Origin: Octopus sinensis
Taxonomy: Eukaryota
Length of the DNA stretch: 64,000 bases
Assembly: GCF_006345805.1 (NCBI RefSeq)
Contig: NW_021833026.1
Span: forward strand, 248,001 to 312,000
Direction: 5' to 3'
Shown here: one piece after another, positions 1-64,000 of the stretch
Position numbering within the stretch: position 1 is the first letter of the stretch
Layout of the letters: every line of letters begins with the position of its first letter
Translations under genes and position numbers: made by a program
Notes under the pieces: model-generated
The model's database searches: none
Seen by the model: the letters and a program-made list of their open reading frames with translations, nothing else
What the model was told of the DNA's origin: nothing

Positions 1-345
1 TGAGGTCCCTAAAACCTTAAAAAAAAATTAAAAAGATAATGAAGGTGATTCGACCTTTCCACGAGATCGGTCCTTAGGAACATTAAATCAATAAAGAGCT
101 TAAATAGGATATTCATGAGATAATGAAGGTGATTCGACCTCTTCACGAGATCGGTCCCTTAGGAACATTAAATCAATAAAGAGCTTAAATAGGATATTCA
201 TGAGATAATGAAGGTGATTCGACCTCTTCACGAGATCGGTCCCTTAGAAAATTATAATTTTTAAAAAGTCAAAAAAGATACTCATAATAATAATAATGTA
301 AATGATTCGACCTTTTCGTTAGATCGGTTCCCTTAAGAAATCAAA
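1..345 (+). repeat. 84-85 bp tandem repeat in Helitron 5' region
   Basis: GATAATGAAGGTGATTCGACC...GAGATCGGTCC recurs at 35, 119 and 204, with a degenerate copy near 295. Confidence 0.9.
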
Positions 346-1608
346 ATTTAAAAAAGGAAATTCGTGATTGATTTTTAATGTTTTAAATTAGGAAGTTATT
401 CACCGAACCTAATCTTTCCAAAATTAGAAAGTTTCACGTATAAATATCAATCTGAAATAAAATCCTACTTCCAGGCTAACTATTTTCATTGCTATCTGTG
501 CGCGCATGCAAAATTAAGTAATGGTAATTAGTTAACAATTGTGCAAATTTGAATTTTCAACATTACTCATTATAGATATCCACAAAAATAAATACCTCTC
601 CCCTTAACAGAACTTCAAACGATCAAAAATTTAACAATAACTAACGTTTTTGTCAATAAATTACTTTTTAACAATATTTCATTATTGAGGATGCTATCAG
701 AGGATTAACTCTATTTCCCTTGAGATATAGAAGATATTAGTTGTTAATTATAGATTGTTTCATTTGTAAGATGTTTAAATCAAAAGTGTTTGTAGAATCT
801 GCCAACAACATCGCAAGTCGAAACTACAGTCACCAAATTCACTTTGAAATTGTTAATTAATCTTAATAAATTAAATGGATATACGGTCGTATTTATGTGA
901 ATTCTCAATCATCTATATAATATATGAAATAAATAGATTATAATTTGAAGTAGATAGTTTCAATTAAGGTTTTTCCAGGTTTAGAATTAAAAACTTCCAA
1001 TTTTAGAAAATTTGATAAATATCTAAATTAAGATGTTTCCATTTTAGGAAATTTTATTTGTATTAATATAAAAAGATCCGTAAAAATAGTATAATATAGT
1101 TTGTTACATAGAAAATAAACATTTCAATAGCAATAGTATAATATAGATAAGAATGTCTGAATTGAGAAAGCACAATAAATTCAGAAATACAAAAACAAAA
1201 GACAAGAAATCGGAAGAAAGAGAGTTTGGGGGGAGAGGAATAATCAAAAAAAAATTGGTATCTAATAGTGAGGATTTGGAAATTATAAATGAGCATAAAA
1301 TAACTAATACTAGCTTACTAAATTTTGCAATATGCGCTAATAGTATGGAATTAGAAAGCTTGCACCAAAGCCATAAAAACAAATATCAAAAAATTTCTGA
1401 GAACAGGAATGAAAATAGTGATTTAACAAAAATTGATAAAGTAAATCACAACTTGACAAAGGTAATAAAAATTTTAATCTATTTTAATAGATATTTGAAC
1501 AAAGAAAAGAAATAAACAAAAGACAAATGCAGAAAAAAAAAAAAAGGAAAAAAACGAATCAACAAAACAAAAAATTATTCGAGAAAGAAAACAACAAACA
1601 AAGGAAGA

Positions 1609-1870
1609 CGATTGCAAGAAGTCAAGAAGGAAACAGAAGAAGAAAGAAAAATTAACAGAAAAGAAAACGACAGACAAAGGAGGACGATTGCAAGAAGTCA
1701 AGAAACAGAAGAAAGAAAAATTAACAGAAAAGAAAACGACAGACAAAGGAGGACGATTGCAAGAAGTCAAGAAACAGAAGAAAGAAAAATTAACAGAAAA
1801 GAAAACGACAGACAAAGGAGGACGATTGCAAGAAGTCAAGAAACAGAAGAAAGAAAAATTAACAGAAAAG
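1609..1870 (+). repeat. 69-bp coding tandem repeat (ETEERKINRKENDRQRRTIARSQ) in the RepHel N-terminus
   Basis: About 3.5 near-perfect 23-aa units in ORF 1612..2004. Confidence 0.85.
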
Positions 1871-4800
1871 AAACAAACAGAATAAGAAACGTTACAATGA
1901 GAAGCCAAAAAATCAAGAAGATCGTTATAAAGAATATCAAGAAATTATATCACGGAGGAATACGAAATTATATAATTCTAAATATTGGGAAATCTAGGAT
2001 TTAATTATAATGCAGTTAATGATTTTAAATATTTGGGGAATATCGGCACTATGTCCGATATATGTAAATTTTGTTCGGCCCTAAAATTTAAAGGGGAAAC
2101 AGCAGGCATGTGTTGCAATCTTGGTAAGGTAAATTTGCCTTCCTTATCGATTCCACCAAAACCACTATTGACGCTATTAAGAAATGAATCGCCGATCTCT
2201 AAGCATTTTCTTGAAAATATTCGAAAGTATAATAATTGTTTTCAGATGACATCGTTTGGAACAACAGGTAATTTTATTTATACGGGTTATATGCCCACAT
2301 ATAAGGTTCTTGGTCAAGTTTATCATAGGATGGGGTCACTACTCCCAAATGCAGGTGAGCAACATAGCTTTTTACAAATATATTTTTTGGAAAATTTTGA
2401 GGATCAGTCAACAAGAAGATTAGAAACAGAACCAAAATTACGTCAATCTATAATTAACATGTTACAAAACATGTTACAAGAACATAATTCATATATTTTA
2501 TCTTTTAGGACTGTTATGCGGACTACAAGAGAAAAGGACTATAAAGTAATTATTCATGCAGATAGGACACCTACGGGAGCACATGAAGGACGGTACAACA
2601 TACCAAGTTCTAATCAGGTTGGGGTTTTGATAGTAGGGCAACAATATGATAAACGAGATATTATCGTTAATCATAAAGACAGTGGACTACGAAGAATTTC
2701 AGAAACACATCGTTCATATGATGCTCTACAGTACCCTCTGATATTTTCAAGAGGGGCAGATGGATATAATTTTAAGGTTATGCAGCAAAATCCACTGACA
2801 GGACAAAATACAAATAAAAAAATTAGCTGTATGGCATTTTACTCCTATAGATTCATGCTAAGAAAAGAAGAATTTAATACTATTCATCGAACAGGACAAT
2901 TGTTTAATCAATATTTAGTTGACATGTATGCGAAGATTGAATCTGAGAGACTATTATACTTTCGTTTAAATCAACAAACAACGAAAACTTAGAGCAGAAG
3001 AATATATACATCTCAGAGATGCGATTATTAATGATGGTAATGTTTCTGATGTAGGTCAAATGATCATATTACCCTCATCATTTACAGGAGGACCAAGATA
3101 TATGCATGAACGAACACAAGATGCAATGACATACGTAAGAAATTACGGTACTCCAGATTTATTCATTACGATTACGTGTAATCCTAAATGGCCAGAAATT
3201 ATTGATAACTTATTCATAGGTCAAAAGTCCGAGAATAGACATGATATAATTGCAAGAGTTTTTAGACAGAAAATTATTAAACTGATGGACCTAATAACGA
3301 AGAGTCATATATATGGGAAGACACGATGCCATATATACAGTTGAATGGCAGAAAAGAGGACTTCCACATTCACACATTTTGATATGGTTAGTTAACAAAA
3401 TTAGGCCCACTGAAATAGACGACTGCATATCCGCTGAAATTCCAAATCCAGAAGAGGATCTGGAATTATATGAGACCATCAGGAAAAATATGATACATGG
3501 TCCATGTGGAATTCTTAATAGGTCTTCACCATGTATGAAGAACGGTAAGTGTAGTAAAGGGTATCCAAAAGAATTTCTTTTCAATACTCAAACAGGAGAA
3601 AATGGGTATCCTCTTTACCGTAGGAGAAGGCCAAATGATGGGGGACATACAGTGACTATCAACGAAGGCAAGGAAAATGAAATAACAGTGGATAACAGGT
3701 GGGTAGTGCCTTATAGTCCACTGTTATGTAAAATTTTTAATGCTCATATAAATGTAGAATTCTGCAACTCAATTAAATCAATTAAATATGTCTGCAAATA
3801 CATCAACAAGGGGTCAGATCAGGCAGTTTTTACTATTGAAGGACGGGATGAGGTGACTCAATACATGCATGGGAGATATTTGCAGCAGTGAGGCTGCGTG
3901 GAAAATATTTGGATTTCCCATACATGATAGATATCCTTTGGTAATGCATTTAGAGGTACATTTGGAAAATGGACAAAGAGTTTACTTCAATGAAGAAAAT
4001 GTACAAGACCAAATACAAAACCCAAGGAATTCTACACTAATGGCTTTTTTTGAACTTTGTACATTAGACACATTTGCAAAAACATTATTATATTGTGAAA
4101 TTCCAAGATACTACAGGTGGGAAACTACCGGTAAGAAATTCAAACGAAGGATAAGAGGAGAACCAGTGAATGGACATCCAGGAATTGTAAGTAGTGATGC
4201 ATTGGGCAGGGTGTACACAGTTCACCCTAATAATGCCGAATGTTATTGTGTTAGGTTACTTCTGCATAACATCCGAGGACCGACATTTTTTACCGATTTA
4301 AAGACAGTTGATGGAGTAATCTGCGCAACATTTAGAGAAGCCTGTTTTAAATTGGGACTTTTAGAGGATGATAAAAGCTGGGACGACGCATTGACCGAAG
4401 CTGGGATTTTCAATATGCCATCAAAGATTAGATATTTATTACATTGATGTTGGCATATTGTAATATATCAAATCCTCTACAACTGTGGGAGAAGCATAAA
4501 GAAATAATGTGTGAAGATATATTAAAGAGGGATGCAAAATCAGGTTTTGACGAGGACATTTTTAATGAAGGATTACTAATTATTAATAGATCACTCGAAT
4601 CAGTCATTGGGAAAAATATATGTGAGTACGGGTTTAGCGTTAACAGTCAAAATATTACAAATAATTTGGAATATGACAAATATAATTTAGAAGAACTACA
4701 AAAAATACTTAATGAAAGGGAACCGAATTTATTGGAAGGTCAATTAAGAATCTACAATGAAATAAACAGAAAGATTGAAGAAAATGATGGTAAAATATTC

Positions 4801-6086
4801 TTCATAGATGCACCGGGAGGTACAGGTAAAACATATCTATTAAATTTATTATTGGCAAAGGCGAGATGCAATAATAAAATAGCTATAGCAGTTGCTTCTA
4901 CAGGTATTGCGGCTACGCTTTTAGATGGTGGACGAACAGCACATTCAATGTTCAAACTACCATTAAATCTAGCAAAGGATATGGAGCCAGTTTGTAATAT
5001 TAAAGGAAATTCACTTATTGGGACTATTATACGTGATTGTAATCTAATAGTATGGGATGAGTGTACAATGGTAAGTAAAAGAGCATTTGAAGCAGTTGAC
5101 AGAACTTTTCGCGACATCAAACATTCAGATTCACCTTTTGGTGGATCGGTGTTAGTATTAGCAGGTGATTTTAGACAGACACTGCCTATTATTCAAAGAG
5201 GAACACCAGCAGATGAACTTAATGCATGTTTGAAATCATCGTATTTGTGGACCTTGGTAAAAAAAATAAGTCTAAATGTAAATATTCGTGCACAAAAGTC
5301 AGAAACAAATTCATTCGCTAAGGTACTTTTAAATGTAGGGAATGGAACACTCGAAACAAATTCAGAAGATTTTAAGGTATCACTACCTCCAGAGTTATGC
5401 ATAAATGTAAACAGACCAGAAGAATTATTAACCTCAGTTTATCCAAATCTAGAGGAAAATTACACATGCTTTGACTGGCTTAGGGAAAGAGCAATACTAG
5501 CACCACTAAATGACGAAGTACATAATATTAATTTAGATTTGCTCATTAAATTACCAGGAATGGAACGTATTTATAAATCTGTAGATGTAATTATGGATCA
5601 AGAAACAGCATGTGAATATCCTGTGGAATTTCTAAATTCTTTAGAACCGTCAGGGATGCCTCATCATACTTTAAAATTAAAGGTAGGAGCGCCAGTTGTT
5701 CTATTACGAAATCTAGAATCTCCAAGGTTATGTAATGGTACAAGATTAGTAATAACAAATTTAATGTCTAATATTATAGAAGCAACGATATTAACGGGGA
5801 AAAATAAAGGAGAAGATGTTTATATTCCAAAAATTCCAATAATTTCGGATGAATTACCATTTAGATTTAAGAGACTACAATTTCCATTGAAGTTGAGTTT
5901 CGCAATGACAATCAACAAATCACAGGGACAAACCCTTAAGTAGTAGGTTTATTTTTAGCAAGTGAATGTTTTTCACATGGACAATTGTATGTAGGTTGTT
6001 CTAGGGTAGGTGAACGAGAAAACCTATTCATATACACCAAAGATTGTCGTACAAGCAATATAGTGTATCAACAAGCATTACAATAA
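1612..6086 (+). CDS. Helitron Rep/PIF1-helicase, broken by about 5 small indels
   Basis: Rep motifs PDLFITITCNPKW, EWQKRGLPHSHILIW (HUH) and KYINKG; helicase [45 protein letters not shown]. Breaks near 2980, 3340, 3880, 4440 and 5940. Confidence 0.92.
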
Positions 6087-6490
6087 TAAGATCTATATAA
6101 TATTTGATAATTTTATACTATAACAATCAATTTTTATTATATAGACGAGTGCTTTTCACATGGCCAGCTGTATGTGGGATGCTCAAGGGTAGGTAGAAGA
6201 GAAAATTTATATTGCCAAGGATGGACGGACTGCAAACATCGTTTATCCACAGGCCTTAGAATAAGGTTATATCAAAGCAGGTCGCATTTATATATCTAAA
6301 TAAATTTATAGTTATTTAAGGAAACTGCGAGCGTAGCGAGCAGGGCCTCCGCAGGAGCTAGCTCGCAGTGAGCAAAGCGAACTGCTGAGCTAGTTTATAC
6401 ATAAATTTGTTTTAATTTCATTAGGTTCCAAAACAAATTTTATAGCTTTCCAAACGATAGCTAGAGTCTTATTAACATGGTCTCGTAGGG

Positions 6491-7569
6491 CAGGGGTTGT
6501 CTCATCAACTCATTCTCCGCGGCCGGATTACAAAAAATTTTAGGATACGCGGGCCAGCTATTATTGTGATGTTTTAACAAAATTTTTACTACGATTTTTA
6601 ATTTATAATTTTAATTAAAAATCAATTTAACCACACATTTATTAATTTTTATAAATTAAATATCTTCCAGAAACTAATTTTAAAATTATTAACAACACAT
6701 TTATAATTTTTATAATTAAAATATGGTTCCAGAAACTTGACATCTTTTTTTCTTCATAATAGCGTCAATATCTGGAGTGAAATCCTGAGTTACCGTCAAT
6801 CTTAGAATCTCATTTAGATAAGTGTGGGTGAGCCTTGATCGAAATTTTGTTTTGTTTATTGTTCATTAAAGAGAAAAGTCGTAACATAGATATGTACTCC
6901 AAACATTGACAAGATTTTCGCAGCTAAGGCTGTTAAGTTGGGATACTTCCGCAAGAGATGTTTATAAAAGGTGTCCAAGCCCACCATGGTATATTTATTC
7001 TTCAGATCTGAGTCACATTTCTAATCAATTTCTTCTCTTTTCTAATTTTTCTCATCAAATTATTGTATTCATGAGCATGGTGGGTTTGGTAATGTCGTCG
7101 AAAGTTATATTCTTTGACAACTGAAATTTCTTGTCTACAGACCAAACAAGTAGGTTTCCGATTTAAATCGGCAAAGAAATATTCCAGTTTCCACTTTTTT
7201 GAAAAGTGCATTCTGTATCAACTTTGCGTTTTGTTGGAAAAGGCATCAGCACAAAACAAGAAAAACAATTAGAATAATAGTACGCTCTAATTCTTTCTCG
7301 ATCGCGTCGGCTTCCCGCACTTGAAGCTTTTAATTAATTAACTTGTAGTTATTGGTTGGTTTTCAAAAAAAAAATTAGAATAATATAAATCCAAAAAACA
7401 ATTAATTATTTTTTAAGTACTAATTTTTTTATCTTTATTTATATTCTAGAATCTAGATTCTTGTATTTTTATTTGGTGTTAAATAATAATTTTAGATTTT
7501 AAATACATTTTTAAACTTTTACCGCGGGCCATTTGAGATCGTCCGCGGGCCGTATCTTTGACACCCCCG
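6491..7569 (-). mobile_element. Internally deleted hAT transposon (SPIN/GTF2IRD2-like)
   Basis: 8-bp TSD TCGTAGGG (6483-6490, 7570-7577); CAGGGG/CGGGGG ends; subterminal GCGGGCC motifs; remnant KWKLEYFF...CLVC...KEYNFRRHYQTHH. Confidence 0.88.
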
Positions 7570-7649
7570 TCGTAGGGGATATCATTATTGATTTTCATAA
7601 CTGTTGAACTAATTTGGACTTTGTCATGTTGTAACCATTTTCACTACTA

Positions 7650-7900
7650 TTCTGATCACTGTAATATCTTAGGCGCACAAGAAACTTGCAATAATTGGAG
7701 TAATTTGTCTCCTATTGTCACCGTACGACGAGCTACGCAAGTCGTACTCACACGTAGAACATGATTCACACGTTCTATGCTAATTCCATATGCCAAGCTC
7801 TTCATATGATTGAATAATTTATCCCGGCGTGGATGGCCCGTATCCAGGTAACACATCCGAACATAATCAACCAGGCCCCTATGGGCAGCCTGTCCGTTAC
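7650..7900 (-). pseudogene. Degenerate KRBA2/Ginger-type integrase fragment (Zn-binding region)
   Basis: DTGHPRRDKLFNHMKSLAYGISIERVNHVLRVSTTC resembles the HHCC region of the other integrases in this window. Confidence 0.5.
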
Positions 7901-8181
7901 GTATTACTATAGCATGTTATTTTTTTTAACGAGACATCAGCACCGATTTTTTCTCACTATTTGAAAATTCGGTTTAAACGTGAATTTCACATACGATTCC
8001 TAAGATTACTTAACTTAAGATTATTTAACTTCTCGCAGAGAACCCGAATGTCGGTATTTTGAATTCTGACCCATTGCCAGACTGTAGAATCTGACAGAGA
8101 ACCTGCGGATTATTGAATTTTCGAATCATTGAATCAAATTTGGCAAGAAAAAGTTTGAAAATTTATGATTTCAATTAAAAA

Positions 8182-8239
8182 AATTCGGATTATTGAAGTT
8201 TTTCCGATTATTGAAATTCGGATTAACGAGGGTTGACTG
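8182..8239 (-). mobile_element. Solo pogo/Tigger-like terminal inverted repeat
   Basis: Reverse complement reads TA|CAGTCAACCCTCGTTAATCCGAATTTCAATAATCGG with repeated AATAATCCGAA; partner end not found. Confidence 0.55.
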
Positions 8240-8261
8240 TAATATCATCCACAGTATAAAC

Positions 8262-8330
8262 CAGTAGTTCTCAACCTTTAGAGAGCGCAGCAACCTAACG
8301 ACATTTTATTTGGCTTACGGAACCCATTAT
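8262..8330 (+). mobile_element. Solo hAT-like left terminus
   Basis: CAGTAGTTCTCAACCTTT resembles Charlie/Chaplin-type hAT TIRs; no partner found. Confidence 0.4.
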
Positions 8331-8959
8331 AGTTTTTACCAATTGTCAGTATTTTATGTCACGGGTTGGATAATGCCACGTGTTAGAATCATCTCCTAGT
8401 TTTAAATCTTCAAATTCCCATTTCAGCCTCCTTTTCATTTTTTCTCCGGCATTAACATAGCTTTCATACACACTTTGTTAATTCAAACAATCGTCATTGT
8501 TTCAAAATAATTGGATCCAATTGGTTCCGATTGACTTAATTCCTCCACTTCATTTTCGTGAAATAGTAATAACGCTGATCTTATTTCTTCCCGGATTAGA
8601 TTACTTCCCAGAATAAAAATTTCAAAAGGTGTCCTCTTGGTCGTTTCATTCTTTACTGTGTTATATTTATAAATGATTTCTTGATAAGAATTTTTATAGC
8701 TTCAAAAAACCCATTTGACGCACTAGTGGAACTAATCCATCTTTTGATCGATTGATTGAATCGAAGGCAACTTCTCTCTTCCAAAATGTTCCTTATATGT
8801 TCAATCTAAAATAATTATCTAACAATCACCTCAATAGGTTTTAGTTTAAGTTTTTTTTTCTTGGGAAAAAGGCGTAACCTCTGGTTTTTGTATTTTATGA
8901 AACTATCCCTCCGTTTTCAAAAATTAACTGTTGTGATAATTTTCTGTATTTTTTTAGAT

Positions 8960-9300
8960 TTTTCAAATCGGTCGATAAAAAATACATTTGATTTCGGCAA
9001 GTTCATTTTTGATAGTTTTGCTTTTGATAGGTCAACTCTTAAATGTGCATTGTTTTCCTGTACTTCTGGCATATGGCCGTAAACCACCGATGACTCCATA
9101 CTATGTCAGCGGTTGATCTTTCCAGTCTGAATCCGCTTTGACTTTGGACAATTATTGATCAATTGATTTTGATATACGATTCAATGTTATAATCGACAGG
9201 ATTTTTCGCAACGTGGTCAAAAGCACGATTGGCCTGAGGTTTTCAATTGGACCTGCAAGTTTGCTAGATTTTTAAAGAGGAAGTAGAACTCCCATCGCGA
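8960..9300 (-). pseudogene. Degenerate non-LTR (RTE-like) reverse transcriptase fragment
   Basis: Manual translation: ENLRPIVLLTTLRKILS...QSGFRLERSTADIVWSHRW...DLSKA. Confidence 0.8.
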
Positions 9301-9932
9301 GTTCAATTAGACAATGAGTACTGAATATCTCACTGATTATAAACGTTATCCTTTTTACAAGCTTGGTCAGTGCGTATTTCAAAAAATCTGCAAATATTAT
9401 GTCGCGAGCGCAGCGAGCACGCGAGCGCGACGCGCACATTTATTATATTTAAAATGGACTTAGTTTTTTTCAAAAAGAAAAAAAGCCATCGAAGCGCTGA
9501 TTTTTACGGGCGCTGGAGTCCGAAAGATTTGGAAAGGTAACAAAATATTTATGTCACACTAAATATGTAAAAACTTGTTTTATAAAGTTTTCTTTAAATT
9601 TTATAAATTAAAAAAATACACTGCCAAATAAATTTAATGGAAATTCTGATAATTTGATAAATATTTTAAATGATAGAAATTCGGAAAATCGTTAAAATAG
9701 CTTGACATGTATGAGTATATGGCTGACGTCTTATAAATCCAATAGTTTATCTAATCACCGAATAGTTAGACAAAAAATAATTAGACATGTTTTTATTTTT
9801 TTAAATACAAAAAAAATTTTTAGCCAACAAAAAAATCATATAATCTTTTTAAGTCTTTTGAGTGTATCTTTTTATGCATTCCTTCCCTGGTGCATATCAT
9901 GACAAAATTATTAGATAACTTTTCAATTATTA

Positions 9933-10358
9933 GCCCGTTGGCTGAAGACTAAGCTATGATAATGGATTTGGACAGTCGTGAGTTCGATTCCGAAGGAGGA
10001 CAGTTTTCATCCTGGGGCTAATTCTCGTTATTGTTCCCCTGCCCGTGAGGCAACGAGTACTTCTGGCACGACACAGTTGGAAATGGGGATCTCTTACCTT
10101 TCGGGCTTAGCGTGGCGTTATGGGGTCCACCATGTCAGTTGGAGAATTTCACTCGGATATGGCAACGCTCAGGAGGCACTTAATGCCTACCGAAAAAGGA
10201 CCTTTAGCTCTCAGACCCTGGGACATCGTCGTCTCAGGCCGATCATGCGGGCAGGATCGAACCTTTCAGAAGGATCTCCCTCGTTTGGATCGGCGATCAC
10301 GGGAATAACTATAATTAACTGGCTTTGCCCGTGTTTGGTCTTAAAAAAAAAAAAAAAA
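9933..10358 (+). mobile_element. Possible tRNA-derived SINE or other retroposed RNA
   Basis: GC-richer island; A-box-like TGGCTGAAG (9939), B-box-like GTTCGATTCC (9982), 16-nt poly(A) at 10343-10358; no convincing TSD or cloverleaf. Confidence 0.4.
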
Positions 10359-10574
10359 TGATTTTTACAGGTGAAGAATATGGGCTCTCAAATTTTTCTA
10401 ATCTGAGAGATGGATTTGTCCCATAATCTTTTTGAATTCTTGCCTTTGAAATAACAAAAAATAACGTATACAGTATCTCCTGCTTTCAAATCGTACTTAG
10501 AACGATGAACACCCATTCTTTTGTTCATTCGTTTGAAATAACGCGAGTCCAAATTAACCGGAACAAAATTAAAA

Positions 10575-10960
10575 TCGAATGATTTTCTGGCTCTTCATTA
10601 GTAGTTACAACATCTAAAAATATTTTCTATCTTGAATCAAACTATCGTCTTCGTTGTCATCAACTTGAGCATCATGGACAACCGGATTAAAACCAAATAT
10701 TCCATGATATCGCACATCTATATTATAGTTTTTATTTATAGCACCTGTCGAAGATGCGTTTTAAAATCATTGTGCCGACTTCTGGCTCATCATTAGTAGT
10801 TATAAAATCTAAAAAAAATTTTTTTGAATTAAACTATCGTCTCTGTTGTCATCAACTTGTGCATCATAGACAATTGGATTAAACCAGGTATTCCACGATA
10901 TCGCATAAATGGTGTTTCATCTATATTATAGTTTTTATTTATAGCACCTGTCGAAGAATG
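10575..10960. repeat. About 200-bp tandem duplication at the integrase 3' end
   Basis: CTGGCTC..CATTAGTAGTT...GCACCTGTCGAAGA is present twice. Confidence 0.75.
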
Positions 10961-11362
10961 TTTTGTCAGATTATACACATAAACCGCTTTCCTGATATGC
11001 TTAATCCAAGTTTTGTTCTGGTCTTCAAACACATCATTTTTGACAAAGATCTCGAAATTGTCTGATTAAACCGTTCTAAAAATCTCGAAATCGTCTGACT
11101 AAACCTATAATCCCCTGACTTTTAGGGTGATTAGGTCGTCCATGGATTTGTTTAACGTTATATTCCGCAAAAAGATTCGAAATGTGGGAATTTTTAAATT
11201 CCTTTCCATTGTCGGACTGAAAAAAATTCACAAGGTCCGTAGTCCATAAAAATTTCTTCAAGATTTTTCGCTACTTCTACACCTGATTTGTTTTTTAAAT
11301 TGCGTGTAATAGCATATTTGCTATATACATCAATGACTGTTAATAGCCACGTATATGAGTCA
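10700..11362 (-). pseudogene. Ginger/KRBA2-type DDE integrase, C-terminal part, with 29- and 27-nt introns
   Basis: YTWLLTVIDVYSKY, QSDNGKEF, HGRPNHPKSQGII|ERFNQTI after splicing 11076-11104; HSST|DETPF after splicing 10921-10947. Confidence 0.85.
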
Positions 11363-13632
11363 CTAGCTCGGCAGCTCGCTTCGCTCACCGCGACCTAGCT
11401 CCTGCGGAGGGCCTGTTTCATCAAACAACTATAAGTTTATGTAGATGTATAAAACTACCTGGTTTAATGTAACCCTATTCTATCGCCTGTTGATAAACGA
11501 TGTTTGTCGTCCGTCCTTCCTTGGCATATATGAATAAATTTTCTCTTCTGCCTACCTCGAGCATCCCACATACAGCTGTCCATGTGAAAAGCACTCACTC
11601 TCTAAAAATAACCCAACTACCTTTAATGACTGTCCCTGGGCCTTGTTTATTGTCATTGCAAACTTTTTTTTTCATTTTTTGTGGTCTATTTTTTTTATAT
11701 TTAATTTTTTCATTTTCCTTTGTAATTTCCTTTTTTTTCTTTTTTTATTTTTTTGTTTTTTACTGGCGGGAATGGGGCAGGGGGAGATGCGGCAGGCAGA
11801 AAGCGACACACAAAAAAGATTTAATTAATTACCTTATTAAGCTGACCGTTTTTTCTTCAGCTTCGTTTTTCCTCCTTCGGTTATCTATTTAAAAAATTAT
11901 TTTTGAATAATAAAAAAGTTTAGGAAAAGAGGCATACCGAAAATAAATTCTATCTTTACGAAAAACTCAAGTAAATAGTTAATATTTTTACGCAAATTCT
12001 TCTGATTGCGCTGTCAATTGGTGGTAAATTGTGTTAATGGTTGTGCTAATGTGGTTTCAACTATCAAAGTGTTTTTCAAAATCTGTTAATTGCACACTCT
12101 ATCAAGGTCGTGCGTCAATTGGTGGTAAATTGTGTTAATGATTGTGCTAATGTGGTTTCAACTATCAAAGTGGTTTTTCAAAATCTGTTAATTGCACACT
12201 CTATTCAAAGTCGTGCAATCTGTGATTGCACATTTGTCAAAGTCAAATATGATAATAGCTTTAATTTGATTCATGGTCGATAATGATATATGCATTTAAT
12301 TTTAAAGAGAAAAACATAGGATGAATTGAATTTCTTTATTGCGAATAATTGGGAGTTCATCATTGTTAATATTCTCGCTGTCGTTTTCATCAAGGATATT
12401 CTTAATACGTGAGATTTTTGCCTTGAAGGTTTTAATGGACCTCATCATGAATGTCGAGGACATTCGCGTTGTTCATTTAACCAAAATGCAGAAAATTTTT
12501 TTTTAATTTTTTTGGGGGGAAGGTTTTAAGGACTTCATCATGTAAGTCGAGGACATTGTAGTTGTTCATTTTAACCAAAATGCAGAAAATTTTTTTTAAT
12601 TTTTTTTGGGGGGAAGGTTTTAAGGACTTCATCATGTAAGTCGAGGACATTGTAGTTGTTCATTTTAACCAAAATGAAGAAAATTTTTTTTTAATTTTTT
12701 TGGGGGGGAAGGTTTTAAGGACTTCATCATGTAAGTCGAGGACATTGTAGTTGTTCATTTTAAACCCAAAATGCAGAATTTTTTTTTTTTTTTTTTTGGG
12801 GAAGGTTTTAAGGACTTCATCATGTAAGTCGAGGACATTGTAGTTGTTCATTTTAACCAAAATGAAGAAAATTTTTTTTTAATTTTTTTGGGGGGGAGGT
12901 TTTAAGGACTTCATCATGTAAGTCGAGGACATTGTAGTTGTTCATTTTAACCAAAATGCAGAAAATTTTTTTTTAATTTTTTTTTGGGGGGGAAGGTTTT
13001 AAGGACTTCATCATGTAAGTCGAGGACATTGTAGTTGTTCATTTTAACCAAAATGCAGAAAATTTTTTTTTAATTTTTTTTGGGGAGGAAGGTTTTAAGG
13101 ACTTCATCATGTAAGTCGAGGACATTGTAGTTGTTCATTTTAACCAAAATGCAGAAAATTTTTTTTTAATTTTTTTTGGGGGGAAGGTTTTAAGGACTTC
13201 ATCATGTAAGTCGAGGACATTGTAGTTGTTCATTTTAACCAAAATGCAGAAAATTTTTTTTTAATTTTTTTGGGGGGGAAGGTTTTAAGGACTTCATCAT
13301 GTAAGTCGAGGACATTGTAGTTGTTCATTTTAACCAAAATGCAAAATGCAGAAAATTTTTTTTTAATTTTTTTTGGGGGGGAAGGTTTTAAGGACTTCAT
13401 CATGTAAGTCGAGGACATTGTAGTTGTTCATTTTAACCAAAATGCAGAAAATTTTTTTTTTATTTTTTTGGGGGGAAGGTTTTAAGGACCTCATCATGTA
13501 AGTCGAGGACATCGTATTGCCAATTTGAAGTTGGTGTGCACACACAGACAGACAGACAGACAGACACACAGACAGACACACAGACAGACAGACAGACAGA
13601 CAGACACACACCATACCATTTTATTATTAAGA
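11363..13632 (-). mobile_element. Non-autonomous Helitron, family A copy 1
   Basis: A|TCTTAATAATAAAATGG...CTAG|T; (TGTC)n microsatellite; 12 array cores; helicase C-terminal remnant; removing it rejoins the integrase in frame (KNNN|DSYTW). Confidence 0.92.
12425..13515 (-). repeat. About 95-bp tandem array (12 cores) inside Helitron
   Basis: GTCGAGGAC core at 12453 through 13502, spacing 93-103 bp; variation is mostly homopolymer length. Confidence 0.95.
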
Positions 13633-13960
13633 TTATTATTCTTAAATCTATTAAATAACTTCATTAAATGATGCCTTTTAAGATCTATTAAGTCCATTTG
13701 AAATCTTCTGTGGGGTCTGTCTGCAATAACATGAAATTCAGAATCCGATTGTTTAAGGGGTGTGGAAAAGCGGCAAACGTCACAGTTCGAAACAACTTCA
13801 CGAATGATATCTCTTTTGATTATGAAAAATCGTTCTTGCATAGGTTCTCCAATGCGTTATGCCCACAATGATTGATTTTATGTAACTGTTCGGCAAGCAT
13901 TCTCATTTGTTTAGTATCGTCCAACGAAATCACTAATTTGTTAATGTTTCCATGATTTGC
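13633..13960 (-). pseudogene. N-terminal part of the same integrase (HHCC, first catalytic D region)
   Basis: LHKINHCGH...CDVC...RPHRRFQMDLIDL; probable 27-nt GC-AG intron at 13648-13674. Confidence 0.8.
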
Positions 13961-14096
13961 TTACAAAATTCTGAAATCCTTCTCAGATATAGTCTGCTAA
14001 CTACGATCTTCTGATTTCTGATTGCCAGGCCTCCTCCAAACGAATGGGAGTCAACCAATAGTCTCTTCTGCGATTGCTTGCACAAAATATAATCAA

Positions 14097-16472
14097 CTAG
14101 CTCGGCAGCTCGCTTCGCTCACCGCGACCTAGCTCCTGCGGAGGGCCTGTTTCATCAAAACACTATAAGTTTATGTAGATGTATAAAACTACCTGGTTTA
14201 ATGTAACCCTATTCTATCGCCTGTTGATAAACGATGTTTGTCGTCCGTCCTTCCTTGGCATATATGAATAAATTTTCTCTTCTGCCTACCCTCGAGCATC
14301 CCACATACAGCTGTCCATGTGAAAAGCACTCACTCTCTAAAAATAACCCAACTACCTTTATGACTGTCCGGGCCTTGTTTATTGTCATTGCAAAACTCAT
14401 CCTCAAAGGAAATTGCAGCCTTTTAAATCTAAATGGTAATTCATCAGAAATTATCGGAATTCGTGGAATATAAACATCCTCACCTCAATACTTACCTGTT
14501 AATATCGTCGCCTCTATTACGTTAGCCATCTTTCTTCAGCTTCATTTTTCCTCCTTCGGTTATCTATTTAAAAAATTATTTTTGAATAATAAAAAATATT
14601 AGGAAAAAAGAGGCATACAGAAAATAAATTCTATCTTTACGAAAAACTTCTTTTCTTAAGGTCAATAAAAAAATTTAGGAAAAGAGGCATACCGAAAATA
14701 AATTCTATCTTCACGAAAAACTTAACTAAATAGCTAATATTTTTACGCAAATTCTTCTGATTGCGCTGTCAATTGGTAAGTTAAATGTGTTAATGATTGT
14801 GCTAATGTGGTTTCAACTATCAAAGTGTTTTTCAAAATCAGTTAATTGCACACTCTATTCAAGGTCGTGCGTCAATTGGTGGTGGTAATTGTGTTAATGA
14901 TTGTGCTAATCTGGTTTCAACTATCAAAGTGGGTTTTCAAAATCTGTTAATTGCACACTCTATTCAAAGTCGTGCAATCTGTGATTGCACATTCTGTCAA
15001 AGTCAAATATGATAATAGCTTTAATTTTGATTCATGGTCGATAATGATATATGCATTTAATTTAAAGAGAAAAACATAGGATGAATTGAATTTCTTTATC
15101 GCGAATAATTGGGAGTTCATCATTGTTAATATTCTCGCTGTCGTTTTCATCAAGGATATTCTTAATACGTGAGATTTTTGCCTTGCAGGTTTTAATGGAC
15201 CTCATCATGAATGTCGAGGACATTCGCGTTGTTCATTTTAATCAAAATGCAGAAAATAATTTTTGATTTTTTGGGGGGGAAGGTTTTAAGGACTTCATCA
15301 TGTAAGTCGAGGACATTGTAGTTGTTCATTTTAACCAAAATGCAGAAAATTTTTTTTTAATTTTTTTTGGGGGGAAGGTTTTAAGGACTTCATCATGTAA
15401 GTTGAGGACATTGTAGTTGTTCATTTTAACAAAATGCAAACAGAAAATTTTTTTTTAATTTTTTTGGGGGGGAAGGTTTTAAGGACTTCATCATGTAAGT
15501 CGAGGACATTGTAGTTGTTCATTTTAACCAAAATGCAGAAATTTTTTTTTAATTTTTTTGGGGGGGAAGGTTTTAAGGACTTCATCATGTAAGTCGAGGA
15601 CATTGTAGTTGTTCATTTTAACCAAAATGCAGAAATTTTTTTTTAATTTTTTTTGGGGGGGAAGGTTTTAAGGACTTCATCATGTAAGTCGAGGACATTG
15701 TAGTTGTTCATTTTAACCAAAATGCAGAAAATTTTTTTTTAATTTTTTTGGGGGGAAGGTTTTAAGGACCTCATCATGTAAGTCGAGGACATTGTAGTTG
15801 TTCATTTTAACCAAAATGCAGAAAATTTTTTTTAATTATTTTTGGGGGGAAGGTTTTAAGGACTTCATCATGTAAGTCGAGGACATTGTAGTTGTTCATT
15901 TTAACCCAAATGGCAGAAAATTTTTTTTAATTTTTTTGGGGGGGAAGGTTTTAAGGACTTCATCATGTAAGTCGAGGACATTGTAGTTGTTCATTTTAAC
16001 CAAATGCAGAGAAATTTTTTTGTAATTTTTTTGGGGGGGAAGGTTTTAAGGACTCATCATGTAAGTCGAGGACATTGTAGTTGTTCATTTTAACCAAAAT
16101 GCAGAAATTTTTTTTTAATTATTTTTGGGGGGAAGGTTTTAAGGACTTCATCATGTAAGTCGAGGACATTGTAGTTGTTCATTTTAACCAAAATGCAGAA
16201 ATTTTTTTTTAATTTTTTTGGGGGGGAAGGTTTTAAGGACTTCATCATGTAAGTCGAGGACATTGAGTTGTTGTCATTTTAACCAAAATGCCAGAAAATT
16301 TTTTTTAATTTTTTTGGGGGGGAAGGTTTTAAGGACCTCATCATGTAAGTCGAGGACATCGTATTGCCAATTTGAAGTTGGTGTGCACACACACAGACAG
16401 ACAGACAGACAGACAGACACACAGACAGACAGACACACAGACGACACACACCATACCATTTTATTATTAAGA
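14097..16472 (-). mobile_element. Non-autonomous Helitron, family A copy 2
   Basis: A|TC...CTAG|T; microsatellite 16383-16450; 13 array cores; longer helicase C-terminal remnant (to ~14530). Confidence 0.92.
15185..16360 (-). repeat. About 95-bp tandem array (13 cores)
   Basis: Same unit as 12425-13515; cores at 15213 through 16349. Confidence 0.95.
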
Positions 16473-16818
16473 TTTGATTATATATTTTTAGTTCTTCTCC
16501 TTGTTTGTTTGTTCTGCAACCTACCCAGGTCGTGTCGGGCGACGTGCTGAAAAGCCGTGTTGCGCAGAAACAAATTGTAGGTATTACAAAAGTCGATCAT
16601 AAGATTTCCAGAGAAATTTCGATATCCCCTTACGTGATTATCAATGCAGCGTTCACCTTTAATTCACGACTTTGAGTTCCAGTCTCCCGCAATAAAAATT
16701 AGTACGGACGAACGGAGTTGGGAGTACACTTCCGATAAACTTTGTAGAAATCATCAGCTCATCCATACAAGCCAACAATCTTCCCATGTGAGGCGCATAC
16801 ACATTTATGCCAGTCATA

Positions 16819-18370
16819 CAGTACCGGTCATATGTTTTAGACATTCTGAAAAAATCCCAGTGTTTGATTTTTCTAAAGAAAATCTTATTAAAAAAATGCT
16901 TTTCATTAAGCATTATCCATTTTTTTTAGTTATTTATTTTTTCCCAATCTCATCGTCACTGTATTTCGACATCTTGATCTTTTTATAGATTTTGTCGAAA
17001 CTGGCCCAGTCATATGTTTTAGACATTTACGATGCACATCCATAATCTGGAATTTTTAAAAGTTAAAACGAGTTTTTATTAATTAAAACACAAGTTAGTA
17101 TTTAGTTACATCTCCTTTTTTCGATATTACATCATGTATTCTATTTGGGATCGACAAATACAAGTTTTGAATATAATCATCTCCCATCTTGTTCCATTCA
17201 TCTTTTGCCATCTCCCATAGTTGCTTAACGTTCTGAGGGTTTCTATTTCTGATTTTGCTCTTTAAATAATGCCAGCAATTTTCTATTATGTTAAGATCTG
17301 GCGATTGTGCAGGCCAATTGTTTAAAATATCACTCCTTTTTCAAGCAAATAATTTTTTGTAGACCGTGAAGTATGACATGATGCACCATCTTGTTGGAAA
17401 ATAAAGTTATCATCATATATCTCAGAAAGCCCTTGTTCCAAGATTCGTTGATATTCTACGGAATCTACATTTCCTTCGCACAATATCAAGGCACTTTTTC
17501 CATCGTGTCTGATACCGCCCCAAACCATGATTGAAGGTGCGAATTTCTGAGTTTTCGTTGTGTAGTTCGAATTGAATCTATTTCCAGGAGGTCTCCTTAC
17601 GAATTCTCGTGCTTTCGAAATTAATTCGATGCGGCACTCGTCAGTAAAATGACCTTATTCCAATCGAATGAAATGTTTCTAGTGCAGAATATTTTTCTCT
17701 TCTTGATATTATTAGTTGAAAGTCTAGGTTTTTTGGCTGCTATTCTTACGAAAAGTTCATTTTTGCGTAAGATTCTTCGTACAGTTTCGACACTGACGGT
17801 TTCCGTAATATTTAGGTCTTTTCTGATTTCATTCGCTGTTTTTTTGGGAAAACGTCGAGACTCACGTACAAGATTCCTTTGAGCACGTGCCGAAAGAATA
17901 CAATTTCTTCCAGATTTTGGTCTGTCGTAAAACCCATTTCCATCCAAATACCGTTGGTAAGTGTGATTTACGGCGCATCTGGATATTCCAAGTAAAATCG
18001 ATATTTCATGTACGGTATGACCATTTTCTCATCATAAAAACAATTCTATGACGCTGTTCAACAGAAAGTCGTGGCATACTGCTTTCAAATTAATTTAAAA
18101 CACGTTTCCGATACGAAAAATAGAAAAAAAGTATAAATTTTATTGAAATATAATGAATTTAAATAAATGTCTAAAACATATGACTGGGCCAATTTCGACA
18201 AAATCCTTAAACATATGAAGAAGTCGAAGATAAAGCGAAGATAAGATATGAAAATGATAAATATATAAATAATATAGATATACTTACTAAAAAACTTTTA
18301 TTTTATTGGTTTCTTTAGAAAAATAAAAACTGGGATTTTTTCAGAATGTCTAAAAATATGACCGGTACTG
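16819..18370 (-). mobile_element. Tc1-like DD34E transposon with IR-DR ends, frameshifted transposase
   Basis: TA TSDs; TIR CAGTACCGGTCATATGTTTTAGACATT; inner direct repeats near 17007 and 18165; motifs FTDE, MVWGGI, QQDGASCH, WPAQSPDLNIIE. Confidence 0.93.
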
Positions 18371-19127
18371 TAGTTGATTTCTTATTGCGATTCGATCTGT
18401 TACTCTCCATACTTTAAGTACCCGATCCACAAGTGAGACGTGTATAGCGAAGCCTATTCCATAGTGACGAAAGTCGGAAGGTAATAGTATTAACCGATAA
18501 TTGTCATAACATACATCTTGTTCCACAGAGAGAATTCTCGCATAATCATCCCTTCGTTTCTTGGAGCTATGCCACACTGGTTTTGTATCTTTCCAAATCC
18601 CTACATAGAATGTTCTGTTTGATGTTTAAGGCAATTTCTCTGACATTGAAAAATGTAATGGAAAAAAGCGTAGAATGGACAGATCGATAGTACGATAAAG
18701 ACATCAAAAACGACACCCTCTACAAATTATGTAAATGCAAGCCGATTAGCAATGAAGTTACTACCTCATGTGTTTCTTGATTCCATGAATAAATTTGCTA
18801 GAAAAAATTTGATTAATTTCCCTTTCGGAGTAATCATTATTTATGATTTCATTGGCAGAACCTCCAAACATCGATTTGAATAGAGGATTCAAGGTTGTCG
18901 AATGTTTATAAGAACTTGTAATTTCTTCCTTTCTCTTGCTGTATATGCTCTGACTGAGAACGACCATAATAACTTAATCTTTGCAAGATTCATAGACTAG
19001 ATTCTTTAAAAGAGAAATAAGTAATTTTTATTTCGTCGGTTTTTTAATTCGTAGCTTTAAATTCAATTATCAAATATTTCTGACAATAAAACCTAAACCT
19101 GATACAGTAAACCAAATCTAATTGTAG

Positions 19128-22100
19128 TCTTAATAATAAAATGGTATGGTGTGTGTCTGTCTGTCTGTCTGTGTGTCTGTCTGTCTGTTGTGACACCCAC
19201 ATTCAAATGTTACAAACCAGATCAAATTGTCAAAACCTTCCCTTTTGTAGTTATTCGATAATGAGGCACAATAAAAGGTTGATATCCTCTAAGAACCTTC
19301 CTGTCAAAAAATTTAATAAGAAAGAATATCCTCGATGATGAGGTCCCCAAAACCTTCAAGTCAATTTTCTGCGTTTTTGTTAAAATGAACAACAAGAAAG
19401 TCCTCGACTCACATGATGTGGTCCCCCAAAACCTCAAGCCAAAAAATTAAAAAAAATTATTTTCTGCGTTTTTGTTAAATGAACAACAAGAAAGTCCTCG
19501 ACTCACATGATGTGGTCCCCCAAAACCTTCAAGCCAAAAAATTAAAAAAAATTATTTTCTGCGTTTTTGTTAAAATGAACAACAAGAAAGTCCTCGACTC
19601 ACATGATGTGGTCCCTCAAAACCTTCAAGCCAAAAAATTAAAAAAATTATTTTCTGCGTTTTTGTTAAAATGAACAACAAGAAAGTCCTCGACTCACATG
19701 ATGTGGTCCCCCAAAACCTTCAAGCCAAAAAATTAAAAAAAATTATTTTCTGCGTTTTTGTTAAAATGAACAACAAGAAAGTCCTCGACTCACATGATGT
19801 GGTCCCCCAAAACCTTCAAGCCAAAAAATTAAAAAAAATTATTTTCTGCGTTTTTGTTAAAATGAACAACAAGAAAGTCCTCGACTCACATGATGTGGTC
19901 CCCCAAAACCTTCAAGCCAAAAAATTAAAAAAAATTATTTTCTGCGTTTTTGTAAAATGAACAACAAGAAAGTCCTCGACTCACATGATGTGGTCCCCAA
20001 AAAACCTTCAAGTGAACAACAAGAAAGTCCTCGACTCACATGATGTGGTCCCCCAAAACTTCAAGCCAAAAAAATTAAAAAAAATTATTTTCTGCGTTTT
20101 TGTTAAAATAAACAACAAGAAAGTCCTCGACTCACATGATGTGGTCCCCCAAAACCTTCAAGCCAAAAAATTAAAAAAAATTATTTTCTGCGTTTTTGTT
20201 AAAATGAACAACAAGAAAGTCCTCGACTCACATGATGTGGTCCCTCAAAACCTTCAAGCCAAAAAATTAAAAAAAATTATTTTCTGCGTTTTTGTTAAAA
20301 TGAACAACAAGAAAGTCCTCGACTCACATGATGTGGTCCCTCAAAACCTTCAAGCCCAAAAATTAAAAAAAATTATTTTCTGCGTTTTTGTTAAATGAAC
20401 AACAAGAAAGTCCTCGACTCACATGATGTGGTCCCCCAAAACCTTCAAGCCAAAAATTAAAAAAAAATATTTTCTGCGTTTTTGTTAAAATGAACGACAA
20501 GAAAGTCCTCGACTCACATGATGAGGTCCTCCACAACCTTCAAGCCTCGTGAGGCCATTAATTAGCTTAGCTATCTTTTTTCGATGACATAAATTCTTTT
20601 TTGTTAATTTTCGTTAAAAAAATAAAATAAAAGCTCTAATTGTTATCGACCATGAATAGACTGTGCAATTATCAGATTTTGAAAACCACTAAAAAGGAAA
20701 AAGCAAAAATTATTAGAGATTTACATAATTGATTCTTTTTAACTGCCGAAACTGACAAATTCGATTATGCTACTGTTTAGATTTCTTAAAAGATAGAGGC
20801 AAATAAAATTTAAATTAGTCATGTAAATTTCAATTTGCCTATATTTAAATCTCCTTGATTTAACAGGCTTTAATTTTTTTCCTTATAATACTACAAAGAT
20901 GAAGCTGATTATCATTTTCTTTACCGAAACAGACAAGTTCGATTATGCTAAAGTTTCAATTCCTTTAAACATAGAGGCAATTAGTATAATGGCTTTGATT
21001 GGATAATACACTTTACATAAATTTCACTAAATAAATTTACGTAGAAAATTTAATATAAATACTGATTCGCGTTTACAAAATCATAAGAATGTCCTATAAA
21101 GAGAGATCTGAGAATGTTAACAAACAAGAGAATATGAACCATATAACAAAAAAAGAGAAACGAGGGAAGATGTGCTTAAATGGTGAGGGAACTTAGACAA
21201 CAGCTGAACAAGGTCAGGACTGCTGTTAGACTCAACTAGGGTAATAGAATTATGCATTCTAGGTTAATGGTTTGGGATGAATGTACGATGGCTCATAAAG
21301 GCGCATTCAAGCAGTTGACCGAACATATAGAGATATCAAGAATTGTAGCGACCATTTGTTTGGGGGAGCATTAGTTGTATTGGCAGGTGATTTTAGACAG
21401 ACGCTGCCAATTATTCAAAGAGGACGCCTGCGGATGAATTGAATGCCTGCCTCAAATCGTCATATTTTGGACACACGTGAAAAAGGTAAGCTTAGATGTA
21501 AATGTACATGCACATTTACAAGGCGTTAATAGCATATTCCCACAAATCCTTCTAGATATTGGAAATGGGGCAATCACTTCAGAATGCACGACCAGAAAAT
21601 TAGGCTACCGGAAGAATTATGTATTTTCGTAGAAACAGCAGAAGAATTATTGAATGCCGTCTATTCCGAACTATCTGAACACTACGTGAATTTCGACTGG
21701 CTGCGTGAACGAGCTATATTAGCTCCACTTAATGATGAGGTACTTAATATAAATTTAGATTTATTAATGAAAATCCCTGGCAGAGAAAGAATATATAAAT
21801 CGGTCGACGTTATTATGGACCATGAAAGGGCCTGCGATAGATTTAAGAGACTACAATTTCCGCTGAAGATAAGTTTTGCTATGACAATAAACAAGGCCCA
21901 GGGACAGTCTTTAAAGGTAGTAGGCTTATTTTTAGAGAACGAGTGCTTTTCACATGGCCAGCTGTATGTGGGGTGCTCAAGGGTAGGTAGAAGAGAAATT
22001 TATTTATATTTGCCAAAGATGGACGGACTGCAAACATCGTTTATCCACAGGCCTTAGAATAAGGTTATATCAAAGCAGGTCGCAGTTATATATTACATAA

Positions 22101-22190
22101 ATTTATAGTTATTTAAGGAAACTGCGAGCGTTAGCGAGCAGGGCCTCCGCAGGAGCTAGCTCGCAGTGAGCGAAGCGAATGCTGAGCTAG
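19128..22190 (+). mobile_element. Non-autonomous Helitron, family B
   Basis: TCTTAATAATAAAATGGTATGG 5' end identical to family A; microsatellite; 96-bp array; helicase remnants 21260-22057; hairpin plus CTAG|T. Confidence 0.92.
19325..20545 (+). repeat. 96-bp tandem array (13 full cores plus 1 degenerate)
   Basis: GTCCTCGACTCACATGATGTGGTCC core; one unit shortened to 55 bp at 19972-20027. Confidence 0.95.
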
Positions 22191-22497
22191 TCTTATATAA
22201 AGCAGTATTTTGTAAAAGCATTTAATTCGCCTTTCAACTTTTTTGAAAAAAATACATATTACCTACTGATTTTAATTAATATTAGAAAAATAATATCCGA
22301 CCATAGCATGCTTATAACGCGTTTTAATTGTGAATGTATTTTTAACATCTTCACTTTTTCTATAACTGGAAAATGCAACATTTTTTCACAAAATTAACTA
22401 AATTGCCTCATAAAATGCCTTTTCATATTGGGCACATGCCTGAAATTTTTTTAATATATATGAACTGATTTTTCCACAAATTTTACAAATAGTTAAT

Positions 22498-23037
22498 TTA
22501 AGAATGATTGGGTAAATCAAGACTCATTAAAAATGCATCCTCTCCAATTTCTGAGTAGTACTTAGGGACTGTGCTGCTGACCACGAACCCGTGTTTCTTA
22601 TAGAGACAGACTGCCGGCAGATTGTTCGTTTGGACATGACTAATGGCATTACACGGCACAGAAAACAGATTTATTCGACCGAATGAAGGGGAAACTGCGT
22701 TGATCAGCCAAATAAGCAAAAGGGAAGCTTAAATGACAGAATAGACTACCAATTCCTCGTCGTCGGAAAGGAGACACACAAAAAAGCGACTCAATGTAAA
22801 TCTCGGTAGTTATAACCTTTGCAGAAATGGCTCCGACAAGGGTCTTCCCAAGAAAGGCTTAATGGGGTAGAGAAAGATACCTTGACGACAATAATCCCCG
22901 GAATAAGATATTTTTTGGAGACAAGTAAAAGGAAAATCAGGAGGGAGTGAAATTTGGTTCATCATCCGAACACAAGAAACGTCCTTTTCAGTTATTGGAA
23001 AAAGTCTGGTCAAATTATTTAATTTTTGCAATTCCAT
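22498..23037 (-). CDS. GNAT N-acetyltransferase, NAA50-like, with 23- and 22-nt introns
   Basis: Spliced: YIESLFCVSPFRRRGIASLLL...HVQTNNLPAVCLYKKHGF...KYYSEIGEDAFLM. Confidence 0.75.
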
Positions 23038-23593
23038 TCTATATCCACATGAATCTCCCGCCTATGTACCATTCTATTATTTTTATTAAAAACTAATTAT
23101 TAAAATATAATTTAAGTAAAATAAAAACTAAAAAGTGCCCGAGAAAATACGAGCTCTATATGCGAGTACTATTCTATTGTTTGTAAATAAAGAAACGTTT
23201 TGTTGTATTAATAAATATATTGTTCTAAAAACGATCGAAAATAAATAAGTTTTTTTTAGTATTTAACACAACTGCTGCTGTAGAAATAAGAAAACATTTA
23301 ATTATATATTGTTCTTTCTTTTTTATTGCGATCGATATACAAGATTAGAGAATAGATTTCATTTCATGTCGCCAATATGACCAATCAATCGACTTTAAAG
23401 GCAACAAACTATTATTTGCTATGTTTGAGGGTGTCTACGAACAGTCACAGGCAATGTTACAATCGGCACTACTTGATTAAATTTTAATACAAAATCGGTT
23501 TAATGAGCGCATTTCAATTGCTAATTTTAATCGCATTGCCGCTTTTATAAATTATAAATCTGAAACTGCGCCTTGAATTCCGTCGATTTTAGT

Positions 23594-24568
23594 GATGGAT
23601 GTGATTTCCAAATGTCTCAAAAAACTGTCTCCAAATCGCCGTTCAAATCCCGAAGCAGAATTGATAAAAGCAATATTAGCCAGGAACTATGAAAAATCAA
23701 AAAACACAGTTTTTACTATTTCGAATGGTTTTTTCCTTGTTTTTAAGATCTGCCAGATTTATCCGATTCCAATGTACTGTCGACTAACCAAGAAAAAATT
23801 CTGAGGTTGTTGCTCGGATGTACTTTATACGATCGTGAAGTTTTAAAGATAGTCATATTCTGTTGTGGTCAAATTTAATCTCGTAGCACACCCTCAGCCA
23901 ATAGTCCAGTTGGGAATTCGAATGTCTGAAATTGAAAAACGAAATTTAGTCAATAAAATATTAAAATGCAAATACGCTAATCCTGTCTGTCTAGAAAAAC
24001 TACGAATTGAAATAACAGTCGGTGGAAGGGCAGGTAAAGTCATCAAATCACGTAGAGAAGGGAGAGTTAGAGTTTTGATTTTGAATTCCAATGTTTTTAA
24101 GAAGTTGGACTGTCGTGATTTTGAGACATACGAATTGGGCATAAAGTGGAATAAACTTTATATAGTCGACAACAAAACTGTATTTTTACATTCTAATATC
24201 CACAGATTTGTGAAAACGCGGAGTATTTGACCTTGAATAAAACTCAGGCCATAAAAAACGCCTTTTCTAAGTATAAAAAACAACATCGAGTCGATAAAAA
24301 ATCATTCTTGTTGTCTCATTTGCCTCTTCCACGTTTGCCTTCGCTGACAGAAGGATTTAATGACGATTCACTAAATTGGTCAGAAGAGAACAATACTGTT
24401 AATGAACAAGATTTATCAATGGTTGGTTCAATTGGCCTGATTGAATGGCAGATCAAGGAAATTGCCGAGTGTAGAAAGCTAAAGAGTGAACTTGTCGATT
24501 TTTTTGAACATTCAAAAATGTCAATCAGCAGTGGTTACGAATCATTTTCAAAACAGACTGAAATTTAA
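23594..24568 (+). CDS. Multi-exon protein of unknown function (weak MH1-like segment)
   Basis: Three consecutive ORFs joinable by short GT-AG introns; exon boundaries not anchored by homology. Confidence 0.5.
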
Positions 24569-24683
24569 TATCTACAAATTTTTAATTAAAACTAATTTTT
24601 TATAATGTTTAAATTTGGATTTTTTATATTAATGAATGACACTATTTGACTGTTAATCAATTTTGATTGTACAATATCGCACA

Positions 24684-25772
24684 TGGTGGTGTAGTGGTTG
24701 GTCTAATAAAATAGCAGAATATCCTCAAAATTGGAACTCATTCTGGCAAATTTCACTGTGATGATGTTTTGTCTTGTGTAATGCTTTTGAAACTAAAGAA
24801 ATTCGAAAATGCACAGATAATAAGGTTTCTCTCCTTAGTACATATATAGGTCACGTGACAATTCAGTACTACAAACATGTGATATTGTCTTGGACGTGGG
24901 TGGTGTGTTTGACCACAGTAAAAAGAAGTATGATCACCACCAAAGAACATTTTCTGAGACAATGAGGAGTATTTCTGGAGGGAAGTACAACTACGACGTC
25001 AAACTCTCCAGTTCTGGTCTCATCTACTTTTTCTACGGACATGAAATGATTCGAGGACATCTCCCGTCAGTATCCGACGACCAATTGGAGTTGATCTACC
25101 GTCTGTTTTACCGAGATTTTATAATGCCTGTGGACGGGATAGACAACGGGGTCCTCCCTTGTGATTGTGGGACTCAAAAGTACTCGATTCACACAGACCT
25201 GTCCTCACGGGTGGCTCACTGTAACAGTCCCTGGTATTTTCCAGCAAATGATGCACAACAAGTTATTCCTTGACTGATGTTGTCAGATGGACTTGTTTTT
25301 TAAGGCTATGGAGGTTGTTCGAGGGGACTTGGATTCGACACTCCAATACTACTCCGACAGCATTTTGCGGGAGTACGATATTGTTTCTGCTGCTTTTTGT
25401 GGCCGATATTCTGTGGATGAGAGTGGGAGACTGCTCTATATTGAGGAGGGTTGTCCATTTGAAAATGTGCTGTCCGAGGTGGATTTATTGAAGGAGATTG
25501 TATTTGTGTTATGTCGCAGTTCACATGACAATTCTTACAGAGCTCAGGCTGTTTCGGACGGGTCTCGTTTTAATTTGAGGTTTGGTTAGTTTTGGAATTT
25601 CAGGTGTCGGTTCATGTCTGAGTTGCGAGGATTAACGGATGAGGAATTGGTGGCTAAGAGTGGCATTGAAGGACTCCGTTTTGTGCATTCGTCGGGGTTT
25701 ATGGCATGTGGGAGTACATTCGATGCTGTGCTGCAACTAGCCAGGCTTACTCTTAAGACCTATAAGGCATAA
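24684..25772 (+). CDS. MYG1: MYG1 exonuclease
   Basis: IGTHSGKFHCDD, DIVLDVGGVFD...YDHHQ, KLSSSGLIY, VDGIDNG, FVHSSGF; micro-introns. Confidence 0.93.
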
Positions 25773-26122
25773 TTAAGCTGTCTCTTGATTTGTTGTCTGT
25801 TCAACCGATTTCAATGGGCTGATTTTTATTCTCGAGCTTGTTTTTCTTTTCGAACTTTTATTATTCTTATTGTAGAGAAAAAATTAAACATGAATTTATT
25901 AAATTAATTGGAAGATAACCTTAATAGTAATTCAGATTCTCTCACAATTGTGGGCGAGAATAAAAAACTTTGAAAAAAATCATTTTGTGAATTCTAAGCA
26001 AGCATAAAAGATGCTTAAAAATTAAAATCATTTTTTTATCAAAATAAAAATTTAGATATACATTCACGTCATAGGCCGTATTCCAGAATCAAAAAAATAA
26101 CCATTAATATTTTTTAGTTAAC

Positions 26123-26680
26123 ATGGTCTCCAAAGCTCTTGAGCTTCTCGTAAATATCAAATTCAAACCTTCAGACATGCGACGGGTTAATTTACCTATT
26201 CGTTACGGGGGCATCGGCATTCGTTCTTGTGTTGATTTATCCCTCCCATGTTACCTTTCCTCGTTGTCTGCCTCTGCTAGTTCCTTCAACTCTGTTCTCT
26301 TCCCCTCCCCTGAACAGCCCGAGTTGTTGGAATATACGGCGGGTGTCAACATGTGGATTTCTCGTGGGCTTAAAATCCCGGACGTCCCTTCAGTTCAAAA
26401 GAACTGGGATGATATACATTGTTCCCATGTACTCGAAGATATCCGCCTACGTGCTGACCAATTTCAGTTGGCAAGCATTAATTGTGCCTGTCAACCCCAC
26501 TCGGCCGATTGGCTTGACGCTTTGCCGATTTCCTCTGCTGGAATGTTCCTGGACGACGAAAACTGGAGATAGACTTAGCACCCTTCCGCTATAGGTTCGA
26601 GATCTTTTACAGATTTGTTGAGGCCAGATATGATCACCTGGCACCAGAAGCATAACCATTAGAGGACTCGACATATTATT
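26123..26680 (+). pseudogene. CRE-like non-LTR retrotransposon fragment
   Basis: LPIRYGGIGIRS...YLSS...QKNWD...ADWLDALP...LDD parallels the element at 54177-57010. Confidence 0.8.
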
Positions 26681-26699
26681 TGTATATAGTGTTAAACCA

Positions 26700-27900
26700 G
26701 GGTTTTTGTATTCCCGTGCATGAACCCGTGCAAGAAAGGTCTTTAAAAAGTTTAATCTGTTCGATAGTTTATTTGTAAGAATGTAATATGCTTAGAGAAT
26801 GAGAATTGGGTGTCCAAGGTCATATCAATTATTTCCTGAGCTTTATCTGCAGAAATCTTTTTCTATTCAAAACAACATTTATTTCGGAGTTGGATATTTT
26901 TCTATTAGTCGTGAATAGAATGGTCATGCATTTTTCGGAGCTTAGGTTCAGCTGGTTTGTGTATGTTTTTAATATTTTTCTCAAGTTTTTGGATTTCTGT
27001 GAGTAGATTTTAGTCCCGTGATCCTATGATGATGTCATTAGCATAGGAGAGTAAGATATAGTTCTGAAGAGTATGGATTGGAATGTCGCTTATATAAAGG
27101 TTGAAAAGAATTGGAGACAGTGGTGATCCTTGAGACTGTTTGGTAACAGATTAGAAACATAGTTTATTCGGCCACGATTCACAAAGTCTCGACGTCCACT
27201 CAAAAAGTTTGCTAGCTATAGTTAAAGGTTTGGTTGAATATTTGAGGTAAAAATTTTGCGGATAAAATGTTTTCTGGGACTGAATCGAACGCCTTTTGTA
27301 TGTCTACTGAGCAGAGTTGTTTTTTGGATAGGCTTGGTTTTAAAGCTTAAGATTTTTACAGATAAAATTGGAGAGTTTTTTCAGATATGAGAATGTAGAT
27401 AGTTCTTTCTTAAAACCATGTTGGAACTGTACGAGTAGGAGAGATAATTGGATCAGTTTTAATATTAGTTCCTCCAAAATTATATATCATTTTCAGTTCA
27501 ATTTTGACAATTTCTATATCAATTTTGACAACGAAATAAGCAATATTGACATTTTTTTAATCAATTTTGACAAGTATTTTTATAGCGAACACGTACAAGG
27601 ACTTTTTCTAGTCGGCTAACTCAAGATGAGAGTTAATAAAAACAATTTTATTAATCAAATTAATATCAATCGTACAATTTGCAATGTACAATTTGCAATG
27701 ATTTTTTCTGCATTTCTGTAAAAATTCCGTATTTTCTCCCGAGTTTGATTTGTCATAGAATATTCTTACGCATTTTATAGATGGGAGATGGGTCTATGTG
27801 AGGCTTTAGGCTTCCAGGCCTTCAGAATTGGGTGACATTTTCCATGTGGTTAGGATTGTATTGTAGTTGATAAAATAGTTGTATATTTTTGTTAGCGTTA
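26700..27900 (-). pseudogene. Degenerate LINE (Jockey/I-like) reverse transcriptase
   Basis: Manual translation: HPILKAWK...HRPISHL; VDIQKAFDSVP; QGSPLSPILFNLYISD; YANDI. Confidence 0.75.
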
Positions 27901-28032
27901 TAATGGCCACAGGTCAAAGATGTTTCATTATAATGTGGGGATTTTGTCAGGTTAAATATTTAATATAATGTATAATATTTATTATCATCAAAAATAAGTG
28001 AAAGATATTATATCACAAAAGTAATCGTTGTG

Positions 28033-29362
28033 ATGGGGATAGCTGATAAAAAAGAGAATGTGGCGGACCTCTTTGACTATGAAGGGCGAATGATTGGCCG
28101 TGGGACTTACGGAAACGTCTATAAGGCCAGATGCAAGTACACAACCATTGACAACCCACAGAAAGACTAAAATCGACTATGCCCTCAAACAAATCGACGG
28201 GAATTGTCTGTCCATATCGGCCTGTAGAGAAATCTCTGTAAACTGTTGTGTCGATCCCCCAGTTGCTGAGAGAAATCGACCACAGAAACGTCGTCAAGTT
28301 GCGGAAAGTGTTTCTGTCGAATATGGACAGGAAAATATACCTCCTGATGGACTATTCTGAGTACGACCTCTGGGTTGTGTCCCCTCGTCCATTCTCAGCA
28401 CATCATCGGGTACCACCGCTCCAGGAAGGTCAACAAGAGAGCTCTCCCCCTTCATTTAACCATGCTCAAGTCCATGATGGCACAAATGTTGAAGGGAATC
28501 AAATATTTACACGAAAACTGGATAATGCACAGAGATTTAGTTGTATTTGCTTTGCATTTCAGAAACCTGCAAATATTTTGGTGATGGGGGAAGGACCTGA
28601 GAAGGGCACTGTCAAAATCGCTGACTTTGGTTTTGCCAGGCTCTTTGACTCTCCTATGAAGCCTTTGGCGGATGTGGACCCCGTGGTGGTGACCTATTGG
28701 TACCGAGCCCCCGAATTGTTGTTGGGAGCCCGACACTACACCAAGGCAATAGGTTGGTTGTCCTGTCCGATCAAGACATTTGGGCCATCGGCTGCATATT
28801 TGCTGAGTTGCTTACGTTTGATCCACTCTTCTTCTGCCAACAGGAGAATATCAAATCCAGCAATCCCTACCAGTTTGAACAGCTTAATAAAATATTTCTC
28901 TTGATGGGATATCCTGAGGGTATTCGGCAGTGGTCATTTTCAGAAAGAGACTGGCCTTTGGTTGTAAACATGCCTGAGTACCCCACTCTTCTCCGAGACT
29001 TCAAACGGTCTAGATTTGGGGGGTTTTCCCTTAATTCATATTTCAAGTCGTTTGAACATGTGTATTTAAGCAATCGGATGTTCAATTTGGTAGGAATGGA
29101 GTGAAGTATTAGATTGTGTCTATGCTCAAGATGGACCCCCTTCAGAGGGTGTCAGCTGAGGAGGCACTGACTGACCAGTGGTTTATGGAAGACCCTCGTC
29201 CGCTACAGAAGTATAGGGGTGTTATATTCCAGCATATTCGAGATGGTCGATGTGACATATCCAAAAAGAGACTATCTCGAAAGTGCTAGGAATACGGAGA
29301 AAGTGCAGGAAAGTGCTGCCAAGAGAGTGGCCAACCAGGTTGGACAGCTACGATATTTGTAG
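28033..29362 (+). CDS. CDK8: Cyclin-dependent kinase 8/19
   Basis: [73 protein letters not shown]; 23-25 nt introns. Confidence 0.95.
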
Positions 29363-29671
29363 ATACGAGCTAATCAATCTAGAAATTACTCTTTTAATAA
29401 AAAACTATGAATTTTTAATTACATTGTCAGTCAGTTATAGAGTGGCCAACCACTTTTAAGTTGGACAGCTACGATATCCCTGGTCAATAAAATGTCTTTT
29501 TGTCTCTTGCTTCTAATCGTTTGCCTAAACTGGGTTGTGCCTATTTTTTTAGGTCTCCAATGACCTTCCGGATTAGGTTTCAAATTCGTTAATAAGTTTA
29601 CTCGGTGATGTATGAAAAAAAGCCAGTTTGATGGATATAATCGGCATTTATTTAGAATATAACTAACGCAG

Positions 29672-30750
<1,079 letters not shown>

Positions 30751-31020
30751 CAGCTATAGACAGTCAGCCACCACCAGGACTAGTTTACTATTGCCAGTCA
30801 AACCTAGAATTTAATTTACTAAATATTTATCCCTAAAAAGTATAATTAATTCAACAATTTCTGATTACTACACAAACTGGAGACTTGCCTTCTTTTGAAT
30901 GTTTTGTGTCCTCTTTGTTATTTGAGTAATTTTTTCTATGCTAAGTGAAATTATAAATTGATTTTGAAAAGAGTAAGGATAATTAGTAAAATATGTTAAT
31001 GTAATTCAATATGAAATTCA

Positions 31021-34000
31021 TTATAAATCCATAAAATTGATTTCGCTTCTAATTCCGCTCGATTCCGTTACCAGTTTGACCAACTCAAAATAAGAATAAA
31101 TGAAGGCCCGGCTAATCTCCAAGGAATACTTTCCACAAATGTTGAGATCCCTCATATTTGCCATCAGCAGACATCGGGCCATTCTGATCTGCTCCTGTTG
31201 CTTTCTCTCATTTTCCAATCGCTCGTTTTCTTCTCTCTCAATCCTCGACAACTCTTCGGCTGCCAGTCTAAGACTGAATCAATGAAGGAGACCTCTCTTC
31301 CTCCTCCTGTTTTCGGCGTCTTATTTCCTCCTGTTCCTTCTCGAACATGTACCGCAAGTACTCAGATTTCTCCATGCTCTCCAACATTAGCCTTTCTTTT
31401 TCTAGTCTGACATTTTCCTCAATGATTCGAATTCTTTCAAGTTCTAAAACTTTTCAAATCAAGTTCTAGAACCCATTTTTCGCCGTTCTTCTTCCTCTTG
31501 TTGCTCCCTAATCCTATTCATGCGCTCGTTATAGGCATTCCTCTCTCTCTCGAGGAGTTCCTTCGCCTTCCTCTTCTGTCTCTCACTGGCCAATTCGAGT
31601 TCACGCTGCCTTCTCTCTTCTCGCTCTTTTTCCTCTCGTTCCCTCCTATAGAGAGATATCCCACAAAGGAGTACGCAATTTCCTCTTCTTTGAGGCGAAG
31701 TTGCTCGTTCAGTTCGCTTTGAAGCACTTTTTCCATTTCATTTTCGAGTTGCTGCTTTTTTAGCATCTCCAAACGTTGTTCCTGTTTGGCAATGGATTGG
31801 TCTTGCCTCTTTTTCAAAGCCAATTCTCTTTTTTTGGCGTTGATCTCCTTGTTAATCGACTGTCTCCTGAACTCCTGTGGAATTTGCGTTTTGGAAAATA
31901 CCTCTTCCTTTAAAATTTCTAGTTCTGATTTTTGGCGAAGTTTGTTGTAGAAAAGTTTAGTTTCTGGCTGAATGTAAGTCGATTCGACTTGGTACTCGTT
32001 GTCGGAAGTTTCCTCACTCTAAAGGTGCTAAAAACCATCCTGACCTCAATTCGAATGATGGACATTTCAGTTTCGTCCCTGACAAACGATTTGACTGTCA
32101 AGACACTTTCTGTTGTGGGCTGCACAATCTCGGATTTCTGTTCAGTACAAATCGATTGTTCGCGCGATTTAGATTTACTGGTCGCGGATTGGGTCTTGGC
32201 TATTTGTGGTGGTCCCGATTCCTGAGAACTGTATTTCGTACTGTTTTTGTTTTTTTCGGATAATTTATTTGTAGAAACTGACTTGCTTTCAGTCAACTCC
32301 TCCTTTTCGCTGTGCTTCTCTGAACCGGGCTTTTCCCCCTCGACCATGCTTTCTCTCCCTAAGTGAATTCGGCCTCGAATACAAAGGGGTGGTTAGATGC
32401 AGTTTAGGATAATTTTAACCTTTGGTTTTGACGACTTTTATGGCCTTCTTTACGATTTCCTTCGCCATTTTTTTACTTTTTTGAATTTTTCTTGAACCAT
32501 CTTCTCTGCTTTCGACTTGTTCTTTCCGAACCGACTTGGGTTGAGCTGGTTTCTCTACAACACTTTTTACGCTCGATTTATCTTTCCCGCCTTCCTTGGC
32601 TTTTTTCTCTGTCAAGTTTAGATTGAATGTTCAATACTTGCGGGTGTGGAAAATATACTTTTAGGACTTTCTAACGAGTTAATGCTCTTTTGGTCCTTGC
32701 AAGGCTCCAAAACGTTGGTTTCTCCCTCCGAGATGACTGTGTGGGTGTCTTTAAGATGATCTATATGGGACGGGTCTTTAGAACTCTCTTTAGGTTCTTG
32801 GGGAGTTGTTGTCGATTGATGTGTAGATATAACCAGGGGACTGGGGGACTGTTCACTGCTTTCCAGTCTGATTATTTTGGTTGATTTTGAGTGTTCGGAG
32901 GGGGCAAGAGGCTCGCTTGTCTGATTTACACTTTCCTTTATAGAAGATTGGTCTTTTACGGGCTCAGTTGCGGATTCCATCAAAGTTTTTAAACTTTCGG
33001 ATGACGACTTGGGTATAGATTTTGCATTTTCTAAAACTGTGCGATTACTCGATGTGTGGGAGTCCGGAATAATTTTATCACTCGTTTTCTGTGAAATTAG
33101 GACGACAGACTCAAACAGTCGAGTCAGTCTTTTTTGAAATGATTTCACAAAATTCTTCCAAATCTCGAGTCAATGTTTTTGCTTCGGACGATCCTATCAT
33201 TTCAGAACTCTACAGAATAGCTGTTAATTTACTTACAATTGATTTAACTGTTTCTATCATGTCTTGAACCAATGTTTTTGCTTCTGACGACTCCATAAGT
33301 TCGGGACTCTACAGAATAGCTGTTAATTTACTTACAATTGATTTAACTGTTTCTATCATGTCTTGAACCAATGTTTTTGCTTCTGACGACTCCACAAGTT
33401 CGGGACTCTACAAAATGGCCGTTAGTTTACTTACTATTGATTTGACTGTTTTTATCATGTCTTGTATTTCACTCACAATGTCTCCTGTTTGTACCCAAAC
33501 TATACAATACCGGAGCTCTCCCCAGAAATTCCCTTCGATAAAACACTTTTTATTTCCTCCAAAAGAGATTCGGAGATCGGAGACTGCCCTTTTGAAGTTT
33601 GGTCTTTTGATTTGCTTTCCTATACGACTATGTTGGCATTCCTACATTTTGGGGGGTCAAAGATTTCGAGGCTGTCTCTTCTGACTGTTCGAGGTGTTCT
33701 GATGCAAAATCATCGGTAGAAGTCTTGTTTTGAGTAGATATCACATTTGGAGCTGATTCTACAATTGTTATATAAAAACCGAATACCGTGCTGACTAGAA
33801 GTGGCTATGTCCACGAGGGATTTGCTCTTCACCACATCCGACTGACTTGATGTGAATAAAGTGGGCTTTGATGAACTTGTTCGTTGTTTTTTGGAGGATT
33901 TTGCTGAAATTAATTTGTAGTTATGAACAAGATTTAGACGACACAATTTGATCAATAATGCTGTTCCTGATCTGACTCATCGTTTTGGTGATTTCCTGCC

Positions 34001-35265
34001 TCAATGTGGTTAACTAAACGCATACACTCAAATCAGATTCCAGACTCTTTCCCGACTCTGATCTGCTCAAAATAGAACGACCGAGCTGCTCGATGGATTT
34101 GGTAAGATTGGTCATGATTATGTCTCCCTTTTCTTCTGGTGAATAAGATTAGGTCACCTTCGACTGAAAAACTGTCATTTGTGTACATTTCCTCCATATC
34201 TTCTTTACTCTCTGTGTATTCTGATTTGGTCACTGGTTTTTCGACTGTTCGACTAGAGGGTGTCTTGTCTGGGGACTGTTTGGCAGAACTGGAATATTTC
34301 TCAATTGATTCGGCCAATATGGACTTGACCTCCTAATTTGGTTAGTAAGTGTGGATACAAGAGCTTGCTCGATCACGTTCTTGGCAATTTCATCAGTAAG
34401 TCGTTCGTGTCGTTCTGCTTTGTTCATTTCCTCATATTTTTTGCTGGGTTCCACTCGACGTTTCTTCTTCAGTTCTGGAAGAGAAATTGTCGATTGTAAA
34501 TTGAAGAACTTGGTATAAAGTGCACGTTTCCCAGTAACTGCCGTTAATTCCATAAATACATTTTTTGGCCCTCATGGACCTGTCCTCGCTCAGTATGGCC
34601 GTGAGGATGTTCTGTGGACTCGGCTGTCCCGCGTACATGGCCTTCTTAAGACAGTGATACTTCAACATGAAATTGTTGATAACGACCTTTTTTGCCCGCT
34701 CGGCTTCCACTGGAATTTTGTGGCTGAAACTTACTTTTAATGTTTTCTGAGTCGATCTTGGAGCTTTCCGTCCACTTTTCGAGATAGTCTTTGGCCGTGA
34801 ATCGGACTGCTCTCCTCTTGGAATTCTTGAGGTTGATTTTTGAAAATCCCTTAGAGAAATCTGATATTTTGAGGAAGAAGAGATTCTTTTCTTTGTCCAT
34901 CTTTACTTGGGACTCCTCCATTCCGTCAATCACGTTTTCAGAAAAGATGACCAGTGCCCCATATTTGGTCGAGTACGTTTTGGCCGCCTTGAAGTAAACA
35001 AGTTTATTTTTGTATTTCCCGTTTCTGTTGAAAAGTCCAACGCTGTAAATCTCCTTGTCCTTCATTATATTAACACATTTTAGACCCTGTGGCCAAGGAT
35101 GACGTTTATCCGTTCCTGGTCGTCCTGTTTGACTATTTCACCTCGTCCAATGCTCAGATGGGAAAGATTGTAGGCCTTTCTTAAAGTCATACGCAAATTA
35201 ACGCTTAATAAATGAAATAATAAATGAACTGGTTTTGCACTTTTAGCGATGGGGAGGTTAACCAA
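31021..35265 (-). CDS. KIAA2012-like large low-complexity/coiled-coil protein, many micro-introns
   Basis: N-terminal KTYSTKYGALVIFSE and C-terminal ISRAFIYSYF match my recollection of KIAA2012 conserved blocks; S/E/K-rich middle; co-oriented ORFs with short gaps. Confidence 0.65.
33160..33470 (-). repeat. 99-bp tandem triplication (72-nt exon plus 27-nt intron)
   Basis: GT-AG segments at 33210-33236, 33309-33335 and 33408-33434. Confidence 0.9.
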
Positions 35266-36273
35266 CTAGATCCTTTCAATTGACGATAAAAGCGCAATTT
35301 GAGTTGCCATGCGCCGAGTGTATCTTACTTAGAACCACAATTTCGATTTCCACGTTACACCTAACCGGGTCGATTTATTGAGTTTCATTGTTTAATAATC
35401 ATTCAAGATATATAACTACGTGCTCGTATTTATTTGCAGTATTTGGCTATGAGTACTCTTCAGTTGACATGTTATACTACAAACACACTTTTGGAAGGTT
35501 TTTCCAAAAAAATTAGTTTTAAAAACACTTACCAACATAATGGCTTAATTAGTGTTTTCAAAAGTAGATGTGCTGATCCAATACTGGTCTTATTAATTAG
35601 AAAGATTGATTGTCAACTTTCACTTTAGAAAGTAGAGTGGGCTACTTCTGAATTCAAGTCCTTATATATATTGTTCTCACATACACTTTTACTGACGATC
35701 TTTGGAAATTTAAAAACTAAAATTTTCCTTTCTATAAAACAAAAATGACAATTTATTTCAGAATAGATCATCATTGAAATTCACATCTTCCAGTAGTAAA
35801 ACATTACCAAACAAATTATTTTAATGATATACAGGTTAGTCATTCTTTGACTTTTTTATTCCAACTTGAACTGTAACTGATTAGATATAATAGGCTAGTG
35901 ATTAATAGTTAATTAAGGTTGGTTACCTCTGTATCTGGGAATTGCGGAAAAGGCTGTATTTAGATATCCATTTCTTGATTCAAAATTTATGTTGATTAAA
36001 TAGTCCGGCCAGAATTTGCTGATTGAATGATTGTTAGAATAAAAAGACATTTTTATTTATATAACTTACAACTCGCAAGTAGCAAAGAATGGGTTTTGGA
36101 AATTTTGAAAATACCGAACAAGGTAGATCAAAGAATTCTGTAGATCACGATGACGTGATTACCACAATATTAATCAGAATTGATAGATTATAATGTGAAT
36201 AAATTTAAATTTAACCACAAATAGGTGAGCTCTACTCACTCAGAAACAATGATGATAATATTAATTAATCAAA

Positions 36274-37508
36274 TTATAAATTAATGACCGTTTTGAATCC
36301 TATTCCTGCAGACAAGTTATCAAATGCCTTTTGATATTGGTCGATGGAATATCGGTGGGTAATAAGAAACGAAACATCAATCTTTCCCGACTGAATAAGA
36401 TCTATAGCCTTGGGGTAACTGCAGAATAAGTCACAACTTGATACCAATTGTAAGTATTTATGAATCCCTTGACTTCCAAATACTTCCAGACAATGTTTGA
36501 GGTGGAGATGGAATCCCCCCGAGACGATAACCCAACCAAAGTTAGAACACCTCCAGGAATAGTGGCCTGAATTGAAAAATGTAAAGAATACATTGACGAG
36601 GGTTTCAATGCTCGAACTAATGCCACAACAGTCAATCGAGACGTCCGCCATTCCTCCCAACTCCTGGACAACACGGTCACTAATTTGTGTTGGTGATTCG
36701 CCTCGACGAACGACCACTCCACAATCTGCCCCGTGTTTTTTGGCAAACTCGACCTTATCTTCGACAACGTCTAAAGTATGACACATCTGAGGTCCCACCA
36801 GTCACACAAATCTTGGAGGCTCCACAGACTTTGGCCACCATCATAGTCAGTATTCCAACCACGCCTAAAATAAGTTAAGACTGCCACCAATTCCGCCTAT
36901 CAAAACTGTCTGGCCAATGGAAATTCCTGCACGTTTGCAGATCCCGACAGCGATCGAGAGAGGCTGGACAAGTGCCCCCTCTTCAAAGGTCATGGAGTCG
37001 GGGATTTTATAGCAGCACGACGCCTTTTGAATATGCAACTCCGTCAGTGCACCATCCTCGTTAGCGTCTCCCAAATAACTCATATTTTCGCAGATGTTTC
37101 CCCTGCCTTCTCTGCAGAATCGACACTCCTTGCACATCAGCAGTGGCTCGATTGCCACACGGTCTCCTGGTGTGTTGTGGGGATATGACACACCTGGTTT
37201 TACATTGGTGACCTTGGCTCCAACTTCTTGTACGACTCCAGCGGGCTCGTGGCCAAGTCGGAGTGGCCTATGATTGAGGCAATTGTTGAGGCCGCCGGAA
37301 TTAATGCTGACAATGTCGCTGCCACACAGCCCCACCGACCGGATTTGTATTTTGGCATCTTTGAATAAATGTTAGACATTACCGTATTCACCAATGCTGG
37401 GAACTTGTTGAAATTCCTACAATTAATGAGGAATGATATTTTTACCAGTCGTAGGTCGTTGGGTCCGTACAAGACGACACTTTTGGACATTTCGCCGATT
37501 ACGGCCAT
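36274..37508 (-). CDS. Zn-dependent polyol dehydrogenase, sorbitol dehydrogenase-like
   Basis: GLCGSD, GHEPAG, GDRVAIEP, C-x2-C-x2-C-x7-C, GGIGVVG, IDCCG, FLITHRY. Confidence 0.85.
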
Positions 37509-37711
37509 GTCGGCTTAAATACAAAACGTGTGATACCGGGAATGATAGAAAACGATAAGGGATTAATACTCCTAATGCTAATTTATCAAATCCGGATTTA
37601 GATATATCTGGGGAATTGGTATAAAACCACAGAGTAGATATAGATTTATTATTCCTCACGCAAATATTCTACTAATACTTAAAACGAATAATTCGCTAGT
37701 TATCAGTCGCA

Positions 37712-37856
37712 ATGAGGAGGAGTTACTCTGCAGACGACGTTTCCAAATCTGTGGAGACCCAGCCCACCTCCAACGACCGAGATGTCCGCGGTTTGTCATT
37801 TCACCACCAACCTTGCAGATTTACAGACCAATTTCGATAATCTCAACATTAACTAA
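37712..37856 (+). CDS. Candidate 38-aa spliced microprotein
   Basis: ATG at 37712, 28-nt GT-AG intron 37791-37818, TAA at 37854; MRRSYSADDVSKSVETQPTSNDRDVRDLQTNFDNLNIN. Confidence 0.5.
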
Positions 37857-37898
37857 CAACCCTCTAAACTCGCTAATACATTATTCGAATAAATTAGA

Positions 37899-38779
37899 TC
37901 AGTTCTGAATTGACGTGTACAACAATTCGACTGCCTTCCTGTAGTTCTCCAAAGTAAGTGGACTCTCCCCATCGTTGTGGAGAGCAGTGACTGCACCAGA
38001 GTACATCTCCTCTACACTCTGATCCACTTTCTGCTGTAATAACAACGTAAACACCCTGTCCACGACTTGTTTATACTTGCCCATTTGTCGTGCTGACGGA
38101 CTATCCGCCCATTCGAAGGTCTCTCTGTCCTCAAAGGCACACTCACTCTCCCATGTGTCCCTTTTCTGCCATAATGAGAGGACTCTCACCAGGGATTCCA
38201 TGTAAAGCACAACCAGGACATATTTCAGATATTCGTAGTTCTGTTTCCGAGTTGGACACCTTCAAATATTATAAGAATTCGTCACTTGGCTGATTCTAGC
38301 ACAATAACTCCCCTTTTCCTGTCATATCGACTCCCACACAACTTTTTTAGCTTAAAAAAGCCATGTTCATCGAGTTTGAGGGCGGAGACTGACACCTGAA
38401 TGTAATCCCAAGACAAAAACCTCAAATCTGACTTTATTGGACCCATCATGTTTCACTGAGGGCGAATTATAGACCTCATCCTTATAGATTACACTCACTG
38501 GGAATTTGCTGCTACAAATTTTGTGGTTTTTTAGAGAGGGAGGAAAAATGGAACACAATTCTGGGCAAAATTTGACTATTTGACCGACCTTTGAGTTTCT
38601 CGCATTGTTTCTGTATATGTTTGGGTGTCAAATGGAAGAAATTTGGGATTTTTAGCATTTCTGTCGTTTCTCGATACGTGGGCAACGTTCGATCCCCGAG
38701 TTTGCTGGGAGCTCCCATTCTGAGACTTAAAGGAACTGCATCTGAGAATGTCTGGGCTGATGGCCAGTAGTTGGCCCAT
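37899..38779 (-). CDS. MRPS35: Mitochondrial ribosomal protein mS35
   Basis: EMLKIPNFFHLTPKHIQKQCEKL, KLDEHGFFKLKKLCGSRY, CPTRKQNYEYLKYVLVVLYMES. Confidence 0.88.
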
Positions 38780-39718
38780 TCTTCATTACTGGATTCCCAC
38801 TTCCCTGAATTAGGAAGTTCCTTTAAGTAAATTAGGAAATATACTCGTTTAATATTTCCTGGGCGTTCTAAAACTCTTAAAACAAGGCATTTTACTATGA
38901 TGGATCAGTCGTTTAATGACTCCGGAATTGGAGACATTAAAGGAGACACAACGAAATACACTCATTTTAATAAATGACTTTTATTTTAATTAATTTTAAA
39001 ATGTCAATTCCAATTAAAAAAGTAACTATATATGATAAAAATAATTTATTGATATCTTGTGAGTATTATTAGTTTGTTGTGTTATAATAGAGAGTTTCCT
39101 AATATTAATTCATGGACGCTTTATAGCATATTTTAAATATTTGAACTATTTTTAAAAATATACAAAATGCACTTTTAAGCTTTGGTTTAGACAAGTCAGC
39201 AACTCGAGACTACACGTGGAAATAATTTTCGTTATAGAAATTTGGTTACATTGACCGAAATTGTTTGTGGTTAATATTTGTCAGTTTAACCGCATTAGAA
39301 TAATCATGTTAATCGTTTATTAACGCACTTGAATATCAATTGGCCCAGATTCACGAATTAGCTGGGTTATTACTACAAGAATAATCGGTTATATAATCGC
39401 GTTTGTTTATAAGATTAGGCAGCTTGAGAGATTAACTAACGCAGGTTCGAGCATGCGTTTAATAAACAATTTTTATCGCCTGTTGCTTGGATTCCAATTC
39501 GATAATCGACTGTACTTAGTTCTGTATCGACCTCGCTCCCACAGGCTACTATTGATTTATATTTAATGATTATATTTGAGTTGTTTCCTCGCTATTTATT
39601 CTTAATTTGGCGTCGTCGTGACGCTGCGTTTTGCGCTTTAAATCAAACTTGCGCTTTTTCGTCAGTTTGTTGTTCGCGTGCTGCTTTATATTCCTGTAGT
39701 CTTTTTCAACTCGTTTTA

Positions 39719-42700
39719 ATGGCTCTTCCCAACCTACATAAACCTGAGGAATTCAGGTATTTATCATAGCTACGCCATTCCTTTCATTTTCTCTACTTTT
39801 GTTTGTAGATGTTCGAATGTGGACTGTGCCCGAGATTACACGCTCTGTCTCGACGGACTTGCCTTCTTAGACTCCCGTATGGTACTTTGACACCTCAATT
39901 ATAGCGTCGGCAATTAAGAGAGAATTGTCTATTCAATTCGAACAATACGGCCAGATTGATCGTCTCAGATTGTTCCTTGATGGCCCCAGTTGTTTGAAGT
40001 GTGTCGTATCATTTTATGGGTCATTGTTTTGCGTCTATTGATTTAGACGCGACGACGTTGACAATGTTTTGAGAAATTCAGACAAGATTAGACTGTTTGG
40101 ACAGCCCATTTCCTCCCGACCTTGTCCATCTGAAGGTATTTAATTACGCGACATTGATTTTACATTCGCGCAGTAATTAGCTCGTTAATTCATTTCCTAC
40201 CTGCATTTCCTAGATCTTAACAGAGTCGATGAGGTCAAAGATGCTGTGTGTGATGATCAAAGCGACGCTTCCCGCACTCTCTACATCAGCAATTTGTCCG
40301 ATTCGGCCACCAAGGACGACATTCGGACAGTTTTTGAGGAGTATGGGCATATCATTGTATGTGTACTTGGTCACGTTTAGAATGTTGATGCTGCCAGACT
40401 CCCACTCTTTGCCTTTGTCCAGTTCTATGACATTGCCTCAGTGGTCAGAGCAATCAATGCAGGGAGAAACAAAATCATTTTTGGGCGTCGACTGCGGGTT
40501 TTTTATCAGCATTAATGGGCTAGCTTAACTTTGGAAAGACGCTCAGGTGGAAGTCCCTGTGGATTAAAGTCAACCCCCTCAGTCACGCTAACTACAAGAA
40601 TGCTCAGACAATCTCTCTGGTGAAGCGATATTCCAGCCCGGATAAGTTCTATGTCGACACCACATACAATGAGATGCTCATTTTCTACCGCAGAACAGAC
40701 GATGCCGTGAGGGCCTTCAAGCAATTGAGGTCACGGAAGACCGATGATGGTTCTTATATAATGGTTTTCCTCTATTGTGATGTCGTAGTTGGACTATTCG
40801 AGTGATAAAATGGACGCCTATTTCTTCAATCGGAGCAATGACATTGACAGCATTTCATATTGGTCAGTTTTGTGGTTTAATTAATCAAGTTCTTCCTACA
40901 GCAGTTGTCCTCGCGTTTCATATAATGGAGTCCGCTCTGAGCGTGTGTCGTGTTCCACAAGCATTGATAGCAGTCCTATTAATCGTGTCGGTCCCTCACA
41001 CCTCGATGGTTTGTTTTTTATTTGACGCATGTAGGCGACACTAAACAAACAGTCAAAGAGCCTGAGGATTTGTTTGTCATCGATTCCTCCGAAAAGGTGG
41101 TTGACCTGAATGTAGTCGAACGGGCACGTGTTCTTATGGATAAATTACGTTCCCGTCGTCCAAAGTTCATTTCGAGGGCATGTGATGTACTCCCCGTTGC
41201 ATTGGTCAAGTCGTTGTATTCACGGGACAAATCTCCATCAGCAGATGTCCCAGCTGTGCATCAATCACAGATGCAACACTCCTCAGTCAGAGAAGATGAC
41301 GTCCCAGTTAAGAATCAGCTTCCTCCGATTGTCGGGGCTTGGAATATCCCCTCTCTCGTGTCTAAAACTGTTTCAGAAGTCATTCCCAGGACTGTAAAGA
41401 AAGAATCAGTCAACGTGTCAAAAAATTCAAAGGGGAGTAGTCGTCTCTCTGGAATTTCCACTGGTTCCGAGGCCCTCTCGGAGATACAAAGTCCTCAAAA
41501 TGTACGGAACACGGTTGTACTTCCCACTCTGAAGACGGAATCAACGAAAAGACCAATTTCGCAGATGGTTGAGGTGGAGGATGATTTGTTTACTCCTGAC
41601 AATATAAGCAGACCATCTGTTCAGAAGTCGAAGGAATTAAAGACGGACTGTGCAACGGGCACTCCGAAAGTGTCAAAACAGAATGAACTGAACTTGGGCG
41701 AGGGCAAGGACGGTCCTCAAAAAAAGAAGAGAAGAAAGCATTCTGTTATTTATATCGACAGTGAGGAGGACAATTCCTCCATTGGCGGGAAAAAGTCAGA
41801 GGTTATCGACGATTTTGGAATTTCAATGTACGACTCGATAAAAATCCGACGCTATTTGAGTGACCCCAACAATACTGATGCTTGTCTCCCTCAAATGCAG
41901 GCCCCACTGCGAAAACAGTCCAGTGTTCCTAAAAAATCTAAAAAACGCAAATTTTCTGAGAAGACGAAATTATCTTGCGTGGATGAGGAGAAAGTGACCC
42001 CACATAATGGAGACACACCATCTACTCCCTGGCGATTGGATCTGCTTTTGAATGGGTCGGGAGATGTCTCTTCGCCTCATGTCAAGTTGGAGAGTGAAAT
42101 TGATTGCCCACTTCCTGAGGAAGTATCGACGACTTTGGAAGAATGTCAATTATCAGTTCCTGTCATTCCAGAACGTGTTGATTCTTTTCCTTTTGTTGCT
42201 CCGTGTGCCAATATTCCTCCAAAAAAGAAGAAGAATGTCAAATCAAAACTTTCAACGGGGCTGTCTCGCGTAATCAAGAACAATGTCAAACTTCTTCGGA
42301 ATACGAAAATGACCACGATTCCCCCAGATATTCCAGTTTCGACACCTGCAGTGTCCCAGTCGTCATATCCCTCCAAAGAAACATTGGGTTGTTTTTATTT
42401 TAACATTTTAGATGATAACCAAGTGACTCCTGCTGTACACTCCTCCTCCGAGTCTACAATATCCGTGGTCCATGCGGAGGATGTGGCCTGTTCTCCGGTC
42501 ACTGAATCCGTGGATTATGTGGAGATTCCCCCGACGTCATCTCCAGTGGTTATCCCTGCTAGTTCGTGTCCTTCTGTGGTCACTACACCAAACAGGTGGG
42601 ATGTGCCTATTGTGATTGTTAGTGTGTCAACTGAGAGACCTCAGAGCAATCCAGTCCGATATTCCGAACCTGTCTATATCAGGCGGACAGTCAATCCGAT

Positions 42701-43650
42701 ATGTGTTGATGTTAGTGTGTTGTAATTTATTATCTAGTTCCCGCGTTATTCCTTCGCAAACCAGCCCTTCATATACCAGCCATCCCAACAGGTACTTCCT
42801 TCCTCTCATTGTAGGGAGTCGTTGACTACTCAACAAGACCGCCAGTCTTTTATCCCGTGCAGTATGTTCCGTGTGGACCGTTTTTACAAATGAATGATTA
42901 CCATCTAACAGTCCGGCCAGATGGGACATGTTTTGTGCCTATTTCCTCCGCTAATATGACCCCCGCAAATCGGATTCCTTCGACTCACTACATGACAATT
43001 CCGAGTGTGTATGCTCCACTCATTCGAACTATTCCCAATGTGGTTGACTCTCAACAAGCTCCTCGTTTCCATGTGGAGAATAACCCGAGGTCAGTCGTTC
43101 GCCCTCCACAGTCTGCCGGCCATAATATGTTTGAGGAAAAGGAGCGAGTTCCTCCGTTGAAGGGCAGTCTCAAAATGAAGAGTTCGACTGCGTCAGTGGA
43201 ATATATTTATTTGGCGGGAATTGACTCTTTTGGCTACTCCCTTTTGTCGGCACGTGACCTGACAGTACCCACTTATCAGATAAGCAAGCGAATGCATCTA
43301 GTCCAGCCTCAGTTTGATGAACTCGAGAAAAAATAAAAGTTTGTGGTTGATTTGTTATGGTTAGACTCCCAATTGGTGTGGATATGCCGTCGTCCCTCAA
43401 AAAGTGGGAGACAACGAACTATCTTCAGAAAGTCCCTCATAGACTACCTGTCAAGTAAACTGACAGCCGGGATTGTGATTTTGAACGCAGTTGAATTGGT
43501 TATGTTATTCGTTAGGGGAATTTGTCGGGAATTATGTACTTGATTCCCCCATGTGCCTTCAGTCGGGAGTTGCTTTCTCGTTGGACTGGGCCGGAGAGTG
43601 CCTACACCCTCTTGAAGAATTTGTTTGTTACCATTGTTAGTGAAAACTGA
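39719..43650 (+). CDS. SPEN: SPEN/SHARP-family protein (3 RRMs, long linker, SPOC)
   Basis: RTLYISNL...FAFVQFYDIASVVRAI...LNFGK; C-terminal KSLIDYLSSKLTAGIVIL...LIPPCAFS; apparent TAA at 43334 in an A-run. Confidence 0.8.
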
Positions 43651-43995
43651 CTTTTATACTCATCGCCTCGTTTTATCATCTGAGGAGTTTCATCTCTGAA
43701 AGAACTTTATATTTTATATTCCTGTGAATAAATTAAGCATTATTCTTTTTTATCATTTTTGGTGGGTTAAAGTTATTTGGCTATCAAATTACGAGCTGAT
43801 TTGAATTCCGACGTTTCTAACGTTATAAGTTACATTTCTTAGGTTGATTTGTCAATTAGGCTACTAGAGATATATTTCAGAAGGCAAAATGTGCACAGTA
43901 AAATCAGCTAATCTTCCGCATAGCAGAAACATCTAAGTGCCCAAACTACGCACGTGCCAGCCACCCAGTTTTTTAAGAGCAAGTTATTAATTCCA

Positions 43996-44099
43996 ACGAC
44001 TTTTTCAGCGAGTCTCGGTCGCTGTGCTCGGCGGAAACCATACGCAGCGCGAAGTCAAGGAGCCGACCCTTAGGCTCCTGACAGACATCTTTTAGTCGT
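43996..44099. ncRNA. Candidate structured RNA of unknown family
   Basis: GC-rich island with closing stem ACGACT/AGTCGT and internal stems CAGCGA/TCGCTG and GTCA-GGAGCC/GGCTCC-TGAC. Confidence 0.3.
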
Positions 44100-44320
44100 A
44101 GTTAGTTGATTTGCTTCCTTATTTTTTAATCATTATAAAGTTTAAAGTGTCCATTAATCCGAATTGAGTAATGAATTTTTCTTATGTTTGGAGTTTCTTT
44201 TATTGGAGTGAGGCCGTCGCAGACTTTCTGGAACTGCTTATTTTAAATAAAACATCAAAGTCAATTATGCAGAGATGACGATTGCAGTAAATAACTATTT
44301 CAATTAATTTATTTGAATTA

Positions 44321-45144
44321 ATGACAACGTTGGGTCTGATGCACTGTGTACAGAAATATTCCAATATGAATAAACTCTCTATATTATTCCTCGACATTCG
44401 ACATTTAAACAAAAAAGTAAAAAAGAATAAACCAGGTTTTGGACTGCCCCTAACCCAACAGTCCACCGAAGGTTATATATAGACCCAGAAACTATGCATA
44501 TTGTGGACTACACACAACTGCAAAACTCATTCGACCAGTGCATAGCCTCCCTTAAACGCAAATATTTTAAGCAACTCAGCCTCGGATACTCCCCAGGCAG
44601 TCTCTCAAAGTCATTTCAACAGGTCAATTCATCGACCTTCCGATTGCAGAGGAAAACAACGAGTCCATCAAATTGGGAGAAATCGCCCGAGTTTATATCA
44701 AATCCCCAAAACTCATTTCAATCGACTTTTCCGCTCCTCAGGTTGCACAAGTCTTAGCATTGGTCAGTATTTGAAAAAGTCTCTCTCCGCTCTGACTTCA
44801 GCGGGGTTCTCCATTAACCCACAAGAGCAGGAGGACCGAATATACATTCCCATCCCAAAGTAACAGTTTTCCACCACTTTAGACTGACGACGGCCAGACG
44901 ACTAGAATTGGCTCAATCTGCCAAGGCTTTGTTCGAGAAAGCCAAATTGGAGATGAGGACGTTGCGGAATGAGGGCATCGAAAAGGTCAATCAAACTGAC
45001 CATGAAAGTGAGGATTTGCTCAAGAGAGCACGAGACTGTGTTGGGCTCTTTCTATTATTTTAGATTCACTCTATGAACAAACACTACGAGGCAATTGGAA
45101 ACGACATTTACAAAGCAAAAGAACTCGAATTGACTGGAAAATGA
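44321..45144 (+). CDS. MRRF: Mitochondrial ribosome recycling factor
   Basis: Spliced: SPGS...LGEIARVYIKSPKLISID...AGFSINPQ...IYIPIPKLTTARRLELAQSAK...KAKELELTGK; start codon uncertain. Confidence 0.85.
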
Positions 45145-45866
45145 TTTTTTGTGTATTTTTTAAAATAAATTTAACTGAATTCGGCAACCATGATTTCTTA
45201 ACTTAGTTTATGTGTCTTATTTGACCAATTCAACCTCGAAACTAGTTCAGCCTATATTTTCAAACTTTATGCCATTCGTCTATCATATTTGTGGATTTTT
45301 CATTGGAGAAAACCTTTAAATCTGTCGTAGCTGATTTGCTCGAGTAATGGAAAATATTTTTCACTGATTTGGTCTCATTCTAATCTATCTTTCTACCAGG
45401 TCTATAGGCGTTTGAATTGATTAGTTTTGAATCTTTCAGTACACTAAAATACATTTTTCGAAATAAGATATGTTTGATAATTGAGAGAATTTTGGAGCGT
45501 TTAGTCTTTTTTAATGCGAAAAATGAGGCCTAATGTTCCCACAGTGTTAATATGATTATATGATGTAGATGAGCCTATTCACTGTTCGACAAAGCAAGGA
45601 ATGTCTTAAATAATTTCATTATTGATTAATATAGTTTAATTGAATTTATTCTGAGTTAAAAATGTGGTATTTTGGGCATAAAAATAAAATTGCGGTTTTT
45701 AATAAAAATAAGCCAAAATATTTCATTTTATCTTTGAAGGCTCTTGACTTTTTATTAAAAAAGTAAATGTGTTAAAAAATTTAATTTTATTATTTAATAT
45801 ATATGTTCGTTATTATTTGAATCTAAAATTTTGAATAAACTATTATCTAAATATTAAAAAACAATT

Positions 45867-46842
45867 ATGGAATGCAATGGTCAAAGTTAGTGCCATTCTA
45901 AATAATGTTAGACTGGAAACTAAGCGAATATCTCACAACTTTAGAATTCATCGAAAAAAAAATCAAAACCATTGAAATAAACAGTTTGTAGTAAACTACG
46001 TAAATTAGCCAATCTTCTCAAAAGCTATTGCGACACAAAACGACTGGACGTTGATGAAATAGACCAAATGTTAGAGTCAATAAACATTTTAGACTCGAAC
46101 TCCAAAAAACTAACAAACTGGACATCATGTCCACTCATAACAACATATGTCGACTCAAAGCCAATCTCTGCTATGCTCCTGCTAATGAAAGGGTAATTCC
46201 CACTCCATTTTTGCAGATTAAAAGAAGTAAAGAGATCTTTGACTTGGTTGAAAAGTTCGAAGTCCACATGCACAAATTCCAGTCTTCTCAAAAGAAAATG
46301 TCTCTCGGCCGAAGGTCACTGTTGAAACGGTCTCTCAAAAAGGCTACAATGAGTTCGACGACAAGCGTATTACAAACAAATTAAAAATTGGCAGGTTCAT
46401 GTGTTCGACTTGGAGTATTTTCACTTGTGGACCATTTAGGACTGAATTCGAAATCCTCGACATGGAGCCTCAGTCACAGAAGGATCATGACGTGATCATT
46501 CAGTTGGAGGTTGGTTGTTAGGATATTTTCAAAGAACGACGTTCGGGACATCAACGACATTTTTAATCAGCTTGATCGAATGGTAGAAACTCAGGCACCT
46601 CTCGTCGGTTGATTAATAAAATAATTTGGTAGACAGATTGGAGTCGGCCATACTCAATGACTGCTACAACAACGTCGAGGAAGGCGTCAACGCAGTGTAC
46701 ATGTCCAGACGTCACCGACAGGTCACTGTGCTGACATGATTTGTAGAAGAAGGTAAAAAGAGTGTGCTGCATTTCTGTCTTAGCGACTATTCTAGTTATT
46801 CTTTTAATTATATTTATTGTTCTCTTTAGTAAAAAACATTAA
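45867..46842 (+). pseudogene. Syntaxin (Qa-SNARE) paralog with nonsense codon
   Basis: Same exons as 51681-52652 but TGG>TGA at 46350-46352. Confidence 0.75.
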
Positions 46843-46873
46843 TTTGTTATAAAATTAAATCAATGGTCTAGGT

Positions 46874-48503
46874 CAGGGGTCACCAAACTTTTTGCACTCG
46901 CGGGCCGGATTGACCCCAACACAATGAACGCGGGCCGGAGCACGTGTATAGGATTATAATTTTACTAGAAATTCATAAGTGTGTTTTTTACAATAAAAAC
47001 TAATTTAAACAAAAATAAAGTAAACAAAAATTTTAATGAGAGTTATGGAACTGTGATCTTTTTTTGATAAGTTCATCAATATTTGGTTTTAAATTGCTGC
47101 ATCCTATCATGAGAATTGATTTTAAGTGTCCGTCAGTCAATCTTGCACGATGGGCAGACTTAACATATTTCATCCTCGAAAACGTTTGCTCACATTGGTA
47201 AGTTGTGCCAAATATAGAAATCATCTTTATCGCAAAAAATATCAATCTCACTTCGGAGTTTATAAAATCTATTTAATACATTACCACAGCTAAGCCATCT
47301 AACTGCAGTGTAATATGGTAAGTCAAAATATTCAGATCCAAAATCGTCAAGTAAAACTTTAAACTGACGGTGATTAAGTGAGCTCCCTCGAACAAAGTTT
47401 ATTATGCAAATAACTGGATTCAACACACATGAAATATTAAGAGCCTTCGCACATAGTGCGTGCTGATGAAGGATGCAATGAATGAACAAAGTGTTTGAAA
47501 TATGTAATTCCTCCAATTTATTAGTTATTTGCCCAACTAGACCCTTTTTAGAACCAGCCATATTCTTTGCCCCGTCAATCGTAACACAACTCAGTTTCTC
47601 ATATTCAAGGTTATAGTCACTTATAGTTTGTTCCAATTCATCAAAAATATCTTTTCCAGTGGTTGTTCCATGAATAGAACAAACAGATGCCAGTTCTTCA
47701 GTTATGGAAATACTCTCATCAACTCCACAAATAAAAATAAAAAGTTGCGATGTTCCCGAAATGTCAACTGACTCATCCAATGCAACAGAATAACACAACA
47801 TATTATTTGGCTTTTCACAATTTGTAAATATATATTTTTTCCAAGCTCTTCAGTTCTCCGTGATACAGAACTCGCCGACAAACTTATTCCATCAAATAAG
47901 GAAGAATTTAGTGGGCACAAACAATTAACTGCTTCAATAATGCAATTTTTGATATACATCCCATCACTAAAGGGTTTCCCGTGTTGTGAAATAATTTTCG
48001 TTATCTCGTATCCAGCTCTTGTTACATGTTCATTATTTTCAAAATTTTTTTTTATAAGGCCTTGTTGAATTTGTAAAGTGCGTTTCAGTGATTCAACTTT
48101 ATCCTCACGTAGCTTTCCAGTGTACTTGGAATATATCGGAGCATGATTCGTTTCATAATGACGTCGAATGTTATACTCCTTCATAACAGAGAGATGTTCG
48201 TGGCATATTAAACAATAAGCTTTCTGCTTTAATTCATCTTTCGCAAAAAAATACTTCAATTCCCATAATTTATTGAATACACGGCATTCGCGGTCAACCT
48301 TTCTTTTCATATTAGACATAGCAACAAAGAAAAATTTAACGTTAATGCTGATAAGTTTTTTTTCGAATTAAATCTTGCAAAATAGTTTAATTTTTTAATT
48401 AAAGTTTTTATTTAAGTTAATTATTAAGGTATTAATTGAATATCTCGAAATAGTGCGCGGGCCGGATAAAATGTTGTCGCGGGCCGTAGTTTGGTGACGT
48501 CTG
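46874..48503 (-). mobile_element. hAT transposon (SPIN/GTF2IRD2-like), frameshifted and internally deleted
   Basis: TIR CAG(GG/AC)GTCACCAAACT; 8-bp TSD GTCTAGGT; single-copy empty site at ~52676-52683; YSVALDES, AIDGAKNM-like and VRWLS motifs, GTTYQCEQTFS. Confidence 0.95.
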
Positions 48504-48885
48504 GTCTAGGTAATCGCGAAAAAAGAATAAAGCCACAGAATATATTCACAACAACGCAGTTATTAACACCCAAATAAAACCATTTTCTTATGTGTGCATG
48601 AATGTTGATCTCCTTTAAGTTCATCCAATAAAAAAGCCTCAGCAGTTTTTCTTATCGTTGAATACGAAACAGACATTGGAAATTTCTTTTGAGACACAAG
48701 TAAAAACAAAATTCATTTCGTTCCTCTTGTAATTAATCGTAGTGTTAATATTTTCTTATTTGAACTAGAATGTTGATGAAGAAACTCTTTTGAGTTTATC
48801 AAATATGACAGGCTCACGAGTCCCTCACATTTATTTCTCGTCGTTCAAGACCGCTTATCTACAAAATTTGATATTCGGAAATTCT

Positions 48886-50040
48886 TGAGGGCAGAAAAAA
48901 ATTCAGTCAATTTAAAATGTTTAGGAGAGAGAAAAAGAACAGATTTGAAAAATTTTCTCAATGACGAACGCGAAGATAAGTAGCAAAAAAGAAAGATATC
49001 CATGCACGAGCGGATACCAATATTACCAAATTGCAAAGGTAACATTGCACGAATAAGTTGGTCTCTGGAGAAGTCGACATTGAGTAATTTTTCGACTGAG
49101 TTCAAATAATAAAATCTAGGTCAGGCAACAGATCGGGTTTTCAGAAATGAACAAAGCGAGTAGGTAAGAAGAGGGACACAAATAGTTTTTAATAAGAAAT
49201 AGCCCCATATGTGCCCCGAGTTCAGAGAATCGTTCCAGAATCAGAACTAATTCATATTTCTTATCTCCAATAGCAGTTACAAACAGATCTTTCGGATCTG
49301 TCAATTACAGACCTACAACTTTCTCAGAAAGGGATTCGTTGATTTGAATCAATCAAAATTGGATATTTTTCTGAAGACATAAACTCCACATGCTGAAATT
49401 TGAATGTGAGGTCATTTTTTAGATTACTATTTATTTCAATTTTTCTTTTGGTGTGACTTTGTAACCAATTAAGTCGAGGAAAGTTTGCTCACAAGATTTT
49501 CAGACAATTTAACATAATCAAACAAGAAATGCGCCGCAATAGACTGATTGCCCACCCCTTTCCAAATAAATCCCCTTGCTGAACCCCATACGCTGAGATT
49601 AACAAATTCTCCCCAAATAAAAGATTCGGAGGACAACGGGCGTGAACAAATTCGAGGATATGATCCGTGCGAACACTGTTAAAAGTGTTGAGCACGTCCA
49701 GTTTAACAAGAAACTGGATGATCGAATTGCTTTTAGTGACTAATTCTTTGATCCCGTAGGCAGATTTTTTACAGGCACATCGGACACAAGCGCCAAACTG
49801 ACGTGGCAACAACTGAGAGCTCAAATCAGAAAGAAAATCGCTAAGAATGATTTTCGCAACAGGCCTCTTAAATGTGTTACCCAAAGCGATGATTTTGATG
49901 CCACCGTCGCTTTTATTTAGAACTGTCAAGCTTGCCGAGAACAGTAAATTAGTAGGATTCGCCGGTGGACGCGGCGCAAATAGCAAAAGGGAACCTAGGA
50001 ATATTTCTATATGTATTTTCTTATTACATCTCAGTTTCAT
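48886..50040 (-). pseudogene. Old degenerate CRE-like RT remnant (inverted paralog of 60560-62330)
   Basis: GGIKIIALGNTFKR, KLDVLNTFNSV, GVQQGD, LPLQFGNIGIRS. Confidence 0.8.
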
Positions 50041-50065
50041 CATTTCATTATCAATTTATTATTCT

Positions 50066-50549
50066 CGGCGGGATTTCCTTCGGTCCTCGAGCCATCGGGC
50101 CTCGACCGCGGCGACGGGAAACGTCCTGACGGGATGACCCTTTTCCCCTTCGAAGGCGGAAAAGGCCTCGTTTGGGACGCAACCTGCTGCGACACCTTTT
50201 CTGCTTCTCACTTAACTTCGTGTGCCCTGGAGGCCAAATCTGCAGCTAAGAAGGCTGAAGATTTAAAGCTTTTAAAATATTCTGCCCTCTCGGAGAAGTT
50301 TTCCGTGGTGCCGATCGCGGCTGAGACGTCGGGTGCTCTCGGTCCAAAAACTGAAAAGTTCCTTCGCAAGCTCGGAGCCAAAATCTCAATGCGCACCCAT
50401 GATCCTCGGGAGGCGAACTGGCTAATGCAACGGCTCTCGATTGCCATTATCCGGGGAAACAGTTTGGCAATCCGCCAGGCTACATATCCACCATAAACAT
50501 AATTCTATCTTTTCATTGATTATTATTGCAAAAAAAAAAAAAAAAAAAA
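50066..50549 (+). mobile_element. 5'-truncated CRE-like retroposon (RLE domain plus poly(A))
   Basis: LEPSGLDRGDGKRPDG...WDATC...AAET; 13-bp TSD AATTTATTATTCT (50053-50065, 50550-50562); empty site in the paralog near 60535-60550. Confidence 0.92.
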
Positions 50550-50581
50550 AATTTATTATTCTTAAAAATAAAATCTATTAC

Positions 50582-50852
50582 ATGTCTCTCAGGTTGTTCC
50601 GTTCAAGATCTCTCGTAACTCAGCTTATGTTCACCAGAAATGGTAAGTGGTGAGTTATCCACTACTCCAGCATGGCATAAGGATTGGAAACCAGCACCAT
50701 ATCCCAAGACACACCAAGAACGCCTGAAATCCGCAGAAAAGTACGGCCTATTACCTTAGGACTATCAACTCTATTCAGACGACGGAATGGGTCATGTAGA
50801 CTACCCAATGCTCCCGGCTGTGTCCTCCCCGGCTAAGGACCCCTACGAGGAC
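50582..50852 (+). pseudogene. NDUFB8: NDUFB8 pseudogene (nonsense codon, 3' deleted)
   Basis: CAG>TAG at 50757; truncated at 50852 by a deletion into the acid phosphatase copy. Confidence 0.88.
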
Positions 50853-51366
50853 GTTACCCCTTCCTGGAAACACACAACCTTAAAGTCCTCTCATCATATA
50901 TCCCCCGAACTATCTCCAGTGCCCTGGCCAACCTGGAAGGAATGTTCCTGGGGGTCCCAAGTGGTACAGTTCCTGTGGATGTAATCCCGTTGGAGGAGGA
51001 TTATCTACTGTTTTCACTGCATTGTAGACTACTTATTTCTCGGGGCACTGTCCGGCCTATTTCGCACTTTTGGAACGACTTTTCCCACTTTTTGTGGAAT
51101 TGGACAGTCAAAACAGGGTATTGGGCCTCATTTATGTCAAGGACTTCATATCTCGGATATCCACGTTGGCAGGGTACGACTACCTGCCCCTTCCTTTATT
51201 CAACTCAATGTATGGAAATATAGTCTGCGATGTATTGTTGTCCTCTATTTGTCCCAGAAGGCCGAAAACTTGTCTTTCCAAACATGGTTCACTCACTCGG
51301 TGGAAGACAGGATGAAAGTGCTGATGAACCAGTACCAGAAACTCAAATATGGGTGTGAGGCAATGC
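50853..51366 (+). pseudogene. Acid phosphatase pseudogene fragment
   Basis: Inverted paralog of ~57885-58397; lacks RHG motif; donor GT>CT at 51005. Confidence 0.85.
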
Positions 51367-51680
51367 TTCGATTTTATTCTTTAATTTGCCATTTCTCAAA
51401 TTTGGTAACAAAATTGAAGGAACCAAACATGGCCAATTTGAGAGGGTTGAGTGTAATTTCATTATTGATTAATATAGTTCAATTGAATTTATACTGAGTT
51501 AAAATTGCGGTTTGTAATAAAAATTAGCTAAAATATTTCATTTTATCTTTGAAGGCTCTTGACTTTTTATTAAAAAGTGAATGTGTTAAAAAATTTCATT
51601 TTATTATTTAATATATATGTTCGTTATTATTTGAATCTAAAATTTTGAATAAACTATTATCTAAATATTAAAAAACAATT

Positions 51681-52652
51681 ATGGATAGCAATGGTCAAAG
51701 TTACTGCCATTCTAATGTTAGACTGGAAACTAAGCGAATATCTCACAACTTTGGAATTCATCGAAAAAAAAATCAAAACCATTGAAATAAACAGTTTGCA
51801 GTAAACTACGTAAATTAGCCAATCTTCTCAAAAGCTATTGCGACACAAAACGACTGGACGTTGATGAAATAGACCAAATGTTAGAGTCAATAAACATTTT
51901 AGACTCGAACTCCAAAAAACTAACAAACTGGACATCATGTCCACTCATAACAACATATGTCGACTCAAAGCCAATCTCTGCTATGCTCCTGCTAATGAAA
52001 GGGTAATTCCCACTCCATTTTTGCAGACTAAAAGAAGTAAAGAGATCTTTGACTTGGTTGAAAAGTTCGAAGTCCACAAGCACAAGTTCCAGTCTTCTCA
52101 AAAGAAAATGTCTCTCGGCCGAAGGTCACTGTTGAAACGGTCTCTTGAAAAGGCTACAATGGGTTCGCCGACAAGCGTATTACAAACAAATTAAAAATTG
52201 GCAGGTTCATGTGTTCGACTTGGAGTATTTTCACTTGTGGACCATTTAGGACTGAATTCGAAATCATCGACATGGAGCCTCAGTCACAGAAGGATCATGA
52301 CGTGATCATTCAGTTGGAGGTTGGTTGTTGGGATATTCTCCTAGAACGACATTCGGGACATCAACGACATTTTTCATCAGGTTGATCGAATGGTAGAAAC
52401 TCAGGCACTTCTCGTCGGTTGATTGGTAAAATAATTTGGTAGACAGATTTGAGTCGGCCGTACTCAAAGATTGCTACAACAACGTCGAGGAAGGCGTCAA
52501 CGCAGTGTACACGTCCAGACGTTACCGACAGGTCACTTTGCTGACATGATTTGTAGAAGAGAGTAAAGAGAGTGTGCTGCATTTCTATCTTAGCGACTAT
52601 TCTAGTCATTCTTTTAGTCACATTTATTGTTCTCTTTAGTAAAAAACATTAA
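51681..52652 (+). CDS. Syntaxin (Qa-SNARE with C-terminal TM)
   Basis: Spliced: LENDIRDINDIFHQVDRMVETQALLVDRFESAV...KRVCCISILATILVILLVTFIVLFSKKH; 22-28 nt introns. Confidence 0.8.
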
Positions 52653-53099
52653 TTTATTATAAAATTAAGTCAGTGGTCTAGGTAATTGAGAAAAAAGAAT
52701 AAAGCCACAGAATATATTCACAACTACGCAGTTATTAACACCGAAATAAAACCATTTTCTTATTTGGACTAGAATGTTGATCTCCTTTAAGGTTTTCCAA
52801 TAAAAAAACCTCAGCAGTCCTTCATGTCGTGTCATTTAAGACAGACATTGGAAATTCTTTTTGAGACACAAGTAAAAACAATTTATTTCGTTCCTCTTTT
52901 AATTAATCGTAGTGTTACTATGTCGCGACCCACGCTGGCGACCATCCCACGCTGGCGACCATCAGCTTGACAGGTTATGACCTTCAGTTTGACAGGTGAT
53001 TTAATTTAAATTTGATATTTATTTAAACCGGAAAAAATTCATTTTAAGAAATGGTTTAGCGTCATTTTAGAAAAAAATTATGGTTTCTCTCAAAAGATG

Positions 53100-53833
53100 T
53101 TAGCATGAAAAAAGCGACTCAATTTATCATTATTAATGATCTGTATATTTGCAACTCCTAACTCATAGTCTCTATCTAAAGGACGAGAATAACCAAAAAC
53201 ACAAATTGGTCATTTATCTGGACAATGAAATGGAGATGAGGACACTAGCATTCGCCATTCACCACCAAGAATCCCACTGGGGAATACGAAAGCTTCAGAA
53301 AAAGTGCAGTGAATTCTATTTCACTGTAAAACGTCAAATCATCGAACAAATTATAAAATACTGCGAAATTTGTAAATTTGCCCTACCATTGAAACTATTT
53401 AAAAAAAATATACCTAGGTGTCGGATTCTAATTACCATGTAACTGCAGGAAACCCAATGAAAGATTCCAGGCGGATATTATTGATGTTAGAAGATATAAG
53501 GAGTTTAACGATGGATGTAATTGGATACTGACAATTATTGACATCCACAGCAAATTTGTTGTCTGCAAATCTCTAAAAAATAAAACTGCTTCTGGTAAGA
53601 CTTAAAATTTAATTGAAGAAATGGTGAATAAATCCAAAAATTGTTTTATCAAAATTGGATATTGTCAGATCTTGCAAACGGACAACGGGTTGGAATTCAA
53701 AAAAACCAAAATACGTAAAAATTGGAAACAATTTTTAGACAAAGTAACTTTTTCCTATAATACGACACACCACTCGGCGATCAATGAGACCCCCTTCAAA
53801 AGTTTAAGGGTATTTCTGGAATTAACACTGTGA
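53100..53833 (+). pseudogene. KRBA2-type integrase with micro-introns; segment carrying the catalytic E deleted
   Basis: HHQESHWG...CEIC; ERFQADIID...WILTIIDIHSKF; QTDNGLEF; introns 53143-53168 and 53595-53618. Confidence 0.85.
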
Positions 53834-54176
53834 TTCATAAATACCAGGTTATAATCTTATTTTAATTTATATGAAAATAACGAGGCATCGTTTGTCGAAG
53901 ATGAACTTAATGGTAAATTTACGATGTATTTATTTTTAGAAACGAATAATAAAAGATTGTGGGGCGAATCCGTCATTGAAGCTGCACAGATTTGAATCCC
54001 CATATGAAGAAAAGGGAAAAGTAAAAAATATAATGTCTAAATACAGATTAATGGTTTGTTTGTCTTTACTAACAAACATTTAGTTCGAATACGAAATAGT
54101 TACTATGAATAGAGATAAAAAATGTAAGTTTTTTGATTTTTTAGCAATTATCTTTAGTCAGTAATTAATGTCAAAC

Positions 54177-57010
54177 AACAGCCCAGCCAAACTTTACATC
54201 ACCACATTCTGACCACATTCTCTTGAAGATCTCGAACCTCCGGAAAGCCAGGAAAATCCCAGTAAAAATCCCAAAAGGAGCACGTATTGCCGCAGCAACG
54301 TGCCTCTCAGACCTCATTGACAACGCACTGTCCTCTGACAGCTGGGAATCCTGGCTAAAACTTATATGCTTCGCACCTTTGCACTCGGAACACCTACAAC
54401 GGAATCTGATAACCAGAGTAAAGAACAAACCCCGGCTAAACTTAACCGGGAAACTGAAAGGAAGAATATTGAATTACGGCAGTCATAGCATACACGCAAT
54501 ACTTGAACAGCCACTTATTGCCAATGCGGTCAAAACCAGAGGAGCATTCACCAAAGATGCCCCCAACAAACTGAAGGAGCGAGTGAATCGGAAACTTCTG
54601 GAGGGCGATGTGCGGGCAGCCCTACGGGTTATCACGTCCGATGACACCGTGCTGTCTAGCACCCCCGAGGTCCTGAATACCTTAATTCAGAAGCACCCAA
54701 GTGCACCGAGTGATTATGTAAAGTTCTCGAATCCTGAAGGAACCCAAGAGATTATGATTACCGAATCAGAAGTGCGGCGCGGAATCACTTCCTTTGCCGC
54801 TAGCAGCAGCGGAGGCTTGGATGGGTTACGCCCCGGCCATATCAAGGACCTAACGTCCACCTACACCTCGGAAGCAGGACGCTGTCTTGTTAAATCGATC
54901 ACGGACCTAATAAGGAAAATGGTGAATGGCGACATCCCGGAGTATGCCAGAGAATTGCTCTTCTCCGCAAGGCTACTCGCGTTCAAAAAACCCAACGGAG
55001 GAATCCGCCCCATTGCGGTCGGAAACTATTTCAGAGACTCGCAGCGAAGATTGCTTCGACCCTCGTGAGCCGCCCACTCGGTGCGGAGTTCTTCCCAGAA
55101 CAAATGGGTGTTAGTATCCAGAACGGATGTGAGGCAGCGGTTCATGCGGCAAGGCGTTTCTTCTTCACACAGAAGAATACTGCAAACGAATGCATTGGAA
55201 TCAAATTGGACATAACCAATGCATTCAATTCTCTCAGAAGAGACTCCATTATGGAAACGTGTTGGAAGAGGGCTCCCATGCTTTTCCCTCTTGTTAAATT
55301 GTCATACGGAGAAGATACGTCTCTGGTTTTTGATGATGAATCATCAAATCAAAAACTGGTGTCCAGCAGGGAGATCCGCTCGGACCCCTCTTATTTGCCC
55401 TGACAATTGATGATGTTGTGAGATCAATTGACGCACAACTAAATCTCTGGTATCTCGACGATGCCACAATTGGAGGATCATTCGAGGAAACATACAATTC
55501 TTTACGTCAAGCACTTCCCGCATTAAAACACTTGGGATTGGACATCAATATTAACAAATCAGAGTTAATAAATGTCTCATACTCAAACACCGACTTTCTC
55601 TCTATCAAGGAGTTTTTCAACGAACTGCTTCCCGGGATCCCGACTGTGCCAGTTGATAAACTATATTTCCTTGGATGTCCACTCAGTGAAGACGAACTCA
55701 GGAACCATCTACTTTCTAAAAATGAAGAATTGTCTCGCCTCGCAAAAAGATTGTCATGCCTCGACTCTCACACATCCTTCTTCCTGATGAGAAACAACAT
55801 CGGACTACCCAAGCTTTTATACCTACTGCGAAGTTCACCCTGCCACGAACATTACGACAGTCTACTTTCGATAGACAAATCTCTCAAACAAACTGTTGAG
55901 TCACTAATCAACGTCCGCTTCGACGAACTCGGTTGGAAGCAATGTAAGCTTCCCTCTGGATTTGGGGGTGTCGGTCTAAGATCGGCGCTGGAGGTCGCGT
56001 ACCCGGCATATCTTTCGTCTCTCTCAAGCTGCAACCATTTGACACGGCAAGTCCTTCGTCACACTATTGGACTTCGCTGGAATGAGTCATTTGATGAAGC
56101 TTGCCGGGATTGGATCGGGTCAGGACTCAAAATCCCCGAAGACACAACGAAACAAAGGAACTGGGATAACATTGTCTGCTCCAAAATTTCAGAAGGGCTT
56201 AAAAAAGAAGCAAATCAACATCGCCTTGCTTGCCTGGTGTCAGCCTCAAGTGGAGGGAGCGGAGCATGGCTTGGTGCAATCCCTTGCCCAAATCTCGGGA
56301 CTTTTTTGGACGACGATTCTTTGAGGATTGGAATCGGACAAAGACTTGGACTAGACGTTTGCCAGGAGCACCGATGCCGCTGCGGGAAAAACGGTCGATG
56401 CGAAGGATTGCACCCGCTATCCTGCAGGAGATCCGCCGGAAGAGGACCACGTCACGCCGCTCTGAACGACATGATCGTCAGAGCTCTGAAGCTGCAGGCT
56501 TCCCAGCACAGCTTGAACCAGTGGGTCTCGATCGAGGTGATGGAAAGAGACCTGACGGGATGACTCTTTTCCCTTTCAACTCCGGACGATCTTTGGTCTG
56601 GGACGCAACTTGCGTCGATACTTACTCAAGCACGAATCTCCTTAAATCGGTTCAGACACCTGGAGCAGCTGCCTCAATCGCGGAAAACCTTAAAACCAAA
56701 AAATATTCCTTCCTCGGGGACCGCTACAGATTCACCCCTGTTGCGGCTGAGTCATCAGGAGCTGTTGGCCCAGCGACTGCCGAGTTCTTGCGCGAACTCG
56801 GAAGAATGCTCGCCACAAAGAAAAATGATCCTCGTGAAGGAGTATGGCTAAGACAAAGGATCGGAATAGCCATACTCCGAGGGAACTCGCTTTCCATACA
56901 GGCAGCGGGCTTCCTCAATTGACTTCTCAAATCAATCTCTTCTCTGAATTTATTAACTGACATTATTAATAATGAAAATATTTCATAAAAAAAAAAAAAA
57001 AAAAAAAAAA
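54177..57010 (+). mobile_element. Young CRE-like non-LTR retrotransposon (RT plus RLE)
   Basis: GGIRPIAVG, LDITNAFNS, GVQQGDPLGP (across a frameshift), WYLDD, C-x-C...H-x3-C, KRPDG, WDATC; poly(A); TSD TTAATGTCAAAC (54165-54176, 57011-57022). Confidence 0.93.
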
Positions 57011-57448
57011 TTAATGTCAAACTATGTAGGTCGCCCTGTCAATCTTGTCAACAATGAAGGTCGCTCTGGTCGCCAGCGTGGGTCGCGACATACTATTTTC
57101 TTATTTGAACTAAAATGTTGATTAAGGAGCTCCCTTGAATTTATCCAATATGACAGGGTCACGAGTCCCTCACATTTAGTTCTCGTCGTTCAAGACCGCT
57201 TATCTACAGAAATTGGTATTCAAAAATTCTTTTTGAGACACAAGTAAAAACAAAAACGATTCACTTTGTCGTTCTTTTAATTCATCGTTAGGTCAGCAGT
57301 CATGGGGATCCCGATGTACCAACCGTGGACAACTTCTTTGATTATGTCGTTCTTTGAGTCCCAAAATTGAACTAAGCTGAATCAAAAAAGGAAAAAAAAT
57401 CTTTCTGAATCTCCTGGATGATCTTAGCTAATAAAACACATAACAAGA

Positions 57449-58620
57449 TTAGTGAATTAATTCGTTGCATTCTTTGGCGACATTGACCGGGATCACAGAA
57501 GAGAGGACTGATTCGAATGTCTCGAGTTGACACATATCTCCACAGCCTTTGACAAGTAAAGGAACTAACCTTTAAGTTTGATAACTCGGATATCCGATTC
57601 GTCCTGTCTAAACACAATTCTGACACACGAATTCCCATCAATTTGATGCAACTCAATAAACAGACACGAAGCAAATCGAGGCTGCACAATCTCCTGAACA
57701 TTGAAGGCACCCAGCAAGGACAAGATTGTGATGTCATGCTACTACTCATCTCAGACTACCAACAGCCGAGTATATCATCGCCTTCTGAGAATCGTCGTCC
57801 TCCCTCTTCATCGACCTGATGATTCGTTTCAAAAGTTGTCCTGAATATAAATATGAACTGTCGACCTCCGCGGAGACGGACCATTGCCTCACACCCATAT
57901 TTGAGTTTCTGGTACTGGTTCATCAGCACTTTCATCCTGTCTTCCACCGAGTGAGTGAACCATGTGGGGAGAGACAAGTTTTCGGCCTTCTGGGACAAAT
58001 AGAGGACATTAATACATCGCAGACTATATTTCCATATATTGAGTTGAACAGAGGAAGGGGCAGGTAGTCGTACCCCGCCAACGTGGATATCCGAGATATG
58101 AAGTCCTTGACATAAATGTGGACCAATACCCTGTTTTGACTGTCCAATTCCTCAAAAAGTGGGAAAAGTCGTTCCAAAAGTGCGAAATAGGCCGGACAGT
58201 GCCCCGAGAAATAAATAGTCTACAATGCAGTGAAAACAGTACATAATCCTCCTCCAACGGGATTACATCCACAGGAACTGTACCACTTGGGACCTCCGGG
58301 AACATTCCTTCCAGGTTGGCCATGGCACTGGAGATAGTTCGGGGGATATATGATGAGAGGACTTTAAGGTTGTGTGTTTCCAGGAAGGGGTAACGTCTTT
58401 TTATATATTTTCCGAGCTCGAAGTGACTATGGAGACCGACCTGAGGTGGGGTAAGCCCAGGGTACCTCTGTTAGTTCGCCTACTCCCTTCCAATGATTTT
58501 TGTGGTGATTGGTAGGAAAGATCCATAGAGGACTCCGTGCTCCGTGTCGGTATATCTTTCAATTAGGCGCACTTATTTTACTATGTTGACAAATCTCAAA
58601 GTGTGATTCACATATGACAT
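57449..58620 (-). CDS. Histidine acid phosphatase (ACP2/ACP3-like)
   Basis: IYRHGARSP, PRTISSAMANLEG, YSAHDITI after splicing 23-26 nt introns. Confidence 0.88.
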
Positions 58621-59927
58621 GAATTCAATTTCAATATATTTTATTTAATATTAATAATACAAATAATATTAATTTCAGACACGGATTTATGTGGGGATAT
58701 GATTTGTACAACATATAAATACAGTAAAGTTCTCAAATTGGCCTAAAATTGTTCTTGAACTATTTTTGACCAAAGTTATGTAAAAATAGTTATAGATCAG
58801 GTTGTTTGTCATTTATCATTGCTTCGTGTAATTTATGCATTCTAACTTGTTTTTGAATTTTCTAAAAAATCCTTTTGGATTTTTAAAATCGCTAATAGAT
58901 AACTTTTCTGCAATTTTTTTGCTTTATTTGATATCATTACATCATTTAAAATATCACTTGGCATAAACTAATTAAAATACCCTTTTATTTCATAAAATCT
59001 ATCCATTCTTCAAGCTTAGTATCAAGTTGATGAAATTTAAACGATTTGCATTTTATTGTTGAACGAATATAATTCTTGAATGTTTTTAATATGTCGCAGC
59101 TTTTATTAATGCCAATTCTTGTCAAAAATAAGATAATAAAATATTTTTTCAAAGAAAAGATTGACTAATTATTTTTAAGTATCTTTTTAAGGCGTTTAGA
59201 ACGCACATTTTTCACTATTCCTCACTATCTTTAACATTGACAAATTTGTTGTTCCTGGTGAATGCATATTTTGAATATACGTCTTCTACAGACATTAACC
59301 AAAAAATGATCATTTTGATTCTTAAATCTGCAGTAATAAACAATAAACTATAAATCTTTTAAGATCAATTAAATCCACTGGAAATCAGCGACAAGAATGA
59401 AGAATAAAATTTTCAGTTTTATTTTTTAGTCGAAATTTTGTAACTTTTGAAATATCCACGTTTTGACATTAAAAAACGGATTTCAGTAGACTGTACTCTG
59501 CATCATCTTTACCAGACAGTCTAATTTAATCCATAAAGCTAGCATAATTATTTTAACGTGGTTATTATTTTATAGCGAGCTGTCAGTGTTTTTAATATAA
59601 TATAAACTCTCGGCAGTTGTGAATTTTTTTTCAATTTTAAAATTAGCATTTGTCAAAATTAATGTGAATATTATTCATTTCTTTTCGTGAAATTCAAATA
59701 TTAAATAAATCACAAAATCTGTGAACGATTTAGCATTATTTTCATTTTTATATGTCAAAATTTCAAATTTTTGGAAACAATTAAGTCTTGTACTTACAAC
59801 AAGAACACGGGTAAAATTACATATTATAAAATAAATTTTGTGTTTTTAATAATGTTAGCCAAATTTGAGAAACTTTACTATACAGCTTTAGGATTAAATT
59901 TAATAAGTAAAATAAGTATTAATAAAA

Positions 59928-60524
59928 CTAATTAACAATTTTGAAAGAATAGTGAGGACCGTCAGCGGGGTATTGGTTTGGCATCTGCAAATAAGAAAGA
60001 AACCTACCGCAGGAAAATAGGCAATATAGTTCATCTGGTAGTAATTCCAAAGACAGAAAGCAAAGGGAGGGAACACACAAAGGAGGAGGACGACAAGTCT
60101 ACTAATGTCATTTAATACCCCACGCTGAGTAGGGCAGTTTGTCGGCCGAATTCCACCTGAATGGTACCATTGTGTCATGGAAGGCGTGCATCTGCATAGT
60201 CGACCTACTCATACTGGCTCGTTGAAGTCTCTCCGTTCGTCAGGGTAGTCCCAGTCCTCGTAGGGGTCCTTAGCCAGGGAGGACACAGCAGGGAGCATTG
60301 GGTAGTCTCCGTGGCCCATTCCGTCGTCTGGATAGGGTTGGTAGTCCTGGGGTAATAGGCCGTACTTTTCTGCGGATTTCAGGCGTTCTTGGTGTGTCTT
60401 GGGATATGGTGCTGGTTTCCAATCTTTATGCCAGGCTGGAGTAGTGGATAACTCACCACTTACCATTTCTGGTAAACATAAGCTGAGTTACGAGAGATCT
60501 TGCACGGAACAACCTGAGAGACAT
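59928..60524 (-). CDS. NDUFB8: NADH dehydrogenase 1 beta subcomplex subunit 8
   Basis: WKPAPYPKT..ER..SAEKYGL...YQPYPDDGMGHGDYPMLP...DPYEDWDYP..RRDFNEP; TM segment; PNQYP...HYSF. Confidence 0.93.
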
Positions 60525-60559
60525 GTAATAGATTTTATTTTTAATAATAATAAATTGAT

Positions 60560-62520
60560 AATGAAATGATGAAACTGAGATGTAATAAGAAAATATCTAT
60601 AGAAATATTCCGAGGTACTCTTTTGCTATTTGCGGCGCATACACTGGCGAATCCTACTAATTTACTGTTCTCGGCAAGCTTGACAGCTCTAAATAAAAGC
60701 GACGGGGGCATCGAAATCATCGCTTTGAGTAACACATTTAAGAGGCCTGTTGCGAAAATCATTCTTAGCGATTTTCTTACTGATATGAGCTCTCAGTTGT
60801 TGCCACGTTAGTTTGGCGCTTGTGTCCGATGTGCCTGTAAAAAATCTGCCTACGGGAACAAAGAATTAGTCACTAAAAGCAATTTGATCATTCAGTTTCT
60901 TGTTAAACTGGATGTGCTCAACACTTTTAACAGTGTTCGCAGGGACCATATCCTGGAAGTTGTTCACGCCCGTTGTCCCCTGAATCTTTTATTTAGGGAA
61001 AATTTGTTAATTTCAAAGTCTGGGGTTCACCAAAGAAATTTATTAGGGAAGGGATGGCCAACCAGCCGATTGCGGCGCATTTCTTGGTAGATTGTATTCG
61101 AATAATTTGTATTTATTTCGCATTATCTCAATGAATTTGCAATGATACTGGCAACCTATCCTCTATCTAACCAAGAAAATCTTGTAAGCAAACTTTCCTA
61201 CGACCTAATTGGTTACAAAGTCACACCAAAAGAAAAATTGAAATAAAAACTATTAATCTAAAAAATGACCTTACATTCAAATTTCAGCATGTGGAGTTTA
61301 TGTCTCTAGAAAAATATCCAATTTTGATTGATTCGAATCAACCAATTTTTTCATGCTTTGAAAAACATATTTATTCGAAACATCATTTTTTAAGCATGAA
61401 AATTATAAAATTTTAATACACGGATAATCATTTTTGGGATTGCATGAGAATAGCAATAAGCTCATACGAACCATAATTCGAAATAATCACAAGAGAATTA
61501 CAATGATAAAAATCCCATTAACCTTTAATTATAAAATAAAAATTTGGTTATCAAAATATATAAGTCGATCGCCAAAAAATTAGAAATGAAAATACCTCGC
61601 CGGTGAAAATGGTTGACCACCCCTGCATTAGGGCCTCTCCTATTTGCTCTTGCAGTTGACCATATTCCCCAAAGGCTGTCAAATTTGCTCCATTTTGGTA
61701 TCTTGATGATATCATCTTAGGTGGCTCGATTGAATCCATACGTAACGATGTTATTGATATTATTTCAGGCTTTGGCCAAATCGGTGTATCCCTCAATGGT
61801 TCAAAGTCGGAGTTCACTCTCCTTTCTCCCGACTATTCTCTATTTGATCAGGCCTTTGCATCCCTTTCTGAAAAGGTTGTTGGTCTCAGATTGACAGATC
61901 CGAAAGATCTGTTTGTAACTGCTATTGGGGATAAGAAATATGACTTAATTCTGATCCTGGAACGAATCTTTGAACTCGGGGCACATATGGGGCTATTTCT
62001 TATTAAAAACTATTTTTATCCCTCGTCTCACCTACTTGCTTCGTTCATTTCTAAAAACCCGATTTGTTCCCTGACCTGGATTTTATTATTTGAAAGTCAG
62101 TCGAAAAATTACTCAATGTTGACTTCTCCAGAGACCAACTTATTCGTGCAATGTTACCTTTGCAATTTGGTAATATTGGTATACGCTCGTGCATGGATAT
62201 CTCTCTTCTTTGCTACTTATCTTCGCTTTCGTCATTGAGAAAATTTTTCAAATCTGTTCTTTTTCTCTCTCCTAACATTTTGAATTGACTGAATTTTTTT
62301 CTGCCCTCAAAGTTTGGACTGCATCTTGTCTTGTGATCCCAAAGCTGGATCGTTTTTAGAAAAGCTGGAATTCCATTTTCTGTAAAAAAATTTAGAAATT
62401 CCTGAAAAAAGCCCCGATCAAATCAAACTCGCCTCAATAAACACATCTGTGTAACCAACTCAGAAGACTGGTTAAATGCCGTCCTGCTATCCTCAGCCGG
62501 TTTACTCTTGGATGATGAGT
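60560..62520 (+). pseudogene. Old degenerate CRE-like element
   Basis: GGIEIIALSNTFKR, LGPLLFALAVD, WYLDD, EDWLNAV...LLDDE. Confidence 0.8.
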
Positions 62521-63582
62521 CAATTTAATTCGGTATATTTTTGTTATTTTCTACCAAAGGATAACACATTTAATGTTAATGACTCATAAAGAGCGTTTTA
62601 CAACAAAGTCCTAAATATATTCAGAATCACAGGCAAATGATGTCTAGAGATATTGCCCAGTAATATGATTGGGTTATTTGGAAAAGACCCATTATTTAGG
62701 TACCTATCGACGCGGACATGTTTTTAGCAAATAGCATGCTCCGAAGTCAAAATGTGAGAAATATTACTAAACCAGAATATATAGTTATTGATCTAAACTA
62801 CAGTGAAAATTGTTTAAAATAAACGTTCAAAATAAAAAAATAAATTGATTTAATAAAGTTCAGTGATAGAAAATTCAGACAAAAAATACGCAAAGATTTT
62901 TATCAGAAAATTTCTACATATCATTAGGTGGCCTCAATTCCATTAGAAAAGCAATGTTTGACATATCATTGATCTCACTGCGGAACCGGATGTCTTCTTT
63001 AGCCACACCATAAAAGAAAGACAAGAGGGAGCAGTGACACATGACTTCGTTTGGATTAGTTAGTTTCTTGGTGACATGTTCTCTTTCTGTCCTGATATTG
63101 TGTGGTTGGCCCGAGCGAGATCTCATTTTGCAGCAGGGCATTAATAATAATTATTACTAAAAAATGGCCCTAAATCCCCTTAATGTTGAGTTTTTCACAT
63201 ATAGAATCGTTTTTACCAAAAACACGTCAAAATTATCTGGATATGCTGATATTTTATTTATTTATTATTTTATTAAAAAATCAAGACCACAGTAAAAACC
63301 GAACAAACTCAACTAGGGACCTCATCCTTGTTAGGTGATCTTCCCACGAGCCCACACAAGATTGCACCTGGCGGCTGGAGAAACGAAAAATATATCGATA
63401 ATTTGTTGAAAATGAAAATTATGAAATTAATCGTGAAATAGACATTCAGGATTATAAAGATAGTTCACGATTAGCTAAAAAAAATAACATTATTTGGTGT
63501 GTTTCTTCGAAAAGTCTGATAACTTTGATTTGATAAGAATACGATTATTAAAAAGAAAAAATAGAAAATTAGATTTTGAAAA

Positions 63583-64000
63583 AGCGGGCTTCCTCAATTG
63601 ATTTCTCAAATCAATCTCTTCTCTGAATTTATAATGACTGACATTATTAATAATGAAAATTTTATTTCAAAAAAAAACACCGACTTTCTCCTATCAAGGA
63701 TTTTTTCAACGAACTGCTTCCCGGGATCCCGACTGTGCCAGTTGATAACTATATTTCCTTGGATGTCCCTCAGTGAAGACGAACTCAGGAAGCATCTACT
63801 TTCTAAAATGAAGAATTATCTCGCTCGCAAAAAGATTGTCATGCCTCGACTCTCACACATCCTTCTTCCTGATGAGAAACAACATCGGACTACCCAAGCT
63901 TTTATACCTACTGCGAAGTTCACCCTGCCACGAACATTACGACAGTCTACTTTCGATAGACAATCTCTCAAACAAACTGTTGAGTCACTAATCAACGTCC
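63583..64000 (+). mobile_element. Composite CRE-like copy: 3' end plus A-tail fused to internal RT segment
   Basis: 63583-63677 matches ~56904-57000; 63675-64000 matches 55585-55916. Confidence 0.88.

Follow-up and report, generated by a model that had tools for sequence, protein, structure and literature searches.

The 29-nt segment at positions 11076..11104 (minus strand) of the 64,000-nt stretch of DNA analysed here, hereafter the window, is near certainly a locally templated copy of the exon directly downstream of it. The segment starts with GT, ends with AG and interrupts the gene of a transposon integrase within the G|AA codon for the glutamate of the DDE triad. It is a candidate micro-intron in phase 1 (i2), recognised from the sequence and from spliced protein-to-DNA alignment, in which three of the four guide proteins read it as an intron. 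On balance it was probably born as an intron, through templated repair of a DNA break in a live ancestor of the present gene copy. The templated insertion as such is hardly in doubt; what is uncertain is that it ever functioned as an intron.

The gene that carries the insert, here copy 1, is a stand-alone rve/H2C2 integrase gene, now a pseudogene (9820..14096, minus strand), delimited by its Pfam rve match, by homologues and by guided gene structure. The rve match has an E-value of 3.8e-13, and the matches to zf-H2C2 and Integrase_H2C2 are weak. Alignment with homologues shows D72/D75, D142 and E178 to be invariant; all three DDE residues are present in copy 1 after in silico repair of its frame, and its C-terminal SH3-like region aligns to that of stand-alone homologues of 420-440 aa. 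With its rve and zf-H2C2 domains, DDE triad and SH3-like C-terminus, copy 1 resembles the rve integrases with an H2C2 zinc finger (Ty3/gypsy-like, Ginger or Maverick class), from which it differs in being broken by intron-sized inserts and in having closest relatives of 43-57% identity. The closest of these, L001, is found on contig Ga0262470_17644 of JGI metagenome 3300026616 and shares 54-57% of its amino acids; it has a GC content of 27%, shows two frameshifts in 1.1 kb and lacks micro-introns. The next relatives are proteins of 420-440 aa, including microsporidian records, at 43-47% identity, and the protein database gave no relative of copy 1 above 57%. The microsporidian annotations include Nosema granulosis and Enteropsectra breve. 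They hint at movement of the element family between parasites or their hosts.

Read on the minus strand, the insert is GTTTAGTCAGACGATTTCGAGATTTTTAG (11104-11076) and the exon stretch that it resembles is GTTTAATCAGACAATTTCGAGATCTTTGT (11071-11043). The two are identical at 24 of 29 positions, just as an earlier note on this DNA had counted. A 28-mer captures the match better: the copied stretch GGTTTAGTCAGACGATTTCGAGATTTTT (11078..11105, minus strand) and its template GGTTTAATCAGACAATTTCGAGATCTTT (11045..11072, minus strand), which was located by a search of the window and encodes (R)FNQTISRSL in the downstream exon, agree at 25 of 28 positions with an offset of 33 nt, and the three mismatches are all transitions. 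The copied stretch begins one base 5' of the first intron base and extends to base 27 of the 29. When the whole window was searched for the 28-mer with at most three mismatches, the insert and its template were the only two matches, while none is expected according to 100 shuffled controls; chance similarity was thereby ruled out, and the local templating proposed in the earlier note holds. Near-tandem short duplications of this kind number two in all 64 kb, versus none in five Markov shuffles.

The insert is bordered by a 3-nt direct repeat, TAG, identified by placement analysis. The upstream copy lies at 11105..11107 (minus strand) and the second copy, at 11076-11078, forms the final three bases of the insert. 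A flanking repeat of 3 nt has a chance of a few per cent. It allows four equivalent placements of the insert, of which just one has GT..AG ends, with the donor GT coming from the template and the acceptor AG from the duplicated TAG. The chance that one of four placements has such ends is about 1-2%, a figure to be read with the fact that the case was picked for that very property, out of an unknown number of windows.

Removal of the insert gives AEYNVKQIHGRPNHPKSQGIIERFNQTISRSLS (...GRPNHPKSQGIIERFNQTISRSLS) and brings back the motif HPKSQGII-E-RFNQT. Exact excision yields HPKSQGIIERFNQT, which is uninterrupted in seven homologues as well as in the DNA of L001. The interrupted codon G|AA is that of E178, invariant in the eight aligned integrases. 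If the insert is kept, the translation reads ...SQGIIGLVRRFRDF* and the frame ends at the insert's own TAG after 13 codons. Alignment and translation hence agree with what the earlier note had stated about the split codon, the restored motif and the stop upon retention. That note had also pointed out that an unrelated intron at the same site in distant homologues would speak against its reading. All seven aligned homologues are continuous there, and no unrelated intron was found at the site among them. In the DNA of L001, this site and two further insert positions of copy 1 are all free of inserts. The insert is therefore absent from all homologues found, the closest of which is only 57% identical at the protein level. 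An exact-pattern scan of metagenome contigs, with 0-30 nt allowed between the flanks, identified no family copy, and within the window no other copy covers the site, since a second integrase copy lacks the region and a paralogous fragment stops short of it. Two of the differences between insert and template can be polarised, Asn to Ser and Ser to Phe; both lie on the insert copy and none on the exon. The mismatches could stem from a low-fidelity repair polymerase at the birth of the insert.

Copy 1 is, from its sequence, a long-dead transposon relic, a point that the earlier note had missed. Its decay was reconstructed by spliced alignment to four different guide proteins, which gave concordant results. 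A non-autonomous Helitron of 2,270 nt with a 94-bp satellite (Helitron A; 11363..13632, minus strand; 5' TC and 3' CTAG ends) lies within the integrase ORF, inserted at an A|T site. Its flanks join in frame as DLIDLK...RFKNNN|DSYTWLLTVID, and the element is absent from the paralogous fragment, fragment 3. Sequence comparison revealed a sister copy (Helitron B; 14097..16472, minus strand) that adjoins the 5' end of the integrase. A SINE-like retroposon with a tRNA-like head and an A16 tail (9930..10358, plus strand, the 5' boundary being approximate) interrupts the C-terminal region, beyond which the integrase alignment resumes. Close to its 5' end this element has a tRNA-like B-box, GAGTTCGATTCC; ARAGORN detected no tRNA in it, and the window contains no second copy. 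Neither Rfam nor tRNA scans matched anything in the window. Self-comparison identified a tandem duplication of about 195 nt (10585..10957, minus strand) with a 24-nt junction filler, which repeats another intron-sized insert, i3, together with the next exon in copies that are about 82% identical. Finally there are at least four 1-nt frameshifts, determined by guided alignment on the minus strand: one in the zinc-finger region (13830..13837), one in a T7 run directly before QSDNGKEF (11226..11232), one in an A5 run 8-15 nt past the 3' end of the template 28-mer (11030..11037), and further ones in the C-terminal part. The idea that these frameshifts represent more micro-introns was rejected: the GT..AG pairs found there are not of the right length class, and frameshifts are what the guided alignment favours. 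Since copy 1 is a pseudogene, nothing selects for its splicing now. The wording of the earlier note, that intron birth had been caught in the act, is too strong for a single case in a dead copy with a Helitron, a SINE-like insert, a duplication and frameshifts.

Helitrons A and B are 95-98% identical, have the same orientation, each contain an array of about 12 units of the 94-bp satellite and, at 464 nt from each other, bracket the N-terminal exon of the integrase. The same satellite forms a diverged array (77-80%) at 19363-20544 on the strand opposite to both Helitrons. Helitron termini, with 5' TC and 3' CTAG, were seen in four copies, and the empty site of Helitron A, between A and T with no target duplication, was confirmed by the in-frame join and by fragment 3; the fold of the 3' end gave no convincing hairpin (z = -1). 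A related, near full-length Helitron with Helitron_like_N and PIF1 helicase domains lies at 1982-6393 (plus strand), its ORFs broken by 1-nt frameshifts, and a 3' fragment belonging to its family at 21533-22190 (plus strand). In the long ORFs of these two no micro-introns were found, unlike in the integrases. The window further contains reverse-transcriptase ORFs (RVT_1) of non-LTR retrotransposons and related fragments (54169-56919, plus strand; 26108-26569; 49999-50493; 61660-62235), a Tc1/mariner-like transposase (17098-18100, minus strand) and, at 47036-48367 (minus strand), a gene that has a Spin-doc-type zinc finger and is similar to domesticated hAT transposases.

The window has a GC content of 36.9% and is rich in mobile elements. 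Its host genes yielded 45 introns of 21-32 nt, most often 22-26 nt, of which 15 were placed with protein guides and 30 come from unverified ab initio models that were retained by eye as gene-like. Gene finding ab initio by means of the longest ORF through GT..AG jumps was itself discarded as too permissive, as it places models on both strands everywhere. The CDK8-like kinase gene (28033-29360, plus strand) reaches its full ORF of about 375 aa upon removal of eight GT..AG introns of 22-25 nt, seven of which were independently recovered by homology-guided spliced alignment; its best database matches have 58-60% identity and come from many phyla. Immediately downstream on the opposite strand lies a second CDK-like kinase gene (29434-30940, minus strand). 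Together with a MYG1-like gene (24650-25769, plus strand) and a sorbitol-dehydrogenase-like (SORD-like) gene (36280-37510, minus strand; seven introns of 23-29 nt), these genes have introns of 21-29 nt roughly every 150 nt. In another host gene (33171-33464, minus strand) a unit of 99 nt, composed of a 72-nt exon and a near-identical 27-nt intron (GTAAGTAAAYTAAC...TGTAG), is present three times, intron number having been multiplied there via internal duplication of exon plus intron.

Ultra-short spliceosomal introns of less than 30 nt, with signals reduced to GT(a)...AG, have been described in dicyemids (Dicyema japonicum) and myxobolid myxozoans (PMC13644364; PMC6736024), and the genome of D. 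japonicum has 36.7% GC and 49% repeats (PMC6736024). The host genes of the window are alike in their introns of the <30 nt type, in their reduced signals and in GC content (36.9% versus 36.7%), whereas those papers deal with conserved introns of host genes and report neither the birth of introns nor any within transposon genes. GC content and repeat load agree with D. japonicum, and together with intron size they suggest that the window derives from a dicyemid-like or myxobolid-like animal. According to the host-intron matrix, splice signals are minimal beyond GT(a) and (y)AG. The length of the insert falls inside the host range, in its upper tail: two host introns have 29 nt and four of the 45 have at least 29 nt. 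Its PWM score of 10.2, with a leave-one-out median of 8.1 for host introns and a background median of 6.2 under a matrix low in information, places it among the highest-scoring 4.4% of all GT..AG pairs in the size range of 21-32 nt. As for the supposition in the earlier note that almost any GT..AG segment of ~25 nt is spliceable here, a 29-nt segment does lie within the host range, but the AG was supplied by the duplicated TAG and not by length.

Likeness between introns and exons was determined for 52 introns, each compared with 100 nt of both flanks and with shuffled controls. The 29-nt insert is the sole intron of the 52 that resembles its flanking exon, with a score of 18 where shuffles reach at most 11; other strong scores between intron and flank derive from the 99-nt array of the host gene, and an insert of copy 1 described below, i4, is marginal. 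With one exon-like intron in 52, the flank comparison does not bear out as general the cheap route to intron gain that the earlier note had read into the case.

Compared with its homologues, copy 1 has four inserts of at least 20 nt, all intron-sized and with G(T/C)..AG ends, and excising each of them restores the spacing of the homologues. Besides the 29-nt insert these are i1 (13648..13674, minus strand; 27 nt, GC..AG), which alignment shows to be lacking from the homologues, i3 (10921..10947, minus strand; 27 nt, GT..AG), the excision of which leads to the spacing HSST-DE-TPF as in the homologues, also by alignment, and i4 (10444..10471, minus strand; GT..AG), which has 28 nt, or 22 nt when taken from 10465, and corrects the frame in the guided alignment. 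Inserts i1 and i3 are in frame and stop-free and could be coding insertions instead of introns. An 11-mer of i4, GTTATTTCAAA, recurs exactly in the exon 65 nt upstream (~10535, minus strand), a match reached by 1 of 300-500 shuffles; this could be another, fainter sign of intron sequence that stems from an exon, or a coincidence in view of the roughly 100 tests made.

Two further integrase sequences in the window bear on these inserts. Fragment 3 (59230..59385, minus strand), a paralogue of copy 1 with 78% nucleotide identity in the aligned exon, lacks Helitron A and stops before the site of the 29-nt insert. It has an insert of 28 nt exactly at the i1 site, diverged in sequence and starting with AT where i1 starts with GC. 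As the insert at this site is common to both, it is older than the split of the two family members. Copy 2 (53060..53830, plus strand), assigned by alignment to a different family, has a core deletion that takes out the region of the glutamate. It is open over about 200 aa, with zero frameshifts, only when three GT..AG segments on the plus strand are excised (53143-53168, 26 nt; 53418-53448, 31 nt; 53595-53618, 24 nt), two of which shift the frame while the third holds a stop. This clean reading implies that integrase genes here carry micro-introns, at roughly the density of host genes. The positions of the inserts are not common to both integrase families, nor to the outgroup DNA. The pattern suggests repeated, lineage-specific intron gains in integrase genes.

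The series of events that we favour would start with a staggered double-strand break in the integrase gene, the gap of which was patched by copying a nearby stretch, that is, by end joining with templated filler. The anatomy of the insert, with TAG, a 26-nt filler templated 4-5 nt downstream and again TAG, fits such repair. Since the filler opens with the GT of the template and the duplicated TAG provides the terminal AG, a 29-nt GT..AG unit would arise in one step. The spliceosome of this genome, which appears to excise introns of 21-32 nt that are nearly free of signals besides GT and AG, could then remove it. The insertion would have hit an ancestor that was still active, with the patch spliced as a phase-1 micro-intron and the Glu codon restored. 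The lineage would have retained the patch and the copy in the window would have died afterwards, by Helitrons, the SINE, the internal duplication and frameshifts. A polymerase-theta-like enzyme could have been the agent. Templated insertions of the polymerase-theta type are shorter than 30 nt, are copied from within tens of nucleotides, have microhomology at the joint and contain low-fidelity mismatches. The insert is similar to them in its length, the proximity of its template, its microhomology and its mismatches. Insertions of this type are as a rule plain indels; the one at hand coincides with splice-competent ends.

The main competing explanation holds that the insertion was a lesion of the dead copy that was never spliced, its GT..AG ends and intron-like length being coincidental. 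We judge this a serious possibility, if short of probable. Copy 1 is full of neutral damage, including, about 120 nt away, the duplication of about 195 nt with its own 24-nt filler, and the divergence within the pair of 28-mers (3/28) does not exceed that within the internal duplication (about 18%), which means that the comparison has no resolution for dating the insert against the decay and that the insertion need not predate it. GT..AG pairs at 21-32 nt from each other are frequent, with 4,295 in the window on both strands, or about one per 30 nt, and unguided chaining through such pairs mends almost any frame. One exon-like intron among 52 is, moreover, what would be expected of a mutation rather than of a class of introns. 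On the other hand, exact GT..AG borders are expected for only the said 1-2% of such insertions, and the two near-tandem duplications per 64 kb are in mostly neutral DNA and correspond to about 0.05 expected in the gene before GT..AG ends are even required. The other inserts of at least 20 nt in the gene are intron-sized with G(T/C)..AG ends too, and those substitutions that can be polarised are found in the insert copy instead of the exon.

Birth of the intron by break repair in a live gene corresponds to a model of intron gain that has been described, of which a short flanking repeat and an identifiable filler are the marks (PMC3443670, PMC3020277). The insert shares the repeat, TAG, and a filler of identifiable origin; the homologues found, the closest at 57% protein identity, are free of it. 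It differs in that the filler stems from an exon 4-5 nt away instead of foreign or mitochondrial DNA, and in its carrier, an integrase pseudogene of a transposon. The other model to be considered is gain by tandem genomic duplication (Rogers model; reviewed in PMC3443670), for which a potato RdRp gene has provided a case (PMC4974935). Here too the insert duplicates the adjacent exon (25/28) and its excision restores the coding sequence exactly. However, the copy does not abut its template, as the insert has 29 nt at an offset of 33 nt with GAAC in between, and the ancestral exon ATTATAGAACGGTTT contains no AGGT (the template has CGGT), the donor junction ATAG|GT having been made by the insertion. 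The classical tandem-duplication model therefore does not fit. The scale differs as well, at about 30 nt here versus hundreds.

A strict tandem duplication of 33 nt as a single event was rejected, as excising 33 nt cannot bring the motif back. A variant of it would combine an in-frame tandem duplication of 33 nt (GAAC, the 28-mer and G) with a later deletion of 4 nt at the start of the first copy. The offset of 33 nt, a multiple of three, and the fact that all four differences between the copies would be transitions are in agreement with it, but it takes two events with the deletion exactly at the duplication boundary where one templated insertion of 29 nt with TAG microhomology suffices, and we deem it very improbable. 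It is more far-fetched still that an older, ordinary intron at the site had its content overwritten by exon-templated repair, with no birth at all: the gene does have other micro-introns, but a whole intron would have to be replaced precisely, the copy spanning base -1 to 27 of 29, and the homologues, including the DNA of the closest, are continuous at the site.

The origin of new spliceosomal introns is an old open question and few births are well documented. If the 29-nt insert was never spliced, it is a mere neutral indel in a dead transposon. If real, its birth as an intron would be a small-scale variant of known models of intron gain and not a new kind of process. The mechanism put forward in the earlier note is plausible and is supported indirectly by the other introns of the integrases. 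A far-reaching possibility, which we regard as rather unlikely, is that repair patches of 20-30 nt with a GT start and an AG end are ready-made introns, so that in animals with introns of 21-32 nt break repair would yield new introns as a matter of routine. The two integrase families, with at least six unshared inserts, would then have arrived without introns and reached a density like that of host genes, the 29-nt insert being the youngest and the one still recognisable. If the insert was spliced, the birth took a single step: one repair event drew the donor from the template and the body from the exon, while the target-site repeat gave the acceptor. Its size would, moreover, be one at which mutations of this sort are common, and intron birth of this kind thereby becomes testable genome-wide in dicyemid or myxobolid assemblies with RNA-seq.

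Follow-up and report, generated by a model that had tools for sequence, protein, structure and literature searches.

The arrays of short tandem repeats described here lie in a 64,000-nucleotide stretch of a contig filed under Octopus sinensis (the window), and the core of their ~95-bp unit forms a small inverted repeat which differs in sequence between two families of arrays but pairs over 8 bp in both. The locus raises the questions of which elements carry the arrays, from where the unit derives, and whether its symmetry reflects function, a mutational process or chance. An earlier note on this DNA had interpreted the arrays as parts of Helitrons and the cores as covarying dyads, possibly selected as binding sites or single-stranded hairpins.

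Helitron copies and their coding capacity

The three array-bearing elements, H2, H3 and H4, are internally deleted, non-autonomous copies of one canonical (HLE1-type) Helitron family. The earlier assignment to Helitrons is borne out by the termini, a 3′ hairpin, the insertion site and a copy with Rep and PIF1 domains in the same window. All five copies inspected have TC at the 5′ end (TCTTAATAAT... or TCTATATAAT...) and CTAG at the 3′ end. DNA folding of the terminal 75 nt predicts a subterminal 3′ hairpin with the stem CTGCGAGC...GCTCGCAG in H1, H4 and H5 (−17 to −18 kcal/mol); the hairpin of H2 and H3 is shorter. The 3′ flank is T in five of five copies and the 5′ flank A in three of four; an empty-site paralogue (L001 3522–3721) reads ...GATTAA/TTAATTG... 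across the H5 junction (the slash marks the insertion point), which places the insertion exactly at A/T without target-site duplication. The copies carry no terminal inverted repeats, and a search for subterminal ones (subTIRs), in which the first 60 nt were locally aligned with the reverse-complemented last 200 nt, returned low-complexity matches only.

H1 (1–6393, plus strand) is the partner copy with a Rep (HUH) and a PIF1-type helicase, whose reading frame is disrupted and yields several ORFs. It begins ~1.8 kb before the window, at L011 ~3760, where the upstream part was read, and the window opens with the end portion of its 5′ array (1–340), consisting of the tail of a B-like unit (1–33), 85-bp type-X units (34–254) and a degenerate last X unit (~290–340). 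Downstream follow 69-bp coding repeats detected by Tandem Repeats Finder (1584–1921), which are translated into the N-terminal STPR-like repeats (23 residues each) of the Helitron protein, two Rep ORFs (1985–2992 and 3313–3891), the helicase ORF (4444–5943), 100% identical to XP_029657713.1, and the 3′ terminal region (6324–6393) with the hairpin (6324–6369; −18 kcal/mol) and CTAG (6390–6393). Pfam recognised Helitron_like_N, REP_ORF2-G2P, PIF1 and Pif1_2B in H1 and no endonuclease (APE) domain; just ~300 bp separate the end of the helicase coding region (~6090) from the 3′ terminus. The STPR-type character of the N-terminus is based on an in-register match of H1 to such repeats in the protein of a related Helitron and on Pfam STPRs matches in the relatives L004 and L005; HELIANO counts STPRs among the extra domains specific to HLE1 (PMC11417382).

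What is left of the element in the non-autonomous copies are the two termini (the 3′ one with hairpin and CTAG) and, between them, nothing but a (TGTC)n microsatellite, the array and the tail of the helicase gene. H2 (family A, 2270 bp, 11363–13632, minus strand) extends from TC at 13632 to CTAG at 11363–11366 and is flanked by A and T. H3 (14097–16472, minus strand) is a second family-A copy of 2376 bp, an independent insertion whose flanks differ from those of H2. H4 (family B) is 3063 bp long (19128–22190, plus strand). The 5′ ends of the three copies agree at 63 of 65 positions over the first ~65 nt; they begin with TCTTAATAATAAAATGGTATGG and continue into (TGTC)n, located at 13540–13610 in H2 between the 5′ terminus (13611–13632) and the array (minus strand), at 16386–16451 in H3 (minus strand) and at 19150–19188 in H4 (plus strand; all by Tandem Repeats Finder), so that the common 5′ end and microsatellite previously reported in front of each array are found in all three. 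Towards the other end, H2 keeps a remnant of the helicase C-terminus and the 3′ terminus. The corresponding helicase remnant of H4, recognised by reading the sequence, covers 21200–22057 (ORF 21584–22057) and is followed by the terminal region (22121–22190) with the hairpin at 22121–22167 and CTAG at 22187–22190; the last 265 nt of H4 are 97% identical to H1/H5.

Arrays and origin of the 95-bp unit

A unit profile scan counted 12 cores in H2 (12409–13516, minus strand; period 94–95 bp), 13 in H3 (15169–16363, minus strand) and 13 plus one truncated unit in H4 (19323–20548, plus strand; period 95–96 bp), in agreement with the copy numbers of 12, 13 and 14 given before; Tandem Repeats Finder delineated 12425–13516 (94–95 bp × 11.4), 15187–16363 (94 bp × 12.4) and 19364–20546 (96 bp). 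The same scan found no solo units outside the arrays in the window or in L001. The interior cores, GACTTACATGATGAAGTC in family A (minus-strand reading) and GACTCACATGATGTGGTC in family B, are as the earlier note had written them: they differ at three positions, and each pairs over 8 bp with one bulged base. The spacers between cores follow the pattern A6–9 TT A5–9.

In family A, a single consensus serves both H2 and H3: most units match it exactly, the units do not group according to element, and each edge unit of one copy has its orthologue in the other, which argues that the arrays were inherited whole. The proposed homogenisation therefore applies to units within a lineage and not to those of an individual element. 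Both edge units of array A in H2 and the last unit of array B carry ATGAGGTC.

The 95-bp unit derives from a short B-type segment of a larger mixed X/P/B array in the Rep/Hel-bearing and related longer copies. The parent arrays, of which that of H1 lies complete in L011 (3934–5900), comprise 97 units, namely 66 of type X (85 bp), 17 of type P with a perfect palindrome and 14 B-like ones, arranged in a higher-order repeat of ~420 bp. Cores of the B/A type occur there as isolated pairs, in which a P and a B-like core lie ~96 bp from each other, with one such pair in each ~420-bp block; uninterrupted runs of 12–14 B/A-type units are found in the non-autonomous copies and never in parent arrays. 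The interior B unit is distinguished from the parent B-like unit by homopolymer indels and one substitution only. Three complete parental arrays measure ~1.0, 2.0 and 3.7 kb. In every case the array adjoins the 5′ terminus in constant orientation and precedes the first ORF, the first ATG of H1 being ~800 bp away. The related Helitrons vary at this place: one Physella copy has an array of 47 bp × 8.7 ending 170 bp before the ORF, a second one 164 bp × 2.1, and L005 two ~100-bp repeats, each containing the perfect palindrome ATTGCGCAAT.

Symmetry of the unit core

The right arm ATGAGGTC, present in every edge unit and in parent copies, is ancestral and thereby polarises the changes. In each lineage, only two of 54 possible core substitutions restore the 8-bp dyad, and the one that fills the array (G15A in family A, A14T in family B) is among them. 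A14T is moreover the sole substitution between the 96-bp B array unit and its parent unit, where two of 288 possible changes have this effect. The amplified unit would have just regained the 8-bp dyad in both lineages, which points to a non-random process favouring symmetry. Consistently, when three core positions are mutated at random, 8 bp survive in only 1.5% of cases, and the perfect palindrome recurs at the homologous site in the 17 P units. The non-randomness of dyad retention through sequence change is nevertheless only partly supported, as the sample consists of two independent events and the definition of a dyad (8 bp with at most one bulge) was fixed once the data had been seen.

Other observations speak against selection on the core. 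Since 13–19% of dinucleotide shuffles contain an equally good dyad somewhere in the unit, its presence in a single unit is unremarkable and only its retention through change is of note. The idea that cores are better conserved than their surroundings fails against non-homopolymer flanks both within arrays, where variant cells amount to 3/378 in the core, 7/756 in the adjacent 36 columns and 91/987 in the homopolymer spacer, and between families, where 3/18 core positions and 18/83 others are changed (Fisher p = 0.76). The suggested role as binding sites or single-stranded hairpins gains little from folding: hairpins predicted for ssDNA at 37 °C are weak (−2.0 kcal/mol for A, −3.1 for B and −5.9 for the perfect palindrome), and whole units fold no better than their shuffles (z −0.5 to +0.7). 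The X units, the majority of parent units (66/97), possess contiguous dyads of just 3–4 bp and their variants lose pairs in a non-compensatory manner, while the imperfect B-like core stays uncorrected in 14 parent units. Finally, the bulge shifts between A and B and the pairing register differs accordingly, so that covariation at fixed pairs does not apply. Of the covarying dyad proposed earlier there remain two polarised changes restoring 8 bp, but neither a common register nor compensation among X variants. The earlier note had named beforehand an absence of compensatory preference in further families, or a core no better conserved than spacers, as speaking against it; the non-compensatory X family and the core kept no better than its flanks go part of the way in this direction.

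Possible roles of the dyad

On balance, we lean towards the interpretation that the dyad matters as a DNA structure and not as a fixed sequence, acting either as a hairpin or via amplification, since symmetry is kept although the half-sites change in sequence. In this scenario, the unit core would descend from a 17-bp palindrome-type site GACCTCAT-G-ATGAGGTC. Unequal exchange or replication slippage would have multiplied one unit to 12–14 copies in a master copy of each of two lineages, before transposition copied the whole array. The dyad may form a small imperfect hairpin of the HUH-recognised type when a single strand becomes exposed in rolling-circle transposition; in Helraiser, the 5′ terminus is essential for transposition and the N-terminal domain binds ssDNA (PMC4778049). 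Alternatively, the dyad may render the unit more prone to amplification, with or without any involvement of selection. Templated mutation and selection for the symmetry-restoring change are equal rivals.

A serious competitor, to which we give somewhat less than an even chance, is a neutral, satellite-like array without cis function that arose as a by-product of slippage or unequal exchange. Its compensatory appearance would result from template switching at a quasi-palindrome, the opposite arm being copied during replication, and would be visible since the mutated unit happened to be amplified. Template switching is known to maintain hairpins and can yield symmetry-restoring changes without selection (PMC8794818), and both observed changes fit short patches copied from the other arm (GACTT would give AAGTC and CACAT would give ATGTG, as deduced by reasoning). 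The conservation of the core, which does not exceed that of the flanks, the weak hairpins in otherwise unstructured units, the lack of a dyad in the X majority and the about threefold size spread among the three complete parental arrays are all compatible with neutrality, as is the fact that tandem arrays are common in Helitron-type elements and treated as satellite-like (PMC7492417). However, a full templated correction should drop the bulge, which both families retain, the B-like cores of 14 parent units have escaped correction, and neutrality gives no account of why both successful non-autonomous lineages amplified the dyad unit over the commoner X.

We consider it unlikely that the dyads are iteron-like subterminal repeats recruiting the transposase via its N-terminal STPR or a zinc-finger-like region, such that more sites near the 5′ terminus would allow non-autonomous copies to compete better for Rep/Hel and drive their expansion there. 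The family protein does possess an N-terminal DNA-binding repeat domain of the STPR type, the N-terminal domain of Helraiser is required for DNA binding and cleavage, and the ~95-bp period, about 9 helical turns, would set the sites on one face. Moreover, the non-autonomous copies have kept little but termini and 12–14 B/A units, compared with isolated core pairs in the parents. Yet one protein would have to serve half-sites varying as CT, TT and CA (P, A and B) at the variable positions, and a scan revealed no clustering of the half-site in the vicinity of the 3′ end or in other parts of the element.

Still more doubtful are promoter or enhancer modules, in which sites for a dimeric host transcription factor would drive the Rep/Hel gene, much as the tandem 5′ monomers of mouse L1, and persist passively in deletion derivatives. 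The constant orientation between 5′ terminus and first ORF and the different repeats at the same place in Physella and L005 would suit such modules, but the long runs of B/A units reside precisely in copies without a gene to drive, and ~800 bp lie between array and first ATG in H1. Pure coincidence, a dyad present by accident in the founding unit plus three neutral core differences, agrees with the frequency of dyads in shuffled units, with a sample of only two lineages and with a number of core changes (3/18) equal to the neutral expectation, but is improbable in view of the probability of ~0.015 for 8 bp to survive three random changes in the core, the joint chance of (2/54)² ~ 0.0014 if one random core substitution was fixed per lineage, the rarity of the family-B change (2/288) and the 17 homologous palindromes in parent units.

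Origin of the host DNA

More surprising than the arrays is the origin of the DNA, as the host genome is most likely that of a dicyemid, a parasite of the octopus, judging from GT-AG introns of 23–31 nt in two genes. The CDK8 gene (28048–29211, plus strand), a host gene outside the elements, contains six GT-AG introns of 23–25 nt, upon whose removal the frame is intact and aligns with homologues; an ADH-like gene in the window likewise regains an open, alignable frame when several GT-AG introns of ~19–36 nt are taken out. Dicyemid genomes are characterised by ultra-short spliceosomal introns (PMC6543705, PMC6736024), the Dicyema median being 27 bp (PMC6543705), and D. japonicum lives in O. sinensis. 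These two genes with dicyemid-type introns suggest that the contig filed under Octopus sinensis is probably contamination, and the dicyemid host, which the earlier note had introduced as a conditional guess, holds up. A part of these elements in dicyemid circular DNA or repeat elimination, raised there as speculation, would be a further possible role.

Comparison with known systems

Elements of this kind are already known, since the combination of a 5′ module, a GTCY microsatellite and a tandem array has been published for oyster Helentron derivatives. The oyster Cg_HINE shares with the present family the succession of left flank, GTCY/GTCK microsatellite (equivalent to the TGTC repeat), variable spacer, array and right flank with a 3′ palindrome (PMC7492417). 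The DINE-1-type order noted earlier is thus confirmed, the likeness being one of layout only: Helentron, HINE and DINE-1 elements belong to HLE2 with subTIRs, T/T insertion and an endonuclease (APE) domain, whereas the copies here have no subTIRs and an A/T empty site, and H1 has no APE domain. Their array monomers also differ in size (95 bp here, ~160–170 bp in HINE-type arrays). With the canonical Helitrons Helibat and Helraiser, the family has in common the TC/CTAG ends, the 3′ hairpin, A/T insertion, the Rep(HUH)+PIF1 protein and non-autonomous deletion derivatives with common termini (PMC4778049, PMC11417382). Unlike them, it carries (TGTC)n and a 1–4 kb tandem array just inside the 5′ terminus and an STPR-type protein N-terminus, and 23 nt separate the 3′ hairpin from the end, compared with 11 nt in Helraiser. 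The dicyemid host likewise sets it apart from Helibat and Helraiser.

The HUH transposases of IS200/IS605 elements recognise subterminal imperfect palindromes as ssDNA hairpins with an extrahelical base. The arrays resemble them in belonging to an HUH-enzyme element and in having small imperfect hairpins with a bulged base in the stem near an end. In IS200/IS605, however, there is one hairpin per end with proven binding, compared with 12–14 weak predicted hairpins at one end only, and the bulge position here varies between families A and B. The transposase-binding subterminal repeats of En/Spm (CACTA) and Ac/Ds and the iterons of replicons are closely spaced motifs of 6–22 bp with conserved sequence. 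They too occur as many copies of a short motif, some of them dyads, clustered inside a transposon end or near an origin, but the motif here drifts (P/A/B), is spaced by 95 bp and is no better kept than its flanks. Satellite DNAs with A-tracts and short dyads, as well as the tandem 5′ monomers upstream of the mouse L1 ORF, provide a further parallel in their homogenised monomers, divergent edge units, higher-order repeats and A-tract spacers. In contrast to both, the arrays described here are short (1–4 kb), confined to a DNA transposon and moved together with it.

Helitron copies and their arrays

Tandem Repeats Finder detected three arrays, at 12425-13516 (94-95 bp x 11.4, score about 1870), 15187-16363 (94 bp x 12.4) and 19364-20546 (96 bp), each adjoined by an (ACAG)n/(TGTC)n microsatellite. 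Together with sequence reading and motif search, which placed the arrays in the elements H2 (13632 to 11363, minus strand), H3 (16472 to 14097, minus strand) and H4 (19128 to 22190, plus strand), this confirmed the Helitron arrays described in the earlier note. The 5′ start of the three elements consists of TCTTAATAATAAAATGGTATGG followed by (TGTC)n, and their 3′ end reads ...GAGCTAG with a T beyond. A longer fourth copy, H1 (1-6393), encodes Helitron_like_N/Rep and a PIF1 helicase and ends in the same manner with a hairpin and CTAG; the window starts within its 5′ array. H2, H3 and H4 are internal-deletion derivatives, which retained the 5′ terminus, microsatellite and array at one end, and the final ~250 nt of the helicase gene plus the 3′ terminus at the other. 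Within the final ~25 nt of the three derivatives (22167-22190; 11363-11390 and 14097-14124, both minus strand) lies GCGAAGC, known as a DNA mini-hairpin sequence of very high stability; H1 and a fifth copy, H5, carry GCAAAGC at this position.

No solo array units were found outside the arrays in the rest of the window and in L001, the locus of H5, and an Rfam scan of the whole window gave no match. A metagenome scan with AAAATGAACAACNNNNNNGTCCTCGAC for more array families yielded a single chance match in GC-rich bacterial coding DNA devoid of a tandem repeat. The 137-aa ORF across the H4 array (19985-20398) was rejected as coding, being open solely because the unit measures 96 bp (32 codons).

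Other repeats are also present. The segment 16817-18372 between H3 and H4 is better read as one Tc1-like element than as nested mariner elements: it is bounded by long terminal inverted repeats (~210 bp) of the IR/DR type, with two CAGT..GGTCATATGTTTTAGACATT motifs in each, and has a degenerate transposase frame on the minus strand. Further on, a tandem repeat (99 bp x 3) occupies 33171-33464, direct repeats lie 5.8 kb apart at 45685-46202 and 51500-52012, hAT-like ORFs with zf-BED/Spin-doc and DUF4371 domains at 47190-48319 (minus strand), and several inverted repeat pairs of 190-550 nt at 48500-62300.

Classification as canonical Helitrons

The termini are TC and CTAG, and a 3′ hairpin lies subterminally, with a folding energy of -17 to -18 kcal/mol across the last 75 nt; terminal or subterminal inverted repeats were not found in the elements. 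The insertion site is defined by H5 (L001 5676-11982), which is 6.3 kb long and 99% identical to H1. An empty-site paralogue 2 kb off (L001 3522-3721, compared with L001 5526-5675 plus 11983-12132) reads ...GATTAA/TTAATTG... across the junction at 92% identity, and the insertion is therefore exact, between A and T, and without target duplication. H5 is flanked by sequence that is repetitive in its own right, and comparison with the empty site shows exactly where the element starts and stops. TC/CTAG ends, the 3′ hairpin and A-T insertion define canonical Helitrons (HLE1; summarised in PMC11417382), features demonstrated by experiment for Helraiser (PMC4778049). The elements are canonical Helitrons, and their identification as Helitrons from sequence alone was correct in view of the termini, the 3′ hairpin, the A-T insertion and the copy with Rep and PIF1. 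Membership in the Helentron/HINE group is ruled out by the lack of subterminal inverted repeats, the A-T rather than T-T target and the lack of an endonuclease.

Origin of the 95-bp unit

The array unit originates from larger mixed parent arrays, found at L011 3934-5900 (the upstream part of H1), L012 2136-5850 and L001 5849-6800 in longer family copies, both Rep/Hel-bearing and Rep-less. The parent arrays are organised as a ~420-bp higher-order repeat running from variants of unit type X via a perfect-palindrome unit (type P) to a B-like unit, and the largest array of this kind, on L012, extends over 3.7 kb with about 43 units. Type X (85 bp, core GACCTCTTCACGAGATCGGTC plus variants) accounts for 66 of the 97 parent-array units, type P (GACCTCAT-G-ATGAGGTC) for 17/97 and the B-like type (GACTCACATGATGAGGTC) for 14/97. 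The interior unit of the H4 array (family B) differs from the parental B-like unit by one substitution, homopolymer indels aside. In L012 1-5850, a 5′-truncated second copy starts directly past the CTAG end of the first.

The units of H2 and H3, the two family-A elements, form no element-specific clusters, and each edge unit of one has its counterpart in the other; therefore, the arrays were built in master copies and transposed whole. The homogeneity of units, described in the earlier note as one within elements, belongs to the lineage, not to the single element. The unit would have been amplified by unequal exchange or slippage. Over the 3′ 330 nt family A shares 87.5% identity with H4, compared with 97% between H4 and H1/H5, and family A, judged by sequence, belongs to an older lineage. 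H4 itself has mixed ends: its 5′ end is family-A-like, 63 of 65 nt being identical (19128-19192 vs 13568-13632), its 3′ end is 97% identical to the Rep/Hel copies, and the latter start differently, with TCTATATAATAAAAC... This combination suggests that lineages have recombined or that there is a second autonomous partner, as yet unseen.

Symmetry of the array cores

The right arm ATGAGGTC is present in every edge unit of the A and B arrays, in one interior H3 unit, in the truncated first H4 unit and in all parental P and B-like units, and is therefore ancestral, which gives the core changes a polarity. It pairs poorly with the A-type and B-type left arms. In the interior units, a G to A change in family A (ATGAAGTC) and an A to T change in family B (ATGTGGTC) each produce 8 bp with one bulge. 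By enumeration, only 2 of 54 single core changes from each ancestor have this effect. The B change is the sole substitution in its unit and one of 2 such changes among 288 possible; the A change is one of two substitutions within the comparable 61 nt. From either core, 8 bp are kept by 1.5% of random triple mutants. At the variable half-site positions P has CT, A has TT and B has CA, with the symmetry retained. Since the half-site sequence varies while the symmetry persists, structure rather than sequence-specific duplex recognition is pointed to, if anything is selected.

Selection for the dyad is opposed by several findings. The rule applied, which asks for 8 bp, allows one bulge and limits the loop to 5, was defined after inspection of the data and covers two independent events only, and an equally good dyad occurs somewhere in 13-19% of shuffled units. 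Variant cells within the arrays amount to 3/378 in the core, 7/756 in the adjacent columns and 91/987 in the homopolymer spacer. Neither there nor between the families (3/18 vs 18/83 differences, p = 0.76) is the core, suggested in the earlier note to be a selected site, conserved above its flanks, an outcome that the note itself had named as speaking against its reading. The predicted ssDNA hairpins are weak (A -2.0, B -3.1 and P -5.9 kcal/mol), and whole units folded as ssDNA reveal no structure above that of shuffles. Moreover, A and B differ in their pairing register, the imperfect B-like core is unchanged across 14 parental units, and X, the commonest unit type, has 3-4 contiguous pairs only; its variants lose pairing rather than conserve it, which in part contradicts the expected preference for compensatory change in further families. 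Outside the arrays, the half-site ATGAGGTC has four scattered matches in the elements, none of them close to a terminus.

On balance, we infer a bias towards symmetric cores and lean slightly to regarding it as real. We read it as structural, due either to an imperfect hairpin of small size that forms on the strand laid bare in rolling-circle transposition or to a palindrome promoting its own amplification. Nearly as probable is templated mutation without any function: both core changes are expected from short template-switch events at a quasi-palindrome, and template switching creates and maintains hairpins without selection (PMC8794818). The covarying dyad is thus a real pattern, but a thinly supported one with a credible non-adaptive explanation.

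Host of the elements

The window corresponds to VCDQ01001555.1:248001-312000, part of an 892-kb contig of the Octopus sinensis assembly GCA_006345805.1, and the helicase ORF is 100% identical to XP_029657713.1, a RefSeq protein labelled Octopus sinensis. An octopus host, as suggested by this match, was nevertheless rejected on the basis of introns of 23-31 nt in two host genes. An apparently intact CDK8 orthologue (28048-29211, plus strand), for which no protein annotation was found in the public collection, contains six GT-AG introns of 23-25 nt (28137-28161, 28374-28398, 28540-28562, 28753-28775, 28920-28943 and 29090-29112), whose removal restores the CDK8 frame. A frameshifted processed pseudogene is excluded because each frame change coincides with one of these segments. 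A zinc-type alcohol/sorbitol dehydrogenase-like gene (about 36270-37340, minus strand; Pfam ADH_N and ADH_zinc_N) is likewise split by several GT-AG mini-introns of about 19-36 nt. Ultra-short introns, with a median of 27 bp in Dicyema sp. and a mean of 38 bp in D. japonicum, are a dicyemid hallmark, and the renal sacs of O. sinensis are the collection source of D. japonicum (PMC6543705, PMC6736024). A dicyemid host, conditionally guessed in the earlier note, is therefore supported by the introns of both genes. D. japonicum has 36.7% GC and 49% repeats, and composition does not separate octopus from dicyemid. Protein searches gave no homologues for a 567-aa ORF at 41022-42725 and no species-level match for the kinase.

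The octopus label of the contig is probably due to contamination. The Helitron family resides on at least three contigs of GCA_006345805.1 (892 kb, 431 kb and 66 kb), the other two being represented by L001 (VCDQ01013506.1) and L012 (VCDQ01000373.1); the dicyemid-type introns refer to the 892-kb contig, the only one of the three examined for them. XP_029657713.1 and XP_029657420.1/XP_029657421.1, which carry the octopus annotation "pif1-like helicase" on the L001 and L012 contigs, are probably encoded by a transposon of the parasite. The likely contamination of a public octopus assembly matters for data curation.

Possible roles of the arrays

Helitron transposition yields circles with joined ends (PMC4778049, PMC5876387), and extrachromosomal circles are abundant in dicyemids, where collapsed direct repeats may account for some of them (PMC6543705). 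The family copies are 97-99% identical. This is a young rolling-circle family, and its probable dicyemid host belongs to a group known both for extrachromosomal circles and for the elimination of chromatin; the dicyemid genome papers (PMC6543705, PMC6736024) make no mention of Helitrons. In a far-reaching scenario, which we consider improbable, the dyad arrays would be cis-acting enhancers of mobilisation, used by the N-terminal domain of Rep/Hel as imperfect hairpins or dimer sites, and the recently active family would feed dicyemid circles and repeat elimination, with both Helitron circles and circles from the arrays joining the extrachromosomal pool. This hypothetical origin of some dicyemid circles is now checkable, cheaply, from existing read sets.

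Two further candidate roles are suggested by the position of the arrays only. They might recruit the element's own protein, the N-terminus of which has STPR-type DNA-binding repeats encoded by 69-bp (23-codon) repeats at 1584-1921 (plus strand). Their alignment to the STPR repeats from a related Helitron protein is in register, and the domain was confirmed by Pfam in two relatives. Alternatively, the arrays might be promoter modules. Corresponding 69-bp repeats were found in L002 (7486-8051), L004 (7971-8191), L005 (7187-7811), L006 (8005-8432), L007 (7953-8217) and L009 (7029-7328), loci including Helitron relatives; within this Helitron clade, a tandem array makes up the N-terminal part of Rep/Hel and has been conserved across the dicyemid, snail and sea spider elements. 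STPRs are listed by HELIANO as an HLE1-specific captured domain (PMC11417382). The family is small and clean, with the polarity of array evolution readable per unit, and is thus well suited to finding out if the 5′ arrays of Helitrons have a function or are junk.

Comparison with known elements

Protein-level relatives with ~50% helicase identity occur in Physella, Pycnogonum and two further eukaryotes. Their 5′ start is preserved as TC-TATATA...A-rich followed by a TGTC/TGTG/TATG-type microsatellite (L005 6540-6605, L006 5715-5780, L007 7075-7120 and L009 6000-6045), and in several of them the stretch from the 5′ end to the ORF holds tandem or palindromic repeats of other kinds. Because distant relatives in other phyla share this start, the microsatellite beside the 5′ terminus seems to be an ancient trait, conserved across the clade, and not a local accident.

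Elements and layout belong to an already known kind. In oyster Helentron derivatives, the microsatellite is often GTCY/GTCK, equivalent to a TGTC repeat; next come a variable spacer and satellite-like monomers in an array (PMC7492417). In view of this order, the resemblance to DINE-1-type elements pointed out in the earlier note is apt as a layout: the modules match, although DINE-1 types are Helentron derivatives whereas the elements described here are canonical. The microsatellite-plus-array architecture, so far mainly documented in Helentron derivatives, is here carried by a canonical Helitron.
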